Shown: positions 1 to 32,000 of the stretch, piece after piece
Numbering within the stretch: the first letter of the stretch is position 1
How the letters are laid out: the number at the start of each line of letters is the position of its first letter
Translations under genes and position numbers: made by a program
The notes under the pieces: generated by a model
Database searches by the model: none
The model's input: only the letters and a program-made list of their open reading frames with translations
What the model was told of the DNA's origin: nothing
Origin: Acaryochloris marina S15
GTDB taxonomy: Bacteria; Cyanobacteriota; Cyanobacteriia; Thermosynechococcales; Thermosynechococcaceae
Direction of reading: 5' to 3'
Assembly: GCF_018336915.1 (NCBI RefSeq)
Contig: NZ_CP064923.1
Coordinates: 3,540,001 to 3,572,000 of the forward strand
DNA length: 32,000 nucleotides

Positions 1-1
1 T

Positions 2-442
2 ATTCCCAGTCTCACGGTCCAGGAAAACTTACTTTTAGGACTAGAGGCTCGACCCCGAGGTCGAAAAAAAAGTGACACCATCCCCGAACAGGTCTTTCAA
101 CTCTTTCCGGTCTTAGCCAGTATGTTAGGCCGAATGGGAGGAGATCTCAGTGGTGGCCAACAGCAGCAGCTAGCCATTGCTAGAGCATTAGTGGGAAAGC
201 CGCGCCTATTAGTCCTCGATGAACCCACAGAAGGCATTCAGCCATCGATTATTCTAGAAATTGAAGCCGCTGTGCGACGGATTGTTGAAACGACAGGAGT
301 CTCTGTGCTCTTGGTTGAACAACATCTTCACTTTGTGCGCCAGGCAGATTGGTATTACGCCATGCAGAAAGGGGGCATCGTTGCATCTGGTTCAACCGAT
401 GAGCTGAGTAATCAGGTGATCCAGGAGTTTCTTGCTGTTTGA
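2..442 (+). CDS. urtE: Urea/branched-chain amino acid type ABC transporter ATP-binding protein, UrtE-like (5' end truncated by window edge)
   Basis: The frame is open from position 2 (IPSLTVQENLLLG...). It has the ABC signature LSGGQQQQLAIARAL, Walker B LLVLDEPTEGIQPS and H-loop LLVEQH. The QQQQ and EGIQPS variants are what I recall for UrtE rather than LivF. Confidence 0.75.
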   Translation: MPSLTVQENLLLGLEARPRGRKKSDTIPEQVFQLFPVLASMLGRMGGDLSGGQQQQLAIARALVGKPRLLVLDEPTEGIQPSIILEIEAAVRRIVETTGVSVLLVEQHLHFVRQADWYYAMQKGGIVASGSTDELSNQVIQEFLAV

Positions 443-587
443 CCCTTGTATGCCTGGGCTGGCCCAATAACAATTGAGACAAATGCTATCTGACCTATAA
501 ACATGATTTTAGAGAGATAAGCGAATAAAACGCTAGAATTGCAATTCGTTCCTAATTGACCAGCACTTTACGCTGTCATAGGGTTCT

Positions 588-1223
588 ATGCGTCCGGATA
601 TAGTGATGAGTCAATTCAAAGTATACGGCGATATATATTCTGGTAACTGCTATAAGGTCAAGCTACTCATGTCTCTACTGGAGATAGAGCATGATTGGGT
701 TCATATTGACATTCTGAATGGCGAAAGTCGGACCAATGAATTTTTAGCAAGGAATCCGAATGGTCGTGTACCTGTATTGGGGCTTCCAGATGGGCGATGG
801 CTGTTCGAGTCGAACGCAATCCTTCATTTCTTAGCCCAAGACTCATGTTTTTTGCCCATAGATCCCTATGGCCATGCCCAAGTACTGCAATGGCAGTTTT
901 TTGAGCAATATAGTCATGAGCCTTATATTGCCACGTCTCGATATATCATTCGCTATTTAGGGTCACCGCCTGATCGGCAGGCGGATTTGGAGGCCCGCCG
1001 AGTCTGGGGATATGCCGCCTTAGACGTGATGGAAAGCCATCTTGAAAAGCAAGATTTTTTTGTGGACGAGCACTATTCCATTGCCGATATCTCCTTATAT
1101 GCCTATACCCATGTCGCCTCGGAAGGAGGATTCTCCCTCAAGCCTTATAGCAACGTTCGCAATTGGCTACGGCGTATCTCTCAACATCCTCAACATGTGA
1201 CGATGGAGCAATTTGCCCCTTAA
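588..1223 (+). CDS. Glutathione S-transferase family protein
   Basis: The GST N-terminal thioredoxin-like features are present (NPNGRVPVL with cis-Pro, FESNAILHFLA), followed by a helical C-terminal domain (SIADISLYAY). ATG occurs at 588 and at 606; MSQFKVYG at 606 looks like the more typical GST N-terminus. Confidence 0.8.
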   Translation: MRPDIVMSQFKVYGDIYSGNCYKVKLLMSLLEIEHDWVHIDILNGESRTNEFLARNPNGRVPVLGLPDGRWLFESNAILHFLAQDSCFLPIDPYGHAQVLQWQFFEQYSHEPYIATSRYIIRYLGSPPDRQADLEARRVWGYAALDVMESHLEKQDFFVDEHYSIADISLYAYTHVASEGGFSLKPYSNVRNWLRRISQHPQHVTMEQFAP

Positions 1224-1266
1224 GGCAGAGACTCAGTCATTCCACCATGAGCGACCAGAACTGATC

Positions 1267-2442
1267 TCAATGTCCTTGAGGGATATCGCTATTGACTAAG
1301 ATTCTAGGGAGTCGATGCTTAAATCCACAGACAATCTCGTAGGAAATCGTATCCAGCGCCTCAGCCCAAGTTTCAGCAGAGATTGACGCCGGACCATCCT
1401 GACCCAAAAGGGTGACCACCTCTCCTACCGGTAAATGGGGAAAGTCACTGACATCCACCATGAGCTGGTCCATGGTAATGGCTCCAATTTGGGGAGCCAA
1501 TCGACCCCGAATCATCACATCCATTTGGTTAGATAGGGACCGGGGAACCCCATCGGCATAGCCAATACCGACCACTGCAACGGTTAAAGGATGCTCTGTG
1601 GTGAAGGTATGGTTATAGCTCACCCCTGATCCGGCGGGTAAAGTCTTGATTTGGGTAATCCGAGCTTTGACTTCCATAACAGGTTGTAGCGAAACCGTCT
1701 GCTGGAAGTGGGACGCAGGATATAAACCATATAGTGCCAATCCCACTCGGACCAAGTCGTAGTGAAATTGGGGACCTGCTAAGGTTGCCGCTGAGTTGGC
1801 GAGATGGAGTTTGGGTAAGGGAATATCCTGGGCTTGGATACGGCTTAAGACGTCCTGTAATCGACTTTGCTGCTGCAGCATAAAGCTAGAGTCTGCATCA
1901 TCGGCCGTTGCTAAATGGGAATAGATACTGGCAATCTTGAGATTAGAAAGACGGGAGACAAATTCAATAAAGGTTGCCCCCTGCTGCCAAATGGGCCCCA
2001 AGCGAGACATACCCGTATCAATTTTGAGATGCACTGGCAAAGGATGGTGCAAATGCCGAGAAAAGGTCAGGGCTTGCTCTGGGCTACATAGGGTAGGCTG
2101 CAGTTGCCAGCGGACGATAGCTTCTATCTCTTGAACAGTATGGGTAGCCCCAAGAACTAGAATAGGCCCATCGATCTCGGCCTGGCGCAGTTCAATTCCC
2201 TCCAAAATGGTGGCAACCCCTAACCAAGTCGCACCATTCTTCAAAGCGGTTTGGGCAACCGTCACTGCACCATGCCCATAGCCATCTGCTTTGACGACAG
2301 CCATTAATGCAGTTTGGGGCAACAATTGCTGTTTGATTTGACGAACATTGTTCTCTAGCGCTTTTAGATCAATATTGATCCAAGCGCGTTCACAAGCCAA
2401 TGTCCCAGGGGATGTATGCTTTACCATTCCTGAATCCGGCAC
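1267..2442 (-). CDS. alr: Alanine racemase
   Basis: The PLP-lysine motif AVVKADGYGHG is present, and length and overall pattern fit Alr (HLKIDTGMSRLG, YGLYP, GYADG). The start is GTG at 2442 or ATG at 2427. The gene sits 12-27 nt downstream of purE on the same strand. Confidence 0.9.
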   Translation of the reverse strand: MPDSGMVKHTSPGTLACERAWINIDLKALENNVRQIKQQLLPQTALMAVVKADGYGHGAVTVAQTALKNGATWLGVATILEGIELRQAEIDGPILVLGATHTVQEIEAIVRWQLQPTLCSPEQALTFSRHLHHPLPVHLKIDTGMSRLGPIWQQGATFIEFVSRLSNLKIASIYSHLATADDADSSFMLQQQSRLQDVLSRIQAQDIPLPKLHLANSAATLAGPQFHYDLVRVGLALYGLYPASHFQQTVSLQPVMEVKARITQIKTLPAGSGVSYNHTFTTEHPLTVAVVGIGYADGVPRSLSNQMDVMIRGRLAPQIGAITMDQLMVDVSDFPHLPVGEVVTLLGQDGPASISAETWAEALDTISYEIVCGFKHRLPRILVNSDIPQGH

Positions 2443-2454
2443 ACTGATCGAATC

Positions 2455-3015
2455 TTAGCCTGCGGAGGAGGCTGCTTGATAGTCCTTGAGGTATTGTTGA
2501 TAACCAACTGTCGCTAACTGTTCCTGTTTGTCCTGAACCATTTCTGAGAGAGAGCGACGATAGGCGATGACCTGCTCTTGGAGTGCTGGGCGCTGAGCAG
2601 CCAATATTTGGATGGCCAATAGACCGGCATTTTTGGCATTACCAATGGCGACGGTGGCCACGGGAATTCCCCCTGGCATTTGGACAATAGAGTAAAGGGA
2701 ATCCAACCCCCGTAAGTGGCGGCTGGCTACGGGAACGCCAATCACGGGTAAGGGGGATATAGCTGCCACCATCCCCGGGAGATGAGCTGCACCCCCGGCA
2801 CCAGCAATGATCACTTGTATTCCCTGTTGGTGGGCCTGTTGGGCAAATTCCACCATGCGGTGAGGCGTACGATGGGCGGAAATGATTTCCACATGGGGGA
2901 GGATCTTAAAGTCTTCGCAAACTGCGATCGCAGCTTGCATCGTCGGTAAATCAGAATCACTGCCCATAATGATGGCAACTTCAGGATGACTCAAGGGCTC
3001 TTCTTTCCTTTGCAA
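2455..3015 (-). CDS. purE: 5-(carboxyamino)imidazole ribonucleotide mutase
   Basis: PurE motifs are present: VAIIMGSDSDLPTM, SAHRTP, IAGAGGAAHLPGM. The apparent start is TTG at 3015, so the exact start is uncertain. Confidence 0.9.
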   Translation of the reverse strand: MQRKEEPLSHPEVAIIMGSDSDLPTMQAAIAVCEDFKILPHVEIISAHRTPHRMVEFAQQAHQQGIQVIIAGAGGAAHLPGMVAAISPLPVIGVPVASRHLRGLDSLYSIVQMPGGIPVATVAIGNAKNAGLLAIQILAAQRPALQEQVIAYRRSLSEMVQDKQEQLATVGYQQYLKDYQAASSAG

Positions 3016-3204
3016 AACAGGGACAACGTTAAAATAGGACTGTTCACAGGAGCAGCAAGTCTTGTTTTTTAATTAAAAACATCACGTTTGATCTGGATTT
3101 GTCTAAAATTTGATCACTTCTGGCAATCTGCATGTTTCTTGAACATCAGCATTTTAGACAACCTGCAACATTGAGAAATTCTAATTCTTTTTGAGGACGC
3201 TTCG

Positions 3205-3459
3205 ATGAATCCGTTACAAGGGTATCGCTTTTCCTGCACCCTCACCTTTGGGGACATCTATGCCCAGGTGATTATTTGGTTGATTGTGATTTTCATTGCT
3301 TTAGCCTCCTCCGTTGCCCTGTACCAAAACCCCATGTATGCCTTTTTAACTGGGGGATTGATTTTGGTATTGTCATTACCTTTCTTGCTATTTGCCTTTG
3401 TGACCACCCTGCTCAATCACATTGAAATGACCCCTGTTGAGCCAAAGGAAGAGACTTAG
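3205..3459 (+). CDS. Small hypothetical membrane protein (two predicted TM helices)
   Basis: An ATG is preceded by GAGGA about 8 nt upstream. Two long hydrophobic stretches are present (VIIWLIVIFIALASSVAL and GGLILVLSLPFLLFAFVTTLL). I recognise no family. Confidence 0.45.
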   Translation: MNPLQGYRFSCTLTFGDIYAQVIIWLIVIFIALASSVALYQNPMYAFLTGGLILVLSLPFLLFAFVTTLLNHIEMTPVEPKEET

Positions 3460-3483
3460 GTCAATTAGCGAGCCGCCAACGCC

Positions 3484-4656
3484 ATGGGTGCATTACCACT
3501 TCAGGGCCAGTTAGAGAATGCTCAGGTCACTGGCTACTCAGGATTACAGCAAGTTAGTATCCGAGATGGGGTGATTCAAACCATTCAGCCCATGGATGCC
3601 CCACCCCCCACTCTAGCCCCACAAAAAATTGATTTAGAAGGTGATTGGCTGTCTTTAGGGGGCATTGACCTGCAGATCAATGGTGCCTTAGGTCTAGCCT
3701 TTCCAGATTTGTTGCCCACCGATCAATCGAAACTTCAAGAGATTTGCCAATTTTTGTGGCAGCAAGGCATTGACGGTTTCTTGCCTACATTGGTGACAAC
3801 ATCGGTTGAAAAGTTTCAGCAAGCCTTGGCTACTTTGTCTGCTCAGAAGTCACCAGGGGATGGCGACCAAGCGCAAATTCTAGGTGTCCATTTGGAAGGC
3901 CCCTGCTTGAATGCCACCAAACGGGGTGCCCATCCCCAAGAGCATCTTCAGTCTTTGAATATTGAAACACTGCAAACGGTCATAGGTCCCTACAAAGATA
4001 GCGTTAGGGTCATGACCTTAGCGCCAGAGTTGGAGCCGTCTGGAGAAGCGGTAGCTTGGTTGCGATCCCACAATATTATCGTCAGTCTCGGCCATTCTCT
4101 AGCCACGGCAGCAGAAGCAGATATGGCCTTTAATCAGGGAGCCACCATGGTGACCCATGCCTTTAATGCCATGCCTAGCTTGCACCATCGCCAACCCGGG
4201 TTGTTGGCAGCAGCGCTGGTGCATCCCCAGGTCTGGTGTGGATTTATTGCCGATGGTCAACATGTGGACCCATTGATGCTGAAGCTGATGCTGAAGGCTA
4301 GCCCCGAGCAAGGCCTGTTTCTAGTGAGTGATGCTCTAGCACCGTTAGGACTTCCGGATGGAGTTTATCCTTGGGACTCTCGCCAAATTGAAGTGACGGC
4401 CGGTACGGCTCGGCTCTCCGATGGCACCTTGTCGGGAACCACCTTATCCCTATTGGCTGGAGTGCAAAATCTAGTCCACTGGAATCTTTGTTCTGTAGGG
4501 TATGCCATTGCCTTAGCCACAGAAGCCCCGAGGCAAGCATTAGGACTACCCGGCATGGGTCCAGGACAACCCGCTCACTGCTTGCTGCGTTGGCGTCATC
4601 ATCCCCAGACCCAAACTCTGAAATGGCAGCGTTTGTTTCCCTCTGAAAATGCTTAA
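3484..4656 (+). CDS. nagA: N-acetylglucosamine-6-phosphate deacetylase
   Basis: Amidohydrolase/NagA motifs are present: GGIDLQINGALG, VHLEGPCLN, GHSLAT, THAFNAM, ADGQHV. Confidence 0.85.
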   Translation: MGALPLQGQLENAQVTGYSGLQQVSIRDGVIQTIQPMDAPPPTLAPQKIDLEGDWLSLGGIDLQINGALGLAFPDLLPTDQSKLQEICQFLWQQGIDGFLPTLVTTSVEKFQQALATLSAQKSPGDGDQAQILGVHLEGPCLNATKRGAHPQEHLQSLNIETLQTVIGPYKDSVRVMTLAPELEPSGEAVAWLRSHNIIVSLGHSLATAAEADMAFNQGATMVTHAFNAMPSLHHRQPGLLAAALVHPQVWCGFIADGQHVDPLMLKLMLKASPEQGLFLVSDALAPLGLPDGVYPWDSRQIEVTAGTARLSDGTLSGTTLSLLAGVQNLVHWNLCSVGYAIALATEAPRQALGLPGMGPGQPAHCLLRWRHHPQTQTLKWQRLFPSENA

Positions 4657-4662
4657 TGCCCT

Positions 4663-5817
4663 ATGGAAAATCCCTTGTTGCTGATGATTCCAGGCCCTAC
4701 TCCAGTGCCCGAATCGGTATTATTTGCCTCGACTCAACAGCCCATCAGTCATCGTAGTCAGGATTTCAGAGATTTGATGGCTGATATTACGGCAAATTTA
4801 AAATGGCTCCACCAAACCCAAAATGATGTGTTGATATTAGCCAGCAGCGGCACCGGGGCCATGGAAGCTGGCATCATTAATTTTTTAAGCCCAGGTGATC
4901 GGGTATTGGTGGGATGCAATGGCAAGTTTGGCGATCGTTGGGCGGATGTTTGTGAACAATTTGGTCTAATTACCGAGCGGATTACGGTCCCTTGGGGGAA
5001 AGCTTTGGACCCAGAAGTATTTCGGCAGCATCTAGAATCCGATCAGGATAAGCAGATCAAAGCGGTGATTGTGACCCATAGTGAAACGTCCACCGGGGTT
5101 CTTAACGATCTGGAAACCATTAGCCGTCATATCAAAGCCCATGGTCGAGCCCTCAGCATGATTGATGCGGTCACCAGTTTAGGGATTTGTCCAGTCCCAG
5201 TCGATAAGTGGGGACTAGATGTGGTGGTTTCTGCGTCCCAGAAAGGATATCGAATGCCGCCTGGTTTGGGGTTTGTTTGTGTTAGCTCTTTAGCGTGGCA
5301 GGCTTATGAAACGGCTCGCTTTCCTCGGTTTTATCTGGACCTGGGGAAATGCCGCACGGATGCCGCTGCGAATACGACCCCGTTTACCCCGCCTGTAAAT
5401 CTATTCTTTGCCTTACAGGTAAGTTTAGCCATGATGAAGGCTGAAGGTCTGCTCTCCATGTTTGCCCATCAGCAACGGTTGATGCAGGCAACCCGAGCCG
5501 CTCTTCGAGCCTTGGACCTGCCTCTATTTATTCCTGACAATCATGTGGCTAGCCCGGCTGTCACTGCCATTGCCCCCGATCAGGTTGCTCCTGAAACCCT
5601 CCGATTCAAATTACAGCAGCACTACGGGGTGGTGATTGCTGCAGGCCAAGACCATATGCGAGGCAAACTCGTTCGCATTGGCCACTTGGGTTATGTTTGC
5701 GATCGCAATATTGTTACCACCATTGCAGCCGTAGAGGCGGCCTTGGCAGATTTAGACTATCCATTCCAAGCTGGGGCAGGTGTAGAGGCTGCCCATCGTA
5801 TCTTTAAAGGGAATTAG
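4663..5817 (+). CDS. Class V aminotransferase (alanine-glyoxylate / serine-pyruvate aminotransferase family, the cyanobacterial soluble hydrogenase small subunit type)
   Basis: The N-terminus is LMIPGPTPVP and the PLP-lysine context is SASQKGYRMPPG. It starts 6 nt after the nagA stop, so the two are probably co-transcribed. Confidence 0.85.
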   Translation: MENPLLLMIPGPTPVPESVLFASTQQPISHRSQDFRDLMADITANLKWLHQTQNDVLILASSGTGAMEAGIINFLSPGDRVLVGCNGKFGDRWADVCEQFGLITERITVPWGKALDPEVFRQHLESDQDKQIKAVIVTHSETSTGVLNDLETISRHIKAHGRALSMIDAVTSLGICPVPVDKWGLDVVVSASQKGYRMPPGLGFVCVSSLAWQAYETARFPRFYLDLGKCRTDAAANTTPFTPPVNLFFALQVSLAMMKAEGLLSMFAHQQRLMQATRAALRALDLPLFIPDNHVASPAVTAIAPDQVAPETLRFKLQQHYGVVIAAGQDHMRGKLVRIGHLGYVCDRNIVTTIAAVEAALADLDYPFQAGAGVEAAHRIFKGN

Positions 5818-5859
5818 GGTTTGTTCTCAACCCACATTCAAAATGCCTAAACTTGCAGA

Positions 5860-6087
5860 TTAAATGGTTTCCAGCCAGTCATAAATCTGATTGAGCTGAT
5901 CCAAAGTAATCAAACCATATTGCCAGAGCACAATCGGTAACGGTCCTGGATCTTGCTCAAGGTGGCGAAGAGCAAGGCCAATAGAGTCGCTCGGCAGTGC
6001 TAGCTCTTCTTGCAGAAAAGTCAGTAATCGCTTTTGCGATGCTGATTTCAAATTAGAAACATCTTTTGTAAACCGAGATACTGTCAT
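5860..6087 (-). CDS. DUF2949-like small cyanobacterial protein
   Basis: This 75-aa ORF has the pattern LxFLQEELALPxxSIxLALR...PLPIVLWQYGLITLDQLxQIxDWLE, which I recall for the cyanobacteria-restricted DUF2949 family. Confidence 0.65.
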   Translation of the reverse strand: MTVSRFTKDVSNLKSASQKRLLTFLQEELALPSDSIGLALRHLEQDPGPLPIVLWQYGLITLDQLNQIYDWLETI

Positions 6088-6918
6088 TGGTATTAATAAG
6101 AAACCGAGTTTTACCTATGAGAGGAGATTATTAGGGCGTATAAAAAAGAATTGAACCAGCTTAACCAACCATGTGAGAGTCAAGATCGTTTTTGATCAAT
6201 TTACTATCAAAAAAGTCTTAGAACTTTTAACCCATCAGTGATTTGACTAACTGGCTGAAATTTATTTCACTTCAGCGATAGAAGAGATTTGCCCATGCAA
6301 AAACACCGCAAAAGCCTCTAAAGAAGAGAAAGTGATGATTTGTATAAAATTTAAGAGCAAATCAGATAACTTGTGCTGCACTAGCTAAACATTGCAGAAA
6401 AAACTGCAAAAATGCGCAAAGCCAATTAAATGCAACAGACAAAATACTATCAACCGACGATTAAGCTTCCCCCAGACCCTAGGAAAAGAGTTACTGCAAA
6501 CTACTAACCAGTAGTAGATAAATTCAGTAAGTTTTTCCAGTCGTATTGGGATAAGAGTGTAGCACAGTCTTCAAAGATTGATCCAACTTAAATATTTCTT
6601 TTAATAAAGTTCATAGGAATAAAAGATACAGGTCAGATGAGCAAGTAAATACACACATGAAAGTCACCTAACAAGCTTGTCCCACCAGGGGTTACAGACG
6701 TATAGCCTAGTCAAGTAACTCCGAGAATTTGAACGCGTTTTTGAGAAAATCAGCGCGTAATGATCTGCCTGCATCTGACGATGGAATTGTCTGGTTAATG
6801 TGATCTGTGGGGCAAAATAAGTTCATAATTTTGTGTAAGCTGAACCGGAAAGGCAATTTCTTTCACCTCACACTGCTTATCCAACTCCAATGATGATTCG
6901 TGTAAAGGCTGCAAATTG

Positions 6919-7665
6919 ATGAGTGGTAAGTTGGCGACCCGGCTGCGAGAAGGGACGAAACAATCTCATTCTTTGGCAGAAAATGCAGATTTTATCCAAT
7001 GTTTTCTCAAGGGAGTAGTTGAAAGAACGTCTTATCGCCAACTATTAGGAAATTTTCACTTTGTCTATAGCGCCCTAGAAGATCAGCTGACTCAACATCA
7101 AAACCATCCACTTTTAAGTCAGCTTTATTTTCCGGCGCTATATCGACAGCAGAGCTTGGCTACGGATCTAAGTTACTACTGGGGGCCTCAATGGCAAACG
7201 TCAATCACCCCTTCTAGTGCCACTCAACACTATATTGACAGGATTAATGAAGTTGCGATCGCAGATCCAATCCTGCTAGTCGCTCATAGCTATACACGGT
7301 ATCTCGGAGACCTTTCTGGGGGACAACTGCTCAAGAAGCTAGCCCAGCGAGGCATGAATCTCTCTCAAGGCCAAGGCACTGCCTTCTATGAGTTTGAAGA
7401 TATCCAGAACCCTAAAACCTTTAAGGTTACCTATCGGCAATCCTTGGATAATTTGCTTCTGGATGAAAGCACCATCACCCACATCGTAGATGAAGCCAAC
7501 CTTGCCTTTAAGCTCAATATGGAATTGTTCAAAGAAGTAGAAGGCAACTTAATTCAAGCCATAGGTCAGATGATCTTTAGCCATCTGACCCGCTCCCGCA
7601 GAAATGGGCAGTCTCAGTGGTCCACAGATCTGGGAGAAACCACTGCACTGCAGCCCCAGGATTAA
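6919..7665 (+). CDS. ho1: Heme oxygenase
   Basis: The N-terminus LATRLREGTKQSHSLAEN carries the proximal His context, followed by FHFVYSALE, AHSYTRYLGDLSGGQ and FYEF. The ORF track starts at TTG 6916; ATG 6919 is the likely start. Confidence 0.9.
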   Translation: MSGKLATRLREGTKQSHSLAENADFIQCFLKGVVERTSYRQLLGNFHFVYSALEDQLTQHQNHPLLSQLYFPALYRQQSLATDLSYYWGPQWQTSITPSSATQHYIDRINEVAIADPILLVAHSYTRYLGDLSGGQLLKKLAQRGMNLSQGQGTAFYEFEDIQNPKTFKVTYRQSLDNLLLDESTITHIVDEANLAFKLNMELFKEVEGNLIQAIGQMIFSHLTRSRRNGQSQWSTDLGETTALQPQD

Positions 7666-8102
7666 CTCTTTTCTCGTAGGGTTTGGTTGAGCTGATCTAA
7701 GGAACCGATCAAGCGCTCATTGGCCTCAATTGCAGGATCCGGCGTAATTGCTTCTGCCATTTCTTGCTTTCGCTGCATCTTCTTACGGGCTTGTTCAAAA
7801 GATCGAATCAACAGAAAGATTACAAAAGCGATCACGATAAAATTCAGCACTGTGGCCAGAAATGAACCATATTTAATGCCATTTATCGCGAGCTTGGATA
7901 ATTCATCCACACCCGCTTTTTTCATCGCCGGATTTAAAAGGGCTGGGGTAATAATATCCTCAACTAAAGAACCGATAATCTTGCCGAAGGCCCCGCCAAT
8001 CACAACGGCAACCGCTAGGTCGACAACATTCCCTTGCATCAGAAAATCGCCAAAGTCCTTGAGGAAGCCTCCAGCTTTTGCTCTCCCGTTTCTACCAGTC
8101 AT
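7662..8102 (-). CDS. mscL: Large-conductance mechanosensitive channel
   Basis: The MscL motif FLKDFGDFLMQGNVVDLAVAVVIGGAFGKIIGSLVEDIITP is present, and so is a second TM helix. ATG 8102 has AAGGAG about 12 nt upstream and is preferred over TTG 8111. Confidence 0.9.
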   Translation of the reverse strand: MTGRNGRAKAGGFLKDFGDFLMQGNVVDLAVAVVIGGAFGKIIGSLVEDIITPALLNPAMKKAGVDELSKLAINGIKYGSFLATVLNFIVIAFVIFLLIRSFEQARKKMQRKQEMAEAITPDPAIEANERLIGSLDQLNQTLREKS

Positions 8103-8329
8103 TTTTATCAATATCTCCTTTATGCAGGGGTCGATTCTAAACAGTTTTACTTAAAACTGCAATATTCTATCATCAGATTTTTTACTTAATATCCCGATGA
8201 TAGTTTCTGAAGCGAAATAGGCTGAGGGTTGATTTCGGGTTGAGCCTGTTCCCTTGAGCAGGGGACAGGTACAATCTGGAAGTTTAGGTCAGACCACAGA
8301 ACAATACCTTGTTCCATTCAAGGGAATAT

Positions 8330-9238
8330 ATGACACCAGACGCTGCCGCCTTTAACCATATTTCAGTCTTAAGCCATGAGCTGATAGAAGGACTGATGCT
8401 GCATGACCAGGGCTTATATTTGGATGCCACCGTAGGCGGAGGAGGACATAGTGCCTTGATCTTGGAACAAAGTCCCCAGGCTCAGGTGATCGCCCTTGAT
8501 CAAGATATTCAGGCCCTGGATGCTGCGCGGGCTAAGTTGCATGACAATTGCGATCGCATCCGGTTTTGGCAAGGAAATTTTTCCACCTATGATCCGGATG
8601 ATCTTCGGTTTGACGGCATTATTGCTGATTTAGGGGTCAGTTCAGCCCAACTAGATCGCCCTGAGCGTGGCTTTAGCTTTAGACATGACGCAGAGTTAGA
8701 TATGCGCATGGATCAGAGCCAAGATTTAACCGCTGCTGATGTGATTAACACCTATTCAGAGCGGGATTTAGCCGATATTTTCTTCCACTATGGAGAAGAA
8801 CGGTTTTCTCGGCGAATTGCCCGGAAAATTGTCTCCAAACGCCCCCTTCACACTACCTCTGATCTGGCAAGGGTTGTAGCGTCTTCACTGCCCCCTCCTA
8901 AAGGGCGTCGCCGTCGAATCCACCCAGCGACCCGAGTCTTTCAAGCCCTGCGGATTGCTGTCAATCAGGAATTGCAGGTCCTAGAGAAATTTATTGAGCT
9001 AGCTCCCACCTGGCTCAAGCCCGGGGGCAGAATTGTCATCATCAGTTTCCACAGCCTGGAAGATCGAATTGTTAAAATCCACTTTCGCCAGAATCCTTTA
9101 CTGCAGGTGATCACGAAAAAGCCCATGATTGCCTCCGAGCAAGAGAAAAGAGAAAACAGCCGCTCTCGATCCGCTAAACTGCGAATTGCCGAACGGGTTC
9201 CTTTGGCAGATGAAGCTGAATCGTCACTGAAGCCATAA
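8330..9238 (+). CDS. rsmH: 16S rRNA (cytosine1402-N4)-methyltransferase
   Basis: MraW/RsmH motifs are present: [52 protein letters not shown] 8330 is preferred over TTG 8309. Confidence 0.9.
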
Positions 9239-9465
9239 CGGCTGGTCATAAAACGATGACTTTTAGTTTTTTGCAAAGAATAAACTCAGCACTCTAATTA
9301 GAGTTGATGGGCAAATCTACCCTCACTATGAACAAAAGATAAGTATTCTGGAAACAATTATGAAATTATGCATTTATAATGCATGTGGCAACTACTGAAA
9401 ATTGCCAAAAATTAAAATTTCCGAACCCATTAACCGGGTAATTTCCTGGGCTTGAGGAGTTGAGT

Positions 9466-9975
9466 ATGGCCGTTGCTAGCCGATCTAAAGTTGTCCCCGT
9501 CCGACCGAAACAGGCTGCTCCCTCAGCCCGTTCCCGTCCCCCTCAACGACGGCGAAAACCCAAGACTTTATCCAGGCAAGAACAGCCCTTGGATCTGATT
9601 GATTCCCGTTCGCCACAATTTCCCAATTGGCTAATACTACTAATGGCGTTTCGGAAGCTGTCCACCCCTATTCTGATGGTGACAGTCTTAGGAATTTTGC
9701 CCCTCTATGCTTGGCGAGTGAATACTCAACAATCTTGGGGGACTCAATATTCAAAGCTAGAGAAATTGCAGCGTGATCAGCGAGATTGGCTCACTCGCAA
9801 TGAAGAGCGCAAATTCCAAATTTCAGAAAATTTAGAAAGCAATCCAGCAGGCTTTGTTCCCAAAAGCTCCAAAACGACCGTGTTTTTTAAGCCAGCCCCG
9901 GTGCGTCCAGCTCAGCCTGTGCCTCCTCAGCGGACTGGCATTACCCATATTGATGTAGCTCCGATTGGTTATTAA
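9466..9975 (+). CDS. Hypothetical bitopic membrane protein, FtsL-like by position and architecture
   Basis: It lies between rsmH and ftsI. ATG 9466 follows GAGGAG. The protein has a basic, Pro-rich N-terminus, one TM segment (ILMVTVLGILPLYAW), then a heptad-like segment (YSKLEKLQRDQRDWLTRNEERKF). I see no recognisable sequence family. Confidence 0.5.
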   Translation: MAVASRSKVVPVRPKQAAPSARSRPPQRRRKPKTLSRQEQPLDLIDSRSPQFPNWLILLMAFRKLSTPILMVTVLGILPLYAWRVNTQQSWGTQYSKLEKLQRDQRDWLTRNEERKFQISENLESNPAGFVPKSSKTTVFFKPAPVRPAQPVPPQRTGITHIDVAPIGY

Positions 9976-9996
9976 GTCCAACTTCTTTGCAAGTTT

Positions 9997-11805
9997 ATGC
10001 CCACTCCTTCTCACCCAGTCCAAGACCGTCGGGCCGCGATCAAAGCCCGAATCCAAACGAAGCAGCCCCATCGAGTTACTAATCAGCGATTACGCTTATT
10101 CCTGGTTTGGTTGGTGGTATTTGGAGGCATTGTGGGCTTGTTAGCCCGGTTAGTCTATTTGCAAATTAGTGCGGCCCCCTTTCTCCGAACGAAAGCCCAA
10201 CAACAACAGCTAGGCGGTCTTCCTGAGCGCACCTTCCGCTATCCGATTATGGATAGCCAGGGTAATCTACTGGCTAAGGATGAACCCGTCTTTCGTCTGT
10301 TTGCCCATCCCTTTTTATTCCAAAGACAACCGGATGAAATTGCTCAAGCATTAGCCCCTGTTCTCGACCGCTCATCGGATTCTCTGACAGAGCTATTCAA
10401 AACCGGAGAGAGTGGGATTCCAATTGGGTATCGTCTATCGGAAACCGAAGCAGAGAAAATCAACAATCTCTATTTAGATGGATTAGAAATTACGCGGGAA
10501 TGGCAACGGGTCTATCCCCAGTCGGGACTGACCTCGGGATTGGTCGGGTATGTCAATACCGAAAACCAAGGACAATCTGGCATTGAATATAGTCAGCAAC
10601 CCCTCTTAAAAGGAGATCCCATTCCCTTGCTAGTGACTCGGGATGGTCAGGGTAAGCTCTTGCCGGATCGATTTCCCTTAGAGCCGCTAAATGCCAATGA
10701 CTTGACCCTGAAGTTGACCCTAGATACGCGACTTCAACGGTCGGCCCGACAAGCCCTTCATAAACAAATGGCAAAGTTCCGAGCCAAGCGGGGCACTGTC
10801 ATTGTGATGGATGTCGAAGATGGCTCCCTCAAGGCTTTGGCCTCGGAACCCTCTTTTAATCCCCAGCGTTACTTTGAAGCCAATACTGAACTGTTTAAAA
10901 ACTGGGCCATTTCAGATCTTTATGAGCCGGGGTCTACCTTCAAGCCAATCAATATTGCCATCGCATTAGAATCCAATGCCATCAAAGCTGATAGTGTTTT
11001 CCACGATGGTGGTCAAATTACCATCGGTGGCTGGCCGATTAATAATGCCGACAACTCAGGCCATGGCAACCTTTCCATTACGGGCATCCTGGAATATTCC
11101 AGTAACGTAGGTATGGTCCATGTCATGCAGCGGATGGATCGATCGGCCTACTACAATTACCTGAAAAAAATTGGGATTGGCCAAATTACGGGTACTGATC
11201 TTCCCTTTGAAACCCCCGGCCAGTTTAAGGATAAGCAGCAGTTTTTAGACTATCCCATTGAAGCGGCAACCGCGGCTTTCGGACAAGGATTTTCAGTCAC
11301 CCCTCTACAAATGGCACAGCTCCATGCAGCCATCGCCAACGGAGGCGAATTGGTGACTCCTCATGTCGTTGATGGTCTATACAATCCTGCTGGCAAAAAA
11401 ACCAAGGGATTAAATCTGATTCAACCCCGCCGCATTTTCTCTAAAGATACGGTAGCTAAGGTTCGGACCATGATGGGAAGTGTGGTGCAAAACGGCACGG
11501 GTAAACCCGCCAAAATTCCGGGTTATCGCTTAGGGGGTAAAACTGGAACGGCCCAAAAAGCGGATAGCGGTACCTATAGCAATGCGCGGATTACTAGCTT
11601 TGTAGCATCTTTCCCCTTGGAGTCCCCTAAATATGTAGTGCTGGCCGTTGTAGATGAACCTCAAGGGGGCAATGCTTACGGATCGACCGTGGCAGCTCCA
11701 GCTGTAAAGTCGGTGTTAGAAACCCTGATTAGTATTGAGGGCATCCCTCCCAGTCATCCTGCTGAATTGAAGGCAAAGCCGAAAGCATCTCGCTCCAACA
11801 ACTAA
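9997..11805 (+). CDS. ftsI: Class B penicillin-binding protein / peptidoglycan D,D-transpeptidase FtsI
   Basis: It has an N-terminal TM anchor and the transpeptidase motifs STFK (SxxK), SSN (SxN) and KTGTA (KTG). It lies in a dcw-type context after rsmH. Confidence 0.9.
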   Translation: MPTPSHPVQDRRAAIKARIQTKQPHRVTNQRLRLFLVWLVVFGGIVGLLARLVYLQISAAPFLRTKAQQQQLGGLPERTFRYPIMDSQGNLLAKDEPVFRLFAHPFLFQRQPDEIAQALAPVLDRSSDSLTELFKTGESGIPIGYRLSETEAEKINNLYLDGLEITREWQRVYPQSGLTSGLVGYVNTENQGQSGIEYSQQPLLKGDPIPLLVTRDGQGKLLPDRFPLEPLNANDLTLKLTLDTRLQRSARQALHKQMAKFRAKRGTVIVMDVEDGSLKALASEPSFNPQRYFEANTELFKNWAISDLYEPGSTFKPINIAIALESNAIKADSVFHDGGQITIGGWPINNADNSGHGNLSITGILEYSSNVGMVHVMQRMDRSAYYNYLKKIGIGQITGTDLPFETPGQFKDKQQFLDYPIEAATAAFGQGFSVTPLQMAQLHAAIANGGELVTPHVVDGLYNPAGKKTKGLNLIQPRRIFSKDTVAKVRTMMGSVVQNGTGKPAKIPGYRLGGKTGTAQKADSGTYSNARITSFVASFPLESPKYVVLAVVDEPQGGNAYGSTVAAPAVKSVLETLISIEGIPPSHPAELKAKPKASRSNN

Positions 11806-11882
11806 GAGAACTGCCTTTTTATGCCCACTTAAGTTGAAGGTGAGTATTGAGTTTAAATTTTTGCGCAAGCTCAATCCATCAA

Positions 11883-11909
11883 CAGCCTTATCATTCAATG
11901 ATAAGGCTG
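11883..11909. terminator. Perfect inverted repeat (13-nt arms CAGCCTTATCATT / AATGATAAGGCTG) between convergent ftsI and the DCC gene
   Basis: Read directly from the sequence. Its position between two convergent 3' ends suggests a bidirectional terminator. No strong U-tract follows. Confidence 0.45.
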
Positions 11910-12009
11910 GGGTGCTTGTAGGCAGACCCACATTTTCTGAACCATGAAGAGTCCGGGCCTACACAAGAGTTTGCACCTCAATTTGAAGTATTTGAGGGGC
12001 TAGAAAGAC

Positions 12010-12453
12010 TTAGGGGAGAAACCGTTTCCGTTCTGATTCACTGGGCATGCGGCAGGTGGCTCGTCGTCCAAATAGGCGATAACGATTACAAGCAATGAAA
12101 CGATAAATGCGATCGCGACCTGTTCGCGGAATCAAACTAATAGCATTGAAGACTGACCAAACACCACCCAAACGCTTACAGACTTGAATAAACGCATCGG
12201 ACTGATCGTACAGCTCACTCTCATCCCGATAGTAAATCGACCAGGCTTCCCGATCTATGGGCAATGGGGGTAAATACTGTCTGGCTGTTTGACCCTGTAA
12301 AGGGGCAATCAGGATGGTTCCTAGAGGATCGACTTTCAGTAGGATGTCGACAAAGCCATTACACATCACACATTCCCCATCAAAAAACACAATGGGCTGC
12401 TGAATAGAGACCGGCTGGCTGGCCGTCTGATTTGAAAGTTGCGGTGTCGCCAT
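12010..12453 (-). CDS. Thiol-disulfide oxidoreductase DCC family (DUF393)
   Basis: It has the FFDGECVMCNG (CxxC) motif and a family-typical C-terminus (RDRIYRFIACNRYRLFG). ATG 12453 is preferred over TTG 12465. Confidence 0.8.
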   Translation of the reverse strand: MATPQLSNQTASQPVSIQQPIVFFDGECVMCNGFVDILLKVDPLGTILIAPLQGQTARQYLPPLPIDREAWSIYYRDESELYDQSDAFIQVCKRLGGVWSVFNAISLIPRTGRDRIYRFIACNRYRLFGRRATCRMPSESERKRFLP

Positions 12454-12598
12454 GCTGTTGCTCAAAGAACCTATTTTGAATCTAACATGGCTGCTTTGGC
12501 ATTAGCATAGGGCTGTCTTGAGGGTTCAGACATATCCTTTAGCAGGAACGGCAGCTTTCGAGGTAGGATCTGCAAGTTACACCTATGCTAGTTGAACA

Positions 12599-12964
12599 AT
12601 GGCTGAGCGACCGATTAAGAAGTCTGAATTAGAAAAGCGTGCCCAGACTGAAGGCCAAACAGGCGATGACAAAAAACAAATTCAGAAGGGCCGTAAAGAT
12701 GGACGTGGAAAAGGTCGAAACAATAAAGACAGAGAAAAGAGAAAGCCTGCTGTTCCCCTAGCTTTGATGCGTGGTCCCAGGCCTTCAGCAAAGGTGGAAG
12801 AGCCCGAACCCGTGGAAACTCCAGAAGAAGCAATTGCAGAAACGACTACAGAAGAAGAAGGAGCCGTAGCTGAGGCCACAGAAACCGTCGCTGAAGCAGA
12901 AACCGACTCACCCAATGCCGACGCTAGTGAAGCCAGCGAGGCAGAACCAGCCCCTGATAATTAA
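12599..12964 (+). CDS. Hypothetical low-complexity protein with a basic N-terminal half and an acidic C-terminal half
   Basis: This is a 121-aa ORF with an ATG start. It has strong compositional bias (K/R/G, then E/A/T/P), and overlapping antisense ORFs arise from the same bias. No family is recognised, so coding status is uncertain. Confidence 0.4.
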   Translation: MAERPIKKSELEKRAQTEGQTGDDKKQIQKGRKDGRGKGRNNKDREKRKPAVPLALMRGPRPSAKVEEPEPVETPEEAIAETTTEEEGAVAEATETVAEAETDSPNADASEASEAEPAPDN

Positions 12965-12967
12965 GGG

Positions 12968-12998
12968 TACACATAACGTCCTAGAGACGTTATGTGTA
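12968..12998. terminator. Perfect hairpin (13-bp stem TACACATAACGTC / GACGTTATGTGTA, 5-nt loop) between convergent genes
   Basis: Read directly from the sequence. It starts 4 nt after the stop at 12964 and ends 19 nt before the M16 peptidase stop at 13017. Confidence 0.5.
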
Positions 12999-13016
12999 GG
13001 CTAAATCCCTAGAAAA

Positions 13017-14507
13017 TCAAGAAGCAACAGGTTGGGGAATCGTGATATCAATCGGTGTCACTGTTTTTCCTAACTCTTCTAGTGAGGGTTGGATCGCTGA
13101 GCGGTTCCCCACGACTAAAGTAACAATCTGTTCAGGCTGCAGATATTTCTTCGCTGCAGCCTGAACTTTTTCAGCAGTCATGGTTTTGACGGCTCGCTGA
13201 TATTGAAAGATAAAATCATCGGGATAGCCAAAGTACTCGTACCGCATTAAACGAGACAAGGTTTGGCCTGGGTCCTGAAAGTTGAAGACAAAAGAGTTGA
13301 GGATGGAGTCCTTGGCCTGTTGAAGCTCATCATTAGATAAAGGCGCTTCGCGTACCTTTTGCAGTTCACCCATCACCGCTTTGATAAATGGAACCGTTGC
13401 TTCAGAACGCGTCTGCCCCCCAGAAATAAATAGCCCTGGGTAATCGTAGCGAGCACTCCATACGGCATAAACGGAATAGGCCAATCCCTGGCGAGATCGT
13501 ACTTCGTTAAACAACCGTCCCCCAAAGCTGTTGAGAGCCTCATTCATTACCAATAACGAGAAAATATCAGGGTTATCAAACTGACCGCCCAAATGACCGA
13601 TTTGAACATTGCTTTGGGATAGTTGAGGCTGATCAACGACAAACGTCTCCCCGGCTTTTATTTGCTCTGCACTCGGTGCTGGAGGTGTTTCATCTCGCTC
13701 AGGTATCGCAGGCCAATCCCCAAATTCTTTTTTGATCCGCTGAGTCATGGCGGCAGGATCGAAGTCTCCCACAATTCCCAAAATCATGCAATTGGGGTGG
13801 AAGTTCTGTTGGTAAAAGGATTCAACATCGGTTTGGGAAATATTGTCGAGGGTTTGATATTCTTGGGTGCGCGCATAGGGGCTTTCTCCCCCATAAATCA
13901 GCTTTTTGAATTCTCGGCCTGTAATACTGTCAGGATCATCATTACGGCGGGCGATGTTTCCTCGACGTTGGGTCTTGGCGAGAACAAGCTTGTCTTTTTC
14001 AAACGCAGGTTCACGAATCACTTCTGAGAATAAACCGAAGACGGTGTCTAAATCTTCACTCAGGGCGGCAAAGGATGCACTACCGGAAGCAGTACTAATT
14101 CCAGTCTCCACAGATGCTGCCCGTTGCTCTAGCATTTGGTTAAGCTGCTCGGAGGGGTGCTGTTTGGTCCCTCCCGTCCGCATCACGGTGCCAACGATAT
14201 CAGCCAATCCCACTTTTTCGGCAGGCTCAAGCCGTGACCCCGTCCGCATACGGGCAATGCCATTTACCAAGGGCAACTCGTGATTTTCCATTAAGTAAAC
14301 GGTTAAACCGTTATCCAACTGGAAACGGCTATATTCTGGAATGGTTACCTCAGGAAGGGCCGGGAACTCCAATTCTGTATAGTGTTTAGCTGTGGCTGCC
14401 GTGCCCGGACGAATCGAACCAATGACTAGCAAGAGGGGAATGACTGCAAAGGCGATCAACCGCTGTAGGGTTCTACGTAGAAATCGGTTACGTTGGACGT
14501 TGGGCAT
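13017..14507 (-). CDS. M16 (pitrilysin/insulinase) family peptidase-like protein, predicted non-catalytic, with N-terminal signal/anchor
   Basis: The M16 two-domain pattern is present (LDNGLTVYL, GSRLEP, a second half with GGRLFNEVRSRQGLAYSVY). GLADIVGT sits where the HxxEH zinc motif is expected. The N-terminus has a hydrophobic signal-like segment. Confidence 0.8.
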   Translation of the reverse strand: MPNVQRNRFLRRTLQRLIAFAVIPLLLVIGSIRPGTAATAKHYTELEFPALPEVTIPEYSRFQLDNGLTVYLMENHELPLVNGIARMRTGSRLEPAEKVGLADIVGTVMRTGGTKQHPSEQLNQMLEQRAASVETGISTASGSASFAALSEDLDTVFGLFSEVIREPAFEKDKLVLAKTQRRGNIARRNDDPDSITGREFKKLIYGGESPYARTQEYQTLDNISQTDVESFYQQNFHPNCMILGIVGDFDPAAMTQRIKKEFGDWPAIPERDETPPAPSAEQIKAGETFVVDQPQLSQSNVQIGHLGGQFDNPDIFSLLVMNEALNSFGGRLFNEVRSRQGLAYSVYAVWSARYDYPGLFISGGQTRSEATVPFIKAVMGELQKVREAPLSNDELQQAKDSILNSFVFNFQDPGQTLSRLMRYEYFGYPDDFIFQYQRAVKTMTAEKVQAAAKKYLQPEQIVTLVVGNRSAIQPSLEELGKTVTPIDITIPQPVAS

Positions 14508-14644
14508 GGTTAACGTGCTTTTCCTATGGACAGCTCATCTCTAACAGATTAGCCTAAACTTTTACGAGACGATGGGTGAATTTATATCCTTTTGACCTGC
14601 TTTACAATTAAAAGTGCCCTTGTTGTTGCCTGAATCGTTCGCCT

Positions 14645-15049
14645 GTGAAAAAGCGCGTTACTCTTACGTTCCCTCGGCGAGCCGTTCCTGTCCCAGTCAC
14701 CTATCGATTGGCAAAGGAGTTCAATGTGGCGGCAAACATTATTCGTGCCCAGGTTGCCCCAAATCAAATTGGTAAGTTGGTGGTGGAATTAGCGGGGGAT
14801 ATTGACCAGCTTGATGCCGCCATTGATTGGATGCTGTCTCAAAATATTGATGTGTCTTCGTCTAATCGCGAAATTCTGATTGATGAAGATAGCTGTGTTC
14901 ACTGCGGTTTATGTACAGGGATATGCCCCACCCAGGCCCTTACCCTTGACCCCAAATCTTTTTTGCTGAACTTCACTCGATCTCGCTGCATCGTCTGTGA
15001 ACAATGTGTTCCTACTTGTCCAGTACAGGCAATTTCTACTAACTTTTGA
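14645..15049 (+). CDS. NIL domain plus 2x[4Fe-4S] ferredoxin-type protein
   Basis: An N-terminal NIL-like domain (LTFPRRAVPVPVTYRLAKEFNVAANIIRAQV) is followed by two Cys clusters, CVHCGLCTGICP and CIVCEQCVPTCP. The start is GTG. Confidence 0.75.
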   Translation: MKKRVTLTFPRRAVPVPVTYRLAKEFNVAANIIRAQVAPNQIGKLVVELAGDIDQLDAAIDWMLSQNIDVSSSNREILIDEDSCVHCGLCTGICPTQALTLDPKSFLLNFTRSRCIVCEQCVPTCPVQAISTNF

Positions 15050-15063
15050 TGGATGGTTACTCT

Positions 15064-15831
15064 TTAAATCACTATCACCGAAACCATCGCTTTTAGGTAA
15101 GATAACCCCGCTGCCATCAAAACCCCTGAATACTCGCCGTTGGGTAAATGCTGGGGAAGTTGAATAGAAATACTAATTGAACCTGTTGCGTCGGATGCAA
15201 GGCTTAGAGGGTTAGGGGCAATAGAGATGGCCTGCTGAGAAATCAGATCGCCGTCACAACCATATAGATCGGTGCAAAAGAACTTGGCCTGAATGGGTTC
15301 TTCGCTATCATTGTGAACCTTAAATGCGATCTGGACTGTCTCTCCAACATGGCTGGGATGAGCCGACTGCAGTAAAGGGACACTAGCCTCGCTCGATGGT
15401 GCTTGTTCTGACACCCCTCCCGTCCAATCTGATTTGAGGGAGAGTAGATTAGCTAATTCATTCACAAACTCATGCATTTCCCCTACTAAGCCTGGAACAG
15501 AATAGCTGGTGGGTCCAGAGGGAGTCGTATTTCCTAGATCTAGAGGAGAGGCAATGGTCTGGGCTGACTGTAAGGGCGTCGTTAGATCGTTATCAAGGAT
15601 AGCAGCAGCTTGCTGTACAAGGGCTTCAGGAGTCGGTATTGTTTCAGTTCCGCCCATCATAGGCTGAATAACTTCTGCAACAGGTTCTGTGAGTGCTTCT
15701 GGTTCAGCAGGTAGCCCTCCCATTTCAGAGACGGTAGGAGGGAGAGTCCCAACTTGATCCAGAAGGCCACGGATCGATGCGGGTAGCCCTTGGTCGATGA
15801 GCTGGAGGGGTTTGCGTCGATACTGTTTCAT
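15064..15831 (-). CDS. Hypothetical protein with a disordered P/E/T-rich N-terminal half and a beta-rich C-terminal domain (last gene of the encapsulin cluster)
   Basis: The ATG has GAGGA about 9 nt upstream. It lies 38 nt downstream of the polyprenyl synthase gene on the same strand. The C-terminal ~95 aa show an alternating beta-strand pattern (VQIAFKVHN...ISISIQLP...GEYSGVL). No family is recognised. Confidence 0.6.
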   Translation of the reverse strand: MKQYRRKPLQLIDQGLPASIRGLLDQVGTLPPTVSEMGGLPAEPEALTEPVAEVIQPMMGGTETIPTPEALVQQAAAILDNDLTTPLQSAQTIASPLDLGNTTPSGPTSYSVPGLVGEMHEFVNELANLLSLKSDWTGGVSEQAPSSEASVPLLQSAHPSHVGETVQIAFKVHNDSEEPIQAKFFCTDLYGCDGDLISQQAISIAPNPLSLASDATGSISISIQLPQHLPNGEYSGVLMAAGLSYLKAMVSVIVI

Positions 15832-15869
15832 CTTGACTGTCCTCTACTTGCTACTCAAAACCAGCGGTC

Positions 15870-16922
15870 CTACAGATTGCGGCTAATCATATAGTGAATC
15901 AATTTGGGGATAAACGCTTTCTCTTCAGAGTCGGGGGCATCGCCATAGGCCACTGAGAATTCTGCTAAGGCTGCTTCGGCAAACTGATGGGCGACTGCGA
16001 TCGCATAGGCAATACTGCCATAATCCTGCATTCGTTGAATCACCCAGCTCACCTCATCTTCAGACCGTTCATCTCGAGGCTTGTCCATAAAGAATTGCAA
16101 CATATTTCGCTCCGAAGGGGTGCCCTGTTTAAATAGGTGCACTAACATCAACGTTCGCTTCCCCTCCCAAATATCGCCACCAATTTCTTTGCCATACCGT
16201 TGAGAATCCCCCACCAAATTAAGCACATCATCCTGAATCTGAAAGGCAGCCCCCATAAAGTATCCAAATTTATTGAACCGATCGAGGTCTAGGGTGTCCT
16301 TGGAGGCAATCAAGCCGCCAATCCGGCAGGGATGCATAAAGCTATACCAACAGGTTTTGTTCAAAATCATCTGCAGGTAGTCGGTCTCAGTGACATCACA
16401 GCGATTGTCCCGTACCCAGCCCAGTTCTGAAGCTTGCCCCTCCAGGGATTTCAACATCAAATGCTCAAATTCTTCATAGATCCGTTGGGTCAGTTGATGG
16501 CCCAGCAAGGGGATATTCTCCCGTACCAATCTCAGGCTTAAGGCATTCATGGCATCGCCAATATTAACGGCGATGGGCACCCCCTGCTCAGCCTGCATGG
16601 TGGGCATCCGATGACGACATTCACTGTTATCTTCCACATCATCATGAACTAGGAAAGCATTGTGAATCATTTCTAAGGCAACGGCTGATTTGAGAGACTG
16701 TTCTTCAGTTCCCCCAAAGGCCTGACAGGTCGCCATACACAAGGCGGGTCGCAATCCCTTACCCATATGAGAGAGATGTCTTTTTAACGGCTCATACAGA
16801 TAGCGTTGGGGTTCTCCCGTCGGAATCACAGCCAACAAAGCGGCCAAAGTCACGTCTCGGTAATGACCGAGATGGACCTGAAGGGTCTCTAGATCCTGAG
16901 GGGCAAGGGCAGCTAGGGGCAC
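15870..16922 (-). CDS. Polyprenyl diphosphate synthase family protein (trans-IPPS, GGPP synthase type-III-like)
   Basis: The first Asp-rich motif is FLVHDDVEDNSECRHRMPT and the second is FQIQDDVLNLVGD. GKGLRP, EGQASELGW and GKEIGGDIWEGKRTL are also present. The GTG start has AGAGG 7 nt upstream. Confidence 0.85.
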   Translation of the reverse strand: MPLAALAPQDLETLQVHLGHYRDVTLAALLAVIPTGEPQRYLYEPLKRHLSHMGKGLRPALCMATCQAFGGTEEQSLKSAVALEMIHNAFLVHDDVEDNSECRHRMPTMQAEQGVPIAVNIGDAMNALSLRLVRENIPLLGHQLTQRIYEEFEHLMLKSLEGQASELGWVRDNRCDVTETDYLQMILNKTCWYSFMHPCRIGGLIASKDTLDLDRFNKFGYFMGAAFQIQDDVLNLVGDSQRYGKEIGGDIWEGKRTLMLVHLFKQGTPSERNMLQFFMDKPRDERSEDEVSWVIQRMQDYGSIAYAIAVAHQFAEAALAEFSVAYGDAPDSEEKAFIPKLIHYMISRNL

Positions 16923-16959
16923 AAGGCACCTCTTAACGGGTAGGGAATGAGACTATTCA

Positions 16960-18939
16960 TCACTCAGGAATGATGCGGACTTTTCCAGAGCGCGGCTGAG
17001 CAGGAGAGGGTTGGGGGTGTTCTGATAATGTTTGGAGAGTAGCTAAGTTAGGGATTGTTTCAGGCATAGTTTGGGACTCGGCCATCCGCACCACAATATC
17101 TAACACCGACTTTTGCACCACTTCCATCAGCTCTTGCCGCAATTCAACGTTGTCAAATCCTTGAGTGCCGACTGCATAAAGGGGGTTACCTAATTTTTCT
17201 AGGGGCTGATCAATGGTGACTCCTAACAACTGTTCTAGAATGCGGCCTCCTTGGTGGGCCAGTCTGAGAACCGATAACCCCCATCGCACCAAACTGTCAT
17301 CCCAGGGTAAGCCCTGATGAAATCGAATGCGATCGATCACTCGCCAAGGTTCAAAAATTTCTTGCTCATGCAGTTTCCAAGTCTTGCACGGGGGAACATC
17401 TGCTTTTGCAGCAGCAATAATGCCATTGACAGCCCGACGGGCCGCTTCATTGGCTCCTTCCATCGTCGCTAGATCCGTATAGGTGCGGACGTAATCAGAA
17501 GCGAGAAACAGATTGGGAATATCCGTCACGGCATCAGGGCGCTTCGACCAAGTATTAATTAAATTGACTAGGAGTGGTTCTTCATTCGTGTCTCCTTCCC
17601 CTTCTACGAGATAAATGGCGGGATCCAAAAACCAATGGTCTAAAAATTCGTCTTTGAGAATTTCTTGACCGTGGATATTGATACTCTTTTTGAGTTGTGC
17701 CCAGACCTCATTTTTGACTTCTTCCCGGGTACATTCCTTGGCAGTTTTACCGTTGAGACCTGGTTCATCCCACTCGGAGATATCAACAGAGATGATGCCT
17801 TTAATTCGGCCATCCGCATACTGATTAAAATCAACCCCAGGCCAGAACTGTCGTTGGGAAATGGACGTGAGCGCCCAGGGAGAATCCACATAAATCGCAT
17901 GACCATGGGACAGGGGCACATCCTCTGTTAAATACAGTTGGATGCCATTCATCCAGGACACCCCGCCTTCACTGAGCTGATGGAGCTTGCCTAATTCTGG
18001 ATCCGCCGTTTTAATACTGTCGGTAACCAGCTCCGCCATGCGTTCGATCGGGACTGCAGCAATGTAATAGTCCCCTTGGGCCTGAAAGGTTTGTCCCTCT
18101 GTTTCAATCGTGACCCCCTGAATCAGGCCATTTACACAGTCAATGGCTAAGACCTTGGCCTCCAGATGATATTGCACCCCTTGTTGAATTAAGTAGGCCA
18201 GCCAAGGATTGATCCAGGCATCGTTGGTGGGTGCATTGAGCACGCGATCGCTACTCGGTCCCGGCTCTACTAAATCAAACAGGAGCTGGACAAAAATATC
18301 ACCAATCGTTTTGGTACTCGCCAGGTGGGCTTTTGCTGCGACCAAGGAGCGAGTAATGCCATGACCAAAAATTTTCTGATAGGCCGGGGAACGATGGTCT
18401 GCTTCTACAAACTCCCACCAGTCTTCTTTCTCATACTCCGCTAAGCGCCGTTCTTCACAGGAGGTAATGATTTGCCAGACCTTGGTGCCGAAAAACGCAA
18501 TTTCTTCGGGAGAAACTCCAAAGTCAGGTCCAAAGATGGTTGGAAACTCATTGAGAATTTCCTGGACATCTGAAAAGGTGCGAGGAGAGCGGGATGGAAA
18601 CACAATGGGACGCTGACCATAGCGAGCCATTTCGACCCGCGTAGTATCGACCAAATTATCGGCAACGGTTTTGTCTTTCCCGTAAGGAATCCGCGCCATT
18701 GTATCGACAATATGCTTGTAGAAGCGGGGGAAAAATCGGAAGCCATGTTCCCCAGGTAGTGGCTTCCGAGGGCCATTGGGTCCCATGCCCCCTGTATTGG
18801 GCACAGGAATACTGCGGGCCTTACCCCCCGGAATCTTCTTGGCTTCGTATACTTCTACGGCAAACCCTCGTTCAATCAGCTCATGGGCGGCACTCAGTCC
18901 GGCAACGCCGCCACCAAGGATCACAACCTTCTTTTGCAT
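16960..18939 (-). CDS. FAD-dependent oxidoreductase, amine oxidase / phytoene desaturase superfamily, with a 146-aa C-terminal extension
   Basis: The N-terminal dinucleotide fold is VVILGGGVAGLSAAHELIERGFAVEVYEAKKIPGGKA. The C-terminal FAD motif is FLASDYVRTYTDLATMEGANEAARRAV. After that, 146 further residues end in a Pro-rich linker and GKVRIIPE. The ATG has AGGAAA upstream. Confidence 0.85.
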   Translation of the reverse strand: MQKKVVILGGGVAGLSAAHELIERGFAVEVYEAKKIPGGKARSIPVPNTGGMGPNGPRKPLPGEHGFRFFPRFYKHIVDTMARIPYGKDKTVADNLVDTTRVEMARYGQRPIVFPSRSPRTFSDVQEILNEFPTIFGPDFGVSPEEIAFFGTKVWQIITSCEERRLAEYEKEDWWEFVEADHRSPAYQKIFGHGITRSLVAAKAHLASTKTIGDIFVQLLFDLVEPGPSSDRVLNAPTNDAWINPWLAYLIQQGVQYHLEAKVLAIDCVNGLIQGVTIETEGQTFQAQGDYYIAAVPIERMAELVTDSIKTADPELGKLHQLSEGGVSWMNGIQLYLTEDVPLSHGHAIYVDSPWALTSISQRQFWPGVDFNQYADGRIKGIISVDISEWDEPGLNGKTAKECTREEVKNEVWAQLKKSINIHGQEILKDEFLDHWFLDPAIYLVEGEGDTNEEPLLVNLINTWSKRPDAVTDIPNLFLASDYVRTYTDLATMEGANEAARRAVNGIIAAAKADVPPCKTWKLHEQEIFEPWRVIDRIRFHQGLPWDDSLVRWGLSVLRLAHQGGRILEQLLGVTIDQPLEKLGNPLYAVGTQGFDNVELRQELMEVVQKSVLDIVVRMAESQTMPETIPNLATLQTLSEHPQPSPAQPRSGKVRIIPE

Positions 18940-18987
18940 GATGTTTCCTGTCTAGCTATGAGGGAGGATGGGGATCAAAATTTGGGC

Positions 18988-19866
18988 TTAGGACAAAGAA
19001 AAGGCACTCACGGCACCTTCTTCCTTCACTCTCAGCACAAATTTCTCATAGACTCGGAACAGATATCTCGCCTCGTTATTGACATTTAAAAATTGCACGG
19101 TGGGGGAAGTGGCCACGACTAAATCAATGGGATCACCCGCTAAAGAAACGACCACAACTTGATAATCTTGTAATGTACTGGAACGTAAGAGCTGTGTACC
19201 TAACAAAGGCTCAATGCGATCTTTGGGTAGCACAAGAGAGTCATTTGGGGTATTTGCCTCAACAAACGCACCTTGACCTAGGATGCAAGCAAACGGACCC
19301 AGATGCCCACTTGACTCAAGGTTTGCGATCGCACCCGCAATATTAATAACAAGCCGCTCACCCGTAGAACCCGAAATTGGATCATATGACGATCTATCCA
19401 CAAGCCCATCTGCTTGTTGACCGCCCTTCACTCTACACAAAATGGGGCTTCTAGCAACCTTCAATTGTTGATTGGTTGGGTCAGCCTGAGGTAGGCCATT
19501 AAAAATGATTGCATCTTCTGAACGTGCTAATAAATTAGCTGCTCGCCGAAATACAGAAATTGCACCGATTAAATTCTCTTCAGCTAGCTGACGCTGTTTC
19601 AGCTCAATGTAAACAGACAACGTCCAAAGCCTTAGCGTATCAATATCGTCAACTTTAATAGGATCTAGTACTAGATCCTCGGATATGGGATCTTCTTCAG
19701 GTTCAACTTCAATTAGTGTTTGGCTGCGAACCACAGTGGCACTTTGTTCAAGGGGACCGCAACAAGCTAGAAATGATCCCGCAACACTAACCTTACTCAC
19801 CTCATCAGCAACAAGCTGTTGTATCTGATTCCACTGCTCAGAAGTCCAGTCAATTTGAGAGCTCAT
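18988..19866 (-). CDS. Encapsulin nanocompartment shell protein (family-1-like, Linocin_M18 / HK97 fold)
   Basis: This 292-aa protein is collinear with what I recall of T. maritima encapsulin and M. xanthus EncA. N-terminal WTSEQWNQIQQLV matches LTEKQWQEIDNRA. EDAIIFNG matches EDEVIFRG/EDELIFYG. SGHLGPFACILG matches QGHFGPYAVVLS. DLVVA...ARYLFRVYEKFVLRVKEEGAV matches DLAVS...HPFRVLEALLLRIKHPDAI. Confidence 0.8.
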   Translation of the reverse strand: MSSQIDWTSEQWNQIQQLVADEVSKVSVAGSFLACCGPLEQSATVVRSQTLIEVEPEEDPISEDLVLDPIKVDDIDTLRLWTLSVYIELKQRQLAEENLIGAISVFRRAANLLARSEDAIIFNGLPQADPTNQQLKVARSPILCRVKGGQQADGLVDRSSYDPISGSTGERLVINIAGAIANLESSGHLGPFACILGQGAFVEANTPNDSLVLPKDRIEPLLGTQLLRSSTLQDYQVVVVSLAGDPIDLVVATSPTVQFLNVNNEARYLFRVYEKFVLRVKEEGAVSAFSLS

Positions 19867-19993
19867 AGGGGCTGAATATCCTATATATCGAAAGATAAGC
19901 TAACTGCTTGCACAACACAGTTATTAGTAGAAAACCCAGTGCAGAAAATCAGATCATATAAACAAAATGGAATTGCCAAAAGTTTACAACAAA

Positions 19994-20878
19994 CTAGAGG
20001 GCATACAAATCATAAATTACGAGTAAATCTGACATTTGCACTTCCCCAATTCCGATGCACTGGAGTCGATTTAGCCATTTATACTTTGGATGCTCAGTTA
20101 AGAATCGAGGGGTTACTCTCAGTGGAGGGGCATTGAGCCATTGTTGCTTAAGGAAATTTTGATATCCCTTTTGTCCTAATTCAAAAACCCCTGAATATCT
20201 TGTTTGAATCAGGGCTCCATCAACCGTTTGAAGTGTGGCATAAGCCCCTACAATACCGATTCCATCATGACGAATAGTCATATGGTCTCCCCCTTGTGGA
20301 CCAAAAATGGCATTTAACTTTGGACCATTCACCTGTCCTGCCTTGATGGACCAGTTGACCTTCAAGCCCTCCGGAGTTTCTCCAATAATTTCAGGAGGCT
20401 CTTGTAACTGAACTTGCACAGTAGCAAGATAATTTAAATTACATGGGAATCGATGAAACTGCGATGACTTACTGGTTGGAGTTTTTGATGTGGATTGAGG
20501 AGTAGTTAATGACGATGGCAAATCATTGATAACAAAGGAGGAAGGAAATTGCTGCGTGTTGCAAACATTGGGTACTTGCCGTCCTGCACAAGATAGGGTT
20601 ACCAAATACTCTACTTTTTGGGGTTCCAATAATGACAGGAAATGAACTGAGAAGTATTGCTTTGCAGCGACATAATCAGAGTGGCGAAGTACACCAGCAG
20701 TGGATTGAACCAGTCTATTTTTATTTGAACGATAATAGACGGTAACCTTATTTGCCGGATGTAGTGGATAAACCCCAACTGTAATAGAGATGCCTTGCCT
20801 AGTTGCTATAAAGCTCTCAGATGCTGGAGCATCCTCCGTTCCATACCAAAGCTTTAACCCATCCTGGCAAACTTCCAT
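19994..20878 (-). CDS. Two-domain protein: N-terminal beta-rich domain of unknown function, S/T/P linker, C-terminal DUF3237 (UPF0311) domain
   Basis: The C-terminal half matches the DUF3237 pattern I recall: GQVNGPKL...GPQGGDHMTIRHDG...LQTVDGALIQTRYSG...RVTPRFLTEHPKYKWLNRLQCIGIG...LVIYDLYAL. The linker is LPSSLTTPQSTSKTPTSKSS. The ATG lies 9 nt after the upstream gene's stop. Confidence 0.75.
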   Translation of the reverse strand: MEVCQDGLKLWYGTEDAPASESFIATRQGISITVGVYPLHPANKVTVYYRSNKNRLVQSTAGVLRHSDYVAAKQYFSVHFLSLLEPQKVEYLVTLSCAGRQVPNVCNTQQFPSSFVINDLPSSLTTPQSTSKTPTSKSSQFHRFPCNLNYLATVQVQLQEPPEIIGETPEGLKVNWSIKAGQVNGPKLNAIFGPQGGDHMTIRHDGIGIVGAYATLQTVDGALIQTRYSGVFELGQKGYQNFLKQQWLNAPPLRVTPRFLTEHPKYKWLNRLQCIGIGEVQMSDLLVIYDLYAL

Positions 20879-20887
20879 GAGAACCTA

Positions 20888-23800
20888 TCATCCCTCTAAA
20901 GAGACAGAGCTTTCTAATTCATCTAGAAAAATACGGACTTGACTAAGGTCAGGCGTACCCAAGCTTTCCGTAAACCGATTATAAATTTCGGAGGTACATT
21001 CCCGAGCTGCGTTCACGCTACCCTGGGAAAGCCAAAAACGACCTAGGCCAAGAACAGCTCTAAGTTCCAACATGATCGAATTTTGTTTACGGGCAAGGGA
21101 TGTGGCTTTTTTAAAGCAGTCTTTCACGATGCTGACATCAGAAGCCTTGAGTATGGGTTGAGTTTGACTGAATTGTTGCCATAAAAACTCAGCTTTCAAA
21201 CGATATAACTCAGGCTCCATATGATGCTCATTCCGAGTTGTCGCCTCTTGAATTCCTGCTTCTAATGCTTGAAAGGCTTCCTCAAAACGCTCAGACAACC
21301 AATAAACCTCCGCCAACATCCCCATAACTTGTGGAAAAATAACTGAAGTTCCAGTGTTCTTAAATAACTCCAACCCTTCGATCATTTCCTGCAGACCATC
21401 TTGAGTTTTCCCTTGCCAAGCAATTGACCATCCATGAAAGAGCATCGCCACAGGAATCCACAATAGAAACCCTTCTGTGCGGGAGATATCCAGTAATTCT
21501 GCTGATTTTTCTTCAACTAAGGGCAAGTTACGAGTCAGATGATACTGATGCAAGCTAGCACCTAAGGCATAAGCTTTATTGGGAAGGTGGTTCAGGTTTT
21601 GGGCAAGTTCCATAGCAGTTTCTACCTGTTTGGGCAACTCATCTGGATAGCCCAACATCCAAAGGCTGCCTGCCAGAAACATGTGTATACATACTGCGGA
21701 AGAAAGCTGGGTTTCAAATACTAAATGTTGCTCTGCTTCAAACTCAAATCTGGTTAACCCTTCATTAGCGACCTCTCTGGCATCAACATATTCACCCCGA
21801 TAAAACTGGGTATAGCCCACTGCATGGCAAGCCATCTCATGCATGATCGGTTGATCAGCGAGTTGAGCTCTCTGCCATACTTCTCCTCCAGCCTCAAGGG
21901 CTTCATCCATTTGGCCACGGAGAAAGTAATTCGTCCACAGTCCCCATAAAGCCTTAGATTGACTTTGCTGGTCTTCAGTTTTTAGGCTGAGTACCTTTGC
22001 GCGAAGACAGGTTTGTTCAACTTCTACAGACGCCCAACCTTTAATCGCCATAAAGGCGGGAGCAAGGCAAAGCTGTATCTTCAGTTCCAATCCATCTCGT
22101 TCGTTGTTATCAGAAAGACCGTCAAGTAATTCAAGCCCTCGTATCAGATGTGCGATCGCTTCCGAATTCGCGGCTTGCTCTAAATCTCGTTGTCCAGCCT
22201 GTAACCAATATTGGATGGCAATATGCAGAAGCCCCGCTTCCGTGAAGTGATAGGCCAACAGCTCTGGGCGAATTGTTCCTTGATCATCCCTGCGTCGCTC
22301 CAGGGTATAGGCAATGCGCTGATGGTAAGCTTGCCGACGTATTTTCACTAAAGATTGGTAAGCCGCATCCTGGATCAGTGCATGTTTAAATTGATACTTA
22401 GCAAAAGGGGGAGACCCTTCTTGATAGAGGAGTCCCGATTCAACCAGTTGATTCAGACCATTGCGTAGAGTGGCTTGATTCCACTGAGACACCTCTTCTA
22501 ACAATTCATAGTCAAATTCACGTCCTAAGGTCGAGCCGAGTTGAGCCACTTCCTTCACAACAGACAGACGATCCAGGCGCTCAATCAAAGAGTCATGCAA
22601 CGTTGTCGGAATTGCCAGCGCGACATTGTCATCACTAGAACGGTTTAAGGCAGGGCTTTCATTAACATCTGCTTCTAGAACCGTTTTCGTCAATTCCTCC
22701 ACAAATAGGGGAATGCCATCTGTTTTCTGCACAATTTGTTGGACAAGGGACTGGGGCAGGGATTTCTCCTGAGCCGTTTGCTCAACCATCACCTGAATTT
22801 CTTCCCGTCCTAGGCTATCGAGCTTCAAAGAGTGAAGGTGAGGATAAGTATGCCAAGACGACGTAAATTCAGGACGACAGGTTAATAAAATGAGTAAGCG
22901 ATGATCTCGAATATGATCCAAAAAATAAGTAATGGCATCGAGGGTCGAAGCATCCATCCAATGGAGATCTTCAATCACCAGTAAGACAGGCTGTTGCTTC
23001 GCTAACGCCAAACAAACTGCTGTCATTGCCTCAATTGTTTGTTGTTTTTGCCGCTCAGGGGTCAAGTTTAACGGCGGATACTGTTCTTCAAAGGGAACGG
23101 CCAGTAAACTTGCAAATAAAGGGGCATATTCTCCTTGAGGCAAGGAACATTGCCCCATGAATTGTTCAATTTTTTCTAATTTCTCAGCAGATGTATCATC
23201 CTGAGAAAAGTTAAATGTAGCTTGCTTTAAAAATTCAGTAATGGGGTAGAAGGCACTATTACGATAGTACGGTGAACCTTGAATCTCAGTGAGCCATACG
23301 TCTTGGTTTTGAGCAACATTTTTTTTGATCTCCCAAACTAACCTAGACTTTCCCATCCCTGCTTCTCCTTGCAGCAGAACCGCACGGGTATGACCAGCAA
23401 TAGATTCTTGCCACCGTTCAGACAACAGTGCTGTTTCAGCAACTCGATTAACAAAAGGAGTTAACCCCGACTTTTCAGCAACAGCAAACCTGCTTTTGGC
23501 TTTACTTTCCTTAAGAACCTGAAAAATCACGATGGGATCTGAAATCCCTTTCAGTTTTTGTTGTTCCAATTGCTGGCATTCAAAAAACCCTTTCACTAGA
23601 CGTTGGGTTGCAGCACTAATGATGACTGTATTGGGTTGGGCCAGGGACTGTAAGCGAGCCGCTATGTTGGGTGTTGCCCCCACAATGGCCATGGGATCAG
23701 GTGCATTCTTCACCCCCATTTCGCCAATCACAACCAATCCAGTGTGAATTCCAATACGGACCGAAAGACGCTCTCCCCACTTTTTCATGATTTTGGGATT

Positions 23801-24346
23801 GAGTCTTTGCAGGGATTCTAATATCCGTAGACCACTGCTAACGGCTCTCCTGGCATCATCTTCATGGGCCCGAGGGTAGCCAAAATAGATTAGGACCCCA
23901 TCGCCTAAGTACCGGGCGATGTATCCTTCAGCATTCGAAATTGCCTTAGCACAGAGTTCCTGATAGGCCAAAAAAACATCCCGGAGATCTTCAGGATCAA
24001 GTCTTTCTGCTAAAGGCGACGACTCTACCAAATCGCAAAACATCACGGTTAATTGCCGTCGTTCTGTTTCCCGACTCCACCCATCCTCAGATGGAGTATT
24101 TATATTTGTTTTCAGCTTGTGAGTATGATTTTTATGTAAGGAAATTTGATGAGCTTCTAGAGTCTGAGCGACCAGTACTTCTTGATTGCGATCAACTGCA
24201 ATTTTTAGAACATCGATAATCTCATATTTTATGTCTTCTAAATATTGCTCATCAATGCCAAATTGTCGCTTAATCGCTCTGTAAGAAACTTGACCTCGAC
24301 GATGCAAAATCTCAATTATTTGTTCTAGAATCTCTTCAAAACTCAT
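20888..24346 (-). CDS. Multidomain signalling protein: class III adenylate/guanylate cyclase domain, AAA/STAND P-loop ATPase and C-terminal TPR-like repeats
   Basis: Cyclase motifs are present: LTVMFCDLVESS, YLGDGVLIYFGYP, VRIGIHTGLVVIGEMG, GATPNIAARLQS. The P-loop is LLQGEAGMGKSRLV and Walker B is VLLVIEDLHWMD. A long helical-repeat C-terminus follows. The N-terminal ~50 aa (ILEQIIEILHRRGQVSYRAIKRQFGIDEQYLEDIK) is typical of this architecture. Confidence 0.85.
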   Translation of the reverse strand: MSFEEILEQIIEILHRRGQVSYRAIKRQFGIDEQYLEDIKYEIIDVLKIAVDRNQEVLVAQTLEAHQISLHKNHTHKLKTNINTPSEDGWSRETERRQLTVMFCDLVESSPLAERLDPEDLRDVFLAYQELCAKAISNAEGYIARYLGDGVLIYFGYPRAHEDDARRAVSSGLRILESLQRLNPKIMKKWGERLSVRIGIHTGLVVIGEMGVKNAPDPMAIVGATPNIAARLQSLAQPNTVIISAATQRLVKGFFECQQLEQQKLKGISDPIVIFQVLKESKAKSRFAVAEKSGLTPFVNRVAETALLSERWQESIAGHTRAVLLQGEAGMGKSRLVWEIKKNVAQNQDVWLTEIQGSPYYRNSAFYPITEFLKQATFNFSQDDTSAEKLEKIEQFMGQCSLPQGEYAPLFASLLAVPFEEQYPPLNLTPERQKQQTIEAMTAVCLALAKQQPVLLVIEDLHWMDASTLDAITYFLDHIRDHRLLILLTCRPEFTSSWHTYPHLHSLKLDSLGREEIQVMVEQTAQEKSLPQSLVQQIVQKTDGIPLFVEELTKTVLEADVNESPALNRSSDDNVALAIPTTLHDSLIERLDRLSVVKEVAQLGSTLGREFDYELLEEVSQWNQATLRNGLNQLVESGLLYQEGSPPFAKYQFKHALIQDAAYQSLVKIRRQAYHQRIAYTLERRRDDQGTIRPELLAYHFTEAGLLHIAIQYWLQAGQRDLEQAANSEAIAHLIRGLELLDGLSDNNERDGLELKIQLCLAPAFMAIKGWASVEVEQTCLRAKVLSLKTEDQQSQSKALWGLWTNYFLRGQMDEALEAGGEVWQRAQLADQPIMHEMACHAVGYTQFYRGEYVDAREVANEGLTRFEFEAEQHLVFETQLSSAVCIHMFLAGSLWMLGYPDELPKQVETAMELAQNLNHLPNKAYALGASLHQYHLTRNLPLVEEKSAELLDISRTEGFLLWIPVAMLFHGWSIAWQGKTQDGLQEMIEGLELFKNTGTSVIFPQVMGMLAEVYWLSERFEEAFQALEAGIQEATTRNEHHMEPELYRLKAEFLWQQFSQTQPILKASDVSIVKDCFKKATSLARKQNSIMLELRAVLGLGRFWLSQGSVNAARECTSEIYNRFTESLGTPDLSQVRIFLDELESSVSLEG

Positions 24347-25132
24347 TTCAAGTCGCGGCTCTCTTGCTGAGAGAAAGTATTTAAGCTCAAAAAGTTACAA
24401 TATTTCTCCAAATTTGAGGTCAGTGTCTAGTCAAAGAGATTGAGATTTTAGCCGTAGTTAGATCGCCCTATAATCCCAGCATAACGCACCCACGACACAA
24501 AGAGCATAGAAGCTATGCAGGGAGGACAATAGAGTGAGATTTAGGCAAAGACGATTGCAGGGGGTTTCTCAATAACCGATACCTTGCTTAAAGGTCTTAA
24601 GGTTCTTAATATTAGACAGTCTATTAACTTAGATGAATTAGCTGGTATTCATGCCGTAGAAACCACATGCTGGGTCACTATATTCTAATATCATCAACCT
24701 CTTGCGAATACCCAGATCAATATAACCATTTGTAACAGCTGACCTTTGATATTCATCTCTTCAACCCTTTCTATCAAACCTAGAATAGAAAGACTTCAAA
24801 GTGTAGCCCTAGTGCCGTAACTCTCTTCACCAAAAAACAGGGTAACTTTCGGGCTGAAGACGAGCGGTCACAGTAGAAAGCTGAAATCAACATTCTCTGA
24901 AGAAGCGCTTGGACTATATTGAGGTTCTCTGGGAGATTGATAGCAATCCCCTTAAGATATAGAGAGTTTCAGAATCAGGTAGAGTACTTCTGGTCCTAAT
25001 CGTCTAACAAAATCCTTCTACAGGCTCATAGAGAGGATATCTAGTCTATAAGATAGATTTTGCCCCCTTATCAAGGAACAACAAAAGTTCAACCCACCGT
25101 TTAATCATTCAAAGGAAACTGACAGAGTAATT

Positions 25133-26263
25133 ATGGCCAGAAATGGGATTGGTATCAATACAGCCCAAGATCGCTCAGAACGGATTGTTGGCCAAATTCA
25201 TGTTTATGACGGAGCTGGCAAAGGCAAATCACAAGCAGCATTAGGCGTTGTACTGCGTTCAATTGGCTTAGGTATTGCGTCTGCATTTCCGACCCGTGTT
25301 CTGCTACTACGGTTTTTAAAAGGTCCTGGCCGCCCCTATGCCGAAGATGCTGCCATTGAAGCTCTGCAGCGTGCCTTTCCCCACTTAATTGATCAGGTGC
25401 GAACGGGAAGAGCTGAGTTCTTTGGGGCGGACGATATCACCAAGTTTGACCGCCAAGAAGCCCAACGAGGATGGGACATTGCCAAAGGTGCAATCGCATC
25501 AGGGCTCTACTCCGTTGTTGTTCTGGATGAACTCAACCCAGTCTTGGATTTGGGCCTCTTAGACATAAATGACGTGGTCCAATCTCTGCGCAAAAAGCCG
25601 GACCATTTGGAGGTTATCTCCACCGGTAGAGGGACGCCCCAAGGCCTGCTCAATATTGCCGATCTCCACTCCGAGATGAAGCCCCATTCCCATGAAGGCA
25701 CCCGCCAAGGGATTGAAGGGATTGAAATTTATACCGGCTCAGGTAAAGGTAAATCCACCAGTGCTCTAGGCAAGGCCCTTCAGGCGATTGGGCGTGGCAT
25801 TAGCCAGGATCAATCTCATCGTGTCCTGATTATGCAGTGGCTCAAAGGTGGCCTCGGATATACGGAAGATGCTGCCATTTCCGCCATGCAGCAAAGTTAT
25901 CCCAATCTAGTGGATCATCAGCGTTGTGGCCGAGATGCCATTGTTTGGCGAGGTCAACAACAAGAGATTGATTATGTAGAAGCAGAGCGGGGTTGGGAAA
26001 TTGCCCGAGCTGCGATCGCATCGGGTCTCTACAAAACCATCATCTTAGATGAACTCAATCCCACGGTTGATTTGGAACTTCTGCCAGAAGAACCAATCAT
26101 GCAGGCTTTTTTACGCAAACCTCGTGATACAGAAATCATCATCACAGGGCGCTGTCAGAACCCTCCTGCCTATTTTGAATTGGCGAGTACCCATTCAGAG
26201 ATGGTTTGTCATAAACACTATGCAGAAAAAGGAGTTGATCTCAAACGCGGTGTAGACTTTTAA
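25133..26263 (+). CDS. Tandem-duplicated CobO/BtuR-like protein (two cob(I)yrinic acid a,c-diamide adenosyltransferase-type P-loop modules in one polypeptide)
   Basis: There are two collinear halves. Each has a P-loop (GAGKGKSQAALG / GSGKGKSTSALG), LKG, EDAAI, RGW-IA--AIASGLY----LDELNP, LRK-P, TGR and HSEM. Only the second half ends with the CobA-like KHYAEKGVDLKRGVDF. Confidence 0.8.
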   Translation: MARNGIGINTAQDRSERIVGQIHVYDGAGKGKSQAALGVVLRSIGLGIASAFPTRVLLLRFLKGPGRPYAEDAAIEALQRAFPHLIDQVRTGRAEFFGADDITKFDRQEAQRGWDIAKGAIASGLYSVVVLDELNPVLDLGLLDINDVVQSLRKKPDHLEVISTGRGTPQGLLNIADLHSEMKPHSHEGTRQGIEGIEIYTGSGKGKSTSALGKALQAIGRGISQDQSHRVLIMQWLKGGLGYTEDAAISAMQQSYPNLVDHQRCGRDAIVWRGQQQEIDYVEAERGWEIARAAIASGLYKTIILDELNPTVDLELLPEEPIMQAFLRKPRDTEIIITGRCQNPPAYFELASTHSEMVCHKHYAEKGVDLKRGVDF

Positions 26264-26391
26264 CGAATCTGTTGCAGTTTGCTCATAGATGCCCAGACCC
26301 TACGTTTGACATTTATGATGGGGGCAGATTCTTATTCCTAAACTGAAGAATTGACTGCTGCAATCTGCAAAGAAATCCCAACCTTTTATCC

Positions 26392-28536
26392 ATGAGTCTG
26401 CCGTTATCCGCAATGAACTTAGAGAAGCACAACCAACGGATGCAGTTGTTAGCAGATGTTACCTACAAGATTAGGCAATCCCTGGATCTACATGAAATTC
26501 TGCAAACCACCGTCACTGAAGTGCGGCAACTGCTAGATGCGGATCGGGTTGTCATGTTTCAGATCCATCCCGATGGGGCGGGAACCGTGGTGCAAGAAGC
26601 AGTATTACCGGGTTGGTCGAAATCGATTAACCAAAATATTGTGGATACCTGTTTTGGCACGAACTTTATTGAGTCTTATCGTAATGGCCGCGTTTCCGTC
26701 ATCAACAATATAGAAGAAGCCCCCATTACCCCTTGCCATGCTGATCTACTGCGGCAATTTGAAGTTAAGGCCAATCTTGTTATCCCGATCATTAGCCAAG
26801 GGCAGCTTTGGGGGCTACTGATTGCCCATCAATGCTCGGCCCCTCGAGTCTGGCAAGACTTTGAAGTGGACTTGCTTAAGCAACTAGCGGATCAAGCGGG
26901 CATCGCTCTAGCCCAAGCCAAACTGTTGGCCGATCTGAACCAAGCTCATCAACAGCTCAGGTTTCATGTGGAAAATTCTCCCCTTGCTGTGATTGAGTGG
27001 GATCATGCCTGTCGGATTCAACGGTGGTCGGCCCAGGCAGAACGCATTTTTGGTTGGTCGGCAGAAGAGGTCACGGGGCGGGGGCCTGATCACTGGTTTA
27101 TTCATACGGACGATCTCCATCTTTTTCGAGAGCATGTTTTAAACCTGACAGGACATCCCTTCCCGAACTACTCGAATCCAGACATGGAACGGCTGACCCG
27201 AAATTATACAAAAACAGGCGACCTGATTGATTGTGAGTGGTACAGCTCCGCTCTGTTTGATGGAGAGGGAAACTTGGTGTCTATCCTGTCCATGGCCCAA
27301 GACGTCAGTGCTCGCCAGCAAGCAGAAGTGGCATTACAACAACTCAATCGGGAGTTGGAAATGCGAGTTGAGCAACGAACAGCAGCCTTGCAAGAAAGTG
27401 AACAGCGATTCCGGTCTTTGTTTGAAGCTGCACCCGATTTTATCTATGTTTTGGATACGCAAGGGGTAATTCAACATGTCAACCCCGTAGTGATTGAGCG
27501 CTCAGGTTACCGGAGATCCGAGCTAGAAGGTCACCCCTTTGTCAATTTGTTTGCCCCTAAATCCCAGGTTCTTTGCCAGCAGCAATTTTCAGATTTACTA
27601 GTCTTAGGGAGTCACCGCCAAGAACTGGAGTTCATGGGCAAAAACGGAGCCATTCTGACGGTAGATTGCTCATTTAAGGTTGTTAAAGATCCACTGGGAC
27701 AAAAGTCTATTTTGGTAGTACAGCGCGATATTAGCGATCGCAAAGCGCTAGAGCGCATTAAAGACGAATTTATTTCTGTAGTCAGTCACGAATTACGCAC
27801 GCCTCTAACTTCAATCCACGGATCGATCAAACTACTGGCCACAGGTCAATTGGGTGATTTATCAGATGATGGTCAGCAAATGCTCGATATTGCGGATCAA
27901 AATACCGATCGCCTCGTCCGCCTAGTCAGTGATGTGTTGGACCTGCAGCGGATCGAATCAGGGCAAGCCAAGATTTATAAGCAGCTTTGCGATGCAGCGG
28001 ATTTAATGACCCATGCTACTGACGCAATGCGCAGTATGGCGTACCACCATAATGTCACCTTAAAAAGCACACCCCTCCTAACCATGGTTTGGGCCAATCC
28101 AGATTACATGGTGCAAACTCTAACTAATTTACTCAGCAATGCCATTAAGTTTTCCCAGCCCGGTGGAACGGTTGAGTTAGCAGCTGAGCTGCGAATTGAA
28201 GAGCGTCGAGCCAAAGGGAGTCCCTCTCCGCCAGAGGGGCAGGACACCCACTTTCCCATCACTATTAAACACACCGAACTGTGGTTTCAAGTAATTGACC
28301 AGGGCCAAGGCATTCCTGCTGATAAACTGGAAAGCGTTTTTGAGCGCTTCCAGCAAGTAGATGCTTCAGATGCTCGAGAAAAAGGCGGTACCGGTCTTGG
28401 TTTAGCAATCTGCCGCAAAATTGTCGAGCAACATGGTGGCAAAATCTGGGCCGAAAGTGTTTTGGGCCAAGGAAGCTGCTTTTTTGTTGCCTTGCCGATG
28501 TCTTGCTGGTTAGTAGAAAAAGCTGAGGTCAGTTAA
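26392..28536 (+). CDS. Sensor histidine kinase (GAF, PAS, coiled coil, PAS, HisKA, HATPase_c)
   Basis: The GAF region has DRVVMFQ...QLWGLLIAHQC. Two PAS-like segments are present. The H-box is FISVVSHELRTPLTSI, the N-box is NLLSNAIKFS, and the G-boxes are DQGQGIP and GGTGLGLAICRKIVEQHGG. No TM segment is evident, so the protein is likely soluble. Confidence 0.9.
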   Translation: MSLPLSAMNLEKHNQRMQLLADVTYKIRQSLDLHEILQTTVTEVRQLLDADRVVMFQIHPDGAGTVVQEAVLPGWSKSINQNIVDTCFGTNFIESYRNGRVSVINNIEEAPITPCHADLLRQFEVKANLVIPIISQGQLWGLLIAHQCSAPRVWQDFEVDLLKQLADQAGIALAQAKLLADLNQAHQQLRFHVENSPLAVIEWDHACRIQRWSAQAERIFGWSAEEVTGRGPDHWFIHTDDLHLFREHVLNLTGHPFPNYSNPDMERLTRNYTKTGDLIDCEWYSSALFDGEGNLVSILSMAQDVSARQQAEVALQQLNRELEMRVEQRTAALQESEQRFRSLFEAAPDFIYVLDTQGVIQHVNPVVIERSGYRRSELEGHPFVNLFAPKSQVLCQQQFSDLLVLGSHRQELEFMGKNGAILTVDCSFKVVKDPLGQKSILVVQRDISDRKALERIKDEFISVVSHELRTPLTSIHGSIKLLATGQLGDLSDDGQQMLDIADQNTDRLVRLVSDVLDLQRIESGQAKIYKQLCDAADLMTHATDAMRSMAYHHNVTLKSTPLLTMVWANPDYMVQTLTNLLSNAIKFSQPGGTVELAAELRIEERRAKGSPSPPEGQDTHFPITIKHTELWFQVIDQGQGIPADKLESVFERFQQVDASDAREKGGTGLGLAICRKIVEQHGGKIWAESVLGQGSCFFVALPMSCWLVEKAEVS

Positions 28537-28572
28537 TCGTTGGTCTTCATCCCCCATACTTAGTCCTAATCT

Positions 28573-28953
28573 ATGGCAGAAAAACGCATCCTGATTATTG
28601 ATGATGAGCAAGCAATTCAAGCTGTAGCCAGCCTCAGTTTAAAGATGGAAGCTGGCTGGAAGGTCATCACCGCCAATTCAGGGGCTGAAGGTATCGCCAT
28701 TGCCGTCAAGGAGCAACCCGATACTATTTTGCTGGATGTGATGATGCCGATATTGGATGGCATAGAAACCTTCAAACAGCTACAACAAAGTTCTTTAACC
28801 CGTAATATCCCGGTTATTTTATTAACGGCTAAAGCTCAAGCAGCGGAACAGCAGCAATTTAAGAGTTTAGGGGTTGCTGGGGTGATTACGAAGCCCTTTA
28901 ATTCGCTGACCCTAGCTAGCCAAATTGCTAAGGTATTGGGGTGGTCTATTTAG
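28573..28953 (+). CDS. Single-domain response regulator (CheY-like receiver)
   Basis: Receiver features are present: ILIIDDE, the phospho-acceptor context ILLDVMMPILDG, LLTAK and KPF. It lies 36 nt downstream of the kinase gene. Confidence 0.9.
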   Translation: MAEKRILIIDDEQAIQAVASLSLKMEAGWKVITANSGAEGIAIAVKEQPDTILLDVMMPILDGIETFKQLQQSSLTRNIPVILLTAKAQAAEQQQFKSLGVAGVITKPFNSLTLASQIAKVLGWSI

Positions 28954-28979
28954 CTCGCTGATTGGCCAAAGGCAGAGTG

Positions 28980-29249
28980 CTAACCAGAGGAATGAGATTG
29001 ATATGCAAGCCTTTCCTGGGCTAAATCTCGAATTAAAGGCAATCTAGCGCTGATATAGGCGTTTAAGTCACTAGCATCGACCATTTTTAGGAACTCTTCC
29101 CGACGAAGCTGTCGAGACAACCAGTTCACCAAAGCATCATTGTCTAGGGTCAATAAAATATTGGTTTGTGTCTCTTCAATTAATGACCAAAATTTACGGA
29201 TTGCTTCAGGAGACATGAACCCGGCCTTTAAGATTCTCTTTATATTCAT
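28980..29249 (-). CDS. Hypothetical protein (start uncertain)
   Basis: The ORF is open to 29345, but its first 32 codons look non-native. ATG codons at 29249 and 29216 give an 89- or 78-aa helical protein (SPEAIRKFWSLIEETQTNILLTLDNDALVNWLSRQL...). No family is recognised. Confidence 0.4.
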   Translation of the reverse strand: MNIKRILKAGFMSPEAIRKFWSLIEETQTNILLTLDNDALVNWLSRQLRREEFLKMVDASDLNAYISARLPLIRDLAQERLAYQSHSSG

Positions 29250-29644
29250 CAGGTTACATGAGAAATTTTGAGGTGAGAGGGATCTGGCGGAAGAAAACAT
29301 AAAAGTTACATTATGCTCATGAAATAAATTGACTTTCATGTGCAAGCGTAGAGAAATATAAATACTGCTTTTATAGATAAAACTCTGAAAACCCTGCTAA
29401 GTATAGGTTTTTTCAATACTTAACCTAATCTTCATTGCGAGTTATTAACAGTAAAATCTCTATCATGAGCGCTATGCAATTTAACAATTCAGGTCGTCCA
29501 GATGTTGTACAGGTGAGCCAAATCCCTGCGGTTCGATTGAGGCTATTTTATTAAGAAGCTGTAGGGGTGAATTCCCATGATTGCTTGGAGAGGGGAGCAA
29601 TGCAGGGCAAGACTGTGCTGCTAGTTTAATCAACTGAATTAACT

Positions 29645-30343
29645 TTAAATTACGGCTTTCATGGCAGCTTGCACCTCATTCCGCAATTTTTTAGAGATGC
29701 GGAAAAGTTCTCGGCCTGTGGTCAGATAACTATCGTCATAGCAGTAAGTAAACCGTTCCAGATCATCAATACCATCTTCAATATGATTGAGACAGTAGTA
29801 TAAATGAGCAGCAACGCTGGCAATGTTGCCGGGATTTGGAAAGGACTGGAAGACCCTTTGGGCAGATTCAAGGCGTTTGCGACAATCTGACAAGTAATCC
29901 TGAAAATCTGCCATTAGATCATCGTCATAGGGATCGGCAGATAAGCACTGAATCTCATCGGCGAGAGGGTTAAGAATGTTGGCTAGATGTCGATTGACAG
30001 GAGTGTACACCTGCTTCAGCCATTGCTGGAGGTGAATCTCTGTCGTGCGGGCCGTTTGGGTGGGTTGTCGGTAGGATTGACTACGAGGAGTTCCAGCCTG
30101 GTTATTTCCCCATGAGTCTGCGGATGTAGCAGTATTGCGATGATTGTCATAGGCCAACCGCCGATGCGGATCTTTTAAGACTTCATATGCCTCATTGACC
30201 TGGGCAATACGCTCATGGTTCGCCATTTGATGATGGCTATCGGGATGAAATAACTTGGCCAAACGTCGATAAGCCGATTTGATCTCAGCTGGCGTTGCGG
30301 CTGGATCGACTTCTAGGGTTTGGTAGTGATTATGGCCGGACAT
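29645..30343 (-). CDS. J-domain (DnaJ-like) protein with a non-DnaJ C-terminal domain
   Basis: The N-terminal J domain reads HYQTLEVDPAATPAEIKSAYRRLAKLFHPDSH...AYEVLKDPHRRLAYD, with the HPD motif. There is no Gly/Phe or zinc-finger region. The C-terminal ~130 aa are helical and of unknown function. Confidence 0.8.
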   Translation of the reverse strand: MSGHNHYQTLEVDPAATPAEIKSAYRRLAKLFHPDSHHQMANHERIAQVNEAYEVLKDPHRRLAYDNHRNTATSADSWGNNQAGTPRSQSYRQPTQTARTTEIHLQQWLKQVYTPVNRHLANILNPLADEIQCLSADPYDDDLMADFQDYLSDCRKRLESAQRVFQSFPNPGNIASVAAHLYYCLNHIEDGIDDLERFTYCYDDSYLTTGRELFRISKKLRNEVQAAMKAVI

Positions 30344-30405
30344 GAGGTCATTGTACTGAAGCTCAACGAGGTTGAGAATGGCAACAGCATGGACTTTATG
30401 TTCCC

Positions 30406-31770
30406 TTAATCTCGCTGAGTCAAGATCATTTTGAAGTGAGAGGGAGGGGCTAAGGTCACCCCCCTACGCACGGGTTTTAAGGGTTGAGATTGCTCAAGCC
30501 GGAATTGATATCGAGTCAGAAGTGTCGAGAGCACAAGTTTCATCTCGAACAGAGCAAAGGTCATCCCCAGACAACGGCGATTACTGCCACCAAAAGGCAG
30601 ATATTCGTAGGGGGAAAATTGACGGTCTAGGAATCGCTCTGGCTGAAAGGCTTGAGGATTGGGATAGAGTTCAGGACGTCGATGGGTGAGATAAATACAG
30701 GGGGCTACAGTGGTTCCAACTGGGAGGTTATACCCCATTAAGGGCAATGACATTTTCGTTGTTCGAGGAGAGGTGATCGGGGCAATCGGGTAAATCCTAA
30801 GGGTTTCAGAGCACACTGCATTCAGGTAGGGTAAGCGTTGAATGCCTTTGGCATCATTGAGGTCAGCGGTGGCTAACTCAGCGATCAGTTTTTCCCTCAC
30901 TTCTGGGAGGAAATGAATCCAATATAGTGCCCAGGTCAACGCTGAAGCAGTAGTCTCATGCCCTGCTAACAGCAAGGTAACTAACTCATCTCGCAGTTCT
31001 ATATCGGTCATGGGATTGCCAGCTTCATCCGTGGCGGCCAGCATTAAGGAGAGAATATCTGCCCCCATTTCAGATTGGTGACGATGCTCGTCCATCTGTT
31101 GATACAGGAGGTGATCGAGTTGCGATCGCACCTGCAGAAACCGACCCCAAGGACTCCAAGCGCCCCAGTCCTTCTGTAATCCCCGTAGAAACAGCAAACT
31201 CGCACCGGCTGGTGATCCAGTTAAGTCCAAGAAGTTGGGTAATAGCGCCTGCAAAGCTTGGTATCGTTCAGAGTTCGATACTCCAAACACCGTTTTGAGG
31301 ATGACGTTGAGAGAAATGGCCTGCATGGCCTCCCGCACATCAAAGGGGTGGTTGATTTGCCAAGGTGAAGCTATTTCTTCAGTAATCTGAGTGATGGATG
31401 AGCCATAGGCTCGCATCCGTTCCCCATGAAACGGGGGCATTAAGAGCTGTCGCTGGCGTTGGTGGGATTCGCCATCCAAGAGGATGACAGATGCATTACC
31501 GAGCAAGGGCAACAATATAGAATTATTGCGGCCCGCATCCATCTTGTTTGGCTCTGCAGTGAGAATCTCTTCAATGCCGTGGGGATTGCTACAAAAAACA
31601 ATTTGGCCCAATTGCCCCAGCTGCAATGTAAATAAATCGCCATACCGTTGTGTACAAGCTTCCATGAACTCTAGGGGGCGTCCGATCCATTGCAATATTT
31701 GCCACAATCCTGAAGAGGAGGGACCTTTGGGTAAATTTTGAGTGGAGCGTTGAGTGACAATCGTTGGCAT
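30406..31770 (-). CDS. Cytochrome P450
   Basis: The heme-thiolate loop is FGGSNRRCLGMTFAL, the I-helix is LLAGHETTASAL, and the ExxR (SETLRIYP) and PERF motifs are present. Length and motifs are compatible with the cyanobacterial CYP120-like group, but that assignment is unverified. Confidence 0.9.
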   Translation of the reverse strand: MPTIVTQRSTQNLPKGPSSSGLWQILQWIGRPLEFMEACTQRYGDLFTLQLGQLGQIVFCSNPHGIEEILTAEPNKMDAGRNNSILLPLLGNASVILLDGESHQRQRQLLMPPFHGERMRAYGSSITQITEEIASPWQINHPFDVREAMQAISLNVILKTVFGVSNSERYQALQALLPNFLDLTGSPAGASLLFLRGLQKDWGAWSPWGRFLQVRSQLDHLLYQQMDEHRHQSEMGADILSLMLAATDEAGNPMTDIELRDELVTLLLAGHETTASALTWALYWIHFLPEVREKLIAELATADLNDAKGIQRLPYLNAVCSETLRIYPIAPITSPRTTKMSLPLMGYNLPVGTTVAPCIYLTHRRPELYPNPQAFQPERFLDRQFSPYEYLPFGGSNRRCLGMTFALFEMKLVLSTLLTRYQFRLEQSQPLKPVRRGVTLAPPSHFKMILTQRD

Positions 31771-32000
31771 AAATCTTTTCCTAACAAGCTTAGGGAGACA
31801 GTGCTGCAGGGAGGTGCACTCAACGGCAGTTTAACGCACCTGCGGGTCTGCACGATTACCGGTTCAGTTAATAACGCATAGAATCAAGACGTCTACCGCT
31901 ACACTAGATCCCAATAGGTTGCAGGTCAGCCCTATAGGAAGGGTTAAGCGAGTGCCAATATAATGCCGCCTTCAGCCTTGCCGAAAGATGATGAGTAGCC

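What the first reader, a model, noticed from the sequence alone, without database searches (positions are those of the whole stretch)
15064..24346. Encapsulin gene cluster with non-canonical flavoenzyme and isoprenoid neighbours in a cyanobacterium
Six co-oriented genes on the minus strand are separated by gaps of only 9, 127, 48, 37 and 38 nt. In order they encode a cyclase-STAND-TPR regulator, a DUF3237 fusion protein and a family-1-like encapsulin shell. These are followed by a PDS/amine-oxidase-type flavoprotein, a polyprenyl diphosphate synthase and a 255-aa protein with a disordered N-terminus. To my knowledge, the established cargo classes are as follows. Family 1 uses DyP peroxidase, ferritin-like/IMEF proteins, hemerythrin or rubrerythrin. 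Family 2A uses cysteine desulfurase. Family 2B uses terpene cyclase, polyprenyl transferase or xylulose kinase, with a different and larger shell. None of the family 1 cargo types is nearby. The combination of a family-1-type shell with a flavin oxidoreductase and a prenyl synthase is one I do not recognise as described. Encapsulating a flavoenzyme that acts on hydrophobic isoprenoid substrates would be a new functional theme. Four HIP1 octamers lie inside the cluster (15997, 18244, 19325, 22152), which argues it is resident rather than recently acquired.
Basis: partly seen in the sequence, partly recalled or inferred. Interest (0 to 1): 0.88.

Follow-up and report, generated by a model that had tools for sequence, protein, structure and literature searches.

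The report
Encapsulin operon with isoprenoid flavoenzyme partners
This Acaryochloris gene cluster is one copy of a widespread bacterial module that always pairs a virus-like protein shell with a phytoene-desaturase-like flavoenzyme and a prenyl diphosphate synthase; the shell clade was noticed in 2016, but its cargo and chemistry are still unknown.

Summary
Six co-oriented minus-strand genes (24346-15064) have gaps of 9/127/48/37/38 nt, the stated domains and four HIP1 sites.

A 2016 preprint (bioRxiv 10.1101/085266) defined this shell clade as "New", linked it to isoprenoid genes and a P-loop NTPase, and assembled the A. marina shell into ~35 nm particles. A 2021 census lists a Variovorax family 1 system as "Minor", a class with no defined cargo. 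I did not confirm that entry's neighbours.

What I add:
- **Linkage.** 68/68 shell-selected loci from 10 or more phyla carry flavoprotein and prenyl synthase downstream. 50/56 have the DUF3237 protein and 54/56 the cyclase-STAND.
- **Fusion.** About 60% of lineages fuse the two enzymes (~986 aa).
- **Tail.** Split flavoproteins end in a disordered linker plus G-[RK]-V-R-I-[IL]-P. Paralogues without this extension never have shell or synthase (0/14 vs 8/8).
- **Folds.** The flavoprotein is closest to plant phytoene desaturase. The DUF3237 protein is a beta-sandwich plus a PhnH-like barrel.
- **p255.** It occurs only in split systems.
- **Context.** No canonical cargo, phytoene/squalene synthase or phage genes lie nearby.

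Best reading: a family 1 encapsulin nanoreactor for an oxidised isoprenoid. The module is near-certain. Cargo identity, loading signal and product are inferred.

The parts
20888..24346 (-). Cyclase-STAND protein (1152 aa). It has a class III nucleotide cyclase domain (aa 97-274, nt 23525-24058), an AAA_16/NB-ARC NTPase (aa 298-557; Walker A GEAGMGKS at nt 23345-23368) and C-terminal TPRs.
   Evidence: Pfam Guanylate_cyc 74 bits, AAA_16 68 bits, NB-ARC 26 bits; NCBIfam TOMM_kin_cyc 564 bits over the cyclase-NTPase-TPR part, below its cut-off of 706. The cyclase motifs FCDLVESS, YLGDG and NIAAR are present. Found within 9.5 kb of the shell in 54/56 loci, at varying position and strand.
19994..20878 (-). 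Two-domain DUF3237 protein (294 aa). It has an N-terminal beta-sandwich (aa 1-117, nt 20528-20878), a disordered S/T/P linker (aa 121-137) and a C-terminal DUF3237 beta-barrel (aa 149-294, nt 19997-20434).
   Evidence: Pfam DUF3237 104 bits. AlphaFold2 model pLDDT 85, with the linker below 50. Foldseek matches the C-domain to 3G7G/4PUX/3C5O (TM 0.8-0.89) and to the P. herquei enzyme PhnH (6JJS/6JJT); the N-domain gives Ig/Fab-like matches. The N-domain of orthologues reaches the Pfam CBM_56 cut-off (27-29.5 bits). Adjacent to the shell, before or after it, in 50/56 loci.
18988..19866 (-). Divergent family 1 encapsulin shell protein (292 aa). It belongs to the "New" sequence cluster of Giessen & Silver 2016.
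   Evidence: PF04454 76 bits; NCBIfam encap_f1 75 bits against a cut-off of 100. The clade profile best matches the T=3/T=4 shells M. xanthus EncA (87 bits) and Q. thermotolerans 6NJ8 (82 bits), and T. maritima only at 24 bits. It is 92% identical to the A. marina MBIC11017 orthologue. An A. marina shell of this cluster assembled into 35 nm particles.
17272..18939 (-). FAD oxidoreductase core (aa 1-556) of the 659-aa Amino_oxidase-family protein, with a phytoene-desaturase-like fold. The FAD-binding GGGVAG motif is at nt 18898-18915.
   Evidence: PF01593 matched end to end (aa 12-508), NAD_binding_8; best NCBIfam hit HpnE at 82 bits against a cut-off of 283. AlphaFold2 pTM 0.79. Foldseek top hit is rice phytoene desaturase 5MOG (E 6.5e-19, TM 0.77, 16% identity), followed by oleate hydratases and amine oxidases. 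Sequence search of the PDB matches only the FAD-binding N-terminus.
16963..17271 (-). C-terminal extension of the flavoprotein (aa 557-659). It contains helices, a disordered P/S/Q-rich linker and the terminal peptide RSGKVRIIPE (nt 16963-16992). This peptide is a candidate docking or targeting peptide.
   Evidence: Residues 573-600 and 631-659 have pLDDT below 50. A motif close to G-[RK]-V-R-I-[IL]-[PS] ends nearly all of the 120 closest homologues (a strict regex flags about 70; most others differ at one position; 4-5 end otherwise or are truncated). The extension, or a fused synthase in its place, co-occurs with the shell in 62/62 loci, whereas 12/12 paralogues that stop at about aa 550 have no shell. 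In the unbiased set the figures are 8/8 against 0/14.
15870..16922 (-). Short-chain (GGPP-type) trans-prenyl diphosphate synthase (350 aa). The first Asp-rich motif DDVED is at nt 16629-16643 and the second, DDVLN, at nt 16218-16232.
   Evidence: PF00348 200 bits. NCBIfam IdsA 189, f2_encap_cargo4 185 and GGPP_syn 173 bits, all below their cut-offs; long-chain synthase models score 79-116. The nearest solved structure is T. thermophilus GGPP synthase 1WMW at 168 bits. Motifs are conserved in 75/75 orthologous domains, with Ala/Phe at -5/-4 in 66/75. Fused to the flavoprotein in about 60% of lineages.
15064..15831 (-). p255, a 255-aa accessory protein found only in split-type systems. It has a conserved N-terminal peptide MKQYRRKPLQLI (nt 15796-15831), a low-complexity middle with two helices, and a C-terminal beta-rich domain (about aa 155-255, nt 15067-15369).
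   Evidence: No Pfam or NCBIfam hit. A homologue gives weak NPCBM_assoc and fn3_5 hits. The N-terminal peptide is conserved in three flavours. A profile of the C-domain finds it in 23/26 split systems and 0/36 fused ones, although the fused systems are a single clade.
24347..25132 (.). A 786-nt AT-rich intergenic region between the cluster and the divergently transcribed CobO-like gene. It is presumed to hold the promoter or regulatory region of the cluster.
   Evidence: ORF map. GC content is 0.39 for nt 24001-25000. Promoter-like matches do not exceed shuffled sequence and there is no Rfam hit. The role is inferred only.

Best explanation
The cluster is a resident Acaryochloris copy of a widespread five-to-six-gene module. 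In it, a divergent family 1 encapsulin (T=3-like, about 35 nm) serves as the dedicated compartment for an isoprenoid-modifying enzyme pair.

**Shown here.**
- The shell clade is always followed by a phytoene-desaturase-like FAD oxidoreductase and a short-chain (GGPP-type) prenyl diphosphate synthase.
- These two enzymes are one polypeptide in most lineages.
- A two-domain DUF3237 (PhnH-like) protein and a nucleotide-cyclase/STAND NTPase are near-invariable partners.
- The catalytic motifs of all the enzymes are intact.

**Inferred.**
- The flavoprotein is the cargo. It would be loaded during shell assembly through its C-terminal extension: a disordered linker ending in G-K-V-R-I-I-P here, or a conserved linker motif in the fused forms.
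- The synthase would travel with it, by fusion in most lineages or, in split systems like this one, with help from the p255 accessory protein.
- IPP and DMAPP would enter through the shell pores.
- The synthase would build a C15-C20 prenyl diphosphate in the lumen, and the flavoenzyme would desaturate or oxidise it.
- The DUF3237 protein would bind or cyclise the hydrophobic or reactive product.
- The compartment would keep a poorly soluble or reactive isoprenoid intermediate away from the cytosol and membranes.
- The cyclase-STAND protein would regulate the system or signal its output.
For: **Two-way, order-preserving linkage.**
- 68/68 shell-selected loci with at least 3.5 kb downstream have flavoprotein and synthase. 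Of 56 with 5 kb on both sides, 50 have the DUF3237 protein and 54 the STAND protein.
- The order shell > flavoprotein > synthase is fixed, while the other two genes move around it.
- Flanking genes differ completely between phyla, and no other gene recurs in 22 diverse loci.

**Gene fusion.** The flavoprotein and synthase are fused in 36 of the 62 systems that have full flanks and are classifiable as fused or split.

**Shell-specific extension.**
- Flavoprotein-selected metagenome loci split cleanly. Proteins with the extension, or fused, have shell plus synthase in 8/8 cases. Paralogues ending at about residue 550 have them in 0/14 cases (Fisher exact p of about 3e-6 is my own arithmetic).
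- Across all adequately flanked loci the figures are 62/62 against 0/12.
- The extension is predicted to be disordered and ends in a peptide conserved in nearly all of the 120 closest homologues. This is the architecture of family 1 cargo.

**Shell-less paralogues.** Some end in amphipathic helices. I read these as possible membrane anchors, which would suggest a membrane-associated enzyme was re-targeted; this was not tested.

**Isoprenoid chemistry.**
- The nearest solved fold is phytoene desaturase.
- The synthase is closest to GGPP synthases.
- The only characterised DUF3237 enzyme, PhnH, acts on a prenylated substrate.
- 2 of 14 shell-less paralogue loci carry Pyr4-like terpene cyclases.

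**Shell assembly.** Shells of this cluster, including A. marina, were reported to assemble.
Against: - No experiment or complex model shows that any neighbour is inside the shell.
- The terminal peptide does not fit the canonical family 1 targeting pattern (hydrophobic-x-hydrophobic-x-x-hydrophobic, as in LTVGSLRR or DLGIRKL; recalled from memory).
- The peptide co-occurs just as tightly with the separate synthase and with p255 as with the shell. It could equally be a synthase- or p255-docking peptide.
- In the fused clade the peptide is replaced by a different, less conserved linker motif, which in Cyanobium-type proteins is barely recognisable. That is what would be expected if its job were to hold the two enzymes together.
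- The fused/split contrast, and probably the extension/no-extension contrast, each reflect about one evolutionary event. The counts are therefore not independent.
- A PDS-like enzyme normally works on membrane-embedded C30/C40 substrates with a quinone acceptor. No phytoene or squalene synthase is linked, so the substrate is unknown.
- The 2021 census found no defined cargo or targeting peptide in its "Minor" class of family 1 operons.
Confidence: 0.5

Rival explanations
1. The DUF3237 two-domain protein is the true, or principal, shell-bound component. Its system-specific N-terminal beta-sandwich would dock on the shell, either inside as a loading domain or outside like the Ig-like decoration domains of HK97-type phage capsids. 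The flexible linker would present the PhnH-like barrel. The flavoprotein-synthase pair would work outside the shell and feed or receive the ligand.
For: The gene lies immediately next to the shell gene, before or after it, in 50/56 loci. The model shows two confident beta domains joined by a disordered linker. Characterised and crystallised DUF3237 proteins are single-domain, at about 130-160 aa, so the N-domain is an addition specific to this system. It is Ig/CBM56-like.
Against: It is missing from about 10% of otherwise complete loci (6/56). In some lineages it is replaced by a DUF3237-globin fusion that lacks the beta-sandwich. No terminal peptide is conserved across the family. This reading does not explain why only shell-linked flavoproteins carry the long C-terminal extension.
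Confidence: 0.2
2. The flavoprotein tail peptide is not a shell-targeting signal. It would be an assembly peptide holding the split flavoprotein, synthase and p255 together as an enzyme complex. The shell would then load that complex by another, unidentified signal, or would sequester only the hydrophobic product with no protein cargo.
For: The G-[RK]-V-R-I-I-P tail and p255 are both confined to split systems: 23/26 against 0/36 for p255, with tails shown. Fusion of the two enzymes coincides with loss of both. p255 has its own conserved N-terminal peptide and an Ig-like C-domain that could accept a beta-strand.
Against: Fused proteins still keep a semi-conserved motif in an otherwise variable linker. 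The fused/split difference is a single evolutionary event, so loss of p255 and change of the peptide may be coincidental. Family 1 shells characterised so far carry protein cargo.
Confidence: 0.2
3. The linkage is not functional. The shell gene would merely hitch-hike in a mobile island or be a domesticated prophage capsid remnant, and its real cargo (a DyP or ferritin-like protein with a canonical targeting peptide) would be encoded elsewhere.
For: Cargo encoded away from the shell operon has been proposed before, for example BfrB in M. tuberculosis. The module's phylogeny is incongruent with species phylogeny: Cyanobium MAGs carry the fused type and Acaryochloris the split type, so the module moves horizontally.
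Against: All 68 shell-clade members with enough downstream flank keep the flavoprotein and synthase, despite rearrangement of the other genes and unrelated flanks across 10 or more phyla. No portal, protease, terminase, integrase or canonical cargo families recur. HIP1 density shows the locus is ameliorated in this genome. The association also holds in reverse, starting from the flavoprotein.
Confidence: 0.05

Closest known systems
Family 1 (classical) encapsulin systems with T=3/T=4 shells, such as M. xanthus EncA-EncBCD and Q. thermotolerans IMEF
   Same: The shell is a Linocin_M18/HK97-fold protein of about 290 aa with the N-terminal helix and no inserted domains. The best profile matches are to EncA and the Q. 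thermotolerans shell. About 35 nm particles were reported for this cluster. The putative cargo gene lies directly downstream and carries a disordered C-terminal linker plus a short conserved terminal peptide.
   Different: The shell is only about 20-25% identical to characterised shells (my estimate from the weak matches) and falls below NCBI's family 1 equivalog cut-off. The partners are a PDS-like flavoenzyme and a prenyl synthase, not DyP or ferritin-like proteins, so the role looks biosynthetic rather than iron storage or stress defence. The terminal peptide is non-canonical. Obligate DUF3237 and cyclase-STAND partners are unknown in other family 1 operons.
The "New" encapsulin sequence cluster of Giessen & Silver (bioRxiv 10.1101/085266, 2016) and the "Minor" family 1 operons of Andreas & Giessen 2021 (PMC8346489)
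   Same: This is almost certainly the same thing. A. marina is named as a member. The gene clusters are described as holding lipid/isoprenoid-metabolism genes and a P-loop NTPase. A Variovorax sp. HW608 family 1 system is listed as Minor; Variovorax genomes are among the module loci found here, but I did not confirm that entry's neighbours.
   Different: Those papers stop at a one-sentence description, a supplementary figure I could not read and negative-stain sizes. They propose no cargo, targeting signal, gene fusion, DUF3237 or p255 component, linkage statistics or mechanism.
Family 2B encapsulins with terpene cyclase or polyprenyl transferase cargo (2-MIB and geosmin systems)
   Same: Both involve isoprenoid chemistry in or at an encapsulin. 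The prenyl synthase here is a relative of the family 2 cargo polyprenyl transferase (NCBIfam f2_encap_cargo4, 185 bits). Both have a cyclic-nucleotide theme: a cNMP-binding domain in 2B shells, and a nucleotide cyclase gene here.
   Different: The shell family differs (no family 2 architecture and no cNMP-binding insertion). The synthase scores far below the cargo-4 cut-off of 450. Family 2 cargo loads through long disordered N-terminal domains. No terpene cyclase is linked here. The resemblance would be convergent.
Phytoene desaturase / CrtI / HpnE-type FAD desaturases with a GGPP synthase (carotenoid and squalene pathways)
   Same: The flavoprotein has the Amino_oxidase fold with PDS as its nearest solved structure. 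A GGPP-synthase-like partner is adjacent or fused. UniRef labels some orthologues hydroxysqualene dehydroxylase.
   Different: It is only 16% identical to PDS. It scores 82 against a cut-off of 283 for HpnE and 33 against 569 for PDS. No phytoene or squalene synthase is linked in 22 loci. The enzyme would be enclosed in a protein shell rather than sitting on a membrane. The substrate is therefore probably not phytoene or hydroxysqualene.

Membership tests
Family 1 encapsulin system | Shell protein with the HK97 fold that matches Pfam Linocin_M18 (PF04454) | tested here: met
   76 bits against a gathering score of 24.3, in two stretches covering the N-terminal helix region and the P/A domains. 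The clade profile hits 28 solved family 1 shells, best at 87 bits.
Family 1 encapsulin system | Reaches NCBIfam equivalog NF041155 (encap_f1) | tested here: not met
   75.3 bits against a cut-off of 100. This is a divergent sub-clade, although NCBI names some relatives as family 1 shell protein.
Family 1 encapsulin system | Self-assembly into icosahedral shells | not testable with these tools
   The literature reports that the A. marina shell of the "New" cluster forms 35 nm particles in E. coli (bioRxiv 10.1101/085266). The window protein is 92% identical to the A. marina MBIC11017 orthologue. Identity of that construct with this orthologue is inferred from the described gene context.
Family 1 encapsulin system | Adjacent cargo with a canonical C-terminal targeting peptide (LTVGSL / GSLxIGSLK type) | tested here: inconclusive
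   No canonical motif occurs in any neighbour. The flavoprotein has a conserved but non-canonical C-terminal peptide, RSGKVRIIPE, after a disordered linker. Binding to the shell was not tested.
Family 1 encapsulin system | One of the established cargo classes (DyP, Flp/IMEF/bacterioferritin, hemerythrin, rubrerythrin) in the operon | tested here: not met
   None in the window and none in 22 diverse related loci.
Family 2B encapsulin (terpenoid) system | Family 2 shell with a cNMP-binding insertion, and cargo matching the f2 cargo models | tested here: not met
   The shell matches only PF04454 and has no PF00027 domain. The synthase scores 185 against a cut-off of 450 for NF041169.
Phytoene desaturase / HpnE / CrtI desaturases | Amino_oxidase fold with an N-terminal FAD-binding motif | tested here: met
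   PF01593 matched end to end and the GGGVAG motif is present. The top Foldseek hit is 5MOG with TM 0.77.
Phytoene desaturase / HpnE / CrtI desaturases | Reaches an equivalog model, and is linked to a phytoene or squalene synthase | tested here: not met
   HpnE 82 against 283, zeta-carotene desaturase 43 against 622, PDS 33 against 569. No SQS_PSY family gene is among the top recurrent families in 22 loci.
Short-chain trans-prenyl diphosphate synthase (FPP/GGPP synthase) | polyprenyl_synt fold with two Asp-rich motifs | tested here: met
   PF00348 200 bits. DDVED and DDVLN are conserved in 75/75 orthologous domains.
Short-chain trans-prenyl diphosphate synthase (FPP/GGPP synthase) | Reaches a product-specific equivalog model | tested here: not met
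   IdsA 189 against 468 and GGPP_syn 173 against 500. Product length (C20 favoured) is inferred from the nearest structure 1WMW and from Ala/Phe at -5/-4. That pattern matches the avian FPP synthase F112A mutant that makes GGPP, which I recall from memory.
DUF3237 / PhnH-like beta-barrel | Pfam PF11578 match and the DUF3237 barrel fold | tested here: met
   104 bits against 24. TM 0.8-0.89 to 3G7G/3C5O/4PUX and about 0.8 to PhnH 6JJS/6JJT. Catalytic equivalence to PhnH was not tested.
Class III nucleotide cyclase fused to a STAND NTPase | Cyclase domain with metal-binding Asp residues and the Asn/Arg pair, plus a P-loop NTPase and TPRs | tested here: met
   Pfam hits. FCDLVESS, YLGDG, NIAAR and Walker A GEAGMGKS are present. 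The second metal-binding Asp and the Asn..Arg pair are conserved in about 57/61 orthologues. The first-Asp regular expression matched only 31/61 and was probably too strict.

The most novel reading that the evidence does not exclude
This would be the first anabolic family 1 encapsulin: a dedicated nanoreactor in which a fused or tethered GGPP-type synthase and a PDS-like flavoenzyme make an oxidised or desaturated isoprenoid, possibly a signal or volatile compound, inside a T=3 shell. Loading would use a new class of signals (the G-R-V-R-I-I-P tail, the p255 N-terminal peptide and/or an Ig-like docking domain). The system would be coupled to cyclic-nucleotide signalling through an obligate STAND cyclase. 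That would be a convergent counterpart of the family 2B terpenoid encapsulins, present in 10 or more bacterial phyla.
Probability: 0.35. Interest if true: 0.8.

Novelty: new variant of a known kind. Interest (0 to 1): 0.62.

Why it matters
Characterised family 1 encapsulins are all about iron storage or oxidative and nitrosative stress. A family 1 shell dedicated to a prenyl synthase and a PDS-like flavoenzyme would extend the family to biosynthesis. It would also show that terpenoid chemistry was compartmentalised twice, independently, because family 2B does it with a different shell.

The module is widespread. At least 119 species-level genomes carry it, including Variovorax, Bradyrhizobium, Acidobacteriota, Pseudonocardiaceae, picocyanobacteria and Acaryochloris. 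Its product is unknown, so it marks an unexplored isoprenoid pathway.

The comparative results make the cargo question directly testable, with constructs that can be designed from the sequence alone. Those results are the fusion, the shell-specific C-terminal extension and peptide, the p255 protein restricted to split systems, and the two-domain DUF3237 protein.

The novelty is limited in two ways. The shell clade and its isoprenoid context were already flagged in 2016, and everything about mechanism here is inference.

Tried and rejected
1. **Apparently shell-less loci L091 and L093.** I first read them as evidence that the tail peptide is independent of the shell. A broader panel of shell queries showed both contain uncalled or fragmented shell-homologous DNA, so I withdrew that reading.

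2. **Counts as independent evidence.** I stopped treating 23/26 against 0/36 (p255) and the fused/split counts as independent. The shell tree shows a single fused clade.

3. **Terminator-like hairpin.** The hairpin at the 3' end of the shell gene (18999-19021) might have tuned expression, but its folding energy is no better than shuffled sequence (z = +1.3).

4. **Promoter and terminator scan.** Matches do not exceed shuffled sequence. There are no Rfam families in the window.

5. **Carotenoid or squalene pathway reading.** Rejected because no phytoene or squalene synthase is linked and all equivalog models fail.

6. **Prophage capsid remnant.** Rejected because no phage families recur.

7. 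**Literature searches.** Searches for encapsulin with DUF3237, amine oxidase, FAD-dependent, phytoene/geranylgeranyl and Methylocapsa found nothing beyond the 2016 preprint and the 2021 census. The journal version of the preprint and its supplement are not held in the library.

8. **Gene context of shell-less flavoprotein paralogues.** It gave no consistent functional clue beyond two terpene-cyclase neighbours.

9. **Class-specific shell residues.** I did not compare them between fused and split systems because the single-clade result makes that test uninformative.

Full report
**1.

The window carries six co-oriented minus-strand ORFs at 24346..20888, 20878..19994, 19866..18988, 18939..16960, 16922..15870 and 15831..15064. 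Their gaps are 9, 127, 48, 37 and 38 nt. Pfam and NCBIfam confirm every domain call:
- a Guanylate_cyc-AAA_16/NB-ARC-TPR protein;
- a 294-aa protein with DUF3237 in its C-terminal half;
- a 292-aa Linocin_M18 protein (76 bits against a cut-off of 24.3, but only 75 bits against the NCBIfam family 1 equivalog cut-off of 100);
- a 659-aa Amino_oxidase-family flavoprotein;
- a 350-aa polyprenyl synthase;
- a 255-aa protein with no family.

HIP1 (GCGATCGC) occurs 12 times in the window against 0.33 expected. Four copies are at the stated positions, and the density is the same inside and outside the cluster. The remainder of the window is housekeeping and holds no canonical encapsulin cargo. Ten ORFs were scanned here; the genes next to the cluster rest on the annotation of a 99%-identical contig. 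The window comes from an Acaryochloris strain. A 99%-identical shell occurs on Logan contigs, and A. marina MBIC11017 has the same six genes with a 92%-identical shell.

**2. The linkage is conserved far beyond cyanobacteria.**

Look-ups of progressively more distant shell homologues showed the same genes in unrelated flanks: a 55%-identical metagenome shell, an Armatimonas MAG at 51% and a soil contig at 44%. In the soil contig the flavoprotein and the synthase are a single 986-aa protein.

A scan of one genome per GTDB species found 119 relatives. The 80 best come from many groups: Acaryochloris, Thermosynechococcaceae, Cyanobium/Prochlorococcaceae, Armatimonadota, Gemmatimonadaceae, Acidobacteriota, Burkholderiales (Variovorax, Paucibacter, Ideonella, Ramlibacter), Alphaproteobacteria (Bradyrhizobium, Roseiarcus, Mesorhizobium, Rhodobacteraceae), Actinomycetota (Pseudonocardiaceae), Nitrospira, Myxococcales and a Chitinophaga-labelled MAG.

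- Of 68 loci with at least 3.5 kb downstream of the shell, 68 have both the flavoprotein and the synthase.
- Of 56 with 5 kb on each side, 50 have the DUF3237 protein and 54 the cyclase-STAND protein.
- The order shell > flavoprotein > synthase never changes. The DUF3237 and STAND genes occupy at least 15 different arrangements around it.
- A Pfam tally of 143 other neighbouring ORFs from 22 diverse loci found no further recurrent family (maximum 3 of 22). It found no DyP, ferritin-like or hemerythrin cargo, no phytoene/squalene synthase, no terpene cyclase and no phage genes.

This is a self-contained module held together by selection.

**3. Prior art.**

- The 2016 preprint of Giessen & Silver (bioRxiv 10.1101/085266) defined a fourth, "New" cluster of encapsulin sequences. 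[quoted passage not shown] It reported that the A. marina, Methylocapsa acidiphila and Geodermatophilaceae shells assemble in E. coli into 35, 36 and 37 nm particles.
- The 2021 census (PMC8346489) left 90 family 1 systems unassigned. It lists a Variovorax sp. HW608 system as "Minor", a class described as lacking defined cargos or targeting peptides. The stored record was cut before the downstream genes, so I could not confirm that it is this module.
- A 2025 review of encapsulin catalysis does not mention the system.
- No paper in the library combines encapsulin with DUF3237, amine oxidase or Acaryochloris apart from the preprint.

The system is therefore known to exist but is uncharacterised.

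**4. The shell.**

A profile of the clade matches solved family 1 shells. The best matches are the T=3 M. xanthus EncA (87 bits) and the T=4 Q. thermotolerans shell (82 bits). The T=1 T. maritima shell scores only 24 bits. This agrees with the reported particle size. The N-terminal helix and the following P-domain helix are the most conserved parts of the clade. There is no cNMP-binding insertion.

**5. The flavoprotein and synthase.**

By sequence, the flavoprotein matches solved structures only in its FAD-binding N-terminus. An AlphaFold2 model (pTM 0.79) is closest to rice phytoene desaturase (5MOG; E 6.5e-19, TM 0.77 over the target, 16% identity). Oleate hydratases and amine oxidases follow. 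All NCBIfam equivalog models fail by a wide margin, for example HpnE at 82 against 283.

The synthase is nearest to T. thermophilus GGPP synthase (168 bits). It scores far higher on short-chain than on long-chain models. Both Asp-rich motifs are present in 75/75 orthologous domains, with Ala/Phe at positions -5/-4 in 66/75. From memory, this pattern matches the avian FPP synthase F112A mutant that makes GGPP.

About 60% of the systems encode the two enzymes as one protein of about 986 aa (36 of the 62 adequately flanked, classifiable systems; 50 of 78 distinct shells). On a shell tree the fused systems form one clade.

**6. A shell-specific C-terminal extension.**

Split flavoproteins continue for about 100 residues past the conserved GLPWD motif. 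The extension has helices, a disordered low-complexity linker (pLDDT below 50) and a terminal peptide, RSGKVRIIPE in the window. Nearly all of the 120 closest homologues end in a variant of G-[RK]-V-R-I-[IL]-[PS]. Fused proteins carry a different semi-conserved motif in the inter-domain linker, for example DPTVKRGSAYVPTPQY.

I then sampled loci starting from the flavoprotein instead of the shell.
- Among 22 loci with at least 2.5 kb on each side, 8/8 with the extension or fusion had shell plus synthase.
- 0/14 paralogues without the extension had them (50-57% identical core, ending near residue 550 or in an amphipathic helix).
- Over all adequately flanked loci the figures are 62/62 against 0/12.

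Two loci that at first looked shell-less turned out to contain uncalled or fragmented shell DNA.

A disordered linker followed by a conserved terminal peptide is how family 1 cargo is built. On that basis I favour the flavoprotein, together with the synthase, as the cargo.

**7. Caveats on the targeting idea.**

- The peptide is not of the canonical type.
- It is correlated just as well with the separate synthase and with p255 as with the shell.
- p255 homologues occur in 23/26 split systems and 0/36 fused ones. They share a conserved N-terminal peptide (MKxYRRKPL, MPYFERKPY or FLRRLIPFP), a variable middle and a beta-rich C-domain.
- The tail could therefore tie the split enzymes and p255 together rather than bind the shell.
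- Because fused systems are a single clade, these contrasts amount to about one evolutionary event.

**8. The other partners.**

*DUF3237 protein.* It models confidently (pLDDT 85) as an N-terminal beta-sandwich (aa 1-117), a disordered linker and a DUF3237 barrel.
- The barrel superposes on DUF3237 crystal structures and on PhnH of P. herquei. PhnH is the only characterised family member and is a hydroalkoxylase acting on a prenylated phenalenone.
- The sandwich is Ig/CBM56-like. It is absent from crystallised single-domain DUF3237 proteins. It is therefore a candidate shell-docking domain, which gives the second rival explanation.

*Cyclase-STAND protein.* It keeps the cyclase catalytic residues and the Walker A motif. 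It also accompanies 5 of the 12-14 shell-less flavoprotein paralogues, which suggests its functional tie is to the flavoenzyme.

**9. Verdict.**

- The cluster is real, resident and part of a pan-bacterial encapsulin module.
- That it is a functional unit is near-certain.
- That the flavoenzyme and synthase are encapsulated is the best-supported reading, at about 0.5.
- The loading signal, the substrate and the product remain inferred.
- It is a new variant of a known kind, a family 1 encapsulin with a non-canonical and probably biosynthetic cargo. It was flagged in passing in 2016 but never worked out.

Noticed in passing
L093:15683-17251 (also L101 and L102): In some split-type lineages the DUF3237 domain is fused to a bacterial truncated globin (Bac_globin, 522 aa) instead of the N-terminal beta-sandwich. 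This hints at an O2 or NO redox link for the DUF3237 component.
   Followed up: partly
L097, L098, L100, L066 and L086 (p255 homologues of 640-725 aa); L091:13367-14566; L092:920-2065: Some p255 homologues carry an extra C-terminal domain of about 400 aa that is weakly similar to acetoacetate decarboxylase (PF06314, 16-17 bits, below the cut-off). Separate ADC-like genes sit in two other loci. This may be an additional enzymatic component in part of the family.
   Followed up: partly
L115, L123, L128, L131, L140, L143, L144 and others (metagenome loci): Flavoprotein paralogues (50-57% identical core) without shell or synthase stop at about residue 550 or end in an amphipathic basic helix (for example ...KLIELILAFLKKIFGK), which may be a membrane anchor. 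Five of 12-14 still have a cyclase-STAND neighbour, and two sit beside Pyr4-like transmembrane terpene cyclases.
   Followed up: partly
L009, L041, L043, L046, L061 and L066 (DUF3237 proteins of part of the fused clade): A subset of DUF3237 proteins has a conserved C-terminal tail, ...IRAGQPLPSSGLP-x(6-9)-LIGDIH. This is another candidate docking peptide, and it is absent from the window protein.
   Followed up: no
L040, L045, L059, L064, L089, L074 and L077 compared with L070: Cyanobium and Prochlorococcaceae MAGs carry the fused type of the module, whereas Acaryochloris carries the split type. A MAG labelled Chitinophaga pinensis (L070) has a locus nearly identical in its tails to Prochlorococcaceae L074 and L077. 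This indicates horizontal transfer or bin contamination.
   Followed up: no
window 25133-26263 (+): The divergently transcribed neighbour is a 376-aa protein made of two tandem CobA/CobO/BtuR-like (corrinoid adenosyltransferase-type) halves. It is conserved next to the cluster in Acaryochloris only.
   Followed up: no
window 30406-31770 (-): A cytochrome P450 gene (265 bits) lies about 6 kb beyond the regulatory end of the cluster. It is part of the Acaryochloris-specific flank and not of the conserved module.
   Followed up: no
window 14645-15049 (+) and 15064: A NIL-domain/4Fe-4S ferredoxin gene converges on the last cluster gene, with only 14 nt between the two stop codons. The two transcripts must therefore terminate within or across each other.
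   Followed up: no
L091:11123-11830 and L093:7573-7968: Shell-homologous DNA is uncalled or fragmented in two long-read metagenome contigs. These are probably frameshift errors. Gene-call-based neighbourhood surveys would wrongly score such loci as lacking a shell.
   Followed up: partly

What the first reader, a model, noticed from the sequence alone, without database searches (positions are those of the whole stretch)
16960..17400. Flavoprotein carries a 146-aa C-terminal extension ending in a targeting-peptide-like tail
The PDS/amine-oxidase fold normally ends at the C-terminal FAD motif, here TMEGANEAARRAVNGIIAA. This protein continues for 146 more residues: a helical segment, then a Pro-rich linker (HPQPSPAQPRS), then the extreme C-terminus GKVRIIPE. 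Family-1 cargo targeting peptides are short C-terminal tails after flexible linkers, with a G-x-(L/V)-x-I core such as GGDLGIRKL in the T. maritima ferritin-like cargo or SLxIGSLK in DyPs. GKVRI fits that core. The gene lies immediately downstream of the shell gene (48 nt). This makes the flavoprotein the prime cargo candidate.
Basis: partly seen in the sequence, partly recalled or inferred. Interest (0 to 1): 0.72.

Follow-up and report, generated by a model that had tools for sequence, protein, structure and literature searches.

The report
Flavoenzyme tail that targets a protein shell
A phytoene-desaturase-like flavoenzyme encoded next to a bacterial protein-shell (encapsulin) gene ends in a floppy tether and a short conserved peptide that is very probably its ticket into the shell; this would give a cargo to a widespread group of encapsulins for which the literature I could search names none.

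Summary
The 659-aa flavoprotein (16960-18939, minus strand) runs 146 residues past its last FAD motif and ends in ...RSGKVRIIPE, 48 nt downstream of a divergent Family-1 encapsulin shell gene.

The extension has three parts:
- Residues 514-567 are a conserved helical element present in the whole enzyme subfamily, including relatives with no shell.
- Residues 568-647 are a fast-evolving, low-confidence tether.
- Residues 648-659 are a strongly conserved tail, R-S-G-[KR]-V-R-I-[ILV]-P, within 1-3 residues of the C-terminus.

Relatives with a shell gene nearby carry the tether plus a basic-hydrophobic tail, or are fused to the next enzyme. The 51 relatives without a shell stop just after residue ~550 and lack the tail. 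The module spans six phyla.

The shell belongs to the "New" capsid cluster of Giessen & Silver (2016/17), which assembles in E. coli and was linked to isoprenoid genes, but no cargo was named for it.

Best reading (about 0.7): the tail is a new kind of targeting peptide and the flavoprotein is the cargo.

Caveats:
- No binding test could be run.
- All shell-linked enzymes form one clade.
- The tail co-occurs with the whole module, not the shell alone.
- One subclade fused the enzyme to the polyprenyl synthase and lost the terminal tail.

The parts
16960..18939 (-). Flavoprotein gene (659 aa), the proposed cargo
   Evidence: ORF. Pfam Amino_oxidase 12-508 and NAD_binding_8. AF2 mean pLDDT 79.8. 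Best PDB fold match is rice phytoene desaturase 5MOG, TM 0.79, 16% identity.
17401..18939 (-). FAD / amine-oxidase (phytoene-desaturase-like) catalytic domain, residues 1-513
   Evidence: Mean column consensus 0.77.
17239..17400 (-). Residues 514-567: conserved helical C-terminal element of the whole enzyme subfamily (CxxWxLHEPxxxxPWRxxDxxRYxxGLPWD). It is not shell-specific.
   Evidence: Invariant columns C518, W521, L523, R533, D536, R539, G543, L544, W546. Also present in shell-less loci, which end just after GLPWDGK. Confident helices 527-541 and 549-572. Translation.
16999..17238 (-). Residues 568-647: variable tether, consisting of a low-confidence helix at 598-622 followed by a Pro/Ser/Ala-rich linker
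   Evidence: pLDDT below 50 from residue 568 onward. Consensus 0.40, falling to 0.21, with many indels: 147 alignment columns for 88 residues. The linker differs by indels even between the window and Acaryochloris sp. CCMEE 5410.
16963..16998 (-). Residues 648-659, QPRSGKVRIIPE: the proposed targeting peptide (core RSGKVRIIP = 16966-16992)
   Evidence: sequence. (family-wide consensus R-[TAS]-[RG]-[SR]-G-[KR]-V-[RQEH]-I-[ILV]-[PS]-[RQK], ending 1-3 residues from the C-terminus).
18940..18987 (-). 48-nt spacer between shell and flavoprotein genes, with an AGGA ribosome-binding-like site
18988..19866 (-). Divergent Family-1 encapsulin shell protein (292 aa), belonging to the 'New' capsid cluster
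   Evidence: Pfam Linocin_M18 76 bits. NCBIfam encap_f1 75 bits, below its cut-off of 100. AF2 pLDDT 92.5. The top 50 PDB fold matches are all encapsulin shells, TM about 0.8. Its closest named relatives are Acaryochloris encapsulins at 69% identity.
19994..20878 (-). DUF3237 protein with a conserved unannotated N-terminal half; a constant member of the module
   Evidence: Pfam DUF3237 147-293. Detected in 26 of the 28 shell-linked loci; the other two are L020, where the module is frameshifted, and L047.
15870..16922 (-). Short-chain polyprenyl diphosphate synthase (350 aa); fused to the flavoprotein in one subclade
   Evidence: Pfam polyprenyl_synt 200 bits. NCBIfam IdsA, family-2 encapsulin cargo polyprenyl transferase and GGPP synthase all score below their cut-offs. 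Present in all 28 shell-linked loci, and fused in 11.
15064..15831 (-). 255-aa protein without any family match; a recurrent member of the module
   Evidence: No Pfam or NCBIfam hit. Homologues found in L001, L006, L008, L011, L036, L081, L083, L084 and L085, sometimes as a domain of larger proteins.
20888..24346 (-). Nucleotide cyclase - AAA_16 (STAND P-loop NTPase) - TPR protein (1152 aa). It is linked to the enzyme family in general, so it is not the tail's partner.
   Evidence: Pfam Guanylate_cyc, AAA_16, NB-ARC. Present in 28 of 28 shell-linked loci. Also full-length directly upstream of tail-less, shell-less flavoproteins in L005, L010, L030 and L043.

Best explanation
The flavoprotein is the dedicated cargo of the adjacent Family-1-type encapsulin. 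Its catalytic body (residues 1-567) has a phytoene-desaturase-like FAD fold plus a helical element common to the subfamily. This body is followed by a roughly 80-residue flexible tether and a 9-12-residue C-terminal targeting peptide, R-S-G-[KR]-V-R-I-[ILV]-P.

By analogy with solved Family-1 systems, the peptide would lie in an extended conformation in the luminal groove of a shell protomer. V654, I656 and I657 would sit in hydrophobic pockets and the flanking Arg/Lys would make salt bridges. The enzyme would then be captured as the shell assembles.

Inside the shell, or tethered to its inner wall, the enzyme would oxidise or desaturate an isoprenoid made by the co-encoded polyprenyl diphosphate synthase. 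The two enzymes are fused into one polypeptide in one subclade.

Shown here: the anatomy, the conservation pattern, the disorder, the shell fold and the phyletic coupling. Inferred: binding to the shell, encapsulation and the chemistry.
For: 1. The tail is highly conserved while the linker before it is the least conserved part of the protein. G652, V654 and I656 are 92-94% conserved against 21% consensus for residues 623-647, which also carry many indels. The strict motif is in the last 12 residues in 92 of 121 homologues and nowhere else in 78,230 residues.
2. AF2 gives pLDDT below 50 for residues 568-659, while the body is confident. This is the classic 'domain, flexible linker, short terminal peptide' cargo layout.
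3. The neighbouring gene is a real encapsulin. It matches Linocin_M18, has pLDDT 92.5, and its top 50 PDB fold matches are all Family-1 shells. An Acaryochloris marina shell of this 'New' cluster formed 35-nm capsids in E. coli (10.1101/085266).
4. Phyletic pattern across 80 genomes and 4 more loci:
   - Every locus with a shell has the long form with a basic-hydrophobic tail: GRVRILPQ, GRVELIPH, GNVRFVER, LRRLRLVR, RRIRITQKA, GRLRIVQKP.
   - The exceptions among shell-linked loci are the 11 fusions and 3 apparently frameshifted genes.
   - 51 shell-less loci stop after GLPWD and lack the tail.
   - The one tail-bearing locus without a shell hit (L015) is cut by the contig end exactly where the shell would be.
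5. Acaryochloris sp. CCMEE 5410 has a fully syntenic locus. Its tail is identical (RSGKVRIIPE) while its linker carries indels.
6. No other protein of the module (DUF3237, synthase, 255-aa protein) has a conserved terminal peptide. No other ORF in the window has the motif.
7. The cyclase-STAND protein also accompanies tail-less, shell-less relatives, so it is not the tail's partner.
8. The published cargo searches used the canonical consensus SDGSLGIGSLKRS, which this tail would not match. That explains why no cargo was reported for this cluster.
Against: - No physical test was possible.
- The tail does not match the canonical Family-1 targeting consensus.
- The tail co-occurs with the shell, the DUF3237 protein and the polyprenyl synthase as a block, so co-occurrence cannot say which one it binds.
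- All shell-linked flavoproteins form one clade. The association is therefore one evolutionary gain, and the Fisher p of 3e-6 overstates independence.
- One subclade (11 loci) fused the flavoprotein to the synthase and has no terminal tail although it keeps the shell. Only a weak internal remnant (RKGSVYVPAP, LRRALVEAP) survives, and its conservation is inconclusive. No other protein in those loci carries the motif.
- The tether of about 80-90 residues is longer than in most described cargos (my own knowledge).
Confidence: 0.7

Rival explanations
1. The tail is a docking peptide for another module protein, most plausibly the polyprenyl diphosphate synthase (or the DUF3237 protein). It would tether two consecutive enzymes into a complex. 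The shell would load its cargo by some other route, or load the complex indirectly.
For: The tail co-occurs just as strictly with the synthase as with the shell, and almost as strictly with DUF3237 (detected in 26 of the 28 shell-linked loci). In one monophyletic subclade the flavoprotein is covalently fused to the synthase, and exactly there the terminal tail is gone. This is what is expected if fusion made a docking peptide redundant.
Against: - No precedent known to me for C-terminal peptide docking onto trans-prenyl synthases, whereas this layout is the rule for Family-1 encapsulin cargos.
- The fused linkers still hold a basic-hydrophobic-Pro remnant at the homologous place.
- The luminal N-terminal helix of the shell is as conserved in the fused subclade as elsewhere.
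- No other module protein shows a candidate shell-targeting peptide. Under this rival the shell would be left without any recognisable cargo signal.
Confidence: 0.12
2. The tail has a function unrelated to protein-protein tethering within the module, such as membrane or lipid association, a degradation or regulatory signal, or autoinhibition. The flavoprotein would work outside the shell.
For: Many shell-less relatives end in hydrophobic or amphipathic C-terminal helices that look like membrane anchors. C-terminal localisation signals are therefore a theme in this enzyme family. The substrates are presumably lipophilic.
Against: - The tail is short, strongly basic and not amphipathic-helical. 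It is too short for a membrane anchor and follows a disordered tether.
- It occurs only in the clade that has the shell module.
- Its form changes in step with shell clades: GxVxI[IL]P, LRRLRxV, RRIRIT.
Confidence: 0.08
3. The extension is an ordinary part of this oxidoreductase subfamily and the tail resemblance is coincidental.
For: Residues 514-567 are indeed a subfamily-wide, structured element, also present in shell-less relatives.
Against: The remaining ~95 residues are absent from all 51 shell-less loci. The terminal motif is conserved at 92-94% next to a 21%-consensus linker, across proteins that are only 50-60% identical overall.
Confidence: 0.03

Closest known systems
Classical Family-1 encapsulin systems (DyP, ferritin-like, IMEF or hemerythrin cargos with C-terminal targeting peptides)
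   Same: - HK97-fold shell of about 280-300 aa (Linocin_M18).
- Cargo encoded in the same operon.
- Cargo built as catalytic body, flexible linker and short conserved C-terminal peptide with alternating hydrophobic residues and basic flanks.
PMC8610991 confirms an 8-residue C-terminal signal.
   Different: - Cargo class: a 73-kDa phytoene-desaturase-like flavoenzyme, not a peroxidase or di-iron protein.
- Peptide consensus RSG[KR]VRI[ILV]P instead of SDGSLGIGSLKRS or TVGSL.
- Gene order: cargo downstream of the shell, sometimes with the DUF3237 gene between them.
- A much longer tether.
- A constant set of accessory genes: DUF3237 protein, polyprenyl synthase, 255-aa protein and cyclase-STAND protein.
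- The shell scores below NCBIfam's family-1 cut-off (75 against 100 bits).
'New' capsid sequence cluster of Giessen & Silver (bioRxiv 10.1101/085266, 2016; Nat Microbiol 2017)
   Same: I infer that this is the same shell family and the same gene neighbourhood. The cluster was exemplified by Acaryochloris marina, a Geodermatophilaceae strain and Methylocapsa. It was described as lying in clusters with lipid/isoprenoid genes and a P-loop NTPase, and its shells assembled to 35-37 nm. The window's shell is 69% identical to Acaryochloris encapsulins, and its locus is syntenic with Acaryochloris sp. CCMEE 5410.
   Different: That work named no cargo or targeting peptide for the cluster. The 2021 census (PMC8346489) left 90 Family-1 systems unassigned and lists no flavoprotein cargo. 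The cargo and peptide assignment proposed here is new relative to the literature I could search.
Family-2B encapsulins with terpene cyclase or polyprenyl transferase cargo (2-methylisoborneol and geosmin systems; PMC11550324, PMC8346489)
   Same: Isoprenoid enzymes are associated with an HK97-fold shell. The window's synthase gives its second-best NCBIfam hit to the family-2 cargo polyprenyl transferase model (185 bits).
   Different: The shell family differs: there is no cNMP-binding insertion and it is Linocin_M18 type. Family-2 cargos load through long disordered terminal domains rather than a short terminal peptide. The synthase here is far below the model's cut-off of 450 bits and carries no terminal extension.
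Plant/cyanobacterial phytoene desaturase (PDS, PDB 5MOG) and the CrtI/HpnE amine-oxidase superfamily
   Same: Same FAD Rossmann plus substrate-domain fold (TM 0.79 to 5MOG). Pfam Amino_oxidase matches across residues 12-508.
   Different: Only 16% identity. All equivalog models score far below their cut-offs: HpnE 82 against 283, PDS 33 against 569, zeta-carotene desaturase 43 against 622. No phytoene or squalene synthase is in the operon, and the substrate is unknown.

Membership tests
Family-1 encapsulin cargo with C-terminal targeting peptide | Encoded in an operon with a Family-1 (HK97-fold, Linocin_M18) shell gene | tested here: met
   The shell lies 48 nt upstream on the same strand. Pfam Linocin_M18, E = 3.5e-21. 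Predicted fold matches only encapsulin shells in the top 50 PDB hits.
Family-1 encapsulin cargo with C-terminal targeting peptide | Short conserved peptide at a terminus, separated from the folded body by a flexible, poorly conserved linker | tested here: met
   Tail 92-94% conserved at G652, V654 and I656. Linker consensus 21% with indels. pLDDT below 50 from residue 568.
Family-1 encapsulin cargo with C-terminal targeting peptide | Peptide matches the canonical consensus (SDGSLGIGSLKRS / DGSLGTIGSLKGE / TVGSL) | tested here: not met
   The consensus here is R-S-G-[KR]-V-R-I-[ILV]-P. It shares only Gly-x-hydrophobic-x-hydrophobic and basic residues with the published consensus sequences.
Family-1 encapsulin cargo with C-terminal targeting peptide | The peptide is present in homologues that have a shell and absent from those that do not | tested here: met
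   - 14 of 14 intact unfused shell-linked loci have a tail.
- 51 shell-less loci do not.
- The one tail-bearing locus without a shell hit (L015) is cut at the contig end.
- This pattern reflects a single clade, and a fused subclade lacks the terminal tail.

Family-1 encapsulin cargo with C-terminal targeting peptide | Peptide-dependent co-purification with, or density inside, assembled shells | not testable with these tools
   Needs co-expression and pull-down, cryo-EM or multimer prediction.
Family-1 encapsulin shell | Score above the curated family threshold | tested here: inconclusive
   Above the Pfam Linocin_M18 cut-off (76 against 24.3 bits). Below the NCBIfam encap_f1 cut-off (75 against 100 bits). 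At most 29 bits to any solved shell by sequence.
Family-1 encapsulin shell | Self-assembly into icosahedral compartments | not tested
   Literature only: Acaryochloris marina, Methylocapsa and Geodermatophilaceae shells of this cluster gave 35-37-nm capsids in E. coli (10.1101/085266).
Phytoene desaturase / CrtI / HpnE family enzymes | FAD-binding Rossmann motif and amine-oxidase fold | tested here: met
   GGGVAGLSAA at residues 9-18. Pfam Amino_oxidase and NAD_binding_8. Fold match to 5MOG, TM 0.79.
Phytoene desaturase / CrtI / HpnE family enzymes | Equivalog-level sequence membership (HpnE, PDS, ZDS, CrtI, CrtD) | tested here: not met
   All NCBIfam scores are far below their cut-offs, for example HpnE 82 against 283 and PDS 33 against 569. 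No solved structure matches beyond the dinucleotide-binding motif by sequence.
Family-2 encapsulin polyprenyl-transferase cargo | Membership of NF041169, and a disordered terminal loading domain | tested here: not met
   The window's synthase scores 185 bits against a cut-off of 450. It has no terminal extension, and both its termini are part of the fold. The shell is not Family 2.

The most novel reading that the evidence does not exclude
This is a widespread (six phyla), previously unassigned type of encapsulin organelle devoted to isoprenoid chemistry rather than iron or peroxide handling. It uses its own class of targeting peptide (RSG[KR]VRI[ILV]P and clade-specific variants) to load a phytoene-desaturase-like flavoenzyme. 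That enzyme works in series with a polyprenyl diphosphate synthase, to which it is covalently fused in one subclade. The module is accompanied by a conserved cyclase-STAND signalling protein. In the fused subclade a different, still unknown loading mode replaced the terminal peptide.
Probability: 0.45. Interest if true: 0.75.

Novelty: new variant of a known kind. Interest (0 to 1): 0.62.

Why it matters
Encapsulins are understood through their cargo. The 'New' capsid cluster has been known to assemble since 2016/17, but the literature I could search names no cargo for it, so its biology is blank.

A defined cargo and an 8-12-residue loading peptide make the system testable at once: co-expression, tail deletion, GFP-tail fusion, cryo-EM.

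It would add:
- a flavin-dependent isoprenoid enzyme to the short list of natural Family-1 cargos;
- a second, possibly orthogonal targeting tag for nanoreactor engineering;
- a second, independent case, besides Family-2B terpene cyclases, of isoprenoid chemistry placed in a protein shell.

It also shows that consensus-based cargo searches miss divergent targeting peptides.

Tried and rejected
- I looked for the motif on other module proteins and on every ORF of the window and of the fused loci, and found none.
- I looked for a retained internal peptide in the flavoprotein-synthase fusions. There is only a weak RR..[YFL][VI]..P remnant, and its conservation is no better than its surroundings, so this is inconclusive.
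- I tested whether the shell's N-terminal luminal helix is relaxed in the fused subclade. It is not, which is uninformative.
- I considered the cyclase-STAND protein as the tail's partner and rejected it. It also sits next to tail-less, shell-less relatives.
- I considered an anti-phage defence reading. PADLOC gives only generic cyclase-domain (PycC) hits.
- I considered HpnE, PDS or CrtI identity and rejected it on curated cut-offs.
- Two tail-bearing homologues seemed to lack a shell in the gene calls. A shell HMM on six-frame ORFs showed the shell DNA is there but frameshifted in those two contigs, which come from the same metagenome assembly.
- The Fisher test on co-occurrence is downgraded, because the shell-linked enzymes are one clade.
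- Seven literature searches found no paper assigning this cargo. Subscription-only papers are not covered.
Full report
**What is at the coordinates**

On the minus strand the window carries a compact gene row:
- a nucleotide-cyclase/AAA_16/TPR protein (20888-24346);
- a DUF3237 protein (19994-20878);
- a 292-aa Linocin_M18 encapsulin shell (18988-19866);
- a 659-aa flavoprotein (16960-18939);
- a 350-aa polyprenyl diphosphate synthase (15870-16922);
- a 255-aa protein with no family match (15064-15831).

The finding's interval, 16960-17400, is exactly residues 514-659 of the flavoprotein plus the stop codon. The last 12 codons read QPRSGKVRIIPE. The shell stop and the flavoprotein start are 48 nt apart.

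**Anatomy of the extension**

An alignment of the window protein with homologues that are 54-97% identical, together with an AlphaFold2 model (mean pLDDT 79.8), divides the 146 residues into three parts.

1. Residues 514-567. These are as conserved as the catalytic domain (consensus 0.73 against 0.77). They contain a string of invariant residues (C518, W521, L523, R533, D536, R539, G543, L544, W546) and fold as confident helices on the FAD domain.
2. Residues 568-647. Conservation falls to 0.40 and then 0.21. The region is full of indels, and pLDDT is below 50 throughout.
3. Residues 648-659. Conservation rises again: G652 94%, V654 94%, I656 92%.

Over 121 sequences the consensus tail is R-[TAS]-[RG]-[SR]-G-[KR]-V-[RQEH]-I-[ILV]-[PS]-[RQK], ending 1-3 residues before the C-terminus. 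The strict form G[RK]V.I[ILV] is in the last 12 residues of 92 of 121 proteins and occurs nowhere else in 78,230 residues. No other ORF in the window ends this way.

**Is the neighbour a shell?**

Yes.
- It passes the Pfam Linocin_M18 threshold.
- Its model has pLDDT 92.5.
- The top 50 PDB fold matches are all Family-1 encapsulin shells. The closest are the larger T=3/T=4 types: Bacillus methanolicus, Myxococcus xanthus EncA and Quasibacillus thermotolerans, at TM about 0.8 and about 20% identity.

It is nevertheless divergent. It scores below the NCBIfam family-1 cut-off and at most 29 bits against any solved shell by sequence.

Its closest named relatives are Acaryochloris encapsulins at 69% identity. 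The Acaryochloris sp. CCMEE 5410 locus is syntenic with the window gene for gene. The window therefore comes from an Acaryochloris-like cyanobacterium.

**The comparative test**

I scanned one genome per species of GTDB with the flavoprotein alignment, which returned 80 loci with 8-kb flanks. I searched their six-frame ORFs with a shell HMM and with the window's proteins.

The result is a clean split.

- Twenty-eight loci have a shell. All 28 also have the polyprenyl synthase and the cyclase-STAND protein, and 26 have a detectable DUF3237 protein.
  - In 14 intact unfused loci the flavoprotein is long and ends in a basic-hydrophobic tail: GKVHIIP, GRVRILPQ, GRVELIPH, GN[VI]RFVE, LRRLR[ILV]V, RRRIRITQKA, KTRVIITQKG, GRLRIVQKP, RRGRIVPL.
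  - In 11 loci the flavoprotein is fused in frame to the synthase.
  - In 3 loci the gene looks frameshifted.
- Fifty-one loci have no shell, synthase or DUF3237 protein within 8 kb. Examples are Paenibacillus, Bacteroidota and Acidobacteriota. Their flavoproteins stop just after the conserved GLPWD motif or end in hydrophobic or amphipathic helices, and none has the tail.
- One further locus, L015, has the tail but no shell hit. It is truncated by its contig end exactly where the shell gene would lie.

I also looked up three distant tail-bearing metagenomic homologues. All three have shell DNA adjacent. In two contigs from the same metagenome assembly the shell is frameshifted and so was not gene-called.

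In Acaryochloris sp. CCMEE 5410 the tail is identical to the window's, while the linker differs by indels.

The shell-linked loci come from Cyanobacteriota, Armatimonadota, Pseudomonadota, Actinomycetota, Myxococcota and Nitrospirota.

**Limits of that test**

- A tree of the catalytic domain puts all shell-linked enzymes in one clade, with the fusions as one subclade. Tail and shell were therefore gained together once. The Fisher p of 3e-6 is not a count of independent events. The real evidence is long-term purifying selection on the tail next to an unconstrained tether, across proteins only about 50% identical.
- The tail co-occurs with the shell and the synthase alike, and in all but two loci with the DUF3237 protein. 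Phyletic patterns therefore cannot name its partner. Only the cyclase-STAND protein can be excluded, because it also flanks tail-less, shell-less relatives in L005, L010, L030 and L043.
- The fused subclade kept the shell but lost the terminal tail. At the homologous place the linkers hold a weak remnant (RKGSVYVPAP, KAGSAYVRTP; LRRALVEAP, compare LRRLRIVAAP in L011). Its conservation is not above its surroundings. No other protein in those loci carries the motif. This gives real weight to the rival that the tail docks the synthase.

**Why the targeting-peptide reading is still preferred (about 0.7)**

- The layout of folded enzyme, disordered tether and short conserved terminal peptide, next to a shell gene, is the defining signature of Family-1 cargos.
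- The peptide shares the Gly-x-hydrophobic-x-hydrophobic plus basic pattern of known targeting peptides.
- It is the only candidate loading signal in the module.
- Its variants track the shell clades.
- I know of no precedent for peptide docking onto trans-prenyl synthases.

Direct docking could not be computed.

**What the enzyme is**

The fold is closest to plant phytoene desaturase (5MOG, TM 0.79, 16% identity). The protein fails every equivalog threshold: HpnE, PDS, zeta-carotene desaturase, CrtI and CrtD. It has no solved relative by sequence.

The synthase is a short-chain type. Its best models are IdsA, the family-2 encapsulin cargo polyprenyl transferase and GGPP synthase, all below their cut-offs. 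Natural fusion of the two enzymes in 11 genomes argues that they act consecutively. I infer that the flavoprotein oxidises or desaturates a prenyl compound made by the synthase. The substrate, the electron acceptor and the reason for enclosure are unknown.

**Relation to what is known**

Giessen & Silver (bioRxiv 10.1101/085266; Nat Microbiol 2017) defined a fourth, 'New', capsid cluster. They noted that its members sit in clusters with lipid/isoprenoid genes and a P-loop NTPase. They showed that Acaryochloris marina, Methylocapsa acidiphila and Geodermatophilaceae shells assemble into 35-37-nm capsids.

Their cargo searches used the canonical peptide consensus, and no cargo was named for this cluster. 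The 2021 census left 90 Family-1 systems unassigned and lists no flavoprotein cargo.

Seven full-text searches found no later assignment. Subscription-only papers are outside that search.

The finding is therefore a new cargo class and a new targeting-peptide variant for a known but orphan shell group. It is a new variant of a known kind, not a new kind of system.

**Verdict**

- Observation: confirmed.
- Interpretation: supported by every in-silico test available, with three honest gaps. There is no binding evidence, the module has a single evolutionary origin, and the fused subclade is unexplained.
- Interest: 0.62.

Noticed in passing
window 20888-24346 (-); L001-L058 shell-linked loci; L005, L010, L030, L043: A large class-III nucleotide cyclase / AAA_16 (STAND) / TPR protein is present in 28 of 28 shell-linked loci. 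It also sits full-length directly upstream of shell-less, tail-less flavoprotein relatives. The flavoenzyme-cyclase/STAND pairing is therefore older and wider than the encapsulin association. It is probably the 'P-loop NTPase' mentioned by Giessen & Silver. PADLOC gives only generic PycC cyclase-domain hits.
   Followed up: partly
L024, L026, L035, L037, L038, L040, L046, L047, L050, L054, L058 (match starts at about 8000 in each): In one monophyletic subclade the flavoprotein is fused in frame to the polyprenyl synthase (about 985-1060 aa). The disordered tether is replaced by a better-conserved linker (SPLLDQVRPLLEQVAPF...ALD). The terminal tail is gone, yet the shell gene is retained. How these fusions would be loaded is unexplained.
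   Followed up: partly
window 15064-15831 (-); L081 11023-11784; L006 5284-6108; L008 4885-5550; L011 4691-5545; L083 9198-11273; L003 11088-13262: The 255-aa protein with no Pfam or NCBIfam match is a recurrent member of the module. Its C-terminal part is conserved (...G.YSG[LV][IL]QA.G..Y.KA[VM]L...). It occurs upstream or downstream of the shell, as part of ~640-715-aa proteins in some genomes, and fused to DUF3237 in L029. Its function is unknown, and it could be a shell accessory or a second cargo.
   Followed up: partly
window 19994-20878 (-), residues 1-146: The DUF3237 protein has an unannotated N-terminal half with a conserved start motif (DGL.LWYGT.DAPAP). In the fused subclade several DUF3237 proteins carry a short extra C-terminal stretch (...V[QTE]VGG[RA][RK]...) that faintly recalls the classical TVGSL[RK] targeting peptide.
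   Followed up: no
L014, L022, L025, L033, L048, L049, L057, L065, L067, L069, L073, L075, L078 (C-termini of the flavoprotein ORFs): Many shell-less relatives end in hydrophobic or amphipathic helices that look like monotopic membrane anchors, for example ...WWMWVFLPIWLGCCILLFPFRLIAKLFQ and ...LTKFLKKIAQLFK. This suggests that the shell-linked clade exchanged a membrane anchor for a tether plus tail.
   Followed up: no
L084 8966-10104; L085 5050-5974: The shell genes are split over two or three reading frames in two contigs of the same metagenome assembly (ERZ25039504). They were therefore not called as genes. This could be sequencing error or true pseudogenes, and it was not resolved.
   Followed up: partly
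window 14645-15831 versus L081 11023-14147: Compared with the window, Acaryochloris sp. CCMEE 5410 has a 135-aa ORF and two DDE transposase genes (ISAZ013 family) inserted between the 253-aa module gene and the NIL/4Fe-4S ferredoxin gene. Otherwise the ~25-kb neighbourhood is syntenic: GAF-PAS histidine kinase, CobA/BtuR and M16 peptidase.
   Followed up: no
window 12599-12964 (+): A 121-aa ORF encoding a highly charged, low-complexity Lys/Glu/Ala/Thr-rich protein. It was not examined.
   Followed up: no

Follow-up and report, generated by a model that had tools for sequence, protein, structure and literature searches.

What does the gene at positions 18988 to 19866 of this DNA encode, does an acidic insertion near the E-loop of its product set the architecture of an encapsulin shell, and which proteins would such a shell enclose? 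We addressed these questions in the window, that is, the whole stretch of 32,000 nucleotides from Acaryochloris marina S15, to which all coordinates refer. As detailed below, the importance of the gene lies mainly in its gene cluster rather than in the acidic loop.

Predicted fold of the shell protein

The preliminary description of this DNA had proposed a divergent family-1-like encapsulin shell at 18988-19866 and gave no strand. An ORF with exactly these boundaries lies on the minus strand, and two features are relevant to its identity.

18988..19866, minus strand: encapsulin-type shell protein (divergent family-1-like, PF04454); ORF with an ATG start, 292 aa
19789..19842, minus strand: N-terminal helix of the shell protein, residues 9-26, assigned by DSSP on the AlphaFold (AF2) model

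The protein passes the Pfam gathering score for PF04454 (Linocin_M18) with 76 bits (cut-off 24.3; E = 3.5e-21). Its AF2 model (pLDDT 93.9, pTM 0.90) has the N-terminal helix, E-loop hairpin, spine helix and A-domain of an HK97-type fold, and the A-domain/P-domain/E-loop arrangement that the proposal calls for is present. In a Foldseek search of the model against the PDB, the best 50 matches were all family-1 encapsulins (TM 0.65-0.79, E down to 2e-19), the closest being the shell proteins of M. xanthus, Q. thermotolerans and B. methanolicus (TM 0.75-0.79). Using hhalign, we found that the family profile is collinear with the T. maritima encapsulin over residues 4-289 (probability 96%, E = 1.5e-9), in agreement with the landmark motifs noted earlier. 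Residues 9-26 align with the T. maritima N-terminal helix, which replaces the phage-type N-arm in family 1. This helix is a hallmark of the family, and in solved shells it makes up the pocket for the cargo peptide; W7 and W12 at the N-terminus are invariant across the clade in our alignment (A1). The clade as a whole is strongly conserved, with 20 invariant and 50 nearly invariant positions.

PF04454, the fold, the N-terminal helix and a similar size are thus shared with the family 1 encapsulins of T. maritima (3DKT), M. xanthus (EncA, 4PT2/7S20) and Q. thermotolerans (6NJ8), but identity to solved family-1 shells is only 14-22%, and relative to the T. maritima shell the clade has a clade-wide insertion of ~22 residues after the spine helix. 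On the NCBIfam equivalog for family 1 (NF041155, encap_f1), the protein scores 75.3 bits, which is under the cut-off of 100; despite this, some clade members (P0038, P0105) carry the family 1 name at NCBI. A search of the PHROG collection with the shell protein gave no match, and the window contains no phage genes (portal, protease or terminase) near the shell gene, the neighbours of which are metabolic and regulatory. We therefore rejected a prophage origin of the locus. Together, the Pfam match, the predicted fold and the profile alignment support that the product of 18988-19866 is a real but divergent encapsulin shell subunit with a predicted family-1 fold. The remark that such shells are rare in cyanobacteria holds only roughly, as the clade is present in Acaryochloris, Thermosynechococcaceae, Cyanobium and Prochlorococcaceae genomes.

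A variable acidic insertion at the E-loop tip

19639..19710, minus strand: acidic segment EVEPEEDPISEDLVLDPIKVDDID, residues 53-76, from the translation; LRLWTLSVYIELK comes next

This segment contains 11 D/E and 1 K in 24 residues, compared with 10% D/E in the remaining shell protein, and only 68 of 20,000 shuffles of the protein attained 11 acidic residues in any stretch of that length. In the AF2 model, it occupies the loop joining E-loop strands 45-53 and 70-79 (pLDDT ~80), and hhalign places it opposite the E-loop tip of the T. maritima shell. Residues ~54-69 represent a lineage-specific insertion at this tip: the region covering residues 48-76 has 29 residues here versus 17 in the nearest orthologues, those of Acaryochloris CCMEE 5410 and IP29b_137. 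The segment is thus longer and very acidic, as originally described, and constitutes a true length gain over close orthologues at the E-loop position expected for it.

The tip region of the E-loop takes part in inter-capsomer contacts in other HK97-fold proteins. An insertion at precisely this tip, with acidity far above chance and in a protein whose closest solved relatives build T=3 or T=4 shells, might be functionally decisive by altering inter-subunit contacts and, in this way, triangulation number or shell size. We consider this very unlikely. A length survey identified the E-loop tip as the most length-variable part of the shell family (15-69 residues, median 21), and the AF2 confidence falls at the insert. 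The insert itself is an in-frame indel that varies among Acaryochloris strains with the same operon: it is missing in orthologues that are 69-75% identical and have the same operon, it reaches about threefold this length in another Acaryochloris MAG, and even strain MBIC11017 differs from the window in the sequence of the insert. We found no tandem repeat underlying it. Moreover, the T=1 form of EncA (7s21) is also similar to the model (TM 0.75), so the likeness to EncA and the Q. thermotolerans shell reflects the subfamily and not the assembly state. Given this variation between strains and the 15-69-residue span of the tip in the family, the insert is unlikely to determine how the shell is built. 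The acidic stretch, inserted at the tip of the E-loop and differing at strain level, is expected to form a variable, surface-exposed loop rather than a core architectural feature. Of the original proposal, the E-loop position stands, while the implied importance for T number is weak.

The shell gene is part of a conserved six-gene cluster

The shell gene lies within a cluster of six genes on the same strand, in the order STAND cyclase regulator, NTD-X-DUF3237 protein, shell, AOX, PPS and P255. The neighbours and their parts are as follows.

20888..24346, minus strand: STAND-type regulator, 1152 aa, with a class III nucleotidyl cyclase, an AAA_16/NB-ARC ATPase and TPR (Pfam)
19994..20878, minus strand: NTD-X-DUF3237 two-domain protein, 294 aa (Pfam PF11578, 104 bits, residues 147-293 only)
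20489-20872, minus strand: NTD-X, an unannotated N-terminal domain, residues ~3-130
20000-20440, minus strand: DUF3237 barrel, residues 147-293
16960..18939, minus strand: AOX, FAD-dependent oxidoreductase, 659 aa, candidate cargo (Pfam PF01593/PF13450)
15870..16922, minus strand: PPS, trans-polyprenyl diphosphate synthase of the short-chain type, 350 aa (Pfam PF00348, 200 bits)
15064..15831, minus strand: P255, 255 aa, ORF without a Pfam or NCBIfam match

The six genes are separated by 9, 127, 48, 37 and 38 nt, in this order; the regulator gene thus stops 9 nt upstream of the DUF3237 gene, and the AOX gene follows 48 nt past the shell gene. Promoter and terminator scans gave sites no more numerous than in shuffled sequence. 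Acaryochloris CCMEE 5410, Armatimonas and a Paucibacter MAG share this gene order. To count conservation, we took the 50 related genome loci whose flanks were long enough. AOX, PPS and the regulator each accompany the shell gene in 48/50 loci and DUF3237 in 44/50, with all four present in 42/50. Conversely, starting from AOX, a shell sequence adjoined in 3/3 loci. AOX is missing despite enough downstream DNA in L076 and L082-L084, which are among the most divergent shell homologues, and in L080, which has kept PPS and the regulator. In 41 loci, AOX and PPS are fused into a protein of ~986 aa, which speaks for a functional link between the two enzymes, and in most lineages they form one polypeptide. 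At least seven phyla retain this gene set together with the shell gene, and carriers range from cyanobacteria to Variovorax and Bradyrhizobium.

In the open literature on encapsulins, we found no description of this cluster (subscription-only papers were outside the search). In the accessible part of the supplement of Andreas & Giessen 2021, the sole relevant row is a 'Minor' Variovorax system, the neighbourhood of which is unlike this cluster. The cluster is thus conserved across many bacterial phyla and apparently undescribed so far.

A role in anti-phage defence was rejected, as only the cyclase domain of the regulator, which matches Pycsar-type (PycC-type) cyclase models, and the AOX N-terminus match PADLOC models; the shell, DUF3237, PPS and P255 proteins gave no match to these defence models. 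The AOX hit (PDLC01086, annotated as C-3',4' desaturase; residues 3-71, E = 1.8e-10) falls in the FAD-binding N-terminus and is read as generic flavoprotein similarity.

Predicted enzymes of the cluster

In its AF2 model, AOX consists of an amine-oxidase/phytoene-desaturase-like core (residues 1-~510) followed by a helical and disordered C-terminal extension. The best PDB fold is rice phytoene desaturase (5mog, TMt 0.80), and a sequence search against the PDB gave matches confined to the FAD-binding N-terminus. All NCBIfam equivalogs score under their cut-offs (best HpnE, 82.3 versus 283; PDS, 33 versus 569), and the PDS, ZDS and CrtD matches likewise cover the FAD-binding N-terminus only. Orthologues across phyla are 54-97% identical. 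AOX shares the GxGxxG FAD fold and the amine-oxidase/desaturase architecture with PDS/CrtI/CrtD and HpnE; unlike PDS/HpnE-type enzymes, it carries a 150-residue C-terminal extension, and its fusion or coupling partner is a prenyl diphosphate synthase, not a phytoene/squalene synthase. Among the window ORFs scanned, none matched PF00494 (phytoene/squalene synthase).

PPS has the conserved motifs DD(I/V)ED and DDVLN and an F at -4. Its nearest NCBIfam models are IdsA, the family-2 encapsulin cargo polyprenyl transferase and GGPP synthase, all under cut-off. P255 homologues share an N-terminal MxxYRRKPL and a helix with IVxxAAxILDEEM, and the C-terminus is a ~100-aa domain predicted to be beta-rich. 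P255 turned up where AOX and PPS are separate genes and never in loci of the fused type.

The DUF3237 barrel has PDB relatives 4pux, 3c5o and 3g7g and is joined to NTD-X by an S/T/P-rich linker. The characterised DUF3237 members are two decarboxylases and one hydroalkoxylase, the latter with a prenyl group as its target (PMC11969235, PMC9942872). The two-domain protein occurs in fused and unfused cluster types alike. Suggestive C-terminal tails ('xVGGR...' and 'GQPLPSSGLP...') are found on DUF3237 proteins of mostly fused-type loci; as loading signals, these tails are too heterogeneous and were discarded.

NTD-X recurs at the N-terminus of TcA-like proteins that adjoin other encapsulin-like genes and hence neighbours encapsulin-like genes in two unrelated systems. 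The apparent DUF3237 matches beside the most divergent shell homologues proved to be NTD-X on TcA toxins and not DUF3237 barrels. This recurrence bears on whether the shell protein forms a closed cargo compartment at all. It could instead be an HK97-fold adaptor, chaperone or scaffold for proteins bearing NTD-X, or what is left of a phage capsid gene. In toxin loci, very divergent relatives are flanked by TcB/TcC on one side and TcA on the other, and a TcA assembly of the 1.4-MDa class is implausible as cargo; the lack of a canonical targeting peptide and the missed NCBIfam family-1 cut-off point in the same direction. Nevertheless, we regard this reading as improbable. The high-confidence model shows a full HK97 fold with all shell-contact elements, the clade is conserved at the invariant and nearly invariant positions described above, and nearby phage genes and a PHROG match are both lacking. 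The Tc-locus proteins share only 26-30% identity with the window shell protein, and in the three that were checked (L083, L084 and L078) the best Pfam stretch spans only about half of its model, so they have little bearing on the window shell clade.

A candidate targeting peptide on AOX

None of the described family-1 cargo classes, i.e., DyP, ferritin-like, IMEF, hemerythrin, bacterioferritin and NIR-HAO (PMC8346489), is encoded in the cluster or elsewhere in the window. As in family 1 encapsulins, an enzyme gene directly follows the shell gene, and its product bears a short conserved peptide on a flexible tail.

16963..16992, minus strand: AOX C-terminal peptide RSGKVRIIPE, candidate targeting or docking peptide, from the translation

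The motif R-[SR]-G-[KR]-V-R-I-[ILV]-P terminates a non-conserved tail (G in 43/48, V in 44/48 and I in 44/48 orthologues), and residues 634-659 are disordered in the model (pLDDT <50). Family-1 cargo signals classically have this layout, in which a long disordered tail ends in a short conserved peptide. Based on sequence conservation, the peptide may be a cargo-targeting signal. Its consensus, RxGxVRIxP, is unlike the TVGSL-like canonical motif of family 1 (PMC8346489), and this difference and the sub-cut-off encap_f1 score of the shell both count against the compartment model set out below.

In the AOX-PPS fusion proteins examined, neither the linker nor the C-terminus yielded a counterpart of the peptide. 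As a universal targeting motif, 'DPTVKxGSAYVPTP' in the fused linker was rejected, being limited to some clades and absent in the Cyanobium group. Therefore, the commonest form of the system is without an identified loading signal on its main enzyme. We saw neither the peptide nor P255 outside the split (unfused) form, so the peptide might serve for docking instead, holding AOX to PPS or to P255. In addition, phytoene-desaturase-type enzymes are normally membrane-located and use quinones, a habit that fits poorly with a closed protein shell.

These observations raise the alternative that the shell is real and its only partner is the DUF3237 protein, bound via NTD-X. AOX-PPS would then lie outside, e.g., at the membrane, and in split lineages the AOX peptide would serve for docking, either in place of the covalent link between AOX and PPS or by binding P255. 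The presence of NTD-X-DUF3237 in both cluster types, the pairing of NTD-X with encapsulin-like genes in Tc-toxin loci, the restriction of the peptide and P255 to the split form, the lack of a universal linker or C-terminal motif in fused proteins, and the similarity of AOX to a membrane-associated desaturase are all in line with this arrangement. We nonetheless judge it to be rather unlikely: AOX and PPS are associated with the shell gene at least as tightly as DUF3237 is, and in some loci (L019 and L045) DUF3237 is distant from the shell gene or on the opposite strand, while AOX comes directly after the shell gene. Finally, the layout of the AOX peptide matches that of classic family-1 cargo signals.

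Comparison with family 2B encapsulins

Family 2B encapsulins have terpene cyclase or polyprenyl transferase cargo in 2-methylisoborneol and geosmin systems (PMC11550324, bioRxiv 10.64898/2026.07.21.739788). The cluster resembles them in that a protein shell is genetically coupled to isoprenoid enzymes, and both are linked to cyclic nucleotides, the 2B shell through a cNMP-binding domain inserted in its E-loop and the cluster through its cyclase gene. The window shell protein, in contrast, has no cNMP-binding domain or extended N-arm and matches only PF04454; its E-loop insert, 16 residues long and acidic, contains no domain, which sets it apart from family 2B. PPS scores 185 bits on the NCBI model 'family 2 encapsulin cargo polyprenyl transferase', far under its cut-off of 450, and generic IdsA and GGPPS models give equal scores. 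The cluster is also without a terpene cyclase, and its core is a flavoprotein-synthase pair. Relative to family 1, the STAND cyclase regulator and the two-domain DUF3237 protein are conserved accessories of this cluster.

A model for the cluster

We suggest, with moderate confidence, that the gene encodes the shell of a family-1-type encapsulin nanocompartment within a dedicated, horizontally mobile isoprenoid gene cluster, the enzymes of which would be inside. In this compartment, the shell probably encloses a flavin enzyme and a prenyl-chain synthase, and the cluster is best read as a putative new cargo class for a family-1-type encapsulin. PPS would make a C15-C20 prenyl diphosphate, AOX would oxidise or desaturate this prenyl chain or a derivative, and the cofactor-free DUF3237 barrel would carry out a follow-up step, e.g., cyclisation or decarboxylation. 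Enclosure could confine a hydrophobic or reactive intermediate or flavin-derived H2O2 and would have a parallel in those family-2B encapsulins with terpene cyclases inside. In the unfused Acaryochloris version, AOX would probably be loaded via RSGKVRIIPE on its disordered tail and bring PPS along as a complex, while the DUF3237 enzyme is probably bound to the shell protein by NTD-X. The regulator may couple expression or activity to a cyclic-nucleotide signal.

A broader proposal, which we put forward tentatively and at somewhat less than even confidence, is that the cluster represents an unrecognised, widespread class derived from family 1. Its cargo would be AOX-PPS and the DUF3237 protein, its loading would follow a new mode based on NTD-X as a folded domain of ~100 residues, in addition to or instead of the peptide, its control would lie with the STAND cyclase, and the pairing of NTD-X with an encapsulin-like protein would have been reused in Tc-toxin loci.

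The system is directly testable because culturable carriers exist, i.e., Acaryochloris marina MBIC11017 and Variovorax and Bradyrhizobium species. To our knowledge, the family-1 encapsulins described so far handle iron or peroxide, and we know of terpenoid chemistry within protein shells only from the unrelated family 2B. If the model is correct, the cluster would point to a novel isoprenoid-derived product and offer nanocompartment engineering a new class of cargo, perhaps along with new loading tags. Isoprenoid enzymes would then be tied to a second shell family of independent origin, suggesting that the confinement of prenyl chemistry is a recurrent solution.

The shell protein has a family-1-type encapsulin fold

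The preliminary description of this DNA placed a divergent family-1-like encapsulin at window positions 18988-19866, where a single minus-strand ORF with an ATG start encodes a 292-aa protein, analyzed here using Pfam, AlphaFold and fold searches. The protein matches PF04454 with 76 bits (Pfam cut-off, 24.3), while in NCBI's stricter equivalog model for family 1 it scores 75.3 bits, below the cut-off of 100. Searching the PDB by sequence gave a match limited to the C-terminal ~110 residues (E ~5e-6). An AlphaFold model based on an alignment of 74 shell homologues (mean pLDDT 93.9, pTM 0.90) shows the A-domain, an E-loop folded as a hairpin (strands 45-53 and 70-79), a long spine helix (100-123) and, at the N-terminus, a helix of residues 9-26. 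The best 50 fold matches in the PDB are without exception family-1 encapsulins; the nearest are the shell proteins of B. methanolicus, M. xanthus (EncA) and Q. thermotolerans (TM 0.75-0.79; 20-21% identity), and T=1 shells, e.g., that of T. maritima, rank behind (TM ~0.67). The profile of the same alignment is collinear with the T. maritima encapsulin (reference sequence identical to 3DKT, as checked in the PDB) over residues 4-289 (probability 96%, E = 1.5e-9, 22% identity). The shell has no PHROG match, and no phage genes were found in the window. The model and its PDB matches agree with the proposed fold, which we assign with very high confidence; the shell is of the family-1 type, though divergent.

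The acidic insertion is a variable loop at the tip of the E-loop

Shell residues 53-76 (EVEPEEDPISEDLVLDPIKVDDID; window 19639-19710, minus strand), directly followed by LRLWTLSVYIELK, include 11 acidic and 1 basic among 24 residues, while the remainder of the protein is 10% acidic. The acidic stretch and the peptides quoted in the preliminary description are thus present in the ORF, and such acidity is rare: shuffling the protein 20,000 times gave a 24-residue window this acidic in only 68 cases. Its placement at the E-loop was also correct: in the AlphaFold model, acidic residues ~54-69 form the loop joining the two E-loop strands, where pLDDT falls to about 80, and in the profile alignment the same residues are insert states facing the tip of the T. 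maritima E-loop. In the 74 members of the family, the segment corresponding to residues 48-76 spans 15-69 residues (median 21; 29 here), and among Acaryochloris strains the insert is a plain in-frame indel:

CCMEE 5410 and IP29b_137: insert absent
The window and MBIC11017: +36 nt
IP29b_176: about +100 nt

The operon is unchanged in the strains compared, whatever the insert state, and no tandem repeat was found beneath the insert. The insertion is real, but given its length range and strain-level variation, its weight for the shell is small. We regard it as a variable loop that evolves fast and is probably surface-exposed, rather than as a determinant of shell geometry.

The shell gene is part of a conserved six-gene cluster

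Six genes follow one another on the same strand, the shell gene being the third, with short gaps of 9, 127, 48, 37 and 38 nt between them. The five other genes, as assigned using Pfam, are as follows:

20888-24346, minus strand: regulator, a STAND-type protein with class III nucleotidyl cyclase, AAA_16/NB-ARC and TPR domains
19994-20878, minus strand: DUF3237 protein, 294 aa, with the barrel spanning residues 147-293 and the N-terminal domain unannotated
16960-18939, minus strand: AOX, a 659-aa FAD enzyme of the amine-oxidase/desaturase superfamily
15870-16922, minus strand: PPS, a polyprenyl diphosphate synthase
15064-15831, minus strand: P255, 255 aa, no family match in Pfam or NCBIfam

Public annotations of cluster proteins read 'encapsulin', 'FAD-dependent oxidoreductase' and 'hydroxysqualene dehydroxylase'. 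In PADLOC, the regulator has matches through its cyclase domain and AOX, weakly, through its FAD-binding N-terminus.

The six-gene arrangement also occurs in Acaryochloris CCMEE 5410, an Armatimonas MAG and a Paucibacter MAG. A scan with one genome per species identified 80 loci, many on MAG contigs, the best being on the Acaryochloris marina MBIC11017 chromosome (92% identity); ORFs in these loci were called from the first start codon and may be over-extended at their N-termini. A full-library search returned 133 cluster representatives at E <= 1e-30, 395 at E <= 1e-10 and 695 at E <= 1e-3. By the names in the sequence records, the loci belong to cyanobacteria (Acaryochloris, Thermosynechococcaceae, Cyanobium and Prochlorococcaceae), Alpha- and Betaproteobacteria (Bradyrhizobium, Mesorhizobium, Variovorax and others), Armatimonadota, Gemmatimonadota, Acidobacteriota, Actinomycetota, Bacteroidota and Myxococcota. 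Among 50 loci with at least 5 kb of upstream and at least 8 kb of downstream DNA, AOX, PPS and the regulator were each found in 48, the DUF3237 protein in 44 and all four in 42. Loci without AOX despite sufficient downstream DNA are L076 and L082-L084, which carry four of the most divergent shell homologues, and L080, which keeps PPS and the regulator. Conversely, shell sequence adjoins AOX in three of three orthologues on long contigs, frameshifted in two. We assign the shell functionally to this cluster with very high confidence.

The nearest relatives of the Acaryochloris proteins are from Chthonomonadaceae (57% identity) and Armatimonas (51%), while identity to the Cyanobium/Prochlorococcaceae proteins is only 35-37%. 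These comparisons suggest that the cluster was acquired separately within cyanobacteria.

Accessory variants in related loci include a DUF3237-globin fusion, a SAM-domain-bearing regulator and ~1070-aa proteins with a DUF3237 barrel (L086:14683-15950, L085:14250-16010 and L055:4897-8115). In the window, G+C falls to 0.39-0.44 at 19001-21000 and 24001-25000, over the genes for the shell and the DUF3237 protein and the intergenic stretch 5' of the regulator gene, against 0.45-0.52 elsewhere. A weak terminator-like hairpin (9 pairs, 3 G-C; 18999-19021, minus strand) lies over the last codons of the shell gene, its T-rich tail crossing the stop codon (18988-18990), and could raise the shell:cargo expression ratio; terminator-like sites in the window are no commoner than in shuffled sequence. 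Other genes in the window are as follows:

3484-4656 (plus), 9460-9975 (plus), 12599-12964 (plus) and 28980-29345 (minus): ORFs of 121-390 aa with no Pfam match, the 390-aa ORF lying directly 5' of a class-V aminotransferase gene (4663-5817)
25133-26263, plus strand: CobA/CobO/BtuR-type corrinoid adenosyltransferase, 376 aa, the better of two matched Pfam stretches covering residues 197-376 and leaving out the N-terminal half
30406-31770, minus strand: cytochrome P450
6916-7665, plus strand: heme oxygenase
14645-15049, plus strand: NIL-domain 2x[4Fe-4S] ferredoxin, converging on the cluster end

Outside Acaryochloris, none of the last three is kept beside the cluster.

AOX and PPS are fused in many loci

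In 41 loci, AOX and PPS form one ~986-aa protein, which is strong evidence that the two work jointly. AOX orthologues share 54-60% identity across phyla, with many invariant residues. The AOX model (pLDDT 77.9) is most similar to rice phytoene desaturase (5mog; TMt 0.80, rmsd 4.1), followed by oleate hydratases, CrtD and amine oxidases; because every NCBIfam equivalog scores far under its cut-off, AOX represents a distinct subfamily.

Prenyl synthases usually have DDxxD as the second Asp-rich motif. In the cluster-associated synthases, DD(I/V)ED, a second motif DDVLN (residues 231-235 of PPS) and a Phe four residues before the first motif occur in 64-66 of 68 sequences, the Asn of DDVLN being kept in 66. 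By the usual chain-length rule, this pattern suggests a short product (C15-C20). The best NCBIfam models, all sub-threshold, are IdsA, family-2 encapsulin cargo polyprenyl transferase and GGPP synthase.

P255 was detected only where the AOX and PPS genes are separate. Its N-terminal MxxYRRKPL and one helix are conserved, and its C-terminal domain seems beta-rich by sequence.

Candidate shell-binding elements

Candidates for shell binding among the elements of the cluster proteins include the following:

16963-16992, minus strand: AOX C-terminal peptide RSGKVRIIPE (window translation)
20489-20872, minus strand: NTD-X, residues ~3-130 of the DUF3237 protein, a distinct conserved domain (DGLxLWYGTxDAPA...CAGRQVP)

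Unfused AOX ends in R-[SR]-G-[KR]-V-R-I-[ILV]-P, with G, V and I conserved in 43, 44 and 44 of 48 orthologues, after a low-complexity, non-conserved tail that is disordered in the model (pLDDT <50 at 575-596 and 634-659). This layout resembles that of family-1 targeting peptides, while the sequence is unlike the TVGSL type. We found no counterpart of the motif in AOX-PPS fusions. The main rival to the mechanism proposed below is that the AOX peptide docks AOX to PPS or P255 and that the DUF3237 protein alone contacts the shell.

NTD-X has no match in Pfam, NCBIfam, PDB or PHROG. It also begins giant TcA-type proteins (46% identity over 98 residues in L084; BLASTP E = 8e-23) encoded directly 3' of very divergent PF04454 genes on Waterburya, Dapis, Blastocatellia and Desulfuromonadales contigs. 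Such PF04454 genes, each followed by a giant protein that starts with NTD-X, lie at L084:9977-16732, L083:9977-20956, L076:1720-17237 and L078:1510-4085. TcA identity was confirmed in L083 and L084, and the upstream gene is TcB/TcC in L084 and L076. We found no paper linking encapsulin-like proteins and Tc toxins in the literature searched. Since the pair of an encapsulin-like gene and NTD-X is common to two unrelated systems, its recurrence suggests that NTD-X binds the encapsulin-like protein.

In fused-type loci (e.g., L004, L013, L026, L033 and L037), the DUF3237 protein usually has a C-terminal tail of 9-45 residues ('VRVGGR...', 'IRAGQPLPSSGLPR...'), which is missing in the Acaryochloris/Armatimonas type with the AOX C-terminal peptide and P255. 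These tails were too heterogeneous to interpret as a signal.

Comparison with known encapsulin systems and proposed function

The largest survey of family-1 systems lists DyP, ferritin-like proteins including IMEF, hemerythrin, bacterioferritin and fusion systems as cargo classes and leaves 90 'minor' systems without assignment (PMC8346489); none of these classes comprises amine-oxidase-type flavoenzymes or prenyl synthases. Among encapsulins, only family 2B shells are known to enclose terpenoid enzymes; their fold differs in details and they carry a cNMP-binding domain, whereas the window shell has no such domain in Pfam. Characterized DUF3237 members are small cofactor-free barrels, of which PhnH catalyzes hydroalkoxylation of a prenyl-group alkene and PhcF and PhcG are decarboxylases (PMC11969235, PMC9942872). 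No paper describing the shell cluster was found in the literature searched, subscription papers being mostly outside its coverage.

The analysis shows the shell fold, where the insert lies and how it varies, the conservation of the cluster and of the terminal peptide, and the fusion of AOX with PPS. From genomic association and predicted structures, the basis of all functional statements here, we propose a function. The shell would assemble and enclose the DUF3237 enzyme together with AOX and its bound PPS. A short prenyl diphosphate provided by PPS would be desaturated or oxidized by AOX, and the DUF3237 barrel would complete the product, while the shell would hold in hydrophobic or reactive intermediates, or H2O2, and the STAND cyclase would connect the system with a cyclic-nucleotide signal. 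That the cluster enzymes are encapsulated cargo we regard as reasonably likely. Because the listed cargo classes differ and we found no description of the cluster, we class the system as a shell of the family-1 type that has a new set of cargo and may be loaded in a new way.
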